A stretch of 64,000 bases of DNA from Macrostomum hystrix (lineage: Eukaryota > Animalia > Platyhelminthes): assembly GCA_950097015.1 (NCBI GenBank), contig CATNEN010000001.1, forward strand, positions 18,476,001 to 18,540,000. The letters are read 5' to 3'. The notes under the pieces were generated by a model. It saw nothing but the letters and a program-made list of their open reading frames with translations. It did not search any database and was not told the DNA's origin. The position numbers and the translations under genes are program-made. Shown piece after piece: positions 1-64,000 of the stretch. Positions within the stretch are counted from its first letter, which is position 1. Every line of letters begins with the position of its first letter.

Positions 1-177
1 TCGCCATTGAGTTTATACAGAGCAATGTGAGTTGTCTTTGTCACCAGAATCGCTGAATATCTCGACGATGATCTAAGAGGTTCTTAGATCCTATGTTAGC
101 TAAGAGGTTCATTGTACTTCAGACAATCAAAAACGAACCGCTTTCGTGTAAAAAAACAGTCTTTTAACTTCTTCAAA

Positions 178-321
178 ATCTTCCACCTGACATCATTCCA
201 AATTGCAGTGGAGGAGGGAAGGCAGATCTTCCACCTGACATCATTCCAAATTGCAGTGGAGGAGGGAAGGCAGATCTTCCACCTGACATCATTCCAAATT
301 GCAGTGGAGGAGGGAAGGCAG
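178..321. repeat. 48-bp tandem repeat x3
   Basis: atcttccacctgacatcattccaaattgcagtggaggagggaaggcag three times. Confidence 0.95.
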
Positions 322-336
322 TTTGTTGCCAGCAGC

Positions 337-1134
337 ATGCTATCTAACAACGGGAATGAGCAGCAGCTGGTTGATCTGGAGAACAAACCAAAGAGTCGCG
401 GTCCCAGGGTGATCAGCACTGGCCTGATGCGAACTGGCACTAATGCACAGATGCTGGCTCTGGAGAAGCTGCTCGGCGGTCGCTGCTACCATATGCAAGT
501 GATCATGTCCGAGAAGAAGGACCATATGAAGCTCTGGTACAAAGCCGCCACAATGGGTCTGACTAGAGAACTAGCCGACCAAATATTCGACGGTTTCAGT
601 TCGGCTGCGGACTTTCCAACAGCAATGTTCTACCCGGAGTTGGTTGAGCTTTATCCCGATGCCAAATTCGTGCTCAGCGTGCGAGATCCAAAGCGTTGGG
701 CGACTAGCATGCAGCTCACAGTGGGCAAGGTGTACAGGGCTGTTGGTCGCATGTTGCCGCCCTGTCGCTGGCTGTGGGGCCTGACCTATTTTAAACGGCT
801 TCACGACGCCATCTTTCAGTCCAGATTGCCGCTGAATTTCGACATGTCCGAAGAAGAACTTGTCGCAGTGTTTGAGCGTCACAGCGAGGCTGTAATAAGG
901 ACTATTCCCGCGGACAAGCTGTTGCTGTATCGTGTCACAGACGGTTGGGAGCCATTGTGCAAGCACCTGGATCTGCCAGTGCCTGATAAACCGTTTCCGC
1001 ATGTTCAAGACAGCAAAGAGTTTGAATTCTTTGCCAATTTTATTAGCATAGCGGCTGTGGTCACTAATGTGACTCTCTGCTCCATTGCGGGAGCTGTAGT
1101 CCTTGTCATTGTTGGTTTATTTTGGCTGCGTTGA
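337..1134 (+). CDS. Sulfotransferase, SULT-OR/Sulfotransfer_4-like, copy 1 (265 aa)
   Basis: Motifs GLMRTGT (5'-PSB loop), CYHM, DFP, LSVRDP, DGWEPLC. The first real ATG is at 337 after ttgccag/cag; the ORF extension from 112 is a 48-bp repeat. C-terminal hydrophobic helix. Confidence 0.9.
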   Translation: MLSNNGNEQQLVDLENKPKSRGPRVISTGLMRTGTNAQMLALEKLLGGRCYHMQVIMSEKKDHMKLWYKAATMGLTRELADQIFDGFSSAADFPTAMFYPELVELYPDAKFVLSVRDPKRWATSMQLTVGKVYRAVGRMLPPCRWLWGLTYFKRLHDAIFQSRLPLNFDMSEEELVAVFERHSEAVIRTIPADKLLLYRVTDGWEPLCKHLDLPVPDKPFPHVQDSKEFEFFANFISIAAVVTNVTLCSIAGAVVLVIVGLFWLR

Positions 1135-1606
1135 AACTTAAACTGATGCGACTGTTGACGTTCACATAGTACATGAGCAACTGGAAAGTGAACTCATGCT
1201 TAGCTAGTTTTCCAGTGATACCTCAGTTTTTTCTTTTTTTATTAGACATTTTAATTTCTTTACAATGTTCGCTGAACGGATACTCATTCCTTTCGCTTTA
1301 TCTTTTGCATTTTCTTTCGCTAAAGTATATTTTACATGTTAGTCACCTAAGCAATTTATTTTTGCAGTATTTACCATATACTGCAAACAAAAACTTGTGC
1401 TTTTCTTACTTTTTAAAAGTACAACTTTATTTTTTTCCAACTTAGAATTTTTTTCAGTTTTTTTTTCGACGAATTTTGCGCTTCTATGTTCTTTGATTCA
1501 TTGTTCTATGTTCATTGATGCTCATTGATGCTCATGTAGTAAATGATAAATGATTTTTGATACCAATGCTTTGTTTTTCGCCAACCAAAAAATTTGGTTA
1601 ATTGGG

Positions 1607-1661
1607 TGGACCTGCAGCCAGCGAGGAGGCAATTCTGCCCATTCAGGTGACTCCTGAGCAG

Positions 1662-1693
<32 letters not shown>

Positions 1694-1890
1694 AGGGGTG
1701 TGTATCTGCCCTGAGCTTTTTATTGTCAGGCAGTGCACACACTCACTGGGCCTAGGTGGTAGGCCCTCAGAGGCGTAGATTGCATGACAAGCCACCAAGC
1801 CTTCTCTCCGCGGCTGCGCCCCAAATGAATGTGACCTCGCCGTTCAATCCAGGGACTTTAGTGCAAGGTGCAGACGCTTAATACCGCATG
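1607..1890 (-). mobile_element. tRNA-derived SINE family A copy with internal (CA)n
   Basis: Reverse complement matches the element at 32914/52690 (ggggcgcagccgcggagagaaggctt...gggcagaattgcctcctcgctgg). Confidence 0.75.
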
Positions 1891-2164
1891 CTATATGCTC
1901 ACAACTATTGACTGGCTACGTGCAATATGGCCTTTTGAAATTAAATTCTTGTTTTTTGCAATTGCAATCATTAAATTGAGCAAATTCTGAAATATTCTGA
2001 AATTAGCATAGTAGTCGGTTTCTTGGTTTTTACATGCTTGTTCTACCTTCGCTTGTAAAGTACTGTTCCGTTTTTAATTAATAATGGCGAGTGTCATTCG
2101 ATGTCAAAAGACTTCTGATCACATTTCAGCACTAGCAAAGTGCAGCAATTTTTGACCAATCAAA

Positions 2165-2941
2165 ATGGTTAGCCAGCTACAACAGAAGCAGCCAACCTCT
2201 GGCCCATTGGTGATTGGCGTTGGCCTAATGAGAACTGGCACCAATTCGCAGATGAAGGCACTTGAAATCTTGCTTGGCGGTCCGTGCTATCACATGATGG
2301 TCATCATGGGACAGAAGCGGCATCACCTTCAACTCTGGTACAAGGCCTCCAAAGAGGGCCTGACGAAGGAGACGGCCGACAAGATGCTTGGCGGCTTCAG
2401 CGCCTCCACAGACTTTCCAACGGCTCATTTCTATCCGGAACTGATGGAGATTTATCCCGATGCCAAGTTTGTGCTGAGCGTCCGCGAGCCCAAGCGCTGG
2501 GTGGAGAGTGTTCGCGGCACGATCTTTCAGGGCATGAAGGCTATTGGTCGAATGTTGCCGCCCACCCTGTGGCTCTTCGGTCTCACCTACTTCCTGCCTC
2601 TGCATCACAGCGTACTGCAGTCTCGCTTGGGTCTACGGTTTGACATGTCCGACGAAGAGATGATGCAAGTGTTTCATAGGCACACGGAGGCTGTCAAGAG
2701 AACCATTCCGAAGGAGCGCCTGTTGGTGTTCAAAGTGTCGGACGGCTGGGATCCGTTGTGCCAGTTTCTCGGCCTGCCCGTGCCGGATGTTCCATTTCCT
2801 AATGTGAACGATACGGCTCAGTTTAAAAAAGTTGTCCTGCTCATGAACGTGTTTGGCGCGCTGGGTAATTTGGGCTTCTGCTCGGCTGTTGGGGTAGCGG
2901 CGTGGTTCGGCTGCAAGTACTGTCTCCGTAATTTCGCCTGA
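2165..2941 (+). CDS. Sulfotransferase, SULT-OR-like, copy 2 (258 aa)
   Basis: Same motif set (GLMRTGT, CYHM, TDFP, LSVREP, DGWDPLC, FPNVN). Acceptor catttcag ends at 2129. Confidence 0.92.
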   Translation: MVSQLQQKQPTSGPLVIGVGLMRTGTNSQMKALEILLGGPCYHMMVIMGQKRHHLQLWYKASKEGLTKETADKMLGGFSASTDFPTAHFYPELMEIYPDAKFVLSVREPKRWVESVRGTIFQGMKAIGRMLPPTLWLFGLTYFLPLHHSVLQSRLGLRFDMSDEEMMQVFHRHTEAVKRTIPKERLLVFKVSDGWDPLCQFLGLPVPDVPFPNVNDTAQFKKVVLLMNVFGALGNLGFCSAVGVAAWFGCKYCLRNFA

Positions 2942-3549
2942 TGGCGTCGAAGCCTTCTGATGGCATACTGAGCTTATCCTGTGGAGTTTTTGGCTCGCAT
3001 CAATTTAGTGACTTAACTAAATAAGTAGTGTCGCATGTTTTTCGTTGCTTGATTCTTCCTTGATTGGCTCATTGATTTCGAAGCATAAATGTTCCCCTAT
3101 TTTTATTTTACCTGTCGCTTTTTACAAGTTTAGATTGCAATTTAAAAAAAAAAATACAAAATACTCTTCATTTCTTTTTTTGTCAATGCTTTATCGGTCC
3201 ACTGTGGTTTGATACTCGTAATCGCAGGTAAATTTTCTTGCTGTTTTGCCCACTTTTTTGGCAACTCAAGCATTAGAAAACAGTTATGAATTTCGCTCTT
3301 ACAATTTTATATTATTGCTATAGTTGCTATTCTATGCATTATAGAATCACACCTTATCGGAATATTTATTGATTTAGTTTGCTTAGATTGCTTTGCTTCT
3401 AAAAACGGGTATGTTTGCAATTTTTGTTGTGTCTTTAGCTGTCAAATTAGGCAATAAATTTTACTAAATGCTTTTCCTACTGGTTGAAAGTCTTACATTT
3501 TCGTTCTTTGTCGGAAAATTTTAGTCCGATTCGATTTAGTTAAAGGATA

Positions 3550-5470
3550 GCTTCAGGCAGTGAAAGTTGGTCTTTAGTTTCAGGCAGTGAAAGTCTGTCT
3601 TTAGTTTCAGGCAGTGAAGTCTGTCTTTAGTTTCAGGCAGTGAAAGTCTGTCTTTAGTTTCAGGCAGTGATAGTCTGTCTTTAGTTTCAGGCAGTGAAAG
3701 TCTGTCTTTAGTTTCAGGCAGTGATAGTCTGTCTTTAGTTTCAGGCAGTGAAAGTTGGTCTTTAGTTTCAGACAGTGAAAGTCTGTCTTTAGTTTCAGGC
3801 AGTGAAAGTCTGTCTTTAGTTTCAGGCAGTGATAGTCTGTCTTTAGTTTCAGGCAGTGAAAGTCTGTCTTTAGTTTCAGGCAGTGATAGTCTGTCTTTAG
3901 TTTCAGGCAGTGAAAGTTGGTCTGTAGCTTCAGGCAGTTAAAGTCTGTCTTTAGTTTCAGGCAGTGATAGTCTGTCTTTAGTTTCAGGCAGTGAAAGTTG
4001 GTCTGTAGCTTCAGGCAGTGAAAGTCTGTCTTTAGTTTCAGGCAGTGATAGTCTGTCTTTAGTTTCAGGCAGTGAAAGTCTGTCTTTAGTTTCAGGCAGT
4101 GAAAGTCTGTCTTTAGTTTCAGGCAGTGATAGTCTGTCTTTAGTTTCAGGCAGTGATAGTCTGTCTTTAGTTTCAGGCAGTGATAGTCTGTCTGTAGCTT
4201 CAGGCAGTGAAAGTCTGTCTTTAGTTTCAGGCAGTGAAAGTCTGTCTTTAGTTTCAGGCAGTGAAAGTCTGTCTTTAGTTTCAGGCAGTGAAAGTCTGTC
4301 TTTAGTTTCAGGCAGTGAAAGTCTGTCTTTAGTTTCAGGCAGTGAAAGTTGGTCTGTAGCTTCAGGCAGTGAAAGTCTGTCTTTAGTTTCAGGCAGTGAT
4401 AGTCTGTCTTTAGTTTCAGGCAGTGAAAGTCTGTCTTTAGTTTCAGGCAGTGAAAGTCTGTCTTTAGTTTCAGGCAGTGATAGTCTGTCTTTAGTTTCAG
4501 GCAGTGATAGTCTGTCTTTAGTTTCAGGCAGTTAAAGTCTGTCTGTAGCTTCAGGCAGTGAAAGTCTGTCTTTAGTTTCAGGCAGTGAAAGTCTGTCTTT
4601 AGTTTCAGGCAGTGAAAGTCTGTCTTTAGTTTCAGGCAGTGAAAGTCTGTCTTTAGTTTCAGGCAGTGAAAGTCTGTCTTTAGTTTCAGGCAGTTAAAGT
4701 CTGTCTTTAGTTTCAGACAGTGAAAGTCTGTCTTTAGTTTCAGGCAGTGAAAGTCTGTCTTTAGTTTCAGGCAGTGAAAGTCTGTCTTTAGTTTCAGGCA
4801 GTGAAAGTCTGTCTTTAGTTTCAGGCAGTGAAAGTCTGTCTTTAGTTTCAGGCAGTGATAGTCTGTCTTTAGTTTCAGGCAGTGAAAGTTGGTCTGTAGC
4901 TTCAGGCAGTGAAAGTCTGTCTTTAGTTTCAGGCAGTGAAAGTCTGTCTTTAGTTTCAGGCAGTGAAAGTCTGTCTTTAGTTTCAGGCAGTTAAAGTCTG
5001 TCTTTAGTTTCAGACAGTGAAAGTCTGTCTTTAGTTTCAGGCAGTGAAAGTCTGTCTTTAGTTTCAGACAGTGAAAGTCTGTCTTTAGTTTCAGGCAGTG
5101 AAGTCTGTCTTTAGTTTCAGGCAGTGAAAGTCTGTCTTTAGTTTCAGGCAGTGAAAGTCTGTCTTTAGTTTCAGGCAGTGAAAGTCTGTCTTTAGTTTCA
5201 GGCAGTGAAAGTCTGTCTTTAGTTTCAGGCAGTGAAAGTCTGTCTTTAGTTTCAGGCAGTCAAAGTCTGTCTTTAGTTTCAGGCAGTGAAAGTCTGTCTT
5301 TAGTTTCAGGCAGTTAAAGTCTGTCTTTAGTTTCAGGCAGTGAAAGTTGGTCTGTAGCTTCAGGCAGTGAAAGTTGGTCTGTAGCTTCAGGCAGTGAAAG
5401 TTGGTCTGTAGCTCCTGGCAGTGAAAGTTGGTCTGTAGCTCCTGGCAGTGAAAGTTGGTCTGTAGCTTCA
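3550..5470. repeat. 27-bp minisatellite (about 70 copies)
   Basis: Unit ttcaggcagtgaaagtctgtctttagt. Confidence 0.97.
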
Positions 5471-5532
5471 TGAAGTTGATCCATTTCATTGTATTGCACT
5501 CTCAGGTGATTAGACTGCGAAGACTGTTAGCA

Positions 5533-6309
5533 ATGCAGCGCGTTCTTCAACAGCAGCAGAGCAGCTCCGAGCTGATGGTGATTGGCGCCGGCCTAATGCG
5601 GACTGGCACCAATTCGCAGATGAAAGCGCTGGAGATTCTGTACGGCAGTCGCTGCTACCACATGGAAGTGATTCTCAAGGAGAGACGCCATCATTTCAAG
5701 CTGTGGTACCAAGCTACAATGAATGGCCTGACCAAGGAACTGGCCTACGAAATCTTCGACGGCTTTCGCCTAACCACAGACTTTCCAGCGGCGCATTTCT
5801 ACGAGGAGCTAATGGAGATTTATCCCAACGCCAAGTTCGTGCTCAGTGTTCGCGATCCCAAACAATGGGTAGCCAGTGTTCGCGGCACCGTTTTGATGAT
5901 GAGCAAAGCACTTAACAGTATGCTGCCACCTGTCCGGTGGCTGATGGGCTTGACTTACTTATCGCCAGTGATTGAACTCATTCTGAAACGGCGTCTCGGC
6001 TTTGAGTTCAACATGACAGATGAAGAAATGATTCAGGTGTTCAATCGCCACACCGAAGCTGTGAAGCGGGTCATTCCCGAGGAGCGCCTGTTGGTGTTTC
6101 GAGTGTCAGACGGTTGGGAGCCATTGTGCAAGTTTCTCGGCTTGCCAGTTCCCGAACAGCCGTTTCCCAATGTGAACGACACCGAGCATTTCCAGCGTAG
6201 AACGCGCTTTATTCGCGCAACTGGCGCCGTGCTGAACGTAGCGTTCTGCGCCGCCGTTGGCTCGGCTGTCTGGTTCGGCGCCAAGTCCTGCCTGCGCAGA
6301 TGGGGCTGA
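5533..6309 (+). CDS. Sulfotransferase, SULT-OR-like, copy 3 (258 aa)
   Basis: Same motifs. Acceptor ctctcag ends at 5505; ATG at 5533 (MQRVLQQ). Confidence 0.9.
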   Translation: MQRVLQQQQSSSELMVIGAGLMRTGTNSQMKALEILYGSRCYHMEVILKERRHHFKLWYQATMNGLTKELAYEIFDGFRLTTDFPAAHFYEELMEIYPNAKFVLSVRDPKQWVASVRGTVLMMSKALNSMLPPVRWLMGLTYLSPVIELILKRRLGFEFNMTDEEMIQVFNRHTEAVKRVIPEERLLVFRVSDGWEPLCKFLGLPVPEQPFPNVNDTEHFQRRTRFIRATGAVLNVAFCAAVGSAVWFGAKSCLRRWG

Positions 6310-6691
6310 AATAATGATGACTATTAGATGGGGCTTCGTGCACTTCTGTATGTCACAGATTTGCTATTGTTCTATTTATTTTATACTCCTACGCCTGTAG
6401 ACTTTTTAACTAGAAATACATTTTCCTCTTTTTCGAAGCTTTCTTCTCTCGATTTACATAACTGAAGAGCATAAAATAGCATAACTTATTTATACAATTG
6501 TCTTCTTCTTCTCAAAACATGCTTCGAATAAACTTAACGCAATTTTATCAAATACGACAAAATGCACAAGTTTTAGTGTTTGCCAATAAAAAATTGTTTT
6601 TTTCGATTTTTTAGTCTGTCTAAAAAACTAAAATAGGTAAAAATAGCACTGACGAATTAAAAATTTTACTGCAAGGAATTTCAAATTTACA

Positions 6692-6750
6692 GGCGGTCAG
6701 TGGCTGAGCGGTTAACGCGTTTTCCTCTCGCGCCAAGGTCCCGAGAGGAA
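6692..6750 (+). mobile_element. SINE family A, 5' head fragment
   Basis: gtggctgagcggttaacgcgttttcctctcgcgccaaggtccc matches the SINE head (A box). Confidence 0.65.
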
Positions 6751-6794
6751 CCAAATTTTCATCTCCAATTTTCCTGTTTTCAGATCGGCAGACC

Positions 6795-7577
6795 ATGGCC
6801 TTCAGCAAAGAGCCTTCAAGCCGGCTCCCATCAACTGGTCCATTGGTGATTGGTGCCGGCCTGATGAGAACTGGCACCAACTCGCAAATGAAAGCCCTGG
6901 AGATCTTGTTAGGCGGTCGTTGCTACCACATGAAGGTTTTGATGTCTGAGAGACGACCCCATGTCCGGCTGTGGTACAAAGCCACCAGGCAGGGCATGAC
7001 GAAGGCGCTGGCTGACGAACTTCTCGACGGTTTCGTCGCAACGACAGACTTTCCGGCTGCTCATTTCTACGCTGAGTTTGCTGAGATTTATCCGAACGCC
7101 AAGTTTGTGCTCAGCGTGAGAGACCCGGTGCGCTGGGTGCGCAGTGTTCGAGCCACTATTCAGAAAGGCACTGAAATAGTAAAAAAGCTTTACTTGCCGG
7201 TCCAGTGGCTGATGGGCATTCACTACTACCACCCGCTTATCACCGACCTGTTAAATTCGCGTCTAAATTTTCGATTCGAAATGTCCGACGAAGACATGAT
7301 TAGATCGTTCGAAGAGCACATTGGAGCCGTTCGGGGGACTATTCCGAAAGAGCGCTTGTTAGTGTTTCGCGTTGCTGATGGTTGGGAGCCGCTGTGCGAA
7401 TTCTTGCAGCTCCCTGTGCCCCAGGTACCGTTTCCCAATGTAAACGACACTGAGGAGTTTCAGAGAGGCTTGACCAACTTTAACATTGTGGTGGCTGCCT
7501 ACAATGCGGCCTTTTGCTGCTTTGTTGGAGCCGGCCTTTGGTTTGGAGCCAAATTCTTCTTGAAGAACTGGTGCTGA
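6795..7577 (+). CDS. Sulfotransferase, SULT-OR-like, copy 4 (260 aa)
   Basis: Same motifs. Acceptor ttttcctgttttcag ends at 6783. Confidence 0.92.
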   Translation: MAFSKEPSSRLPSTGPLVIGAGLMRTGTNSQMKALEILLGGRCYHMKVLMSERRPHVRLWYKATRQGMTKALADELLDGFVATTDFPAAHFYAEFAEIYPNAKFVLSVRDPVRWVRSVRATIQKGTEIVKKLYLPVQWLMGIHYYHPLITDLLNSRLNFRFEMSDEDMIRSFEEHIGAVRGTIPKERLLVFRVADGWEPLCEFLQLPVPQVPFPNVNDTEEFQRGLTNFNIVVAAYNAAFCCFVGAGLWFGAKFFLKNWC

Positions 7578-7897
7578 CCACAGATTCGACGTCTCTTTGT
7601 TAAATTCTAGGATCATTCGAAGTATACACTAAATCAGTTTTCAAGTTTTCGAAATTCTTTCAAATTTTTGTATTCCGCCTCCTGTCTAGGTTCATATATT
7701 CATTTTTGCCTTTCAACCCGTTCTGTCTTCCGTCTAATATGTGACTGCATTGTGTCTGTGATATTTATGCTCGTACATTTTTCTAAAGCAAGCTCATCAC
7801 CTCACGTTTTTAGGTACTTTTTGAAATTCATACAAAAAACGGCTTAATTTTCTTTTAAATTGAAAGCTATTTACTAAACTAGGCGTTGCAGAATTAT

Positions 7898-9178
7898 TGT
7901 CAGTGTCAGAGTTGTCAGGAAAGAGTCAGTTTCAGAGTTGTCAGGAAAGAGTCAGTGTCAGAGTTGTCAGGAAAGAGTCAGTGTCAGAGTTGTCAGGAAA
8001 GAGTCAGTTTCAGAGTTGTCAGGAAAGAGTCAGTTTCAGAGTTGTCAGGAAAGAGTCAGTGTCAGAGTTGTCAGGAAAGAGTCAGTTTCAGAGTTGTCAG
8101 GAATGAGTCAGTGTCAGAGTTGTCAGGAAAGAGTCAGTGTCAGAGTTGTCAGGAAAGAGTCAGTTTCAGAGTTGTCAGGAAAGAGTCAGTTTCAGAGTTG
8201 TCAGGAAAGAGTCAGTGTCAGAGTTGTCAGGAAAGAGTCAGTTTCAGAGTTGTCAGGAATGAGTCAGTGTCAGAGTTGTCAGGAAAGAGTCAGTTTCAGA
8301 GTTGTCAGGAATGAGTCAGTTTCAGAGTTGTCAGGAATGAGTCAGTGTCAGAGTTGACAGGAAAGAGTCAGTTTCAGAGTTGTCAGGAAAGAGTCAGTGT
8401 CAGAGTTGTCAGGAAAGAGTCAGTTTCAGAGTTGTCAGGAAAGAGTCAGTTTCAGAGTTGTCAGGAAAGAGTCAGTTTCAGAGTTGTCGGGAAAGAGTCA
8501 GTTTCAGATTTATCAGAAATAGTCAAGTGTCAGATCTATCAGAAAAAGTCAAGTGTCAGATTTATCAAAAATTGTCAAGTGTCAGATTTATCAGAAATTG
8601 TCAAGTGTCAGATTTATCAGAAATAGTCAAGTGTCAGATTTATCAGAAATTGTCAAGTGTCAGATTTATCAAAAATTGTCAAGTGTCAGATTTATCAGAA
8701 ATAGTCAAGTGTCAGATTTATCAGAAATTGTCAAGTGTCAGATTTATCAGAAATTGTCAAGTGTCAGATTTATCAGAAATAGTCAAGTGTCAGATCTATC
8801 AGAAATTGTCAAGTGTCAGATTTATCAGAAATAGTCAAGTGTCAGATTTATCAGAAATTGTCAAGTGTCAGATTTATCAGAAATTGTCAAGTGTCAGATT
8901 TATCAGAAATTGTCAAGTGTCAGATTTATCAGAAATTGTCAAGTGTCAGATTTATCAGAAATAGTCAAGTGTCAGATTTATCAGAAATTGTCAAGTGTCA
9001 GATTTATCAGAAATTGTCAAGTGTCAGATTTATCAGAAATTGTCAAGTGTCAGATTTATCAGAAATAGTCAAGTGTCAGATTTATCAGAAATAGTCAAGT
9101 GTCAGATTTATCAGAAATAGTCAAGTGTCAGATTTATCAGAAATAGTCAAGTGTCAGATTTATCAGAAATAGTCAAGC
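7898..9178. repeat. 26-bp minisatellite, two sub-arrays
   Basis: gtcagtgtcagagttgtcaggaaaga to about 8505, then gtcaagtgtcagatttatcagaaatt. Confidence 0.97.
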
Positions 9179-9213
9179 TGAGTGAAACTAGCCGTATTTA
9201 TCCTTGCAGGCTG

Positions 9214-10005
9214 ATGGACCCATCGAAATTAAACCATGATGACAGCAACGGAGGTGGTGCTTCAACTGGTCCACTGGTGATTGGTGCAGGTCTGATGCGA
9301 ACTGGTACAAAGTCGCAGATGAAAGCTCTGGAGATCCTTCTAGGCGGTCGCTGCTACCACATGGAAGTGATCATGACAAAGAGAAAGTCGGATTTGAAGC
9401 TCTGGTACCAAGCAGCCAAAAGCGGTTTAACTAAAGACTTGTCCGACCAACTATTCGATGGATTCACGTGTTGCACAGACTTCCCGGCTGCACACTTTTA
9501 TTCGGAATTGATGTCAATATATCCCAACGCTAAGTTTGTGCTCAGCGTTCGAGATCCTAAACGATGGGTTGAGAGCATTCGCTGTACTATTATTCAGGTT
9601 AGCGTTAACCTGCACCTACTGTTCCCTCCTATGCGTTGGCTACTAAATATGTCATATTATCTGCCCTTGATGGAAACATTGTGCTCAAGAATTGGACTTC
9701 GATTCGATATGACAGACGACGAGATGATCCGTGCATTCAATAGGCACACGGAAGACGTGAAACGCGTCATTCCCAAGGAGCGCCTGTTGGTGTTTCGAGT
9801 GACCGACGGTTGGGAGCCATTGTGCAAGTTCCTTAATTTGCCAATTCCTAACGAACCGTTTCCCAATATCAACGATTCGGAGCACTTTAAACGTCGCGTG
9901 GCTTTTATTCGTAAGCGCCGCATACTGCTCAATGTGGCCTTCTGTGCCGTAGCCGGATCTGCCATCTGGTTCAGTGCTAGGCACCTGTTGAAATGCTACT
10001 TTTGA
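9214..10005 (+). CDS. Sulfotransferase, SULT-OR-like, copy 5 (263 aa)
   Basis: Same motifs. Acceptor tccttgcag ends at 9209; ATG at 9214 (MDPSKL). Confidence 0.9.
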   Translation: MDPSKLNHDDSNGGGASTGPLVIGAGLMRTGTKSQMKALEILLGGRCYHMEVIMTKRKSDLKLWYQAAKSGLTKDLSDQLFDGFTCCTDFPAAHFYSELMSIYPNAKFVLSVRDPKRWVESIRCTIIQVSVNLHLLFPPMRWLLNMSYYLPLMETLCSRIGLRFDMTDDEMIRAFNRHTEDVKRVIPKERLLVFRVTDGWEPLCKFLNLPIPNEPFPNINDSEHFKRRVAFIRKRRILLNVAFCAVAGSAIWFSARHLLKCYF

Positions 10006-10549
10006 CCGTAGAAATATCACGGGGTATTTCAATTACCAACATTTTTCTGTTTTTCTGTATCTCCGATTTTGTCGGAGTGTCTGGTGGCGAGAACCACAAA
10101 TACGAGTGGGTATTTGAAATGCCCCGTGGACTAATGACAAGCAATGACAAGCAATTACAAGCAAGACTGGCAAGCTCATTTTGCTTTGAGAATGTTTGTG
10201 TGTTCGTAATTTTCTATATTTATTGGGTCTGTCTTTAAATTGTTTGCCTGTGTATGTTTTTAACGCCTCAAAGAATCTGCAAAACTGTTTGTATGACCAA
10301 AGAAGATACTGTTGATCAATTTTTTATCCCATGCTTCATTATGCTTAATTAATATTGCAAGCTTTAGTTTCCAATAGCCTCCAATAACAAATATACTTTT
10401 TCATTGTAGAGACTTTTAAATCAATACGAATATTTATTGTTTGTGCTCTGGGGAGCAAAAGCTGACATTCAGAATCTAACTAATCCCCTTATTTGCAAAT
10501 TATCCTCACATTAAGCCAATATTTTGCCCTCATTGCGCTAATAATCCCA

Positions 10550-11820
10550 TAATAGCAGCAGGGAACCAATGTCCCCCAGCAGCAGAGAACCAATGTCCCC
10601 CTAGCAGCAGAGAACTAATGTTCCCCTAGCAGCAGAGAACCAATGTCCCCCTAGCAGCAGAGAACCAATGTCCCCCAGCAGCAGAGAACCAATGTTCCCC
10701 TAGCAGCAGAGAACCAATGTCCCCCTAGCAGCAGAGAACCAATGTTCCCCTAGCAGCAGAGAACCAATGTTCCCCCTAGCAGCAGAGAACCAATGTCCCC
10801 CCAGCAGCAGAGAACCAATGTTCCCCCAGCAGCAGAGAACTAATGTTCCCCCAGCAGCAGAGAACCAATGTTCCCCTAGCAGCAGAGAACCAATGTCCCC
10901 CTAGCAGCAGAGAACCAATGTCCCCCAGCAGCAGAGAACCAATGTCCCCCTAGCAGCAGAGAACCAATGTTTCACCCCAGCAGCAGAGAACCAATGTCCC
11001 CCCAGCAGCAGAGAACCAATGTTCCACCCCAGCAGCAGAGAACCAATGTTCCCCTAGCAGCAGAGAACCAATTATCCCCTAGCATCAGAGAACCAATGTC
11101 CCCCCAGCAGCAGAGAACCAATGCCCCCTAGCAGCAGAGAACCAATGTCCCCCCTAGCAGCAGAGAACCAATGTCCCCCTAGCAGCAGATAAGCAATGTC
11201 CCCTAGCAGCAGAGAACCAATTATCCCCTAGCATCAGAGAACCAATGTCCCCCCAGCAGCAGAGAACCAATGCCCCCTAGCAGCAGAGAACCAATGTCCC
11301 CTAGCAGCAGAGAACCAATGTCCCCCCAGCAGCAGAGAACCAATGTCCCCCCAGCAGCAGAGAACCAATGTCCCCCCAGCAGCAGAGAACCAATGTCCCC
11401 CCAGCAGCAGAGAACCAATGTCCCCCCCAAGCAACAGCGAACTAATGTCCCCCTAGCAGCAGAGAACCAATGTCCCCTAGCAGCAGAGAACCAATGTCCC
11501 CCCAGCAGCAGAGAACCAATGTCCCCCCAGCAGCAGAGAACCAATGTCCCCCCAGCAGCAGAGAACCAATGCCCCCTAGCAGCAGAGAACCAATGCCCCC
11601 TAGCAGCAGAGAACCAATGTCCCCCCAGCAGCAGAGAACCAATGTCCCCCCAGCAGCAGAGAACCAATGTCCCCCCAGCAGCAGAGAACCAATGTCCCCC
11701 CAGCAGCAGAGAACCAATGCCCCCTAGCAGCAGAGAACCAATGTCCCCCCTAGCAGCAGATAAGCAATGTCCCCCCAGCAGCAGAGAACCAATGTCCCCC
11801 CCTAGCAGCAGAGAACCAAT
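10550..11820. repeat. Minisatellite of roughly 25-30 bp with variable C-run
   Basis: Unit agcagcagagaaccaatgt(c)n. Confidence 0.96.
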
Positions 11821-11947
11821 GAATGCCCAGCAAACGCTTAATTTTCGGTTTATCGACATCCAAATGAAAATTTAGCGGTATAGAATAAGCTTATGTCATA
11901 ATCGACAACGTTAAATTTTTATTTCAGTTTTCTAAGCTCGGTTTTGA

Positions 11948-12718
11948 ATGTCTGAAAGCAGCGGCAGAAACTCCTCAGAACTGTTAGTGATTGGTGCCGG
12001 CATGATGAGAACTGGCACCAATTCGCAGATGAAAGCTCTTGAGATTCTACTCAACGGTCGCTGCTACCACATGGAGTACATCATGAGCCACAACAGGGAT
12101 CACCTGCGCCTGTGGTATGAGGCCGCTGTCGACGGCTTGACAAAGGAGCGCGCCGACAAGATCTTCAAAGGATTTCGTGCCAGCACCGACTTTCCAGCTG
12201 CTCATTTTTATCAGGAAATAATGGAGATTTATCCCAACGCCAAGTTTATCCTCAGTGTTCGCGATCCCGAACGATGGGTGCAGAGTGTCAGGGCCACCGT
12301 GTTCAGGGCCAGGGGCTCCATCAGCTCTGTCCTGCCGCCTGTTCTGTGGCTTCTCGGCCTTCATTATATGAACCCGCTGCAATTCGCCATGCAGTCTCGC
12401 ATGGGAGTCAGTCCGGATATGTCAGACGACCAGCTGATTGAAGGATTCAAGCGACACAACGAAGCTGTGATGCAGACTATTCCGAAGGAGCGCCTGCTGG
12501 TTTTCCGTGTCTCGGATGGCTGGGAGCCGTTGTGCCAGTTTCTCAACCTTCCAGTGCCAGACGTTCCGTTTCCGAATGTGAACGATACCCAGCACTTTCA
12601 GCGCAGAACCCGCAACATCTTCATTGCTGGCTGGCTGCTGAATGCTGCGTTCTGCGCCGCGGTTGGCGCAGCGGCTTGGTTCGGTGGCAAATTTGGCCTG
12701 CAGATCCTGGCTGCTTGA
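11948..12718 (+). CDS. Sulfotransferase, SULT-OR-like, copy 6 (256 aa)
   Basis: GMMRTGT, CYHM, TDFP, DGWEPLC, FPNVN. Acceptor ttttatttcag ends at 11927. Confidence 0.92.
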   Translation: MSESSGRNSSELLVIGAGMMRTGTNSQMKALEILLNGRCYHMEYIMSHNRDHLRLWYEAAVDGLTKERADKIFKGFRASTDFPAAHFYQEIMEIYPNAKFILSVRDPERWVQSVRATVFRARGSISSVLPPVLWLLGLHYMNPLQFAMQSRMGVSPDMSDDQLIEGFKRHNEAVMQTIPKERLLVFRVSDGWEPLCQFLNLPVPDVPFPNVNDTQHFQRRTRNIFIAGWLLNAAFCAAVGAAAWFGGKFGLQILAA

Positions 12719-13253
12719 CCTCAGGCCAAGATAAGTTCTAGGTGCTATTTTGCTATTTTTAAGCTTCAGTAGTTCATATTATGTTTTGGTCTATTCAAGC
12801 TATTCTCCAATGAAGGAATAATAAACCTCTGATCTGTTCATTCTGTGATCATCCAGTTTGGTGGCCGATTTTTCATTTTTTATTCTCGAATTCACTTTCC
12901 AATACGCTCCGAGCTTTACACAATCTCATTATATGTTTTACAGCAATTTCAATGATTAAAAAGGTTGATTCGCAACGCGAAGTTTTAAATAATTTTTTCC
13001 TTGTCGATTCCAAATTTTTACACTATCCTTTTATCGTATTTATGCAAGTGTTTTTAACTGCCTTTTTAGTAATTTTCAATTGACATTATTTTTTAAAGTG
13101 TGCTATTGTTTTTTAGTATCTATTCGACTATTCGACAGTTTAACTTTTCAATAAAGATCACTTTTAGATTTTTTAAATGTTGCTTTTTTTCTTACTTATT
13201 TGACGGTGTCGAGGCCAAAATGACATTATTTTGGAGTTATCGAATCATCCACG

Positions 13254-14285
13254 AGGTCGGTGGCACAGCGTTCTAACGCGTTTGCCTCTCGTGCCAAGGT
13301 CTTTGAGCTCGATTCCGCGATGAGGCCACATTTTTTTTCGGCGCAGCCGCGGAGAGAAGGTTTGGGGGGCTTGTCGTGCAATTTACGCCCTTGAGAACCA
13401 ACCCCATGCGAGGCACAGAGAGTGTGTGCCTGTGTACGGTATCTGTGCCTGTGTACGGTATCTGTGCCTGTGTACGGTATCTGTGTGCCTGTGTACGGTA
13501 TCTGTGTGCCTGTGTACGGTATCTGTGTGCCTGTGTACGGTATCTGTGTGTGTGTACGGTATCTGTGTGCCTGTGTACGGTATCTGTGTGCCTGTGTACG
13601 GTATCTGTGTGTGTGTACGGTATCTGTGCCTGTGTACGGTATCTGTGCCTGTGTACGGTATCTGTGTGCCTGTGTACGGTATCTGTGTGCCTGTGTACGG
13701 TATCTGTGTGCCTGTGTACGGTATCTGTGTGTGTGTACGGTATCTGTGTGCCTGTGTACGGTATCTGTGTGCCTGTGTACGGTATCTGTGTGCCTGTGTA
13801 CGGTATCTGTGTGCCTGTGTACGGTATCTGTGTGCCTGTGTACGGTATCTGTGTGCCTGTGTACGGTATCTGTGTGCCTGTCTACGGTATCTGTGTGCCT
13901 GTGTACGGTATCTGTGTGCCTGTCTACGGTATCTGTGTGCCTGTCTACGGTATCTGTGTGCCTGTGTACGGTATCTGTGTGCCTGTGTACGGTATCTGTG
14001 TGTGTGTACGGTATCTGTGTGCCTGTGTACGGTATCTGTGTGCCTGTCTACGGTGTCTGTGTGCCTGTCTACGGTATCTGTGTGCCTGTCTACGGTATCT
14101 GTGTGCCTGTCTACGGTATCTGTGTGCCTGTCTACGGTATCTGTGTGCCTGTGTACGGTATCTGTGTGTGTGTACGGTATCTGTGCCTGTGTACGGTATC
14201 TGTGTGCCTGTGTACGGTATCTGTGTGCCTGTGTACGGTATCTGTGGGCCTCTGTACGGTATGTGTGCGTGTGTTCAGGAGTCAA
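13254..14285 (+). mobile_element. SINE family A copy interrupted by an expanded 21-bp minisatellite
   Basis: SINE head and body at 13254-13420; SINE sequence resumes as gtgtgttcaggagtca at about 14270. Confidence 0.75.
13425..14262. repeat. 21-bp (19-bp variants) minisatellite
   Basis: Unit ctgtgtgcctgtgtacggtat. Confidence 0.96.
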
Positions 14286-14424
14286 CGGGATAATTTTCTA
14301 CTGTCCGCAGCCCTGCAGCTCCAGAGTTTATTTCTCGCCTTCAGACATTTTCTCCTGACCGAAATTCTAGATTCCGAACACATCGCTGCTGCAGCAGCAA
14401 TAACAGCAGATCTGCTAAATAAAC

Positions 14425-15198
14425 ATGGATACAGATCAAAGGAATGATCAGAAATCGAATCTACTGGTGATCAGTGTCGGCCTGATGCGTACTGGAACGA
14501 GTTCTCAGAAGAAGGCATTTGAAATTCTACTTGGCGGTCGTTGCTATCACATGGAGTACATACTGTATGAAAATCGATCCCATTTGAAGCTGTGGCATAG
14601 GGCCGCCACGAGAGGCCTAACTAAGGAATTGGCAGATGAAATCTTTCATGGATTTACTGCTTGCGCGGATTTCCCAGCTGCACTGTTCTACGCTGACCTA
14701 GTTCAGCTCTATCCCAATGCCAAGTTTGTCCTCAGCGTTCGAGAGCCCAAGCGATGGGCGGACAGTATGAGGGCAACAATTCTGCGCATCTCCAAGGTGA
14801 CTGATAATGTACTGTCACCTGTGCTGTACCTTATTGGTCTCTACTACGTTGCTAAGCTGAGAGAAATTCTTATCGAATCGCGACTTGGTGTTAAAATTGA
14901 AGCTAGCGACAATGAGATGATCAGGGCGTTTCATCGTCACACCGAGGCTGTCATGAAGGTCATACCCAAGGAGCGCCTGTTGGTATTCCGTGTCTCGGAT
15001 GGCTGGGAGCCATTGTGCCAGTTTCTCGACCTTCCAGTGCCGGATGTTCCGTTTCCGAATGTAAACGACGTGTCAGAATTTCAACTGAAAACTAGGGGCA
15101 TTTGGATGAGTAGTACTATGCTCAATTTCACCTTCTGTGCCACCGTGGGCACGGCCATCTGGTTCGCCGCCAAGTACTGCCTTCGGCGCTGGGGTTAG
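14425..15198 (+). CDS. Sulfotransferase, SULT-OR-like, copy 7 (257 aa)
   Basis: Same motifs. Acceptor tttctcgccttcag ends at 14344. Confidence 0.92.
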   Translation: MDTDQRNDQKSNLLVISVGLMRTGTSSQKKAFEILLGGRCYHMEYILYENRSHLKLWHRAATRGLTKELADEIFHGFTACADFPAALFYADLVQLYPNAKFVLSVREPKRWADSMRATILRISKVTDNVLSPVLYLIGLYYVAKLREILIESRLGVKIEASDNEMIRAFHRHTEAVMKVIPKERLLVFRVSDGWEPLCQFLDLPVPDVPFPNVNDVSEFQLKTRGIWMSSTMLNFTFCATVGTAIWFAAKYCLRRWG

Positions 15199-15409
15199 GA
15201 CTTGACTGGCTTCCAGCTGGTATCTACGAGACAACTCTCCACCAATCAGAGAACTATCGATTCTCACATTTCATTTCGTACTTTTGTACAGTTGGCGTTT
15301 GTTCTCCCGTATTTTTGTTCGTAGTTTTTATGGTCTATGAAGTCAGTGATCTTTCGACATCATGCGCAGCATAAGACATCGAGTTACATTTTAGTTGGCT
15401 GTTAGGGAA

Positions 15410-16185
15410 TGACGATTAAGGTTGTATGACCAGATAAGCATGATGATTAAGGATGTATGACCAGATAAGCATGATGATTAAGGATGTATGACCAGATAAG
15501 CATGATGATTAAGGATGCATGACCAGATAAGCATGATGATTAAGGATGTATGACCAGATAAGCATGATGATTAAGGATGTATGACCAGATAAGCATGATG
15601 ATTAAGGATGTATGACCAGATAAGCATGATGATTAAGGATGTATGACCAGATAATCATCATGATTAAGGTTATATGACCAGATAATCATCATGATTAAGG
15701 ATGTATGACCAGATAAGCATGATGATTAAGGATGTATGACCAGATAAGCATGATGATTAAGGATGTATGACCAGATAATCATCATGATTAAGGTTATATG
15801 ACCAGATAATCATCATGATTAAGGATGTATGACCAGATAATCATCATGATTAAGGATGTATGACCAGATAATCATCATGATTAAGGTTATATGACCAGAT
15901 AATCATCATGATTAAGGATGTATGACCAGATAATCATCATGATTAAGGATGTATGACCAGATAATCATCACGATTAAGGTTGTATGACCAGATAAGCATG
16001 ATGATTAAGGATGTAAGACCAGATAAGCATGATGATTAAGGATGTAAGACCAGATAAGCATGATGATAAGGATGTATGACCAGATAAGCATGATGATTAA
16101 GGATGTATGACCAGATAATCATCATGATTAAGGTTGTATGACCAGATAATCATCATGATTAAGGTTTTATGACCAGATAAGCATG
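15410..16185. repeat. 31-bp minisatellite
   Basis: Unit gatgattaaggatgtatgaccagataagcat. Confidence 0.96.
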
Positions 16186-16629
16186 TTTCGTGCCATTTTA
16201 AAAGTGTCAGTGTCAGTTTGAACAATACTTTCATGTAAATTTTACTATCGTTTTATTATGGTTTTCATAATTATATTTTTACTAATGAAAGTAGCCGACT
16301 ATCTAAGCGATGTACTTTGCACCGTTGTCTTTGTTTTAGTATTCAAAATTAACATTATCAAAATATTTGTCGTACATTTTTGTTCTTTTTTGTAGTGCCA
16401 TTGCTTTCAGGTTTACAATTCTGTGATTCTTATTTTACTCTATTATTTTATAAGCTTTCACTACAGTTAACGAAAATACTAACAAAGTAGTTTCACATTG
16501 TCTAACTTTTTCATTCTATTTACAGTAGCATTTTTGGTGCTAAACGTTTTTTTTACCAAAAAACTTAATCACAACGCATTTTTTATGATAAACGTTTTTA
16601 ACTGGTGTTTCTTTTTTAAAATTCTATTC

Positions 16630-17522
16630 AATATCTTCAGGACCCTCTCCATCTAACATCTTCAGGACCCTGTCCATCTGAAATCTTCAAGACCCTCTCC
16701 ATCTAAAATCTTCAGGACCCTCTCCATCTGAAATCTTCAGGACCCTCTCCATCTGAAATCTTCAGGACCCTCTCCATCTGAAATCTTCAAGACCCTCTCC
16801 ATCTAAAATCTTCAGGACCCTCTCCAGCTAAAATCTTCAGGACCCTCACCATCTAAAATCTTCAGGACCCTCTCCATCTAAAATCTTCAGGACCCTCTCC
16901 ATCAAAAATCTTCAGGACCCTCTCCATCTAAAATCTTCAGGACCCTCTACATCTAAAATCTTCAGGACCCACTCCATCTAAAATCTTGAGGACCCACTCC
17001 ATCTAAAATCTTCAGGACCCACTCCATCTAAAATCTTCAGGACCCACTCCATCTAAAATCTTCAGGACCCACTCCATCTAAAATCTTCAGGACCCACTCC
17101 ATCTAAAATCTTCAAGACCCTCTCCATCTAAAAGCTTCAGGACCCTCTCCAAATAAAATCTTCAGGACCCTCTCCATCTAAAATCTTCAAGATCCTCTCC
17201 ATCTAAAAGCTTCAGGACCCTCTCCAAATAAAATCTTCAGGACCCACTCCATCTAAAATCTTCAAGACCCTCTCCATCTAAAAGCTTCAGGACCCTCTCC
17301 AAATAAAATCTTCAGGACCCTCTCCATCTAAAATCTTCAAGACCCTCTCCATCTAAAAGCTTCAGGACCCTCTCCAAATAAAATCTTCAGGACCCACTCC
17401 ATCTAAAATCTTCAAGACCCTCTCCATCTAAAAGCTTCAGGACCCTCTCCAAATAAAATCTTCAGGACCCTCTCCATCTAATATCTTCAGGACTCACTCA
17501 AAATAAAATCTTCAGGACCCAC
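16630..17522. repeat. 25-bp minisatellite
   Basis: Unit aaatcttcaggaccctctccatcta. Confidence 0.96.
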
Positions 17523-17572
17523 TTCTGAACGAGTTGTTTTCCAATCAGCCCTATAAATTTTCTGAGTTGCAG

Positions 17573-18160
17573 ATGTCCGATTCACTCAGCTCGACTGGGC
17601 CGCAACTGGCTTCATTCGAGGCCTCTCTTGTTGCCAACGATGACGAGCCGCAGTCGCCGAGTTCAGCGTCCTCAGCCGCCATTGCTTCAACCGCTGCCGC
17701 AGCTTCAGCCACAGTGGCTGATGCAGCAATGGATCCATCCCTGGTGGACCCGGATCAGGATCCGGATCAGGACCTACCAGATCCACCAGAGCCGCTGGAG
17801 GACGACGAGACCAAAGCCGAGGAGAGGAAGCGCCTTCAGGCTTTGATTTCCCACTTCTCCGAAGAGCAGTTAAACCGCTTTGAGTTGTACAGGAGAGCCG
17901 CTTTCGCTAAGGCCACTGTGAAACGACTCATCACTCAGACCTCCGGTGTGAGTCAGGTGTCTCAGAATGTCGTCATTGCTGTTGCCGGCATTGCCAAGGT
18001 CTACGTTGGCGAGATTGTCGAAGAGGCTCTTAACGTCAGGCAGCGTCTAGGCGATGTCGGACCCTTGCAGCCGAGGCACATTCGGGAGGCTGAGCGACTG
18101 CTCAGACAGCGCGACGGTCAGTGCCTCCTGCCGTCGAAGCGGCGACACATGTTTCCCTAG
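17573..18160 (+). CDS. TAF11: TFIID subunit 11 (histone-fold TAF11)
   Basis: [30 protein letters not shown]...[21 protein letters not shown]...[10 protein letters not shown] is the TAF11 histone fold, with an acidic N-terminus. ATG directly follows acceptor ttgcag (17572). Confidence 0.92.
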
Positions 18161-19729
18161 CGACTGCCTCCTTGACACTGACCTGTCACTGCCTGTCTGT
18201 CTTAATCTGACAGCTGCCTGTCACAATAAATGTCAGTTGGACAATTTCGATCATATCTGTCCAAATCTTGCAATTTTATCTGACATTTATCTGACAATAT
18301 CTGGTCATTGGCTGCCATGTCGGACAATAGACTGTCAAAGTCTGACATTAAGCAGTAACAGTTTGACAAGAAGCTGTCAAAGTCTGACATTAACCAGTAA
18401 CAGTTTGACAAGAAGCTGTCAAGGTCTGACATTAAGCTGTCAAAGTCTGACAATGAGTTGTCAAAGTCTTACAATAGGCTGTCAAAGTCTTACAATAAGC
18501 TGTCAAAGTCTGACAATTGTCTGTCACTTTTTGTCTGTTCACTGGCATTTTTTCGTTTGTCTATGTTATGTGTGAAATGTTAGAAAATGACCAACCTTAC
18601 TTGTCGTTTCTAGTATGGTACTTCTATGAAAGCAATGGCATTTCTATCGTGTCTTATTAATGCTAGGTTAACTTGTATTCTATCTCTCTTTTATATAACT
18701 AAATTGTAAAGCGCTCAAAAGTGAGTACTAATTTTTTCCTGTTGTATAATAAACCATGTACATTGTTAGCAGTTAAATTAGTTTTCATGTTTTTCAAGTC
18801 CTCATAAAAAGCGCAATAACAAGATTCAAAAAGTAGAAGGAAGTCAAGGCTAATACCTTGCCTGATAGAAATTAGAAACGTTAAAAAATAGTAGGCAATA
18901 GAATGCAATTAGTGTCCTATCTGTAACAACTGGCTCGTGCGACCCTCACTCTGAAACCTCACCAACCTCCCCAAACCCAGCTCGTTGAAAGCGAATGCGC
19001 ATGTGACGGACACCTGTCTGTCTGCCTGTCTTACCTGTCTGTCTGAATGGAATCGCTTCTTGGTTATGCGTGTGTCAGGGCCAGCTAGGACCACTGGTCG
19101 CCATTGGTCCGGGTGTTGGGTGTCAGTGCAGCAGGATTTCTTTGGGATATTATAGATATATATTGAAAAGAATGAGTGGGGGAGGCTGTGATGTAGCTCC
19201 CAGCTTCCAGGTTGCGGGTGGGCCCGCCCAGTCTCTCTCAAGATTGGCAGCGCGGGACAATCGTCCTTCCCATTTCTCCGGCTGTAGATGGACAGCTGTA
19301 TGGGCCTGGCTCTCCTCATAGCTATAGCTGACCCAGCCATCAATGCTCTCAGTAGCGGTCTGAATGACACACTAATTGACGCCAATTTTTCCCGAATTGC
19401 TGCACGAAATAACTGTTTAGGATTCCTTTCTGATGGAATGAGTTTTTTTATTAAACAAAAATGGCTGATCGAGGTTAACGAATTGTTTCTAGGAAAGTGA
19501 TATTATTGGGTTAGTCAGCTATCGGGCAGGTAAAAATAGAAGGCTGATAATTATAACTGTGCAGGTAGGCAGGCAATGAAATCAGGTAGGTAGATAGACA
19601 GGAAGGTAGATTAGTAAGAAGAAATAATAGTAGTTAACTCTAGGCTGTCAATTTTGTAGGGTAGGTAGATATGGTAGATAAAAGTGGGTAATAAAGAAAA
19701 CTAGGTTGGATAGGTTAGAAAATAGAATG

Positions 19730-20600
19730 AGTAGGTAGGAAGGTAGACTGGCTAGGTAGAAAGGTAGAGTGGGGAGGTAGACTAGGTAGGTCGGAAGGTA
19801 GACTGACTAGGTAGCAAGGTAGACTGGCTAGGTAGCAAGGTAGACTGGCTAGGTAGGAAGGTAGACTGGCTAGGTAGCAAGGTAGACTGGCTAGGTAGGA
19901 GGGTAGACTGGCTAGGTAGGAGGGTAGACTGGCTAGGTAGCAAGGTAGACTGGCTAGGTAGGAGGGTAGACTGGCTAGGTAGCAAGGTAGAGTGGCTAGG
20001 TAGGAAGGTAGACTGGCTAGGTAGCAAGGTAGACTGGCTAGGTAGGAGGGTAGACTGGCTAGGTAGGAGGGTAGACTGGCTAGGTAGCAAGGTAGACTGG
20101 CTAGGTAGGAGGGTAGACTGGCTAGGTAGCAAGGTAGACTGGCTAGGTAGGAAGGTAGACTGGCTAGGTAGCAAGGTAGACTGGCTAGGTAGCAAGGTAG
20201 ACTGGCTAGGTAGCAAGGTAGACTGGCTAGGTAGGAAGGTAGACTGGCTAGGTAGGAAGGTAGACTGGCTAGGTAGCAAGGTAGACTGGCTAGGTAGCAA
20301 GGTAGACTGGCTAGGTAGGAAGGTAGACTGGCTAGGTAGCAAGGTAGACTGGCTAGGTAGGAAGGTAGACTGGCTAGGTAGGAAGGTAGACTGGCTAGGT
20401 AGCAAGGTAGACTGGCTAGGTAGGAAGGTAGACTGGCTAGGTAGGAAGGTAGACTGGCTAGGTAGGAAGGTAGACTGGCTAGGTAGGAAGGTAGACTGGC
20501 TAGGTTGGAAGGTAGACTGGCTAGGTAGCAAGGTAGACTGGCTAGGTAGCAAGATAGACTGGCTAGGTAGGAAGGTAGAATGGGTAGTTAGGAAGGTAGA
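19730..20600. repeat. 21-bp minisatellite
   Basis: Unit ggtagactggctaggtagcaa. Confidence 0.96.
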
Positions 20601-21088
20601 ATGGGTAGTAGAGAGGCAAGTAAGTAGACAGATAGACTTTATCTTTCTGATAAAGTACCACTGTACGAAGGTGCTGGGTAGTTAAACAACTGTCAGTGTG
20701 TTTTCAAATGCTAAAGAATCCCGTTTAAATGAAAATTTTCTACATTCTTTCAAAGCAATCCTTTGAAAAAATGTTCGCGAATGTGAATCGCTGGCGTATC
20801 ATCAGTTCTCCTAAAGCTCTGACGAATTTCTCTTTCTTACCTGAGAGATTTGAGGCGGCATCAGCTGCGCAATCAGTCCCAGCTAGTTCAATTGGGCAGT
20901 CTGAGTTAATTGGTTTTTCACTAAATTTGCTTAGACGCAATCCATTCTCGATTGCTCAGGCCATCATCCCCGAGAGAGTGCCTCCAAACTCACCAAATTG
21001 TTTTGTCCCGTCGTTTGGGGAAATTTTTTTCGAGTTCATCTTTATGAAGTGCGCATCCCTCTTTGGAATGTCTGACTTGATTCCATAG

Positions 21089-21988
<900 letters not shown>

Positions 21989-21989
21989 T

Positions 21990-22219
21990 GAACACGCTCA
22001 CACAGGTGTGTACATCTGCCCTAACTTTCTCGTCGTCAAACAGTGTACACTCTCACTGTGCCTTCAAGGTTGGTCCTCAAGAGGGTAAATTGCATGGCAA
22101 GCCCGCAAGCCTTCTCTCCGCGGCTGCGCCCCAATTTACTCGTAATGTGACCTCGCCGCAGAATCGAACTTAGGGACCTTGGTGCGAGAGGCAAACGCGT
22201 TAACCGCTCTGCCACTCAC
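21990..22219 (-). mobile_element. SINE family A copy
   Basis: Reverse complement of the head gtgagtggcagagcggttaacgcgtttgcctctcgcaccaaggtccctaagttcgattc and of the body. Confidence 0.8.
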
Positions 22220-22264
22220 CTTCAAAGCCAGTTAATTAATATCCCTTCGCTCCCACCGTTGCAG

Positions 22265-22714
22265 GCGCTCCGCAGAGCTGACGAATTCCTGCGCTTCCAC
22301 ACTCGCTGGAAGCCGAAGCTGCACCCCAACCCGCCGATCTTCTTCACCGACACTGTCCAGGACAATCCGCTGCGATTCAACCGGCAGCACCGCAAATATT
22401 ACCTGGACGAGGAGGGTAACAGTGACATACCTGTGCCAGCCGCTGTTAAACGCTTCAAAGTGTTGAACAATGGCTCGGTGATTCACGCCCTGCCCGGCAG
22501 GAATTCCAAGGTGCATCGCAAACCCGAAGCTTATTTACAACGCCTGCAGCAGCACGTGTTCTGCTCAACCAATGAGAACTATCTAGTTCGCAACCTGCTC
22601 AGCAGGGACATTTGCCGGCCCCGCTGGTATCCTGACGACCCCTACGAACCTTATCACGTCAGGCGTCACACGCCCTGGGATTATGGATTGTATCGGAAAA
22701 AGTTTTATCCCTAA
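22265..22714 (+). CDS. MRPL35: Mitochondrial ribosomal protein bL35m (MRPL35); exon lacks its own ATG
   Basis: AVKRFKVLNNG..I...PGRN.K...K......RL.QHVFC...WYPDDPYEPYHVR resembles animal MRPL35 (AVIDRFLRLHCG...FVFC...WYVDDPYQKYH). Acceptor ccgttgcag ends at 22264, in frame 0. Confidence 0.82.
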   Translation, partial: ALRRADEFLRFHTRWKPKLHPNPPIFFTDTVQDNPLRFNRQHRKYYLDEEGNSDIPVPAAVKRFKVLNNGSVIHALPGRNSKVHRKPEAYLQRLQQHVFCSTNENYLVRNLLSRDICRPRWYPDDPYEPYHVRRHTPWDYGLYRKKFYP

Positions 22715-22849
22715 CAGTTTCAGCTTGTTGGCTTGGTTTTTTAAATGATTGAACTCAGCTAGCTTTAGTAGTACTCAAATCCGACTGCTGGAGACTTTGA
22801 TCCTATTTTATGTGTTCAGCTACTTATAGTTGTTACTATTATCCTTCTC

Positions 22850-24602
22850 TTTCTCCCTTCCCTCACTCCCTTCATTCTCCCTTCCCTCACTCCCTCACTC
22901 CCTTCATTATCCCTTCCCTCACTCCCTTCATTCTCCCTTCCCTCACTCCCTCACTCCCTTCATTATCCCTTCCCTCACTCGCTTCATTATCCCTTCCCTC
23001 ACTCCCTTCATTCTCCCTTCCCTCACTCCCTTCATTATCCCTTCCCTCACTCGCTTCATTCTCCCTTCCTCACTCGCTTCATTCTCCCTTCCCTCACTCG
23101 CTTCATTCTCCCTTCCTCACTCGCTTCATTCTCCCTTCCCTCACTCGCTTCATTCTCCCTTCCCTCACTCGCTTCATTCTCCCTTCCCTCACTCGCTTCA
23201 TTCTCCCTTCCCTCACTCGCTTCATTCTCCCTTCCCTCACTCGCTTCATTCTCCCTTCCCTCACTCGCTTCATTCTCCCTTCCCTCACTCGCTTCATTCT
23301 CCCTTCCCTCACTCGCTTCATTCTCCCTTCCCTCACTCGCTTCATTCTCCCTTCCCTCACTCCCTTCATTCTCCCTTCCCTCACTCGCTTCATTCTCCCT
23401 TCCCTCACTCGCTTCATTCTCCCTTCCCTCACTCGCTTCATTCTCCCTTCCCTCACTCGCTTCATTCTCCCTTCCCTCACTCGCTTCATTCTCCCTTCCC
23501 TCACTCGCTTCATTCTCCCTTCCCTCACTCGCTTCATTCTCCCTTCCCTCACTCCCTTCATTCTCCCTTCCCTCACTCGCTTCATTCTCCCTTCCCTCAC
23601 TCCCTTCATTCTCCCTTCCCTCACTCCCTTCATTCTCCCTTCCCTCACTCGCTTCATTCTCCCTTCCCTCACTCCCTTCATTCTCCCTTCCCTCACTCCC
23701 TTCATTCTCCCTTCCCTCACTCGCTTCATTCTCCCTTCCCTCACTCGCTTCATTCTCCCTTCCCTCACTCGCTTCATTCTCCCTTCCCTCACTCGCTTCA
23801 TTCTCCCTTCCCTCACTCGCTTCATTCTCCCTTCCCTCACTCGCTTCATTCTCCCTTCCCTCACTCGCTTCATTCTCCCTTCCCTCACTCGCTTCATTCT
23901 CCCTTCCCTCACTCGCTTCATTCTCCCTTCCCTCACTCGCTTCATTCTCCCTTCCCTCACTCCCTTCATTCTCCCTTCCCTCACTCGCTTCATTCTCCCT
24001 TCCCTCACTCGCTTCATTCTCCCTTCCCTCACTCGCTTCATTCTCCCTTCCCTCACTCGCTTCATTCTCCCTTCCCTCACTCGCTTCATTCTCCCTTCCC
24101 TCACTCGCTTCATTCTCCCTTCCCTCACTCGCTTCATTCTCCCTTCCCTCACTCCCTTCATTCTCCCTTCCCTCACTCGCTTCATTCTCCCTTCCCTCAC
24201 TCCCTTCATTCTCCCTTCCCTCACTCCCTTCATTCTCCCTTCCCTCACTCGCTTCATTCTCCCTTCCCTCACTCCCTTCATTCTCCCTTCCCTCACTCCC
24301 TTCATTCTCCCTTCCCTCACTCGCTTCATTCTCCCTTCCCTCACTCGCTTCATTCTCCCTTCCCTCACTCCCTTCATTCTCCCTTCCCTCACTCGCTTCA
24401 TTCTCCCTTCCCTCACTCGCTTCATTCTCCCTTCCCTCACTCCCTTCATTCTCCCTTCCCTCACTCCCTTCATTCTCCCTTCCCTCACTCGCTTCATTCT
24501 CCCTTCCCTCACTCGCTTCATTCTCCCTTCCCTCACTCCCTTCATTCTCCCTTCCCTCACTCCCTTCATTCTCCCTTCCCTCACTCGCTTCATTCTCCCT
24601 TC
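22850..24602. repeat. 24-bp pyrimidine-rich minisatellite (about 70 copies)
   Basis: Unit ctcccttccctcactcgcttcatt. Confidence 0.97.
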
Positions 24603-25309
24603 TATATGATGTGAGTGAAATGGTTAGACTCCTATAATTTTGTATGTTTTGCAAAATAAATGAATAAACTGATTGATCTGCAATCTGCAATCAGTTGCCG
24701 GAACCCATTGAAGTACTATATTTGTACCAGCATTTTGTCTTGAAAAAAAAACAAAATACGAGTAGTTTTTTACTTTGAAATAGATTATTTAACGTATTCT
24801 AACGACATTTTTTCGTTAACATTGCGAAATTCCTCACCCGTGGTAGGTAAGGTAGCGAGCAGTTCTGGGACAGAATAATGTGACGCAACGTATCCTGACA
24901 CCTGGCTTCATTGGCTTTTCCTCTTTGCAAAAGAAGCCTTAGTTATCTGCTAGTGTGTGTGTACCTTCGAGTACTAGATGTTGCACAATGCTCTTAATTA
25001 AACTGGGTCTCTGTGCGGCGTCTCTGTCTCTCGGCGGGGCACCCATTGTCCCCACCTGTAATATAAGTGTGTTGTCACTGGGAGGCTGAAGTAGAACCTG
25101 ACGGAACATTGCGGCTTAACTTTGCTCTCAGATTCATTATAATCTCATCTACTGCGCTAACTATCTCTTTTCAGTTAATTAGCAAGTCCTTATGTATCTG
25201 ACTTACTGCTATTATAGTTTGCTGGTTGTCATGCGAAACATGACTTGACTATTGCCAGACAGGTGACATCATTTAGGTGCCCGTTCTTCCGAAATTCAGT
25301 TCAGACATT

Positions 25310-26526
25310 TATCAGCTGCTCCTTCAGGGATGTATCAGCTGCTCCTTCAGGGGTGTATCTGCTGTTCCTTCAGGGGTGTATCTGCTGTAACTTCAGGGGT
25401 GTATCTGCTGTAACTTCAGGGGTGTATCTGCTGTAACTTCAGGGATGTATCTGCTGTTCCTTCAGGGGTTTATCTGCTGTTCCTTCAGGGGTGTATCTGC
25501 TGTAACTTCAGGGGTGTATCTGCTGTTCCTTCGGGGGTGTATCTGCTGTAACTTCAGGGGTGTATCTGCTGTTCCTTCGGGGGTGTATCTGCTGTTCCTT
25601 CAGGGATGTATCTGCTGTTCCTTCAGGGATGTATCTGCTGTTCCTTCAGGGGTGTATCTGCTGCTCCTTCAGGGGTTTATCTGCTGTTCCTTCAGGGGTG
25701 TATCTGCTGTAACTTCAGGGATGTATCTGCTGTTCCTTCAGGGGTTTATCTGCTGTTCCTTCAGGGGTGTATCTGCTGTAACTTCAGGGGTGTATCTGCT
25801 GTTCCTTCGGGGGTGTATCTGCTGTAACTTCAGGGGTGTATCTGCTGTTCCTTCGGGGGTGTATCTGCTGTTCCTTCAGGGATGTATCTGCTGTTCCTTC
25901 AGGGATGTATCTGCTGTTCCTTCAGGGGTGTATCTGCTGCTCCTTCAGGGGTTTATCTGCTGTTCCTTCAGGGGTGTATCTGCTGTAACTTCAGGGATGT
26001 ATCTGCTGTTCCTTCAGGGGTTTATCTGCTGTTCCTTCAGGGGTGTATCTGCTGTAACTTCAGGGATGTATCTGCTGTTCCTTCAGGGGTGTATCTGCTG
26101 TTCCTTCAGGGGTGTATCAGCTGCTCCTTCAGGGATGTATCTGCTGTTCCTTCAGGGGTGTATCTGCTGTTCCTTCAGGGGTGTATCAGCTGCTCCTTCA
26201 GGGATGTATCTGCTGTTCCTTCAAGGGTGTATCTGCTGTTCCTTCGGGGGTGTATCTGCTGTTCTTTCAGGGGTGTATCTGCTGTTCCTTCAGGGGTGTA
26301 TCTGCTGTTCCTTCGGGGGTGTATCTGCTGTTCCTTCGGGGGTGTATCTGCTGTTCCTTCAGGGGTGTATCTGCTGTTCCTTCAGGGGTGTATCTGCTGT
26401 AACTTCAGGGATGTATCTGCTGTTCCTTCAGGGGTGTATCTGCTGTTCCTTTAGGGATGTATCTGCTGTTCCTTCAGGGATATATCCACTGTTCCTTCAG
26501 GGATATATCTACTGTTCCTTCAGGGA
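25310..26526. repeat. 23-bp minisatellite
   Basis: Unit gtatctgctgttccttcaggggt. Confidence 0.96.
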
Positions 26527-27012
26527 GCAGTACTGCTGCTGAGTTAGCACTGCTGCTCAGTCTTGCCTGAGTCTATACTCAGGCTCGACTTGCACCGGCC
26601 CATTCATCAATCAAGTTGACTGAATGTTGGAATTTCGTTTCCAAGTTGATTTCGCTATTTCATTTATATATTATATAGTAAACGCAGTGTGTGCTAAAGG
26701 AATTTAAAAAAATCTGCTATCTTTCTCCCACCCCACTGTCTCACTAACCTTCTCACTCTCTCTCTCCCTCCTCACCTCCTTTTTCGATCCTTCGCCAGCT
26801 CAAGCTGATTTGAGCCGCTTGACAGGGGAAGTGATTGGAGTCGCGATTCCGTGAGCATGAGCTGGGTGCACAGTTTGATAGATTGCCCGGCTGTTGCTGC
26901 TGCTTCTGCTGCCACTTGCTTGAGCTGCGGAGTGTCATAGTCCCGAAATTTCCAAGTCTGTCTTTCTTTTCTATGCGGCCTGCTTCTGTATGGACTGGCA
27001 AGTGCGTTGTCT

Positions 27013-28220
27013 GTGCCTCTCCCTTATCTCTCTCACTGTCTACCTCATGCCTCTCCCTTATCTCTCTCACTGTCTACCTCATGCCTCTCCCTTATCTCTC
27101 TCACTGTCTACCTCATGCCTCTCCCTTATCTCTCTCACTGTCTACCTCATGTCTCTCCCTTATCTCTCATTTTCTACCTCATGCCTCTCCCTTATCTCTC
27201 ACTGTCTACCTCATGTCTCTCCCTTATCTCTCTCACTGTCTACCTCATGCCTCTCCCTTATCTCACTGTCTACCTCATGTCTCTCCCTTATCTCTCTCAC
27301 TGTCTACCTCATGTCTCTCCCTTATCTCTCTCACTGTCTACCTCATGTCTCTCCTTTATCTCTCTCACTGTCTACCTCATGCCTCTTCCTTATCTCACTG
27401 TCTACCTCATGTCTCTCCCTTATCTCTCTCACTGTCTACCTCATGTCTCTCCCTTATCTCTCTCACTGTCTACCTCATGTCTCTCCCTTATCTCTCATTT
27501 TCTACCTCATGTCTCTACCTTATCTCTCTCACTGTCTACCTCATGTCTCTCCCTTATCTCTCTCACTGTCTACCTCATGCCTCTCCCTTATCTCACTGTC
27601 TACCTCATGTCTCTCCCTTATCTCTCTCACTGTCTACCTCATGTCTCTCCCTTATCTTCCTCTGTACCTCATGTCTCTCCCTTATCTTCTCCTGTCTACC
27701 CCATGTCTCTCCCTTATCTTCTCCTGTCTACCCCATGTCTCTCCCTTATCTCTCTCACTGTCTACCTCATGTCTCTCCCTTATCTCTCTCACTGTCTACC
27801 TCATGTCTCTCCCTTATCTCTCATTTTCTACCTCATGTCTCTACCTTATCTCTCTCACTGTCTACCTCATGTCTCTCCCTTATCTCTCTCACTGTCTACC
27901 TCATGCCTCTCCCTTATCTCACTGTCTACCTCATGTCTCTCCCTTATCTCTCTCACTGTCTACCTCATGTCTCTCCCTTATCTTCCTCTGTACCTCATGT
28001 CTCTCCCTTATCTTCTCCTGTCTACCCCATGTCTCTCCCTTATCTTCTCCTGTCTACCCCATGTCTCTCCCTTATCTCTCTCACTGTCTACTCCATGCCT
28101 CTCCCTTATCTTCCTCTGTCTAATCCATGCCTCTCCCTTATCTTCCTCTGTCTACTCCATGCCTCTCCCTTATCTTCCTCTGTCTACCTCATGCCTCTCT
28201 CTTATCTTCCTCTGTCTACG
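27013..28220. repeat. About 30-34 bp pyrimidine-rich minisatellite
   Basis: Unit ctcccttatctctctcactgtctacctcatgtct. Confidence 0.95.
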
Positions 28221-28889
28221 CCTCCAATTTTCGCCTTCAGTGTGAACTCTTGTCTCAACACGGTGCCTTCCTTCTCAGAGTCAGAAAAAATCTAAAAGAC
28301 TGAAAACTGATTAGAAATCCCGTTTGAATATCTGCTCCATCAAACTGCAGTAGGGAAGTTGTTTTCTTTATCTTGGCGCGCAAACTTCCTATTAAATTTC
28401 TCCCCCTACTCGTCCCGTTATATTGCCTCTTATGAGCGCACACGAGGGGATATGCTCAAAGTCTGTCAATTCGCTCGTCTCTTCTCCCAGACACCTATTA
28501 TCGAGTTTGTGACTGACGCCTGTCTGTCACACACTAAGGAGGCCTGCCTGAGTGAGAAAGTTTTCCGCTAATAGCCGCAAGAACTGGCACCCACTCCTGT
28601 GGGCCCGGGTATGGGAGCTTGACTCTTTGCCAGCCGGGGTCTCAATTTCTCCACCCCAAACCAGAGCCTAGCAATCTCGAGATTCTGACGCCCCTCCCGG
28701 AAAGCATCGCTTATAGAACGAGAGGGCCTCTTGTGGCTGTCTGTCTTACTGACTTGTCCAAAACGGAGCTCCGCAATAAACTATAGAACTGACACTGCGG
28801 GCTAATCTGCGTGCCAGTCAATGTTGAAATCCGTGACAGCCAATCGCAACGATAAAGGCAGGATTCGAATTTCAATTTGTACTAAACAA

Positions 28890-30140
28890 TCCCCAAGAAT
28901 GTCCCGAAAATCCCATCAAGAGTATCAGAAAAATCCCATCAAGAATATCCCTAAAATCCCATCAATAATGTCCTATAAACCCCATCAACAATATCTGTGA
29001 AATCCCATCAAGAATATCCCTAAAATCCCATCAAGAAAATCTCTGAAATCCCATCAAGAATATCCCATAGATCCCATCAAGAAAATATCCCTAAAATCCC
29101 ATCAAGAATGTCCCATAGATCCCATTAAGAAAATATCCCAAAAATCCCATCACGAAATTATCCGTAAAATCCTATCAAGAATATCTCATAAATCCCATCA
29201 ACAATATCCGTAAACTCCCATCAAGAGTATACCGAAAATCCCATTGAGAATATCCCTAAAATCCCATTAACAATATCCTGAAAATCCCATCAATAATATC
29301 CTGAAAAACCCATTGAGAATATCCCTAAAATCCCTTCAATAATATCCTGAAAATTCCATCAATAATATCCTGAAAAACCCATTGAGAATATCCCTAAAAT
29401 CCCATCAATAATATCCTGAAAATCCCATCAAGAATATCCTGAAAATCCCATCAAGAATATCCTGAAAATCCCATCAATAATATCCTGAAAATCCCATCAA
29501 TAATATCCTGAAAATCCCATCAAGAATATCCTGAAAATCCCATCAAAAATGTCCTGAAAATCCCATCAAGAATATCCTGAAAATCCCATCAAGAATATCC
29601 TGAAAATCCCATCAAGAATATCCTGAAAATCCCATCAAGAATATCCTGAAAATCCCATCATTAATATCCTGAAAATCCCATCAAGAATATCCTGAAAATC
29701 CCATCATTAATATCCTGAAAATCCCATCAATAATATCCTGAAAATCCCATCATTAATATCCTGAAAATCCCATCAAGAATATCCTGAAAATCCCATCATT
29801 AATATCCTGAAAATCCCATCATTAATATCCTGAAAATCCCATCAATAATATCCTGAAAATCCCATCATTAATATCCTGAAAATCCCATCAATAATATCCT
29901 GAAAATCCCATCATTAATATCCTGAAAATCCCATCAATAATATCCTGAAAATCCCATCAATAATATCCTGAAAATCCCATCAATAATATCCTGAAAATCC
30001 CATCATTAATATCCTGAAAATCCCATCAATAATATCCTGAAAATCCCATCAAGAATATCCTGAAAATCCCATCAAGAATATCCTGAAAATCCCATCAATA
30101 ATATCAAGAAAATCCCATCATTAATATCCTGAAAATCCCT
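28890..30140. repeat. 23-bp minisatellite
   Basis: Unit aatatcctgaaaatcccatcaag. Confidence 0.95.
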
Positions 30141-31049
30141 TTAAAATGTCCCAAAAGGCCCGAAAAAAAATCTCAATTATTCTAAGAAATTATTCAAAAC
30201 TTACTTTAGAAAAATCTGAACAGAGATCTCCCACGGATTTGATCATACAAATCCCATCAAGAATACATCCCAAATATCCCCATCTGGAATCGAAATCCTA
30301 AAACAATTCATTTGTATCTGAACGGACATTGTCCAAAATTTCTAGCAAGTCTACAAACTGGCTCACACTGAAAAAAAACGGCAGGACAAAAGTTTAACAT
30401 TCTGAGACACGCAGGATTCAACAAGGCGGACACAAATCAGTGTCCATTCCAAGGACCAGCAGCTCCCGACAATCGACTGTAGCGAAGGGTGGCCATTTAT
30501 GGGACAATTACGATGCTCGCGCTGTGACTAAATAGACCAATTTTCGTGGGCAGGGCTAGAACGGTGGGTAGGCCCATCTGGGACTTAATGATCCGAAACA
30601 ACTCGAGATTTTCGAGCGAAAATAAATGATTTTACAGGGGCCGCCAAAGCCAAAGCAATACAGCCTCGCTTCTTTGATGTTTCCAACTGACTGTAACTTA
30701 CTTTTCAATCAAATTCGTTTCGTTTCGTTTCGCTACAATCTTGATTGTTTTCATCGGTAGAGCAATTCTGGTCAGGTAGGAGGAAATTATCATTTTCAGC
30801 CGGGCGCCGGACTAATTTGACGTTGATTTCGGCAATTTGCGGAAATCAATTGGAGAATACGTTCGCCGGGAAAAATTATGATTTTTTGCTTCTAAAATAG
30901 AGGCGGCAATTTTGCTGCCGGCGTTTGCCACCTGTGCCCATGATTTCTGTCAACAACTCCTGAAACTCATATGATTGCGCCTCAGCTACCTGTCCGCCAA
31001 CTAGCTCTCTGCCGCACCTTCTCCCACCTTTTATATTCCATCTTCTGTC

Positions 31050-31800
31050 TCGTCTTATCTATCAATCTCATCTATCCCATCTATCTACCTCATCAACTCT
31101 CATCTATTAACCCCATCTACTCTCACCAATCTACCCCATCTACTCTCATCTATCAGCTCCATCTACTCGCATCTATCAACCCCATCTACTCTCATCTATC
31201 AGCTCCATCTACTCTCATCTATCAGCTCCATCTACTCTCATCTATCAGCTCCATCTACTCTCATCTATCAACCCCATCTACTCTCACCAATCTACCCCAT
31301 CTACTCTCATCTATCTACTCCATCTACTCTCATCTATCTACCCCATATACTCTCATCTATCTACCCCATCAACTATAATTTATCTACCCCATCTACTCTC
31401 ATTTATCAACTCCATCTACTCTAATCTATCTACTCCATCTACTCTCGTCTATCTACCCCATCTACTCTCATCTATCTACCCCATCTACTCTCATCTATAT
31501 ACCCCATCTACGTATCTATCTACCCATCTACTCTCATCTATCTATCCCATCTACTGTCATCTATCTACTCCACCTACTCTCATCTATCTACCCCATCTAC
31601 TGTAATTTATCTACCCCATCTACTCTCATCTATCTACCCCATCTACTGTCATCTATCTATACCTTTATTACCATATTTCTACTTCTTTTACTATCTCATT
31701 TCTACCTATCTACTGTTTCATCTCTACCCTATCTACTGTTTCATCTCTACCCTATCTACTGTTTCATCTCTACCCTATCTACTGTTTTATTTCTATCCAT
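31050..31800. repeat. 23-bp degenerate minisatellite (second small array at 32750-32900)
   Basis: Unit ctactctcatctatcaaccccat. Confidence 0.9.
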
Positions 31801-32913
31801 CGTAGTTTCATCCTTAGTTTTCTCGAATAGCATATATAAAAATATTTCACCGACCCTCCGTTAAAAAAGCAATGTTCAACAGGCAAGCAGAAATTTTAAA
31901 AGTAACGAAACGAAATTGAATGCTCCTTAGAGTTTCACACAAACAATTTGCACGCTTTAACGACTCTGAACAAAATCCCAGTGGGAAAATGGACTTGGTT
32001 TGGGAAGGGGAACATTGCTGAGAGGGCGATTGCCCCCGCTACGGATCCTTCTGGGTGAGAGAAGAAATTTTGCAGTCAAGGCTAAAAACTCGTTGCGGTA
32101 GGTCTTGATCCAGTAATTTAACACATTTCACACCTTGCAGGCCCAGGCAGCAACTGTATTTCCTCTGCTAATATTTTTCTGTTGTTAGAAAAGCGCGGGA
32201 GTGTCTATGAAGCCGATGCGCATTGAACATATTTTGCTAGTTTTTTGTCGTGTTTTTTCACTCTCTTCAAAATCGCGGTGTCTTTTTTAAATTCTGGAAC
32301 ACCCACGTGTGTGGCCTGCCTGCAACAACAACAATGGGTGGTGCGGTGACGCATAGTAGGGCCCGTTTTCAAACAAATAAATAATAAAAATGTTTGCTGG
32401 CAGCAAGAAGCAGCTTAGCCCTGTGTGCCAGCATTTTAATGACAGTTATTTTGCAGCTGTGACAGGTGTTTTAGCGAGGCAAATGAAAGGAATTTGAAAA
32501 TTTACGTTTCATGATTTGCCGTTTTTTAAAGTGATTCGCTAAAAAGCACTTAGCGATGACCACTTGAAGGCCCACTAAAGGCAGGAATGACATCAAATGA
32601 CTTTGTTTTAACCGCACCTACTTAGTTCCCATTTATTATGGGATATATTGGCTTCACGTCATCCTTGGTACACCTGCATCAACATAAAAATGACACCTAT
32701 GAGGCCGCAGGACCTCCCACCATTTATGTTCTATCTTCTAAATACTGTCTCCTCTCATCTATTAACCCCATCTACTCTCATCTATCAGCCCCATCTACTC
32801 TCATCTATCAACCCCATCTACTCTCATCTATCAGCCCCATCTACTCTCATCTATCAACCCCATCTACTCTCACCAATCTACCCCATCTACTCTTATCTAT
32901 CTGCCGTATCTAG

Positions 32914-33238
32914 AGGGTGAGTGGCAGTGCGGTCTATCGCGTTTGCCTCTCGCACCAAGGTCCCTGAGTTCGATTCCGTGGCGAGGCCACATTAATTTAG
33001 GGCGCAGCCGCGGAGAGAAGGCTTGGGGGCTTGTCGTGCAATCTACGCCCTTGAGGGCCAACCTCCAAGGCACAGTGAGAGTGTACACTGCCTGACGTTG
33101 AGAAAGTCAGGGCAGGTGTACACACCTGTGTGCGTGTGTGCTCAGGAGTCAGCGAAATGGGCAGAATTGCCTCCTCAATGGCTGCGGGTCTAGTGTCACC
33201 AAATGATGTGCCATTGCCCGCAGCCCTCCTTGTAATTA
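32914..33238 (+). mobile_element. SINE family A, near full length
   Basis: A box tggcagtgcgg, B box gttcgattcc, conserved body, 3' stem-loop and AT tail. Confidence 0.82.
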
Positions 33239-33753
33239 TATATCTACTGTATCTATCTGAGCCAGTGGCACAGCCGCGGCTATTGCACAGCACATCCAAA
33301 GACGTACGGCTGTTCAGTCCGTGGACAGGTAATATGGGGTGCCACACCTACTCAAACTGCCACCCTACGCCTCCGCCTAGCGTCTAAAAATTGTCTCGTA
33401 CAGCTGGGGAAGACGTGTCAACACTCACCATTTCGGGAAGTTTGTAACGCGACAAATTTAAAAGGGCCAGTTGCGCCATCCAGTGTCCTGGGCGCCCTCT
33501 ACCGAACCGGAAAGACACGCGGGTCCAACTTGCATTCTGGGCGACCTCGCGCGCTCGGCCAATGAGGTTGCGACTCTCCGGTCGCTGACCGCCCACCCCG
33601 CGCCCATTACCCCATTGCTAATATAGAAAGGAAAAATCAACTGGGAGACAGGAAGACGACAGACACGTTGCATAGAAGAAACACGACTCGACACATTTTA
33701 TTGAAGAAAAAGAAACTACAGGTGACAGTAAATTATCCCCTCCAAGTGATAAT

Positions 33754-36700
33754 ATGGGAATATTGCCTCACATACCGCCGTCTGATGTGCTGGTCCTGAG
33801 CTGTCCAGTCTGCCCATTCGTCAGTCATCACCTGGACCTCCTGGAGAGTCACTACGCAGCCAAGCACGAATCTGGAGGCTCCGAGAGCGCCAGCAGCAGC
33901 CTGCTGCAGTCGGATGACGAGTCGCCATCGCAGCCAGCCTCGCCAACCGCCGAAGCCGGCATGTTTGTGCTGTACCGCTGCCGCCAGTGCAGCAAAGTCA
34001 GCAACTGCTGCCAGTTCCTCCTGGAGCATCAACAGCTGGAACATCCTGGCCAACCGTCGGACATGGAGACCGTCTTCCGCGGCTTCCTGAAGGCGGCCAC
34101 GTCAGCAGCCGCGGACCAGTCTTCGGCAGTGTCAGTTGGCAGCGAGCTGCTCGGTTCGGCTGTCTGCCTGTTCTGCGACTACAAGGCGGTGAGCATCGAC
34201 GACCTGCGGCAGCATCTAGAAATGCATGGCCTCAGAAACTTGCACCAGTCACTGGGCATTGGCGGACAGGTGAGCTGCCTTCCATAAAGCTGTGCCCTTT
34301 TTGTCCTCTGATTCTGCCCCTCTCTGCCCCTTCTCCCTCTCCTGTCCCTTCATTCCCCCCTCTCCAGCCCCTGTCCCTTCATTCTCCCCCTCTCCAGCCC
34401 CTGTCCCTTCATTCCCCCCCTCTCCAGCCCTGTCCCTTGATTCTCCCCCTCTCCAGCCCTGTCCCTTGATTCTCCCCCTCTCCAGCCCCTGTCCCTTCAT
34501 TCTCCCCCTCTCCAGCCCTGACCCTTCATTCTCCCCCTCTCCAGCCCTGTCCCTTGATTCTCCCCCTCTCCAGCCCTGTCCCTTGATTCTCCCCCTCTCC
34601 TTTCCCTGTCCCTTCATTCTCCCCCTCTCCAGCCCTGACCCTTCATTCTCCCCCTCTCCAGCCCTGTCCCTTCATTCTCCCCCTCTCCAACCCTGTCCCT
34701 TCATTCTCCCCCTCTCCAGCCCTGTCCCTTCATTCTCCCCCTCTCCTTTCCCTGTCCCTTCATTCTCCCCCTCTCCAGCCCTGACCCTTCATTCTCCCCC
34801 TCTCCAGCCCTGACCCTTCATTCTCCCCCTCTCCAGCCCTGTCCCTTGATTCTCCCCCTCTCCAGCCCTGTCCCTTCATTCTCCCCCTCTCCAGCCCTGT
34901 CCCTTGATTCTCCCCCTCTCCAGCCCTGTCCCTTCATTCTCCCCCTCTCCAGCCCTGACCCTTCATTCTCTCCCACTCCAGCCCTGACCCTTCATTCTCC
35001 CCCTCTCCAGCCCTGTCCCTTCATTCTCCCCTCTCTTTCTTTCTATCTCTATCTCTCCGTTAGCAATTCATTCATCCCCTGTGTCTCTCCGTGCTGTGAT
35101 CACTGCTGCTGAGGTCAGTGTGTGCGTCGCTACACTCAACAGTCGAATGATTATCCCAGACAAATGCCTGACTTTGCGGCTGCAATATGTATTTGGTTAT
35201 TGAAGAATCGTGTGGGGTACTTAGCCTCAAGAAATTGAATGCCTCCTGTCCCTGTCTCCCTCTCGCTTTCCTTTAAACTCTCTTTTGAGTCACCAGGCCA
35301 GATGAAAATGCTCTCGGGCGGGCTAATCTCGCTACAATGCTTCATTTTCTTGATTTCGGTCTGCTCTGTTTTAATTTTGGAACAGTATCATCGGTCACTG
35401 ATAGACTGCCTTTGTCGGAACTGTTTCATATGCCTTTCCCTCGCTGATCTCTCCTTTCTTCAACAGAAGAGAGAGCGGGGGTTTGAAGTCGGCTTTGAGA
35501 ACGCGGTGTAAGCCTTGTGATTGTCTGACAACTGGGGCTTCAAGTTTTTATTCGACAGAAACTCAAAATGAGCTAGAAAAGCATTGAATAGCCCAGCTTT
35601 ACTGTAGGGTGAGTTCTCTGGATTCAGAGCTCACCTACCGCCCCCCACTCATTGAAGAGTTAATCGCTTAAATGCTTTTCTCACGACGTGCTTCTTCAAA
35701 GCCATCCGACATTCGGGCCAACGGAACAATACCCCTGGTCTCCTGGCCTTCCGTTCTCAAGTTTAAAGTAGAAATTTAGTACCTGTTTTCTTGGCCTTTC
35801 CCAGAAACGAAATCAATCTGGTTGACTGACTCCTGGCTTCTTATAATTACACTAATTAACAGGTGGTGTGTAAACAGGCTTCAACAAATTGTTACATTCT
35901 TTAGAACAATAAAGTGAGCCGCTGACTTACTTTCTCGGCGCGATAGCAGCGAAAACTGCGGCCCAGATTACATTCTGAGAATTTGAAGAGAATATTTTTA
36001 ATGCGGTGGGCCAAAGCGCCCATGGGGATAACAGCTTTGGCACCTGAAGGACCTGTTGGGATAACAGCTTTGGCACCTGAAGGACCCGCGGAGATAACAG
36101 CTTTGGCACCTGAAGGACCCGTTGGGAGAACAGCTTTGGCACCTGAAGGACCCGTTGGGAGAACAGCTTTGGCACCTGAAGGACCCGTTGGGAGAACAGC
36201 TTTGGCACCTGAAGGACCTGTTGGGAGAACAGCTTTGCTTTGGCACCTGAAGGACCCGTTGGGAGAACAGCTTTGGCACCTGAAGGACCTGTTGGGAGAA
36301 CAGCTTTGGCACCTGAAGGACCCGTTGGGAGAACAGCTTTGGCACCTGAAGGACCCGTTGGGAGAACAGCTTTGGCACCAGAAGGACCCGCGGGGATAAC
36401 AGCTTTGGCACCTGAAGGACCCGCGGGGATAACAGCTTTGGCACCTGAAGGACCCGTTGGGAGAACAGCTTTGGCACCTGAAGGACCCGCGGGGATAACA
36501 GCTTTGGCACCTGAAGGACCCGTTGGGAGAACAGCTTTGGCACCTGAAGGACCCGTTGGGAGAACAGCTTTGGCACCTGAAGGACCCGTTGGGATAACAG
36601 CTTTGGCACCTGAAGGACCCGTTGGGAGAACAGCTTTGGCACCTGAAGGACCCGTTGGGAGAACAGCTTTGGCACCTGAAGGACCCGCGGGGATAACAGC

Positions 36701-38822
36701 TTTGGCACCTGAAGGACCCGCGGGGATAACAGCTTCGGAACCTGAAGGACCTGTTGGTATAACAGCTTTGGCACCTGAAGGACCCGTTGGGAGAACAGCT
36801 TTGGCACCTGAAGGACCCGCGGGGATAACAGCTTTGGCACCTGAAGGACCCGCGGGTATAACAGCTTCGGAACCTGAAGGACCCGTTGGGATAACAGCTT
36901 CGGAACCTGAAGGACCCGTTGGGATAACAGCTTTGGCACCTGAAGGACCCGCGGGGATAACAGCTTTGGCACCTGAAGGACCCGCGGGATAAGAGCTATT
37001 TGGTTTTATTCTTCACAAAAGAGTGAATCACTACGCTTGTTGTGTTAGCCTCACAACAAGCGTACTATGGATGCAAATGGCCGAGCAATTGGTGCTGAAG
37101 ATCCTTCCCTGTTCTGTAAAACTGCCTTCCTTTGCGCAGCTATCCAAAAAAGCATAATTGTTGTGGACCAGATCACACCAACTGCTTGTCTTTCTCTCGG
37201 CAAAAACGACAAGAGCGTCACCGCCGCAGGTTTAATGTCTTGTTGTGATTCGTGAGGTATCGAATTCCCTCCCAAGAACTGATTCCGTTTGAGAGCATCG
37301 CGAGCGGGCTCGGTTTTTGTTTCCATTCTTTTGGGGGTGGGCATTCGCCTGGTCTTGGCTCGCTTGAGCGTGAGAAAGGATACAAAAAGTCTAAACAAAA
37401 CCAAACAAACAGCCACAAGATCGGTGAGAGAGAGACAAGTGCTGCATTCAGTTGGTTCGCCTGCTCCGAACTCTGCCTCTATTGCTGCCTGGCTTGCATC
37501 AGTTCTGGCTTGACGCAACTGTCAGTGAGATGTCAGCAGTCAGGGTACTAACACAGGGCGCATTACCATGACAGTTGACAGCGTGCGAACGGAATGCCTC
37601 TGTTGGTTGGCTTCTGGCTTAAGAAGAAGCGGTTTTGTCCTGCATGTTTGCTGGCTTGTTCGCTTTGGATGCGCGAGCTAGATAGATGTACTTTGTCCAC
37701 GCGCTGTTCCGATTGGCGATTGACATTAGTTTCAGAAGGTCTCTATAACCGGTTGTTAAGATAATTAAGCAGCATGTCGATACTTGTTGCACAAAATCTT
37801 TGTTTGGCCAGGTCTTTGTGCAAAATTTGTTGATTCTAGATCTAGCAGTTCCTTATATTTCATAAGTCTGATCGATTGTTGTTTCCTTCGATGGACTTGC
37901 ATGGCTGGCCTCTCAATTTCTGGGATCGGGTTCGGGATCTGCCGACGTCACCAGCCACCCAAGGCTTCCTAACAAGAGCTGAAGTGTCAGCCGGCGGTCA
38001 TTATCAGGTCCAGGCATCGGGCGTAAATAAACGTTCCACACCAACCAAAACCCACAAGTCCGTTGTTGCATTCCGCTTGCTAACTCGTGTCACAACACCA
38101 GCCCACACAGGGACTTGACTGGCAATGGGAACTTGCAAATGGCTGTTCACTCTTCATTTTCATTGTGTTGACACAATGGCACAGCCGCTTGAACCACTGC
38201 AAGGACTGGCGAGTTGTCGCCTCCTTCGTCACACTTTCGGCAGTGCAGACAACTTATCTTTCGGTCGCATTTAAAAGCGTTTCATTCTCCATTATCGATG
38301 GCCAACATCGCAGCTTGAGGAGCCGGCGGGGTGTCTCCCCCGCGGGAGGCGCCTTGCGCAACTTGGCGCTCCCGATGGCAAACTCCGATACTAGCCTGTT
38401 TGACAACACCAACTGGTGCGAAGCGAAACCTCCTCACTCACTCCCCCCAAAAGAAGTGAAACCTGGAATGAATTTTCGCCACTTAAAAATGAATCACAGA
38501 TCCGCCCAGATCGAGTACCCCATGGGACACACAATGGAACAGAAGTCGGAGCGTCTGTCTGACTGACCTGATTGACATCTACGACCGCAGTATCAGTTCT
38601 TACTCACTTGCTTATTCGGTCTAGATAAAAAATAGTGACTGAATAGATTTTATGTAATTGTGACTGAATTCGACGGTTGATAAATTAAACAACTTCGCTT
38701 CATCTTCTAATGCTCCACCCATGATTCCATGCTGTCTCATACAATCAGTTTGTCGTCGTCAAATCGAGTTCTTGACTTATTATTATTTAATTAACAATTC
38801 CTTAACTCTTATTTAAACAGGT

Positions 38823-38882
<60 letters not shown>

Positions 38883-40053
38883 ACTGCCACCGCCGCAGTT
38901 GAATGAGTTGCAGCAGTCCAAATCGCCAGCAGAGCCGGTTGGACCGAAAAAATCGCCGTCGATCTTGAATAAGTCGTTCTCAGCGCTGGGGTCGACCGCG
39001 TCTCCATCGAAATCGCGGCGCAAAAGATCCGCTCCGCCAAGCCACATTTCCGTCTTCGGCGACGAGCATCAGCAGCGTCAGCGACCGCGCTCTGATCTCA
39101 ACCAGCTGCAGGACACACCGTTGCTGCAGTGCAACCAGCAGCAGCAGCAGCAGCAGCAGCTGACTGTTTATCAGCCCTCGCTACCGCCACTTCCGCCTCC
39201 GCCTCCTGCATCAGCCGCTGCAGCCTACAACAGCTTTCAATCCATATTTGTCTCAATGGCTCTGCATCAGTCTCTAGCTGCTTTGGGACAGCAGCAGCAG
39301 CAGCAGCAGCATCATAGACAGTCGTCACTGTTCCTTCCCCCACTACCTCCGCCACCACCGCCACAATTGGCTTCGTCCTCATTGACTCACTCGCTGATAC
39401 AGCAGCATCATCAGCAGCAGCAGCAGCAGCGCCAGCAGCAGCAGTGTTCGCCGCCAAACGCCATCTTCCCAGTCAAATGGGATCATTGCAACGAACGCAT
39501 CAGCGGCGGCGGCGGCAATGGCGCCAGTCTCGATGTCGGAAACGGACCCGACCTCGACGATGACGAAATCGACATCAATGATCAGTCAGCCGATAGCAGC
39601 TCGGTCAGCACCATTCGCCGATCGATGCATCAGCAACAACAGCAGCAGCAGCAGCAGCAGCTGGACTGGTGCACAGTGAAGCGAGGCTCTCGACCTAACC
39701 TGCCCTACGGCGCCCGTCGGACGCTGTTCCACTGGCTGGCCACCAACTTACACCAGCCCTACCCGTCTGAGGAGCAGAAGGAGGTCCTGGCCAGAGACAC
39801 GCAGCTGACAAAGACCACCGTCAACAACTGGTTTATCAACGCCAGGCGCCGCTACGTGAAGCCCCTGCAGGAAGGTCGTAGCGTTCCAGGATTTGATCTC
39901 TACCGCCTTGCTGGAATCACTGGCGCTGCCGAGGCGTCTTCTAGCCTGTGCGAGCAGCCTAAGCAGCAGCAGCAGCAGCAGCAGCAGGAGCAGCATTCAA
40001 AGCTGAAACAGAAGCTGCTGGGTGGAATTTCACCGGTGCAATCGTCGCCATGA
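33754..40053 (+). CDS. C2H2 zinc-finger + polyQ + TALE-class (Meis/Pknox-like) homeodomain transcription factor; exons 33754-34269 and 38821-40053 (about 582 aa)
   Basis: Exon 1 has three C2H2-type fingers (CPVC..H....H, CRQC..H....H, CLFC..H...H) and ends at donor cag|gtgagc in phase 0. Exon 2 starts after aaacag in phase 0 and has HQPYPSEEQKE..TVNNWFINARRRYVKP (PYP insertion, Ile50). The joining of the two exons is inferred from phase match. Confidence 0.75.
34330..35032. repeat. 29-30 bp pyrimidine-rich minisatellite (homeobox gene intron)
   Basis: Unit ccctgtcccttcattctccccctctccag. Confidence 0.95.
36024..36990. repeat. 33-bp minisatellite (homeobox gene intron)
   Basis: Unit ataacagctttggcacctgaaggacccgttggg. 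Confidence 0.96.
38824..38880 (+). repeat. Pure (CAG)19 coding microsatellite (polyQ)
   Basis: Uninterrupted CAG run at the start of homeobox exon 2; further CAG runs occur downstream. Confidence 0.95.
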
Positions 40054-40884
40054 AGGCAAAAGTTTTCACTCCTGTCCCACCAAGCGTATTTGTCTCATTT
40101 TTCCTGTTTGTGTTTGCTCTGCACATATTTTTCTTTCAAAGCACACGCTAATATGATCTTCATGTATAACTATTAGTACACAATGCACCAATCTGTGACC
40201 CGTCGCTTTTTTTAATCCCAAAAAGGAAAATACAGTTTTTTGTTTTGTGTCAGAGAAACATTACCGAACAGAGTAAGAAGCAAGTTTAAGTTGACAAATA
40301 ATGATTTGTGAGTTTTGTAAAATTGTTCTCAGCGTCTCTCCAGTGTGCTCAAATTGCTTTAAAGTTTGCTTTTCTCAGCCAATACTTTTTGGTGGTTTTC
40401 TCGCGTTTTTCTGTAGTCATACTGAAGTATTTACTTGTAGTTAATCTGCCGATTAATTGAGTAGAAAAAATAGGTTTTTTTCATTTAAACTTGTGAAAAC
40501 AGTTGACCTCAACTCCGACAAACAGTTCTACTTAAGGTAGTAAATAAGGCATCTGCGAAATCTTTTTCAAAACCTCTCTTTTTCTTGGAAAAAAATTGTG
40601 TTCTCTCTTTTTGGCTGTCTGTATTTTTTGTTTTAAACCAATATTTACGCCGGATTTAATGACGCTCTCGAAATCATTCGTTTTCTATTTGTCTTGTTTT
40701 TTTTGTTTCCTGATTGTAAAAGACAGAAATTCGTATTACTTCGTACTTCCGCAAAGCTTCAATTTTGTTCTTGATAAGGCCTAAATAAAACACGCACGCA
40801 AAGGTTAAAAAAATAGAAATTTTCAGTAACTTTCGTGTTTTCGACGCACAAGTTTTCGAAACTTCATGAAGGCAGCTTTTTTGG

Positions 40885-41245
40885 GTTCTTGGGGATCAGA
40901 GATGGGGCTTGGGATCGTTTTCTTGGGGATCAGAGATGGGATTTGGGATGATGTTCTTGGGGATCAGAGATGGGATTTGGGATGATGTTCTTGGGGATCA
41001 GAGATGGGGTTTGGGATCGTTTTCTTGGGGATCAGAGATGGGATTTGGGATGGTGTTCTTGGGGTTTAGAGATGGTATTTGGGATGGTGTTCTTGGGGTT
41101 TAGAGATGGGATTTGGGATGGTGTTCTTGGGGTTTAGAGATGGTATTTGGGATGGTGTTCTTGGGGTTTAGAGATGGGATTTGGGATGATGTTCTTTGGG
41201 ATCAGAGATGGGGTTTGGGATGGTGTTATTTGGGATCAGAGATAC
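40885..41245. repeat. 34-bp minisatellite, inverted copy of the 43295-44760 array
   Basis: Unit gatcagagatgggatttgggatgatgttcttggg. Confidence 0.93.
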
Positions 41246-41817
41246 TGGGACATGAAACAGAGGATTCAAATACTTTGTTATTGGATTTTAGACCGTCAAA
41301 TATAGATATTCTGGCAGCTCAATTAGTTACGTCTGTGTTCTCTCGATGGAAAAAGGGCGCAATGAGTTTTAAATTAATTTGATAATTCGAAAAACGGATT
41401 AATTGGACAAGTACCGTGAATACATTATTGGCCTGCTATTGTTAATTCCAGGAAGTTTTATTGCAGATTTCAACTTGGCAAGTAACACACATAGCTTTAA
41501 AAATATCACGCTTAGTTAGAAGCATTCTTCATACTGAGTTTTTTGTTAAACTGTTTCTGGAAGGTAGGCCAAGCCAGAATAAAAGTTTAATAAATTAGTT
41601 ATTTAAAATCTGTGAAAATTATTTGTCGTTGTTGTTACTGTCAGTAGTTTGGTGAGGTTTAATTAGGAAAAACAGGTTAGGTTAGTTCCTTGAATGATAA
41701 GGAATTTATCCGATAAAAAACTTATCGCACACACTATTGCATGAACTACAAGTATTTCAATACGCAGCTTAAAAAAATACGCCTATACTCAGCAGTCACA
41801 TGGCTCATGATTCTCTT

Positions 41818-44800
41818 CTACTTTTTGTTTTTCTTTGGCAGAACTTTAACTGGCTTTTTATCGTTATTTGCTTGCTGCTGTTGCTGCTGAACCTCTAGAG
41901 CATGTTGCTTATGATCAACATACTTATCAGAGAATTCCATGACGAAATTCACATCGGCGTCGGTCGGATCGTCCGCGTACTCTTCCGGCGGACCCAGGCG
42001 GTCGATGGTTTCGTAAGCGTTGTCATCGACTGAGGCGGCTCCCGATGCCTCTCGAGGTGGCAGTATCGGCGGCAGCCCCGCCTGCTTTGGCGCTGCATCG
42101 AACAGCACTGGCGGCGGCAGCGGGGTCAAGAAACCAATGTCTGACGACATCTGGCGACTTGTCACCGGTATCAGCGACATGGGCCTCCCAGTCGTTGGAC
42201 TCGGCTGGCTCTGAGGTATGGCTAAATCAGAATGGACAGGCAATTGACCTTCAATGAATAGTTAGCAAAAGCTTCAAGAACTGTACAGAAGCATCGAAAA
42301 CTGTACAGAAGCTTCAAGAACTGTACAGAAGCATCGAGAATTGTACAGAAGCTTTAAGAACAGTTCAGAAGCATCGAGAATTGTACAGAAGCTTTAAGAA
42401 CTGTACAGAAGCATCGAGAATTGTACAGAAGCTTTAAGAACTGTACAGAAGCATCGAGAATTATACAGAAGCTTCGAGAACTGTTCAGAAGCATCGAGAA
42501 TTATACAGAAGCTTCGAGAACTGTACATAAGCATCGAGAATTGTACAGAAGCTTTAAGAACTGAAAAGAAGCATCGAGAATCGTACAGAAGCATCAAAAG
42601 TTGTACAGAAGCAACAAGAACTGCACAGAAACTTCAGCAGCTGCAATGAGTTTCCAGACTGACGCTTCGTTACGGCTAGAACTATAGTAGGGAAAGTTTG
42701 GCGAACAGAAACGCTAACCTTGACTTTGACCGAACGTCGGTGGCGCGGGCACCGGCTTGGGAGTCTGCGGCTTCCGGACTGAGCTGTAATAGTCCGGCTC
42801 GGCCGATTGCATCTTCGTCTGGCGCAGAATGCGCTGCCGACGCTGCCGCCGCTGCCTTTCAAGCTTGCTTTTGATCCTCTCGGCTTTGGCCGCCAACAGC
42901 TGTTCTTGTTTCTCATCGAAGTAGCTAGGATTTGAGCACACATTGAGACCTGACGGCGCAGCCTCATTGTCATTCTCTTCCTCTGTGGCGTCCTCGTCCG
43001 AGTCATCGCTGCAGGAATCCGCCGACTGGTCTTGAGAGAGTCCGCGAGTTCGGCGCCGGGGTCCTCGCAGGCCCTGGCAGCAGGCACATTTTGGCGGTTG
43101 GCTCAGATGCACGGACAGCATCTGGACAAATTGCCCTGGTGCCGACTGGCCGAACGAATCAAAGTTGAAGGACAAAGTGGCTCGACCAGTGACTGTCCGC
43201 GTGCCGACGTCAAGCAGAACTTGGGTCTCGTTGAACTTGAAACTTTTGACGCATTGGTGGGCGAAAATTTAAACGTCAGTCAAAGCGCGAAATCCAATCC
43301 CAAATCCCGTCTAAGATCTCCTGGAAAGCCATCCCAAATCCCATCTCTGATCCCGAAGAACCCGATCCCAAACCCTATCTCTGATCCCCAAGAACACGAT
43401 CCCAAATCCCATCTCTGATCCCCAAGAACACGATCCCAAATCCCATCTCTGATCCCCAAGAACACGATCCCAAACCCTATCTCTGATCCCGAAGAACACC
43501 ATCCCAAATCCCATCTCTGATCCCCAAGAACATCATCCCAAATCCCATCTCTGATCCCCAAGAACACGATCCCAAATCCCATCTCTGATCCCCAAGAACC
43601 CGATCCCAAACCCTATCTCTGATCCCAAATCCCATCTCTAATCCTGAAGAACACCATCCTAAATCCCATCTGTGATCCCCAAGAACATGATCCCAAATCC
43701 CATCTCTGATCCCGAAGAACACGATCCCAAACCCTATCTCTGATCCCGAAGAACACCATCCCAAATCCCATCTCTGATCCCCAAGAACATCATCCCAAAT
43801 CCCATCTCTGATCCCCAAGAACCCGATCCCAAACCCTATCTCTGATCCCAAATCCCATCTCTAATCCTGAAGAACACCATCCTAAATCCCATCTGTGATC
43901 CCCAAGAATACCATCCGAAATCCCATCTCTGATCCCGAAGAACCCGATCCCAAACCCTATCTCTGATCCCGAAGAACATCATCCCAAATCCCATCTCTGA
44001 TCCCCAAGAACACGATCCCAAACTCTATCTCTGATCCCGAAGAACACGATCCGAAATCCCATCTCTGATCCCGAAGAACATCATCCCAAATCCCATCTCT
44101 GATCCGAAATAACATCATCCCAACTCCCATCTCTGATCCCTAAGAACACGATCCCAAATCCCATCTCTGATCCCCAAGAACATCATCCCAAATCCCATCT
44201 CTGATCCCCAAGAACACGATCCCAAACCCCATCTCTGATCCCGAAGAACACCATCCCAAATCCCATCTCTGATCCCCAAGAACACGATCCCAAACCCCAT
44301 CTCTGATCCCGAAGAACACCATCCCAACTCCCATCTCTGATCCCGAAGAACATCATCCCAAATCCCATCTCTGATCCCCAAGAACACGATCCCAAACCCC
44401 ATCTCTGATCCCGAAGAACACCATCCCAAATCCCATCTCTGATCCCCAAGAACACGATCCCAAACCCCATCTCTGATCCCCAAGAACACCATCCCAAATC
44501 CCATCTCTGATCCCCAAGAACACGATCCCAAATCCCATCTCTGATCCCCAAGAACATCATCCCAAATCCCATCTCTAAACCCCAAGAACACCATCCCAAA
44601 TCCCATCTCTGATCCCCAAGAAAACGATCCCAAGCCCCATCTCTGATCCCCAAGAACACCATCCCAAATCCCATCTCTGATCCCGAAGAACACGATCCCA
44701 AATCCCATCGCTGATCCCGAAGAACACGATCCCAAACGCCATCTCTGATCCCGAAGAACGCCATCTTAATTATGAAAACTAAAACTTTACGAAAACAACT

Positions 44801-46646
44801 TTGAAAATGAAGTATATTCTGACCTAGCCGAGATACCAAGAATGTTTGCGTTAATTTAGCAGAACTTTACTGGTAAATTGGATGCATTTGCTAGCTGTGC
44901 TAATTCTAACGCATTCTACAATCTACAGAGCTGCAAAATTTCAAGTCAATTCAAGCAACACAGCAACCAAAAATAGGTGTGCAGTTTATTCTAGACACTA
45001 CAGACCGAACTATTGACACATTCAATCGAGCGGTATGGCAACACTTAGACACGCTCTAGGAAAGTCACGCGAGCTTCAGTATAGAAAATTTCTATCTAAA
45101 CAATGTGTTTACAGATCGGTTGTGATAGTGTACAATGTTCGCGCGCCTCTAGAGTGTATAGGCCTGCGTTCGGTTGGAATCAAAATTCAGCTACAACCAT
45201 TGCCAGTTGCGGGCTCAGCTTACTGCGCATGCACGCCTGTAAATATCCATCTTCCATACTTGATAGCATGCAGTTTCCTAGGGAACACAGAGTGCGTAAG
45301 CGGGAGTTAAAAAATAATTCTATATTGTTCCGTAGTGTGTAAACAATTAAAATTTAGATGGTTAAAATTGGCCCTAGCACAGCTTTGCTAAGTGCTTGCA
45401 ACAAGGAAATTTGCTATAGGAAATTTGATTTGCTCGGTGATAGCCTAGTGGTTAGTGTTTTAGTCTTACGCCTTGAAGGTCGGGTGTTCGATTCCCGACT
45501 CCACAGGAACGAACTGTATCCATTTAGCAAGACACTTAACTCTGCATTACCTCAGTTCATGCAGCTGTGTTAACAGTTGAAAGACACGGGGAGCTCCTCA
45601 TCAGCTCCTCATCTTTCCCATCTCGTCATAAAGCCATCATTGCTCACCAACGGATTTGAGTCATAGGCCAGTCGCAAACGGGGCATTTATCCCTGTTCAA
45701 GAGCTCGAGTTTGAGGTTGCTGATGTACAAGTAAACCGGGTCGCCTTTCTTAAACTGCTGCAAAATCCTTGGCAGCTCTGTATCAGAACGAATATAGTCA
45801 AATGTCATCTGGCAACTGCGTTCTGAAGATAAAGACGAAGATGCAGGTCTACAGAAGAGGTCAAAACCACAAACTGGGGGCATCTTACGTTGAAGTCTAT
45901 TTAAACGTACCCGGTTCAAATGATTCGTAAATCGCAGACGATACACTTTTCATCTCCAGCTGGCTCTGAAGGTCGGCGTCATCATCGGGGGCACCCCTCA
46001 CCGTAGCGTACTCACCACCGGCGAATTCAAGCAGCTCACGCTGCGGCTGCAGCAGCTTGTTGGCTTGTCGATTTGAATCACTGGACTGGTGGCGACCGAG
46101 CTGGGCCAGGCTGAGAATGCTGGCGCTGTGCGCTCCGTCCGGTCCCTGAGAGAACTGCAGCTTCAGGTTTTGGACGAACTGCGCGAAGATGTCGTGATCC
46201 TTGCAAGACATCTTCAGGGACTTGCTGCCGACTCTGGCGCGGCCAGGCAGCTCCAATCGATAAGTTGTTACGCCTTTTTTGCTGGTCTCTTTACCGTCGC
46301 CTTTTATCTTTGGGGGACGAAATTCTGAAATTTCAATGCTTGAGGGCTCGATAACAGGCTGTGAAGCATCGACATCCTTGTTTGGCTCGCCCGTCTCATA
46401 CTCCTCGTAGAGTTCGTTGGATTCGCGCGGCTCAGTAAATGTCAGTTTTTTATTTGCCGAATCGATTTCGACCCTGGCTTCGAACCAGTCCTGCGATTTA
46501 GAAATTCAAGCAAACAATGGTATTGACTAATTTACACAATTCTAGCCTGTGAGTCTCTACTCATTTCACAAAAGCGAGAAAAGGCTTACATTTTTAGGAG
46601 GCTTCTTAAACAAACGCGACTTAACATGGAAAATATAAAAATTCAT
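41818..46646 (-). CDS. Dok/IRS/FRS2-like adaptor (PH-like + IRS-type PTB + Tyr/Pro-rich tail); exons 46646-46590, 46490-45911, 45822-45648, 43242-42719, 42248-41818 (588 aa)
   Basis: All four GT-AG junctions are phase-consistent (0,1,2,1), total 1767 nt. Spliced segment VCDWPMTQIRCFKFNETQVLLDVGTRTVTGRATLSF resembles the IRS-PTB signature (WP..IRR.G....F.EVGR.AVTG.G). Tail motifs NPSYF, DYYSSV, AYETI, EYAD. Confidence 0.75.
42268..42635. repeat. 20-bp minisatellite (adaptor gene intron 4)
   Basis: Unit ctgtacagaagcatcgagaa / ttgtacagaagctttaagaa. Confidence 0.93.
43295..44762. repeat. 34-bp minisatellite (adaptor gene intron 3)
   Basis: Unit cccaagaacacgatcccaaatcccatctctgatc. Confidence 0.96.
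45432..45570 (+). mobile_element. tRNA-derived SINE family B (CORE-like domain)
   Basis: tagcctagtggttag (A box), gttcgattccc (B box), then agcaagacacttaactctgc. Homologous to 48874-49050. Confidence 0.7.
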
Positions 46647-47577
46647 GTTCAAGTTTCTTCAATCCAAAATGGAATGGGAAATATAACCGGATGCGAATTT
46701 CGGGTTATTATGGCAAAGGCGGAATTTATTAATTCAAGGGGTATTGACATGTACATTTGCTATATTATTTTCGAACGATGATTTCCGCACGAGTATTTAA
46801 TTAATAAATTGAAGCATTAAAGTAAATAAATGTGTAAATTCTAGTATAATTAACGTTTTTTTTCATTTAGTTTGTTGAAATCGACTCTAGTTTTAATGCA
46901 CTTCTTGTTATCCAGTTAAAAACATCAAATTCTTAGAACGTGCTCAGTCTCCAATTCGTTGAGCATGTCGGTAAAATAAAACTGAGGCACCATAAAGTAA
47001 GCCTCGACGATAAATAAATATGCTTACGTCTATTGACTTACAAACAAAGAGTTATAGACCGTATTTAGGTTTAATTACTTCCTAAAGTTATACTCTTTTT
47101 AATTGAATAGTGTTTACCAGCAGTTAAAACTTTTTAAATCATACCACTACTTTTCTGTTTGAAACTTTGCTATACAACCATGAGTCTAATAGTTTAAAAT
47201 AGCTACACATAATATTAAAAAAGTTTTTTATTTTTTAAGCATTCTAGGTTGCTACTAATAACATAATTGCTATTTAAATGAAGCATATGAAAATCTATCC
47301 AATTCAGCCCCTTGTTCTGTCTACTGAAAATAACAGAATTTTCAGATTAAAGCTATTTTTCAATGATAGCAATTCTTAAGGAACTAGCTATATTACTGTA
47401 ATGTCCTATATTATAATATTTTGCAACTATGTAATAGGACAACACTTAGTGTTGCAGTATAGTGATTTCCTTGTTGACAACCTAGCCTTTTGTATTTAGC
47501 TTTCACACAAATCTAAAGTAAATATATCATTTATATACTTTTAATATGGATTAAATACTTATCATTTAACTTTCAGT
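46647..47577. promoter_or_regulatory. Probable bidirectional promoter / outron region between the adaptor gene and the aminopeptidase
   Basis: About 930 bp of AT-rich, repeat-free sequence between two divergent ATGs (46646 - and 47587 +). An acceptor ctttcag (about 47576) precedes the PSA ATG. Confidence 0.5.
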
Positions 47578-47586
47578 GATACCAAG

Positions 47587-50500
47587 ATGCCAAAAGAGTT
47601 TCAGCATTTGCCTAGTCATTCCTATCCTATTAATTATGACCTCAATCTGGCATTGAATCTCAAGGAGATGGACTTCTTTGGACAGGTTAAAATTACAGTA
47701 AAAGTAAGCTTTGCAAAAATATTCTGAATTATTGCTGTTATGTTATTGCTGTTAAACATCATGCTAACAAACATTTTAGATTGTTGAAGACACAGATGTT
47801 TTGATTCTTAATTGTTTAGATTTGTCAGTTAATTCTGCTGATTTTAATGGTGGTAAGCAAGAAATTATTAATCTATTTAATATACACCACTTTTAAGAGT
47901 GTATTATTACAAAAACAAGTATCAATTTTATAAACTGCTTTCACAGTACCAGCGGACAGCATCACTTATGGCAGTGAATCAGAGCAGACTCTGGTGTTAA
48001 AATTTCCCAATAAGCTTCTAGATTTATGCATGGAAACTACAAAGTTATCAACTGGTTGTCTCTGTGTGACTTACTCTGGCCAACTGAGCAATCATCTGCG
48101 AGGATTCTATCATTCTATACAGAGGAATGGCAGTGATGCAGGCATTGGCGATACACCCTGTGCCCTGACTATGCTATGCCCCACTGAGGCTAGAAGACTG
48201 TTGCCGTGCTGGGATGAGCCACAGCTGAAGGCCACTTTTCAGGTAAAAATTAGCCAGACTTAAAGATAAGCAAGCAGATCAGAACAAACAATTATTGTTG
48301 GCTGCTGATAGTTTAGGTATGAAAATTAAACAATATAATATAAATTACAATCACTTACAGCTTGTAATATTATTCTGAGCAATTCACTGAATCCAAAAAT
48401 TGTCAATACTAATTTTCAACATATGCTACTCACAGTAGAAATAATAGAATATTGCATTTACCTTTAGTAAAGGCATTTGAGGTAAAAAAATTAATATTGG
48501 GAATACAAAAAACCAATTGCAGGTCGATCTGCTTTTGTCCCGCTGGGATCCTGGTTTGACGGTGTTATCAAACATGCCGGAAGACCAAGAGCGGTCTCCA
48601 AGTGATTCATCATCTTCAGGCGAATTCAAATGTTTCAGATTTGCTAAAACGCCACCGATGTCCACTTATCTGCTGGCTATTGTTGTAGGCCGATTCGATC
48701 GCATTGAAACTGTCTGTCAGGACGGAGTTCTGCTCAGAGTGTTCACTCCGCTGGGAAGGTGAGAATATGGGTCATTCGGTCGGACTATGACCACGTGTTT
48801 TTTAACGTATATCTAAATGACCGATAAGATGACCATTAAGAATGAGAATTAAATGACTGATAAAATGTCTGTCAGGGGGTTGTAGCCTAGTGGTTAGAGC
48901 GTCGGACTCGCGGCTTGAAGGTCGTGGGTTCGATTCCCGACCTCAGCTGGAACAATTTGTGTCTATTAGCAAGACACACTTAACTCTGCATTTCCCCAGT
49001 TAAGCCGGCTGTAGCTGGGGTAATTCAGGGTGTGTGTAATAATATAAAAAAATAATAATTGCAGGACGGCTGCAAGCAATGGCACATCATTTAGTGACAC
49101 CAGTACCCGCAACCAGCGAGGAGGCAATTCTGCCCATTTCGCTGACTCCTGAGCACAGGCTCACACAGGTGTGTACATCTGCCCTGACTTTCTCATCGTC
49201 AGGCAGTGTACACTCTCACTGTGCCTTGGAGGTCGGCCCTCAAGGGCTTAAATTGCACGACAAGCCCCCAAGCCTTCTCTCCGCGGCTGCGCCCCAAATA
49301 AATGTGGCCTCGCCGCGGAATCGAACTAAGGGACCGTGGCGTCAGAGGCAAACGCGTTAATCGCTCTGCCACCGACCGCCTCAGGGTGGGTTTGACTTCC
49401 CCGCCCCCCCCCAGTCCATGGACTGAACAGCCGTACGAGACTTCAGATGCGCCGCGCAATAGCTGCGGCTGTGCTGTCGGCTGCACATCTGGCCTGATTG
49501 GGGCGGGTGCAATCAATTAATCATATTGTGACTAATTAGGTATTCCTTAAAGAATGTGACCAATTACAACCCCTAGCTATTATCAACAAAATGAAAATTT
49601 GCCCAGACAATCGGACGGTCAATTCGCTCTGGATGTTGCCAAGAAAAGTTTGCAATTCTATGTCGAGCTATTCGGCATCGCTTATCCCCTGCCCAAGCTC
49701 GACCTCGTAGCAGTGCCGGAGCTTGCCGTTGGTGCCATGGAGAACTGGGGCCTCGTCACCTACAGAGAAGCCATGCTGCTCATCGATGCCAACTCGAGCA
49801 AAGTCAGCATGGAGACCGTGGCTCTGGTGGTTGGTCACGAAGTGGCTCATCAGTGGTTTGGCAATCTGGTCACCATGCAGTGGTGGACCCAGCTATGGCT
49901 GAATGAAGGCTTTGCATCCTGGATCGAGTACCTGTGCATCGATCATTGTTATCCAGAGTTCGACGTGTGGACTCGATTTATAAGGAACGACTTCTCCAAG
50001 GCTTTGGAATTGGACTGCCTGGACAATAGCCACCCGATCGAGGTGGGTCATTTGCGTGTCCTGATGGGATATTTATTCCACTGGAGTGCACGAGATAGTC
50101 AGATCCAAATGGGATATTATCCCCATTAAAGTACACGAGATGGTCACATCCCATTAGGATATTTATCCCACCCGAAGGAACAACATTTTCATATCCTAAT
50201 GGGATATTTATCCCAATTGAGTGTAGTAAAGGGTCGGATCCCAATGGGATCTTTATCCCAATTGAGTGTACTGAATAGTTAGATCCCAATGGGGATATTT
50301 ATCCCAATTTAGTGTATTAGATAGTCGGATCCCATAAATATCCCATAAACAACATTTTCAGATCCTAATGAGATATTTATCCCAATTGAGTGTAGTAAAT
50401 AGTCGTATCCCAATGGGATATTTATCCCACTTGAAGAAAATCGGATCCTGATCCAAATGAGATGTTTATCCTACATGATCATACTACTAGTCTTATCCCT

Positions 50501-53500
50501 ATCCCAATGGGATATTTATTCTAATTCCAATACAGCAGCAGTAATTTGCCAAGGTTTATTACACTGGGAGTTAAATCAACTATTTTGTAATCAATCAATC
50601 AATCTAATCCCAAAATATCCCCCATCGTCAGGTTGACGTCGGCCACCCGGACGAAATCGACGAGATGTTCGACGCCATCAGCTATTCGAAGGGCGCCTCG
50701 ATCATCCGCATGCTGCACGCCTGGCTTGGGCATGAGGCATTCCGCAACGGCTTGCGGGACTACCTGAAGACTCATTGCTATGGCAACGCAACCACTGCGG
50801 ACTTGTGGAGGGCGCTGTCCCTGGCCTCTGGGAAGCCGGTGAGTTTCGACTGCTCATCTGAGCACAACTGTAGGAAAATGACCAACCGAATGCCCTGTGA
50901 AATGTCTGGGTAATGACCTATCGAATGACCTTTTAAAAAGTGTGGGTAATTACCAATCAAATGACCCTGTGAAATGTCTGGGTAATTACCAGGCCTGGGG
51001 CCTGGAGAACTGGGGCCCTTTGAAATGAATGAAATGAAATGAATGACCCTTTGAAAAGTGTGGGTAATGACCAACTGAATGACCGTTTGAAAAGTGTGGG
51101 TAATGACCAACCGAATGACCCTTTGAAAAGTGTGGGTAATGACCAACGGAATGACCCTTTGAAAATTGTGGGTAATGACCAACCGAATGACCTTTCGAAA
51201 TAATGGGCAAGGACTCGAAAATCACTCATGAAATTCAGTGTCAAAGACCGGTCAATAAAAATAAATAAAAAAAGACATTTGAGATACTCAGAGTCACTGA
51301 TCAGTTGCACCTAAGCACACAATATTACTTCTAGTAGTAACTACTGCGCTTTTTCACCCAATCAGGTCGAGCGGGTCATGCACGCCTGGGTGAGGCGGAA
51401 AGGCTTTCCTGTGATCTCAGCCAGCCTGGAACACCTGCCAGCTTCAAAGCTAAGCGAAGCTCAACTGGATGGAGACTCGGCTGTGACGAAGGCTGCTCAG
51501 CCATTGGCCAGGAGGCTACAGCTGAGACTGCGTCAGTCCAGGTTTCGTACGGCCGGACAGACGGTCGAGTCAGCTCAGGAAGTTGGCGACAACACCGAGC
51601 TGGATGCTGAGTCTGGTGTAAGCAGGGTCAGTGCTAGAAATACTGATAGAGGTGTAATGGAATCCCAAAAGTACTGTAATATAATCCTAATAGTTCTGTA
51701 ATGGAATCCTAATAGTATTGTAATATAATCCTAATAGTGCTGTAATATAATCCTAATAGTTCTGTAATGGAATCCTAATAGTACTGTAATATAATCCTAA
51801 TAGTGCTGTAATATAATCCTAATAGTTCTGTAATATAATCCTAAAATTTCTGTAATATAATCCTAAAAGTTCTGTAATATAATCCTAATAGTTCTGTAAT
51901 ATAATCCTAATAGTTCTGTAATATAATCCTAAAAGTTCTGTAATATAATCCTAATAGTTCTGTAATATAATCCTAACAGTACTGTAGTATAATCCTAATA
52001 GTGCTGTAATATAATCCTAATAGTGCTGTAATATAATCCTAATAGTTCTGTAATATAATCCTAATAGTTCTGTAATGGAATCCTAATAGTAATTAATGGA
52101 ATCCTAATAGTTCTGTAATGGAATCCTAATAGTAGTTAATGGAATCCTAATAGTATTGTAATAGAATCCTAATAGTACTGTAATAGAATACTCAGAAGTG
52201 TAACCCTAACCCTAATCAGAAGTGTAATGCAACCCTAATCAGAAGTGAATACAACCCTAATCAGAAGTGTAATACAACCCTAATCAGAAGTGAATGCAAC
52301 CCTAATCAGAAGTGTAATGCCACCCCAATCAGACTCTCACCAGCGGTCAGCGGCAAGCCAAGATGGCCAAGCTGTCGAACATGCCGGAGCATGTTTGGCG
52401 AGTTCCGCTGGAGGTTCAGCTGTCCTGCGAATCAGAGCCGAGAAGAATCTTGCTCGAATCCGGCGAGCAGGTGTACCCGCTGCCTGACGAGCTGACTGCT
52501 GAAAACGGCGACAGCTGGCTGAAGATCAACTGGCAGTGCGTGGGCGTGTACCGCGTTGACTACTCGGATCAGATGCTGGACAGTTTGGTGAATGCTTTGA
52601 AACAAGGCAAGCTGGACCAGAAAGATCGTTTCAACCTTCAGAGCGACCTGTTCGCATTGGCTGCTTACGGAAAGGTTGGTCAGCACGGGTGGGTCGGTGG
52701 CAGAGCGGTTAACGCGTTTGCCTCTCGCACCAAGGTCCCTGAGCTCGATTCCGCGACGAGGCCACATTCGATTGGGGCGCAGCCGCGGAGAGAAGGCTTG
52801 TGGGCTTGTCGTGCAATTCACACCTTTGAGGGCCGACCTCCAAGGCACAGTGATAGTGTACACTGCCTGACGATGAGAAAGTCGGCAGATGTACACACCT
52901 GTGTGAGCGTGTGTGGTCAGGAGTCAGCGACATGGGCAGAATTGCCTCCTCGCTGCCATTGCCCGCAGCCGTCCTGCAATTATTATTACTATTATCGACC
53001 GCATGGGGTTCGGTTGAGTGAGGATTCGAACTCAGGACCTCTGTATTTCCTATAATTGATTTCTTCGTTTCCCAAACCAGCTAGTGACCACTCGAGTCCT
53101 GGACATTGTGAAGGCCTATCGGTGCGAGTGCTACTATACTGTGTGGTGCGATCTGCTAGCCAACCTAGGCAGTGTTCAGGTGCTAGCTGATCAGCTCAGC
53201 CTAACTCAAGCCTGGCACAGTTTCCTGTGCTATCTGTGCCGTCCCGCTTTCCAGCGACTCGGCTGGGACCCACGACCCGGCGAAGGACACGACGCCGGCC
53301 TTCTGCGCGGCCTGCTGATCGCCTACCTGGGCCAAGCCGGTGAGCCTAAGATTGTCCGAGAAGCTCTGGCCAGGTTCGGCAGGCATGCCACCGGCCACAC
53401 TCGACTGGAGCCGGACATTCGCGCCGGCGTGTACTCGACTGCGGCCAGGCATGGCGGGCCTCGAGTGTTTCAGCAGCTCCTGGACCTGCTTGATGCCGGC

Positions 53501-54662
53501 CAGACAGGAGCCGGAGCTGCTAGAAACAATTCTTCGGAGGAGGAGTTGAGAATCTTGAGAGCTTTGGGGAACACGGAAGATCCCGGAGAGGTGAGTTTTG
53601 CTGCTCCAATTACTCAACTAGGTCACTGCATCCTACTCAAAATAGTAATCACCTACTCAAAATAGTAATCACCTACTCAAATTAGTAAGCACCTACTCAA
53701 ATTAGTAATCACCTACTCAAATTAGTTATCACCTACTCAAATTAGTAATCACCTAATCAAAATAGTAATCACCTATCAAATTAGTAATCACCTATCAAAT
53801 TAGTAATCACCTACTCAAATTAGTAATCACCTACTCAAATTAGTAATCACCTATCAAATTAGTAATCACCTACTCAAATTAGTAATCACCTACTCAAAAT
53901 AGTAATCACCTACTCAAATTAGTAATCACCTACTCAAAATAGTAATCACCTACTCAAATTAGTTATCACCTACTCAAATTAGTAATCACCTACTCAAATT
54001 AGTAATCACCTACTCAAAATAGTAATCACCTACTCAAAATAGTTATAAAAAACTATTTTTTAAAATAGTCAATCAAATCACTGTCAGACTACTCAAATCA
54101 ACTACAGAATACTTAAATCAATGTCAGACTACTCAAGTCAATGTCAGACTACTCAAGTCAATGTTAGACTACTCAAGTCAATGTCAGACTACTCAAATCA
54201 ATGTCAGACTACCCAAATCAATGCACAATGACCGCTTTTACTCAGGTTCAGCGAGTTCTTGAGCTGTCAATCAGCGATCGGGTTCGCCAGCAGGACTCGC
54301 CGTCCATCATCTGCGCTCTGTGCGCCTGCGGCGGCTTGAAGTCGCGCCGTTTAGCCTGGCAATTCGTCAAAGATCGCTGGTCATTTCTAGTCAATCGCTA
54401 CTCGGGCATGTTCCTACTGCAGCGCCTGGTTCTCGGTGTGTGCTCAGGCCTGTGCTCAGCTGAGGACGCTGACGACCTGCGCCAATTCTTTGCCAGCCAC
54501 GCGGCACCGTCAGCTAGCAGGTCGGTGCGGCAGGCCTTGGAGACTGTACAGCTCAGAGCGAAACTGCTCAGTCAGGACGGTGAGCACATTGCTCAGTACC
54601 TGGCCAGTCTCCAAGCTGCTGCTAGCGATGACACAGATGACACAACCGACCCGCTGCCCTAG
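47587..54662 (+). CDS. NPEPPS: Puromycin-sensitive aminopeptidase-like M1 zinc metallopeptidase; exons 47587-47703, 47780-47852, 47947-48242, 48523-48758, 49607-50042, 50632-50838, 51366-51617, 52333-52674, 53081-53590, 54246-54662 (about 961 aa)
   Basis: GAMENWGLVTYRE, HEVAHQWFGNLVTMQWWTQLWLNEGFASW (HEXXH-X18-E), FDAISYSKGASIIRML, TPPMSTYL, ERAP1_C-like C-terminus. All junctions are GT-AG and phase-consistent. Confidence 0.88.
48874..49050 (+). mobile_element. tRNA-derived SINE family B (CORE-like domain)
   Basis: gtagcctagtggttagagcg...ggttcgattcccg, then tgtgtctattagcaagacacacttaactctgc, and an A-rich tail. Confidence 0.72.
49055..49378 (-). mobile_element. SINE family A, near full length (PSA intron 4)
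   Basis: Reverse complement matches 32914-33238; (ATT)n tail. Confidence 0.82.
50058..50520. repeat. Degenerate repeat with atcccaatgggat palindromic core (PSA intron 5)
   Basis: Recurrent gatcccaatgggatatttatcccaattgagtg. Confidence 0.75.
50878..51200. repeat. 36-bp minisatellite (PSA intron 6)
   Basis: Unit aatgaccaaccgaatgaccctttgaaaagtgtgggt. Confidence 0.85.
51654..52330. repeat. 22-bp minisatellite plus short related array (PSA intron 7)
   Basis: Units gtaatataatcctaatagttct and aaccctaatcagaagtgtaat. Confidence 0.92.
52690..52995 (+). mobile_element. SINE family A (PSA intron 8)
   Basis: ggtcggtggcagagcggttaacgcgtttgcctctcgcaccaaggtccctgagctcgattcc ... ctgcaattattattactatta. Confidence 0.82.
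53628..54222. repeat. Two 20-bp minisatellites (PSA intron 9)
   Basis: Units cacctactcaaattagtaat and atgtcagactactcaagtca. Confidence 0.92.
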
Positions 54663-54794
54663 ACTCTTCATTTAGCTGCTGTGACATTTCCTGTATTTTA
54701 GATTTTAATGTACATTCGATTGCTCAGATTTAAATACACATTATATGACTCTGACTCACTAAAATAAACAACAAACACTCGACGATTTATTGTG

Positions 54795-55075
54795 GAATGT
54801 ACATTCGATTACTCAGTTCAGAATGTACACTCGACTCATTACAGAATGTACATTTGATGACTCATTACAGAATGTACATTTGATGACTCATTACAGAATG
54901 TACACTCGATAAATCATAGAATGTACACTCGATGACTCATCTCAGATTGTACACTCGATGACTCATCACAGATTGTACACTCGATGACTCATTACAGAAT
55001 GAACACTCGATGACTCATTACAGAATGAACACTCGATGACTCATTACAGAATTTAAACTCGGTGACTCATTAATT
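54795..55075. repeat. About 26-bp minisatellite
   Basis: Unit gaatgtacactcgatgactcattaca. Confidence 0.85.
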
Positions 55076-55643
55076 ACAGAATGTTTATTCCATTCGATCA
55101 TTCGTAACGTAAAGTAAATTTTAAGATAATAATTTATAATAATGAGCATCTGCAATGTACATTTGATGATCTATTAAAAAAGTATTTAATTCCTTGCTTG
55201 GCCCAGTATAAAATGCTAGTTTGATGCTACGAGCGGACACTGCTTATAATAGGTGCTTAAATATGCTCTATTTTTTCACTCCTAGCCCAAACGACTGTCT
55301 CCTGTTCTGAATTATAAGTTTTTGGTTGTTAATAAGCTTTGCCATGTTTACTCTGTGCACAACTGTTGATATTTGTGTAACATTGAATTCATGCTGCATA
55401 ATATACAGATAAATTCCAAATTGTTTGGGTCAATGAGGAAATGCTCTAAACTTGTTGAATTACTCGTAAGGTTTTTTAATAACACTATGAGATTTACAAT
55501 AAGCTTTCTGAGCCGTCTAATCAGTTAGGATTAGCGTTAAATTTTGATATAAATTATGATGTGCCACTTCATGTGACTTTTATCTCTATTGTGTGCACCA
55601 TTATTCTCTCTAGTTTTATCTCCCCTCAATTCCATCCTGCCTA

Positions 55644-55865
55644 AGGCAGAGCGGCTAACGCGTTCGCCTCTCGCACCATGAGGTTCTTGCAATTTACGCC
55701 TTTGCGGGCCAACCTCCAAGGCACGAGAAGTCAGGGCAGATGTACACACCTGTGTGAGCCTGTGCTCAGGAGTCAGCGAAATGGGCAGAATGGGCCCCCT
55801 CGCTGGTTGCGGGTACTAATGTCACTAAACGATGTGCCATTGCCCGCAGCCCTCCTGCCCGCAGC
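55644..55865 (+). mobile_element. SINE family A with internal deletion
   Basis: Head, body and 3' stem-loop match; B-box region is deleted. Confidence 0.75.
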
Positions 55866-56517
55866 CCGCAACATGGGGTTCGGTTGAGTGCGGATTCGAA
55901 CACAGGACCTCTGTATTTCAAATAATTGTATTCCCAAACCAGCTAGTGACCACTCGAGTCCTGGACATTCCCTCCCTTCTCATCTCTCTCCCTCTATTAT
56001 CTCCTGTTCCGTCCCGTCTCTCAGTAATCTTTATAATCAATTTAATATCATCTACGCTCGTATATCAATCTAAAGAGTTTTAATAAATAACGAACACAAA
56101 GAACAGCGGCCCAGCAAACACTTGTTTAGTCAAGCAGATAATAGAAGGCATTTAAACACAATCTCAGACAATTTCTGAGTTGTTTCCATTTTCATCTTTT
56201 TCTCAGATGAAGCGACAGTAAAGAAAAAAGGAGGAGAGAAAATGTTAAATTAAATTAGCAATTAGGCGGAAACAGAAATGATCTTTCAGCAAAAACACTA
56301 GCTTTCGAGAAATCTAAAAACATGTATGTGGTGCATATGCATTCGGCCTACAATTAACAAGCAAATATAAGTGACGACGCTAAAAAAATACGCAAACAAA
56401 CAATGAGTACATAAAATAATTACTAACGAGGGTGTAACTCACGTTAACGGTTGGATTTGGAGTCTGAAAAATCTGCTTATATGTATAGGAGTTTTAAAAA
56501 ACACACGACTGAAGTGT

Positions 56518-57680
56518 TTGAGTTAATAGCGAAGAGTTTGAGTTGTTAGAGAAGAGTTTGAGTTGTTAGAGAAGAGTTTGAGTTGTTAGAGAAGAGTCTG
56601 AGTTGTTAGAGAAGAGTCTGAGTTGTTAGAGAAGAGTCTGAGTTGTTAGAGAAGAGTTTGAGTTGTTAGAGAAGAGTTTGAGTTGTTAGAGAAGAGTTTG
56701 AGTTGTTAGAGAAGAGTTTGAGTTGTTAGAGAAGAGTTTGAGTTGTTAGAGAAGAGTTTGAGTTGTTAGAGAAGAGTTTGAGCTGTTAGAGAAGAGTCTG
56801 AGTTGTTAGAGAAGAGTTTGAGTTGTTAGAGAAGAGTTTGAGTTGTTAGAGAAGAGTTTGAGTTGTTAGAGAAGAGTCTGAGTTGTTAGAGAAGAGTTTG
56901 AGTTGTTAGAGAAGAGTTTGAGTTGTTAGAGAAGAGTTTGAGTTGCTAGAGAAGAGTCTGAGTTGTTAGAGAAGAGTCTGAGTTGTTAGAGAAGAGTTTG
57001 AGTTGTTAGAGAAGAGTTTGAGCTGTTAGAGAAGAGTTTGAGTTGTTAGAGAAGAGTTTGAGTTGTTAGAGAAGAGTTTGAGTTGTTAGAGAAGAGTTTG
57101 AGTTGATAGAGAAGAGTTTGAGTTGTTAGAGAAGAGTTTGAGTTGTTAGAGAAGAGTTTGAGTTGATAGAGAAGAGTCTGAGTTGTTAGAGAAGAGTCTG
57201 AGTTGTTAGAGAAGAGTTTGAGTTGTTAGAGAAGAGTCTGAGCTGTTAGAGAAGAGTTTGAGTTGTTAGAGAAGAGTTTGAGTTGTTAGAGAAGAGTTTG
57301 AGTTGTTAGAGAAGAGTTTGAGCTGTTAGAGAAGAGTTTGAGTTGTTAGAGAAGAGTTTGAGTTGTTAGAGAAGAGTTTGAGTTGTTAGAGAAGAGTTTG
57401 AGTTGATAGAGAAGAGTTTGAGTTGTTAGAGAAGAGTTTGAGTTGTTAGAGAAGAGTTTGAGTTGATAGAGAAGAGTCTGAGTTGTTAGAGAAGAGTCTG
57501 AGTTGTTAGAGAAGAGTTTGAGTTGTTAGAGAAGAGTCTGAGCTGTTAGAGAAGAGTTTGAGTTGTTAGAGAAGAGTTTGAGTTGTTAGAGAAGAGTTTG
57601 AGTTGTTAGAGAAGAGTTTGAGTTGTTAGAGAAGAGTCTGAGTTGTTAGAGAAGAGTTTGAGTTGTTAGAGAAGAGTTTT
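56518..57680. repeat. 20-bp minisatellite
   Basis: Unit agttgttagagaagagtttg. Confidence 0.97.
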
Positions 57681-58059
57681 TAGCGACTTATTTACTAGAG
57701 GTTTTTATCGAGAGAGACTCAAACTTATAAGCACCTACGGCTGGGGATAAAAATATGCCCGTTTGGGATTTTAAGCGCAGCTGCGACCTAGCAACGAATT
57801 AAACAAATCAAAGGAAACGGCTATTTTTTGTTAACATTTTCTTCTACGCTGCAATTCAATGATAATCCCGAGTTCGCTTCCAAGACAATTAAAGAAACAT
57901 GCAAAATAGGATAAATAAACAAGACACACAAAACGTACTTGGCATGTAAGCAATCAACCTGCTGGCCATTTTAAATTTAGAGAAGCATTCTTACTGTACT
58001 CGCCAGTACTCGAATACAAAATAATTAACTGAAACAATAATTGACAAATGTGATTTCAC

Positions 58060-58866
58060 CAGTGGGATCAAAGTGTCAGAATGGGATTTCAACAGTGGGA
58101 TCAAAATGTCAGTGGGATCAAAGTGTCAGGATGGGATTTCAACAGTGGGATCAAAGTGTCAGAATGGGATTTCAACAGTGGGATCAAAGTGTCAGAGTGG
58201 GATTTCAACAGTGGGATCAAAGTGTTAGAGTGGGATTTCAACAGTGGGATCAAAGTGTCAGAGTGGGATTTCAACAGTGGGATCAAAGTGTCAGAGTGGG
58301 ATTTCAACAGTGGGATCAAAGTGTTAGAGTGGGATTTCAACAGTGGGATCAAAGTGTCAGAGTGGGATTTCAACAGTGGGATCAAAGTGTTAGAGTGGGA
58401 TTTCAACAGTGGGATCAAAGTGTCAGAGTGGGATTTCAACAGTGGGATCAAAGTGTCAGAGTGGGATTTCAACAGTGGGATCAAAGTGTTAGAGTGGGAT
58501 TTCAACAGTGGGATCAAAGTGTCAGAGTGGGATTTCAACAGTGGGATCAAAGTGTCAGAGTGGGATTTCAACAGTGGGATCAAAGTGTCAGAATGGGATT
58601 TCAACAGTGGGATCATAGTGTCAGAGTGGGATTTCAACAGTGGGATCATAGTGTCAGAGTGGGATTTCAACAGTGGGATCATAGTGTCAGAGTGGGATTT
58701 CAACAGTGGGATCATAGTGTCAGAGTGGGGTTTCAACAGTGGGATCAAAGTGTCAGAGTGGGATTTCAACAGTGGGATCATAGTGTCAGAGTGGGGTTTC
58801 AACAGTGGGATCAAAGTGTCAGAGTGGGATTTCAACAGTGGGATCATAGTGTCAGAATGGGATTTC
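58060..58866. repeat. 33-bp minisatellite
   Basis: Unit gtgggatcaaagtgtcagagtgggatttcaaca. Confidence 0.96.
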
Positions 58867-59315
58867 GGTAGTATGATAATCTGAAACTTTCTTTCAATAA
58901 ACTTTAATAAAAATTGACGCAACAGCAAATTAAGCCGACAGATAAGGGTCCTTACCATTTGTCTGAATATTAAATAATGATAACTGAGACACTGAAAGAC
59001 ACTAAACTGATTTAAATAACCACGTGTGTGAGAGTTGGTGCAAATAAAAATGACATCAAATCAAGAGAGCGCTAGATAACGTGTGCTAGAAATGAATCAC
59101 TACAGGCAGTTATGCGACTCCTACTCATGAATGAAAACATGTTATGAAATTCTATTTCTGACATGAGCAGCGACTGTTTTATGATCATTATGAGCTGACA
59201 GCTGAGCCTTCCAAATATAGGCGTAACAGCACTGCAGATCTCCTTCACACACTGAAGAGATATGGGATAGAATAATCGAACACGACAATGACCCAAATGA
59301 CGCTTAGGGTAGTGT

Positions 59316-61045
59316 AATGACCAACAATAGTGACCAGGTGAAATGACCAACAATAGTGGCCAGGTGAAATGACAAACATTAGTGACCAGGTGAAATGACC
59401 AACAATAGTGACCAGGTGAAATGACCAACAATAGTGACCAGGTGAAATGACAAACATTAGTGACCAGGTGAAATGACCAACAATAGTGACCAGGTGAAAT
59501 GACCAACATTAGTGACCAGGTGAAATGACCAACAATAGTGACCAGGTGAAATGACCAACATTAGTGACCAGGTGAAATGACCAACAATAGTGACCAGGTG
59601 AAATGACCAACAATAGTGACCAGGTGAAATGACCAACAATAGTGACCAGGTGAAATGACCAACATTAGTGACCAGGTGAAATGACCAACATTAGTGACCA
59701 GGTGAAATGACCAACAATAGTGACCAGGTGAAATGACCAACAATAGTGACCAGGTGAAATGACCAACAATAGTGACCAGGTGAAATGACCAACAATAGTG
59801 ACCAGGTGAAATGACCAACATTAGTGACCAGGTGAAATGACCAACATTAGTGACCAGGTGAAATGACCAACAATAGTGACCAGGTGAAATGACCAACAAT
59901 AGTGACCAGGTGAAATGACCAACATTAGTGACCAGGTGAAATGACCAACAATAGTGACCAGGTGAAATGACCAACAATAGTGACCAGGTGAAATGACCAA
60001 CAATAGTGACCAGGTGAAATGACCAACAATAGTGACCAGGTGAAATGACCAACAATAGTGACCAGGTGAAATGACCAACAAGAGTGGCCAGGTGAAATGA
60101 CCAACAATAGTGACCAGGTGAAATGACCAACAATAGTGACCAGGTGAAATGACCAACAATAGTGACCAGGTGAAATGACCAACATTAGTGACCAGGTGAA
60201 ATGACCAACAATAGTGACCAGGTGAAATGACCAACATTAGTGACCAGGTGAAATGACCAACATTAGTGACCAGGTGAAATGACCAACAATAGTGACCAGG
60301 TGAAATGACCAACAATAGTGACCAGGTGAAATGACCAACATTAGTGACCAGGTGAAATGACCAACAATAGTGACCAGGTGAAATGACCAACAATAGTGAC
60401 CAGGTGAAATGACCAACAATAGTGACCAGGTGAAATGACCAACAATAGTGACCAGGTGAAATGACCAACAAGAGTGGCCAGGTGAAATGACCAACAATAG
60501 TGACCAGGTGAAATGACCAACAATAGTGACCAGGTGAAATGACCAACAATAGTGACCAGGTGAAATGACCAACATTAGTGACCAGGTGAAATGACCAACA
60601 ATAGTGACCAGGTGAAATGACCAACAATAGTGACCAGGTGAAATGACCAACAATAGTGACCAGGTGAAATGACCAACAATAGTGACCAGGTGAAATGACA
60701 AACATTAGTGACCAGGTGAAATGACCAACAATAGTGACCAGGTGAAATGACCAACAATAGTGACCAGGTGAAATGACCAACAAGAGTGGCCAGGTGAAAT
60801 GACCAACAATAGTGACCAGGTGAAATGACCAACAATAGTGACCAGGTGAAATGACCATCAATAGTGACCAGGTGAAATGACCAACAATAGTGACCAGGTG
60901 AAATGACCAACAATAGTGACCAGGTGAAATGACCAACAATAGTGACCAGGTGAAATGACCAACAATAGTGACCAGGTGAAATGACCAACAATAGTGACCA
61001 GGTGAAATGACCAACAATAGTGGCCAGGTGAAATGACCAACAGTA
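59316..61045. repeat. 26-bp minisatellite
   Basis: Unit tgaccaacaatagtgaccaggtgaaa. Confidence 0.97.
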
Positions 61046-61231
61046 GTTACCTGGAAGTAGAATCCAATGACTGAAACTACGATCCGAAGAATTAAGGCAT
61101 GTTAACAAATACGAAGGCATTTCAAATAGCTCATAAATGATCTCTGACAAAAATCTATTAAGAGGAGAATCTCAAAGCAATCGCAAGCATTTTTACCACC
61201 AACTGAGAAGTCTCACACTGATAGCTCGTTC

Positions 61232-64000
61232 TTAAGGTTCATCTCTAAAGTACATTCGTTGAACCCTCTGCAGCTCCTCAATCCAGGAGTCGGACTGTTC
61301 AGCGGAGTCCTCCAGACAGTAGGTCCTGTTAACCACGTGAATGTAGAACAGTTTGCTAGTGCGTCGCTCGAATTGCATAAATCTTGGCGCCGACCAGGGC
61401 ACTTCACCCTTCAGCTCCATCTTGTCCGGATCCACGTAGAACAGGTGCGGCCCGAATGTCAGAAGGAACATGCGCTTACGGGAGAAGAGACCGCGACGCT
61501 TGTACAGAATGCCCTGACGGATGATCAGCTGCGATGAGGGGTTAGGAATTACTCCCGTTGTTGAGTATATCAACAGAGTAATCCCAAAACCTGATTATGA
61601 AATTACCAATGACTGACTATTTAATCCCATACCCGACTGTGAAATCCCATTAACCGACTGTGAAATCCCATTAACCGACTGTGAAATCCCATTAACCGAC
61701 TGTGAAATCCCATTAACCGACTGTGAAATCCCATACCCGACTGTGAAAACCCATTACCCGACTTTGAAATCTCATTAACCGACTCTGAAATCCCATTAAC
61801 CCGACTTTGAAATCCCATTACCTGACTTTGAAATCCCATTAACCGACTCTGAAATCCCATTAACCCGACTTTGAAATCCCATACCCGACTGTGAAATCCC
61901 ATTACCCGACTGTGAAATCCCATTAACCGACTGTGAAATCCCATTAACCGACTGTGAAATCCCATACCCGACTGTGAAAACCCATTAACCGACTGTGAAA
62001 TCCCATTAACCGACTGTGAAATCCCATTAACCGACTGTGAAATCCCATTAACCGACTGTGAAATCCCATTAACCGACTGTGAAATCCCATACCCGTCTGT
62101 GGAATCCCATTACCCGACTGTGAAATCCCATTAACCGACTGTGAAATCCCATACCCGACTTTGAAATCCCATTAACCGACTGTGAAATCCCATTAACCGA
62201 CTGTGAAATCCCATAAACCGACTGTGAAATCCCATTAACCCGACTTTGAAATCCCATTACCTGACTTTGAAATCCCATTAACCGACTGTGAAATCCCATT
62301 AACCGACTGTGAAATCCCATTAACCGACTGTGAAATCCCATTAACCGACTGTGAAATCCCATTAACCGACTTTGCAATCCCATTAACCGACTCTGAAATC
62401 CCAACCCTGACTATCGAATCCCAATAACCGACTCTGAAATCCCAATACCCGAGGTGAACTGAAGTGGTTGCTTAGCAACTAACCTGTTGCCTGCAGAATC
62501 TGTGATACGGATTTAGCCTCTCTTGCTCGCGACGCAGTCTCTCAGTTTCGTTGGCTTTGCTCTCGCCGTCCATACCATGCTGCTGCTTCTGCTGCTGATT
62601 CAATTCGGCGTTAAGCAATTGTCTTACGCCCTGGCTGTAGCCCAGAGGAACGCTGGCCCAGTCAACGGACTGGTCGGATGCCGTGACAGGTGGCAGATTC
62701 GGTGCCAACTCAGGCGGTCTGATGGCGGTCAGCTGACCGAACGGCAGGCCGAAGAAGAAGGCGTGTCCGCGCACCGCGGCGAAGCCTCCACGCTCTGGCG
62801 AGCCCAACCGGCTGCTAGGGTCCTTTACCAGCAGATTCGACACCAGATCCTTGGCTACGGAGTCGAACTGGTCGGGAAAACTGTAGGTCACACCGACAGC
62901 CTGTTGAATGACGCTGTAATCGTCGCGACCACGAAACGGAGGCCGACCGGATAGGAACTGAAATAGGCAGCAGCCGATGGCCCACAGGTCCATTGTGTAC
63001 AGCACGGTGTGGTCTCCTTTGGCAGTCTGCAGCAGCATCTCAGGCGCAGCGTAGTGCGGGGTGCCTGCGGATGGGATCCGGGTTGCAAGGTATGGGATAT
63101 TGGAGTGCCATTCAAAAGGGATTTGAAAGTGTTAGATCATATGATATTGCAGTTGAAGGATTTCAAGTGTGGCATCATGGGATATTGGACTGAGTGGGAG
63201 CTGAAATTCGGGAATATGGGATATTGGACTGAGTGGGACTACTTGAAATTTGGGATCATGGGATATTGGACTGAGTGGGAGCTGAAATTCGGGAATATGG
63301 GATATTGGAGTGAGTGGGACTACTTGAAATTTGGGATCATTGGATATTGGAGTGAGTGGAAGTTGAAATTTGGGATCATGGGATATTGGAGTGAGTGGGA
63401 GTTGAAATTTGGGATCATGGGATATTGGAGTGAGTGGGAGTTGAAAATTGGGATTATGGGATATTGGAGTGAGTGGGAGTTGAAAATTGGGATTACGGGA
63501 TATTGGAGTGAGTGGGATTGAAGTTGGCATCATGGGATATTGGACTAAGTGGGAGTTGAAATTTTGGATTATGGGATATTGGAGTAAGTGGGAGTTGAAA
63601 TTTGGGATTTATTTAGACATTTATTGGAGTGAGTGGGAGTTGAAATTTGGGATTATGGGATATTGGAGTGAGAAGTGTGGACTCACCCGTATAAGAAGGG
63701 CACCTGGGAAATCCGGTAATGAAAGCGCTACCAAAGTCGCCCAGTTTAAGCTGGAAGTCTTGCATCAGATAGCAGTTCTCAGGCTTGACATCTCTGTGAA
63801 CGATGCCGATACTGTTGAGGTACTCGCAGGCCTCTAGCAGTTCGCCGCAGTAAAATCTTGAGCAATCGATGCTAAAATTGCCCAACTTTCTGATCCAGGA
63901 CAGAAGTTCACCGCGAGGGCAGTAGGTCAAGATGAAATACAGTCTTTCGCTATCCTTCATAGTGCAGATGAGTCTAACGAACAGTTTGTGATCGATTCTA
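61232..64000 (-). CDS. PDPK1: 3-phosphoinositide-dependent protein kinase 1-like, 5'-truncated by window end; exons >64000-63687, 63064-62484, 61528-61232
   Basis: Kinase motifs IVHRDVKPEN, DFG, GTPHYAAPE, DLWAIGC, GRPPF. C-terminal PDK1-type PH domain KRRGLFSRKRMFLLTFGPHLFYVDP..MELKGEVPWS. Junction phases 1 and 0 match. Confidence 0.88.
61622..62450. repeat. About 21-bp minisatellite (PDK1 intron)
   Basis: Unit gaaatcccattaaccgactgt. Confidence 0.95.
63090..63672. repeat. 39-bp minisatellite (PDK1 intron)
   Basis: Unit atgggatattggagtgagtgggagttgaaatttgggatc. Confidence 0.93.

What the first reader, a model, noticed from the sequence alone, without database searches (positions are those of the whole stretch)
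337..15198. Tandem array of seven diversified SULT-OR-type sulfotransferases: candidate chemical-defence or small-molecule sulfation system
Seen in sequence: seven intact, co-oriented paralogs of 256-265 aa with no intron in the CDS. The PAPS-binding and catalytic motifs are conserved (GxMRTGT, CYHM, DFP, LSVR, DGWxPLC), while the central helical segment between LSVR and the acidic 'DEEM' motif differs strongly in every copy. Established knowledge: this motif set is the Sulfotransfer_4 family, which includes the Schistosoma oxamniquine-activating SULT-OR and many fungal and bacterial proteins, and is distinct from vertebrate cytosolic SULTs. Inference: a lineage-specific expansion with a diversified acceptor pocket for xenobiotic detoxification or for sterol/hormone/pheromone sulfation. 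The intronless CDSs would also fit a retro- or horizontally acquired founder.
Basis: partly seen in the sequence, partly recalled or inferred. Interest (0 to 1): 0.82.

Follow-up and report, generated by a model that had tools for sequence, protein, structure and literature searches.

The report
Nine-gene flatworm sulfotransferase tandem array
A free-living flatworm genome carries a tandem row of intact, intron-free genes for small-molecule sulfotransferases related to the schistosome enzyme that activates the drug oxamniquine; it is a real but fairly ordinary expansion of a known family.

Summary
All seven ORFs are intact, full-length Pfam Sulfotransfer_4 (PF17784) proteins (E 1e-59 to 1e-64). 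Two more intact copies lie just upstream of the window, so the array has nine genes and no fragments.

The genome is a Macrostomum species other than M. lignano. The best hits are M. lignano proteins at 55-79% identity, and four array members have starred 1:1 M. lignano partners, a fifth weaker one. The expansion is therefore old and maintained (omega about 0.18).

A predicted model (pLDDT 95) matches schistosome SULT structures. The variable segment covers the helices that carry oxamniquine contacts in SmSULT-OR. It is 38% identical among paralogs but 46-88% between orthologs.

Horizontal transfer is not supported. The nearest relative is a two-intron paralog on another contig of the same genome, and flatworm monophyly is not rejected.

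All copies carry a C-terminal hydrophobic helix that is common in the family (129 of 273 stored hits).

New here: spliced-leader acceptor motifs precede 8 of 9 start codons, and repeat-adjusted spacers are about 1 kb or less, which suggests an operon. Substrate and role remain unknown.

The parts
337..1134 (+). Copy C (third gene of the nine-gene array), 265 aa, Sulfotransfer_4 plus C-terminal hydrophobic helix
   Evidence: PF17784 E 3.6e-59, profile 1-215. Best KD19 of 2.48 at residue 245. M. lignano ortholog is P0057, 100/100*.
2165..2941 (+). Copy D, 258 aa
   Evidence: PF17784 E 2.2e-64. Ortholog is P0001, 72% identity and 100/98*. PDB hits at E 6e-36 to 7e-31.
5533..6309 (+). Copy E, 258 aa
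   Evidence: PF17784 E 1.3e-63. No M. lignano partner was found among the stored hits.
5514..5525 (+). 12-nt exact match to the core of the spliced leader, ending 7 nt before the ATG of copy E: possible relic spliced leader
   Evidence: Smith-Waterman score against the own-genome SL (L019) is 24, reached by 2 of 2000 shuffles. The other eight copies and the C11 paralog are at chance. The flanks do not extend ungapped: 3/11 and 5/14 matches.
6795..7577 (+). Copy F, 260 aa; the copy that was modelled
   Evidence: PF17784 E 6.5e-62. AlphaFold2 pLDDT 95.0, pTM 0.88. Foldseek TM 0.71-0.76 to schistosome SULTs. VIA Z 25-27.
9214..10005 (+). Copy G, 263 aa
   Evidence: PF17784 E 2.7e-62.
11948..12718 (+). 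Copy H, 256 aa
   Evidence: PF17784 E 6e-64. Pairs with P0002 of M. lignano at weaker support, 91/56.
14425..15198 (+). Copy I, 257 aa; last gene of the array
   Evidence: PF17784 E 6.5e-61. Ortholog is P0004, 100/100*. Downstream neighbour is a TAFII28/TAF11-like ORF at 17534-18160.
3548..5470 (.). Minisatellite (27 bp x 71) filling most of the D-E spacer
   Evidence: TRF score 3328. Removing it shortens the spacer from 2591 to 668 nt.
7902..9177 (.). Minisatellite (26 bp x 49) in the F-G spacer
   Evidence: Spacer goes from 1636 to 360 nt.
10553..11821 (.). Minisatellite (25 bp x 51) in the G-H spacer
   Evidence: Spacer goes from 1942 to 673 nt.
13423..14274 (.). Minisatellite (21 bp x 42) in the H-I spacer
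   Evidence: Spacer goes from 1706 to 854 nt.

Best explanation
This is an old tandem expansion, predating the split of two Macrostomum species, of nine PAPS-dependent small-molecule O-sulfotransferases of the Sulfotransfer_4 / schistosome SULT-OR family.

Each protein keeps the cofactor loops and the catalytic aspartate. Each also has its own version of the three helices that roof the acceptor pocket, so the copies most likely sulfate different, probably hydrophobic, small acceptors.

Each ends in a roughly 20-residue hydrophobic helix followed by basic residues. I read this as a tail anchor that holds the catalytic domain on the cytosolic face of an internal membrane or lipid droplet, where PAPS is made.

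The genes lack introns because the founder, or the locus, passed through a reverse-transcribed mRNA. They are probably matured by spliced-leader trans-splicing, possibly from one or a few polycistronic precursors.

Shown here: family, fold, conserved catalytic residues, copy number, orthology and purifying selection. Inferred: substrate diversity, membrane topology, RNA-mediated origin and operon transcription.
For: Family and fold:
- PF17784 full length in 7 of 7 window copies, and 9 intact array matches in the genome.
- phmmer to PDB gives only SULT-OR-type chains: schistosome SULTs, plus the chains that Foldseek titles Cpz8 and SgdX2, at E 1e-31 to 1e-36.
- The model has pLDDT 95 and pTM 0.88.
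- Foldseek ranks 1-19 are all this family (TM 0.68-0.76 by query), then there is a gap to TPST at E 7.5e-05. VIA Z is 24.8-27.2, against 11 for the next fold.

Catalytic residues:
- The catalytic Asp (SmSULT-OR D91, named in PMC7167500) aligns with the invariant D of TDFP.
- The RTGT loop and the SVR...S motif are invariant or nearly so.

Age of the expansion:
- Array plus M. lignano proteins form one clade at 100/99*.
- The pairs A-P0003, C-P0057, D-P0001 and I-P0004 are starred.

Selection and the variable segment:
- Omega is 0.175 overall, 0.147 and 0.124 in the cores, and 0.186 in the segment.
- The segment is 38% identical among 36 paralog pairs, against 69% in the core. Between orthologs it is 88, 73, 68, 49 and 46%, against about 78% in the core. 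At least three copies therefore keep a private, conserved pocket roof.
- The segment aligns to SmSULT-OR residues about 127-157, which hold the named contacts L149 and T157. The three paper-named contact columns have mean entropy 1.84, against 0.89 for the domain (P 0.03).

Hydrophobic tail:
- KD19 is 1.7-2.5 in 8 of 9 copies.
- The model shows one continuous helix over residues 219-259.
- No PDB chain aligns to it.
- The same tail occurs in the C11 paralog, in planarian and trematode homologs, and in some bacterial ones.
- Aspergillus oryzae LdrG and LdrH, which are Sulfotransfer_4 proteins, sit on lipid droplets and ER (bioRxiv 10.1101/2022.11.24.517872, passages read).

Origin:
- The sister is a paralog with two GT-AG introns.

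Trans-splicing:
- The published M. lignano acceptor motif YTNCAG (PMC8629364) lies 4-35 nt before 8 of 9 ATGs. Background is 12-18%, binomial P about 5e-7 to 7e-6.
Against: - No expression, activity or localisation data could be reached.
- With my recalled extra contacts (V127, V128, E142) included, pocket-aligned columns are not significantly more variable (P 0.10). The sequence alignment to SmSULT-OR is weakest in exactly this segment.
- I had no model coordinates, so pocket versus surface position was not measured.
- Two of five ortholog pairs are poorly conserved in the segment (46-49%). That fits relaxed constraint as well as it fits specificity.
- Copy I's tail is only weakly hydrophobic (its best KD19 in the whole protein is 1.31, and it lies outside the tail).
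- The schistosome crystal structures also have a C-terminal helix. It aligns up to model residue 238 in SmSULT-OR and 256 in SjSULT. Part of the helix is therefore a domain element rather than an anchor.
- The LdrG precedent binds through amphipathic helices, not a transmembrane tail.
- Operon status rests on sequence motifs and spacing only. One repeat-adjusted spacer (1030 nt) exceeds the 1 kb criterion.
Confidence: 0.7

Rival explanations
1. The variable segment reflects relaxed constraint in redundant duplicates, not diversified specificity. The nine enzymes would do essentially the same job, as gene dosage for one detoxification or housekeeping sulfation.
For: - Omega in the segment (0.186) is barely above the core (0.12-0.15) when branch lengths are free.
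- The pairs I-P0004 and H-P0002 are only 49% and 46% identical in the segment.
- With the wider contact list, variability at contact columns is not significant (P 0.10).
Against: - Nine of nine copies are intact after divergence deep enough to saturate synonymous sites (pS 0.71).
- There are no pseudogenes.
- In three ortholog pairs the segment is as conserved as the core (88, 73 and 68%), which simple redundancy does not predict.
Confidence: 0.15
2. The proteins are non-enzymatic membrane or lipid-droplet organisers, like the Aspergillus LdrG/LdrH Sulfotransfer_4 proteins, and use the fold as a scaffold.
For: - LdrG and LdrH carry PF17784, localise to lipid droplets, and their deletion alters droplet number and size (bioRxiv 10.1101/2022.11.24.517872, passages).
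- The array proteins have hydrophobic C-terminal helices.
Against: - The PAPS-loop residues and the catalytic Asp are invariant in all nine copies and in their M. lignano orthologs. A pure scaffold need not keep them.
- The preprint passages I read do not show LdrG/H to be inactive, so the two roles are not exclusive.
Confidence: 0.07
3. The founder of the array was acquired horizontally from a bacterium, which would explain the intronless CDSs.
For: - In single-sequence searches the best non-Macrostomum hits are metagenomic and bacterial proteins at 41-46% identity (for example a Pseudenhygromyxa protein at 44%). Planarian and trematode homologs are 31-36% identical.
- The three-way relation of the Macrostomum clade, the other flatworms and the remaining rows is unresolved.
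Against: - The array's sister (92/91) is a same-genome paralog with two canonical introns plus its M. lignano ortholog P0058.
- The family is present in Schmidtea and in at least eight trematode genera.
- Holding all 31 flatworm rows together costs 0.00 log-likelihood units, p-AU 0.52.
- The array is embedded between NDUFV1-like and TAF11-like genes on a 27.6-Mb contig.
Confidence: 0.05

Closest known systems
Schistosoma mansoni SmSULT-OR (Smp_089320; PDB 4MUA/4MUB) and the S. haematobium and S. japonicum homologs
   Same: - Same Pfam family and same fold: Foldseek TM 0.71-0.76, VIA Z about 25, 30-34% identity.
- Same phylum.
- Same P-loop-like RTGT motif and same catalytic Asp position.
- The endogenous substrate is likewise unknown (bioRxiv 10.1101/236539, passage).
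   Different: - SmSULT-OR has two exons (PMC6834289); the array CDSs have none.
- After the last block that aligns by sequence, the array proteins have 38 residues and the SmSULT-OR chain 24. That stretch includes a hydrophobic segment to which no PDB chain aligns by sequence.
- The residues at the named contact positions differ. F39 becomes D/E/Q/M/K and T157 becomes S/H/I/M/Q/R.
- In the tree the array does not group with the trematode rows sampled, which form a separate starred clade. SmSULT-OR itself was not among the stored proteins.
Fluke-specific expansion of the SULT-OR sulfotransferase family (Comparative genomics of the major parasitic worms)
   Same: It is a lineage-specific expansion of the same family within Platyhelminthes, with unknown biological role.
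   Different: - This one is in a free-living macrostomorph.
- It is a strict head-to-tail array of nine intronless genes.
- It predates the split from M. lignano.
Streptomyces Cpz8 (caprazamycin; PDB 9KF1/9KF2) and SgdX2 (PDB 8Y9P), bacterial small-molecule sulfotransferases
   Same: Same family and fold, with the highest sequence identity among solved structures: 37-40%, VIA Z 25.8-27.2, rmsd 2.0-2.9. By their entry titles both act on natural-product intermediates.
   Different: They are shorter (Cpz8 chain 212 aa; SgdX2 256-aa chain with 195 residues in the structure) with no C-terminal hydrophobic helix in the aligned part. They are encoded in bacterial biosynthetic contexts, which I recall and did not check here.
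Aspergillus oryzae LdrG/LdrH (Sulfotransfer_4 proteins on lipid droplets)
   Same: They are PF17784 proteins attached to ER and lipid-droplet membranes, and they form a paralogous pair.
   Different: - Attachment is reported to be through amphipathic helices.
- The fungal rows in my tree are a distant clade on a branch of 1.28.
- No sulfotransferase activity is discussed in the passages I read.
SL-resolved operons of Macrostomum lignano
   Same: - Same-strand genes.
- The YTNCAG acceptor lies just upstream of the start codons.
- Spacers are inflated by repeats but are 1 kb or less after subtracting them.
- M. lignano operons reach nine genes (PMC8629364, passages).
- The names of the M. lignano orthologs of A and C (…019790g1 and g2) suggest two genes cut from one transcriptional unit. 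That reading of the names is my inference.
   Different: - No SL-containing reads or precursor transcripts were available for this genome.
- One spacer is 1030 nt.
- An operon made entirely of paralogs of one enzyme is not described in the passages I read.

Membership tests
Pfam PF17784 Sulfotransfer_4 (SULT-OR-type sulfotransferases) | Score above the curated gathering cut-off (22.8 bits) over the whole profile | tested here: met
   7 of 7 window copies score 200.6-217.7 bits over profile positions 1 or 2 to 215. All 9 array copies score 201-218 bits in the six-frame genome search.
Pfam PF17784 Sulfotransfer_4 (SULT-OR-type sulfotransferases) | 5'-phosphosulfate-binding loop (G-x-x-R-T-G-T) and 3'-phosphate motif (R...S after strand 'LSVR') | tested here: met
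   R, T, G, T, the R of LSVR and the following S are invariant in the 13-sequence alignment. R25 and T28 are invariant and R109 and S117 at least 90% conserved across 80 family members. Assigning these motifs to PAPS binding is established knowledge of sulfotransferases, which I recall.
Pfam PF17784 Sulfotransfer_4 (SULT-OR-type sulfotransferases) | Catalytic Asp equivalent to SmSULT-OR D91 | tested here: met
   D91 is named as catalytic in PMC7167500. By the phmmer alignment (chain index minus 2) it aligns to the D of TDFP, which is invariant in all 9 copies and 5 M. lignano orthologs.
Pfam PF17784 Sulfotransfer_4 (SULT-OR-type sulfotransferases) | SULT-OR fold | tested here: met
   Predicted model only: pLDDT 95.0. 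Foldseek ranks 1-19 are all this family, with E 4e-16 to 6e-14. VIA Z is 24.8-27.2 over 194-230 residues.
Pfam PF17784 Sulfotransfer_4 (SULT-OR-type sulfotransferases) | PAPS-dependent sulfate transfer to a small acceptor; oxamniquine activation | not testable with these tools
   This needs recombinant enzyme assays.
Tail-anchored membrane protein | Single hydrophobic helix of about 20 residues within the last 30-40 residues, a short basic C-terminal end, and no N-terminal signal or anchor | tested here: inconclusive
   - The best Kyte-Doolittle 19-mer is 1.7-2.5 and lies in the last 40 residues in 8 of 9 copies. Copy I is weaker.
- The model has a continuous helix over 219-259.
- No dedicated transmembrane predictor was run and no localisation data exist.
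- Part of the helix aligns with the C-terminal helix of the soluble schistosome enzymes.
SL trans-spliced operon (Macrostomum type) | Same orientation, with repeat-adjusted intergenic distance under 1 kb between trans-spliced genes | tested here: inconclusive
   All 9 genes are on one strand. Adjusted spacers are 485, 989, 1030, 668, 485, 360, 673 and 854 nt, so 7 of 8 are under 1 kb. The criterion comes from PMC8629364.
SL trans-spliced operon (Macrostomum type) | Trans-splice acceptor (YTNCAG) at the 5' end of each downstream gene | tested here: met
   8 of 9 genes have the motif 4-35 nt upstream of the ATG. Copy E has CTCTCAG instead. Background is 0.175 for random 60-nt windows and 0.125 upstream of 907 ATGs in the window. 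An ad hoc stricter acceptor definition gave only 5 of 9, P 0.02.
SL trans-spliced operon (Macrostomum type) | SL-bearing reads and a polycistronic precursor | not testable with these tools
   No RNA-seq is held. The only hint is the naming of the M. lignano orthologs as g1 and g2 of one unit.
Retrogene / cDNA-derived gene | Intronless CDS while the closest paralog has introns | tested here: met
   There are 9 uninterrupted CDSs. The C11 paralog has introns of about 86 nt and about 2035 nt with GT...AG ends. It is sister to the array at 92/91.
Retrogene / cDNA-derived gene | Footprints of an mRNA intermediate: DNA-encoded spliced-leader remnant, poly(A) remnant, target-site duplication | tested here: inconclusive
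   - Only copy E has an SL-like 12-mer next to its ATG. It is reached by 2 of 2000 shuffles, about 0.01 after 10 tests.
- Its flanks match the SL at chance level.
- There are no A-runs of 8 or more after the stops, except one of 11 A located 203 nt after copy D.
- Target-site duplications were not looked for.

The most novel reading that the evidence does not exclude
The array is a nine-gene, spliced-leader-resolved operon made entirely of paralogs of one enzyme. It was founded by a reverse-transcribed trans-spliced mRNA, of which copy E still carries a remnant. It encodes a set of tail-anchored sulfotransferases whose private pocket roofs are conserved between Macrostomum species. Because M. 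lignano is transgenic-tractable, it would be the first free-living system in which the unknown endogenous substrates of the schistosome drug-activating SULT-OR family could be found.
Probability: 0.25. Interest if true: 0.6.

Novelty: new member of a known kind. Interest (0 to 1): 0.38.

Why it matters
The SULT-OR family matters because one schistosome member turns oxamniquine into its toxic form, and loss of that member gives drug resistance. No animal member has a known natural substrate.

A conserved nine-gene array in a free-living flatworm genus that has transgenesis and RNAi offers a way to ask what these enzymes normally do. The array's paralog-specific pocket helices and probable membrane anchoring make that question more specific.

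As genome biology it is a compact case of three linked features: intron-free tandem paralogs, minisatellite-inflated spacers, and spliced-leader acceptors at each gene. Beyond that, it is an ordinary lineage-specific expansion of a known enzyme family.

Tried and rejected
I therefore could not test synteny, intron status or gene order of the M. lignano array, and had no ortholog DNA for dN/dS.

Site-wise positive selection: abandoned. Among the nine paralogs the mean pS is 0.71 (range 0.60-0.78), which is at saturation. Per-partition codon fits gave tree lengths of 22.6 and 76.4 for the short partitions, so the tail's omega of 0.036 is meaningless. The first two codon runs failed for technical reasons, a thread count and missing files.

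SmSULT-OR itself: I could not bring it into the tree. None of the three homolog searches listed it. PDB chains are not stored proteins, so I mapped residues by hand from the printed alignment.

Pocket versus surface mapping in 3D: not possible, because no model coordinates are returned.

Relic spliced leaders: looked for upstream of all nine genes and of the C11 paralog. Only E scored, and its flanks do not extend.

Poly(A) remnants and spacer homology: essentially none. There is one run of 11 A, and one 108-bp inverted match between two spacers. Only 121 nt of the B-C spacer were in that script.

Literature:
- 'Macrostomum' plus 'sulfotransferase': 2 papers, both irrelevant by their listing.
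- The five M. lignano locus numbers: 0 papers.
- 'SgdX2': only grant-number noise.
- 'Sulfotransfer_4': 3 papers.

I therefore found nothing in print on this array in those searches. Supplementary Fig. 7j of the helminth genomics preprint and the operon lists of the M. lignano papers may bear on the novelty and operon claims.

The scan's earlier notes hold nothing on sulfotransferases or operons here.

The C11 paralog was analysed as three separate pieces.

Full report
**The observation**

The window holds seven intact, same-strand ORFs at 337-1134, 2165-2941, 5533-6309, 6795-7577, 9214-10005, 11948-12718 and 14425-15198. I took the start codons at the ATG that aligns among the copies. Every one matches Pfam PF17784 (Sulfotransfer_4) over essentially the whole 215-position profile, with E 3.6e-59 to 2.2e-64. 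The only other matches are sub-threshold ones to Sulfotransfer_3. The copies are 49-55% identical to the first one.

A six-frame search of the window's own assembly (220 Mb, 42 contigs) with the same profile gave 12 matches. Nine are uninterrupted copies in one array on contig C1. Three are pieces of a single further gene on contig C11.

Two array copies lie just upstream of the window. Both are intact, so the array has nine genes, which I call A to I. tblastn with one copy found nothing else in the window, in locus L004 or in the stored 10 kb L013 (C1:18462001-18472000), so there are no fragments or pseudogenes.

The array sits between an NDUFV1-like gene and a TAF11-like ORF on a 27.6-Mb contig. 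It is ordinary nuclear DNA.

**Whose genome**

The best database hits are Macrostomum lignano proteins at 55-79% identity. A spliced-leader RNA gene in this assembly (L019) carries the 35-nt leader quoted for M. lignano in PMC8629364. It is followed by a GTAAG donor, a U-rich site and a hairpin.

The genome is therefore a Macrostomum species other than M. lignano. It is a free-living flatworm that trans-splices.

**Family and fold**

- phmmer against PDB sequences finds only SULT-OR-type chains. These are the S. haematobium, S. japonicum and S. mansoni sulfotransferases, plus the chains that Foldseek titles Streptomyces Cpz8 and SgdX2, at E 1e-31 to 1e-36.
- An AlphaFold2 model of copy F, built on an 80-sequence alignment, has mean pLDDT 95.0 and pTM 0.88.
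- Foldseek ranks 1-19 are all this family (TM 0.68-0.76 by query length). The next fold is tyrosylprotein sulfotransferase at E 7.5e-05.
- VIA-align gives Z 24.8-27.2 for the family, against 11 for the next fold.
- The printed alignment to the SmSULT-OR chain shows that chain index minus two equals residue number, since C35, F39 and E142 fall in place. On that numbering the catalytic D91 (PMC7167500, figure legend read) aligns with the D of the invariant TDFP motif.
- The RTGT loop and the SVR...S motif are invariant.

All nine proteins therefore look catalytically competent. Activity itself is untested.

**The variable segment**

- Among the 36 paralog pairs, identity is 69% in both core blocks, 38% in the 41-column central segment and 35% in the C-terminal tail.
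- The segment corresponds to three helices of the model, 111-130, 134-140 and 145-157.
- By the alignment it corresponds to SmSULT-OR residues about 127-157. That stretch contains the paper-named oxamniquine contacts L149 and T157, and the positions whose S. japonicum counterparts (V139, N140, N153) are discussed as active-site differences.
- Column entropy at the three named contacts (F39, L149, T157) averages 1.84, against 0.89 for the domain (P 0.03).
- Adding two positions that I inferred by offset gives P 0.013.
- Adding three contacts that I only recall (V127, V128, E142) gives P 0.10.

The evidence that variability targets the pocket is therefore suggestive and not firm.

The ortholog comparison is more telling. 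The same segment is 88%, 73% and 68% identical in the pairs A-P0003, C-P0057 and D-P0001, which is close to their core values of 77-81%. It is only 49% and 46% in I-P0004 and H-P0002. At least three copies have kept a private version of the pocket roof since the species split.

**Age and selection**

A 60-row maximum-likelihood tree gives these groupings:
- The nine copies and five M. lignano proteins form one clade at 100/99*.
- There are four starred one-to-one pairs and one weaker pair (H-P0002, 91/56).
- Copies B, E, F and G have no partner among the proteins retrieved.

The duplications therefore predate the split of the two species.

Synonymous sites among paralogs are saturated (mean pS 0.71), so site models would be uninformative. 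A one-ratio codon model gives omega 0.175. Spacers share no similarity apart from one 108-bp inverted match.

**Origin**

The sister of the array clade (92/91, not starred) is the third coding piece of the C11 gene together with M. lignano P0058. The C11 gene has three coding pieces separated by introns of about 86 and about 2035 nt, with GT...AG ends.

Planarian and trematode homologs form a separate starred clade, and the deeper relations are unresolved. Holding all 31 flatworm rows together costs no likelihood (p-AU 0.52). That group included two unnamed rows that I added after seeing the tree.

Single-sequence identity is somewhat higher to bacterial and metagenomic proteins (41-46%) than to other flatworms (31-36%). 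I read this as fast evolution in the parasite and planarian lines, but it keeps a small door open for transfer.

The simplest account is a vertically inherited flatworm gene whose duplicate lost its introns through an mRNA intermediate and then multiplied in tandem.

**A possible leader remnant**

Copy E has, ending 7 nt before its ATG, a 12-nt exact match to the core of the spliced leader (window 5514-5525).
- Against the own-genome leader this is matched by 2 of 2000 shuffles of its 100-nt upstream region.
- The other eight copies and the C11 gene are at chance.
- The flanks of the 12-mer do not match the leader ungapped, at 3/11 and 5/14.

I rate it about even odds as a true remnant. Dinoflagellate retrogenes tagged by DNA-encoded leader remnants are the known precedent (PMC12014239 and PMC5585692, abstracts seen in the listing).

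**Trans-splicing and operon reading**

The acceptor motif reported for M. lignano trans-splice sites is YTNCAG (PMC8629364, passage). It lies 4-35 nt upstream of 8 of 9 start codons. Background is 0.175 for random 60-nt windows and 0.125 upstream of all 907 ATGs in the window, giving binomial P of 7e-6 and 5e-7. A stricter definition of my own gave 5 of 9 (P 0.02).

Four of the eight spacers hold a large minisatellite (unit 21-27 bp; 852-1923 bp long), and the B-C spacer a 144-bp repeat. After subtracting the repeats, as that paper does, the spacers are 485, 989, 1030, 668, 485, 360, 673 and 854 nt. The paper's operon threshold is 1 kb, and its largest operons have nine genes.

The M. lignano orthologs of A and C are named ...019790g1 and g2. 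Given how that annotation cuts genes out of transcriptional units (PMC5730564, passages), the names suggest one precursor. That reading is my inference.

**The C-terminal helix**

All nine proteins continue about 38 residues beyond the last block that aligns to solved structures.
- The stretch contains a hydrophobic 19-mer with Kyte-Doolittle mean 1.7-2.5 in 8 of 9 copies. Copy I is weaker. The proteins end in basic residues.
- The model makes one uninterrupted helix of residues 219-259.
- No PDB chain aligns to the tail by sequence.
- Structurally, the schistosome enzymes' own C-terminal helix covers its first part.
- The tail is not special to this array. It is in the C11 paralog, the planarian and trematode homologs, fungal members and some Chloroflexi proteins.
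- In total 129 of 273 stored family members have it.
- An N-x3-C-x3-G-x3-W pattern is conserved along one face of the helix.

I infer a tail anchor, or a monotopic membrane or lipid-droplet attachment. The Aspergillus LdrG/LdrH proteins are a loose precedent.

**Verdict**

The finding is real and somewhat bigger than described. It is a new instance of a known kind, a lineage-specific expansion of the SULT-OR family. That family is already reported as expanded in flukes and has an unknown endogenous substrate.

The 'chemical defence' and hormone ideas remain guesses. The points of modest interest are the conserved paralog-specific pocket helices, the likely membrane anchoring, and the intronless, possibly polycistronic organisation in a genetically tractable genus.

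Noticed in passing
Own genome: 176 sites, e.g. L019 = G000:C1:16046422-16049433; L016, L017, L021-L024, L028, L029, L032, L033, L036, L039, L040, L042-L044: The 12-nt core of the spliced leader occurs 176 times in the assembly, against 31 for the reversed control. Of the 30 fetched sites, 21 extend to the rest of the leader on at least one side and 13 on both, but only one (L019) is followed by a GT donor. Several share further similarity both upstream and downstream of the leader. They may be leader-tagged retrocopies, SL RNA pseudogenes, or a repeat family that contains a leader-like part.
   Followed up: partly
G000:C15:9744-33045 and G000:C17:2779-120856: The same 12-mer recurs at a regular spacing of about 11.6 kb on two small contigs. 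This looks like a long tandem unit that carries an SL RNA gene, perhaps together with other RNA genes.
   Followed up: no
window 3548-5470, 7902-9177, 10553-11821, 13423-14274, 15409-16185, 16633-17493; also L013 about 5585-6560: Large minisatellites lie in four array spacers, in the DNA downstream of the array and inside the stretch between two NDUFV1-like coding pieces. Each has a different unit of 21-31 bp and 25-71 copies at 91-94% match. They create long spurious ORFs on both strands.
   Followed up: partly
window about 1735-1838 and about 13322-13429: A 108-bp match at 80% identity, in inverted orientation, is the only similarity between any two array spacers. It may be a small dispersed repeat.
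   Followed up: no
L014 = G000:C11:2630001-2640000, coding pieces about 3726-3862, 3950-4103, 6140-6603: This is the tenth Sulfotransfer_4 gene of the genome. It has two GT-AG introns, its own TTTCAG acceptor 29 nt before the ATG and the same kind of hydrophobic tail. Its M. lignano ortholog P0058 is named as gene 4 of a transcriptional unit. The pieces were not joined.
   Followed up: partly
window 17534-18160 (+) and L013 4950-7327 (+): The flanking genes are a single-ORF TAFII28/TAF11-like protein (PF04719, E 3e-33) downstream and NDUFV1-like exons (Complex1_51K, SLBB) upstream.
   Followed up: partly
window 178-321: A perfect 48-bp x 3 repeat sits immediately upstream of copy C's start codon. 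Each unit contains a TTGCAG acceptor-like motif, so copy C has several candidate acceptors.
   Followed up: no
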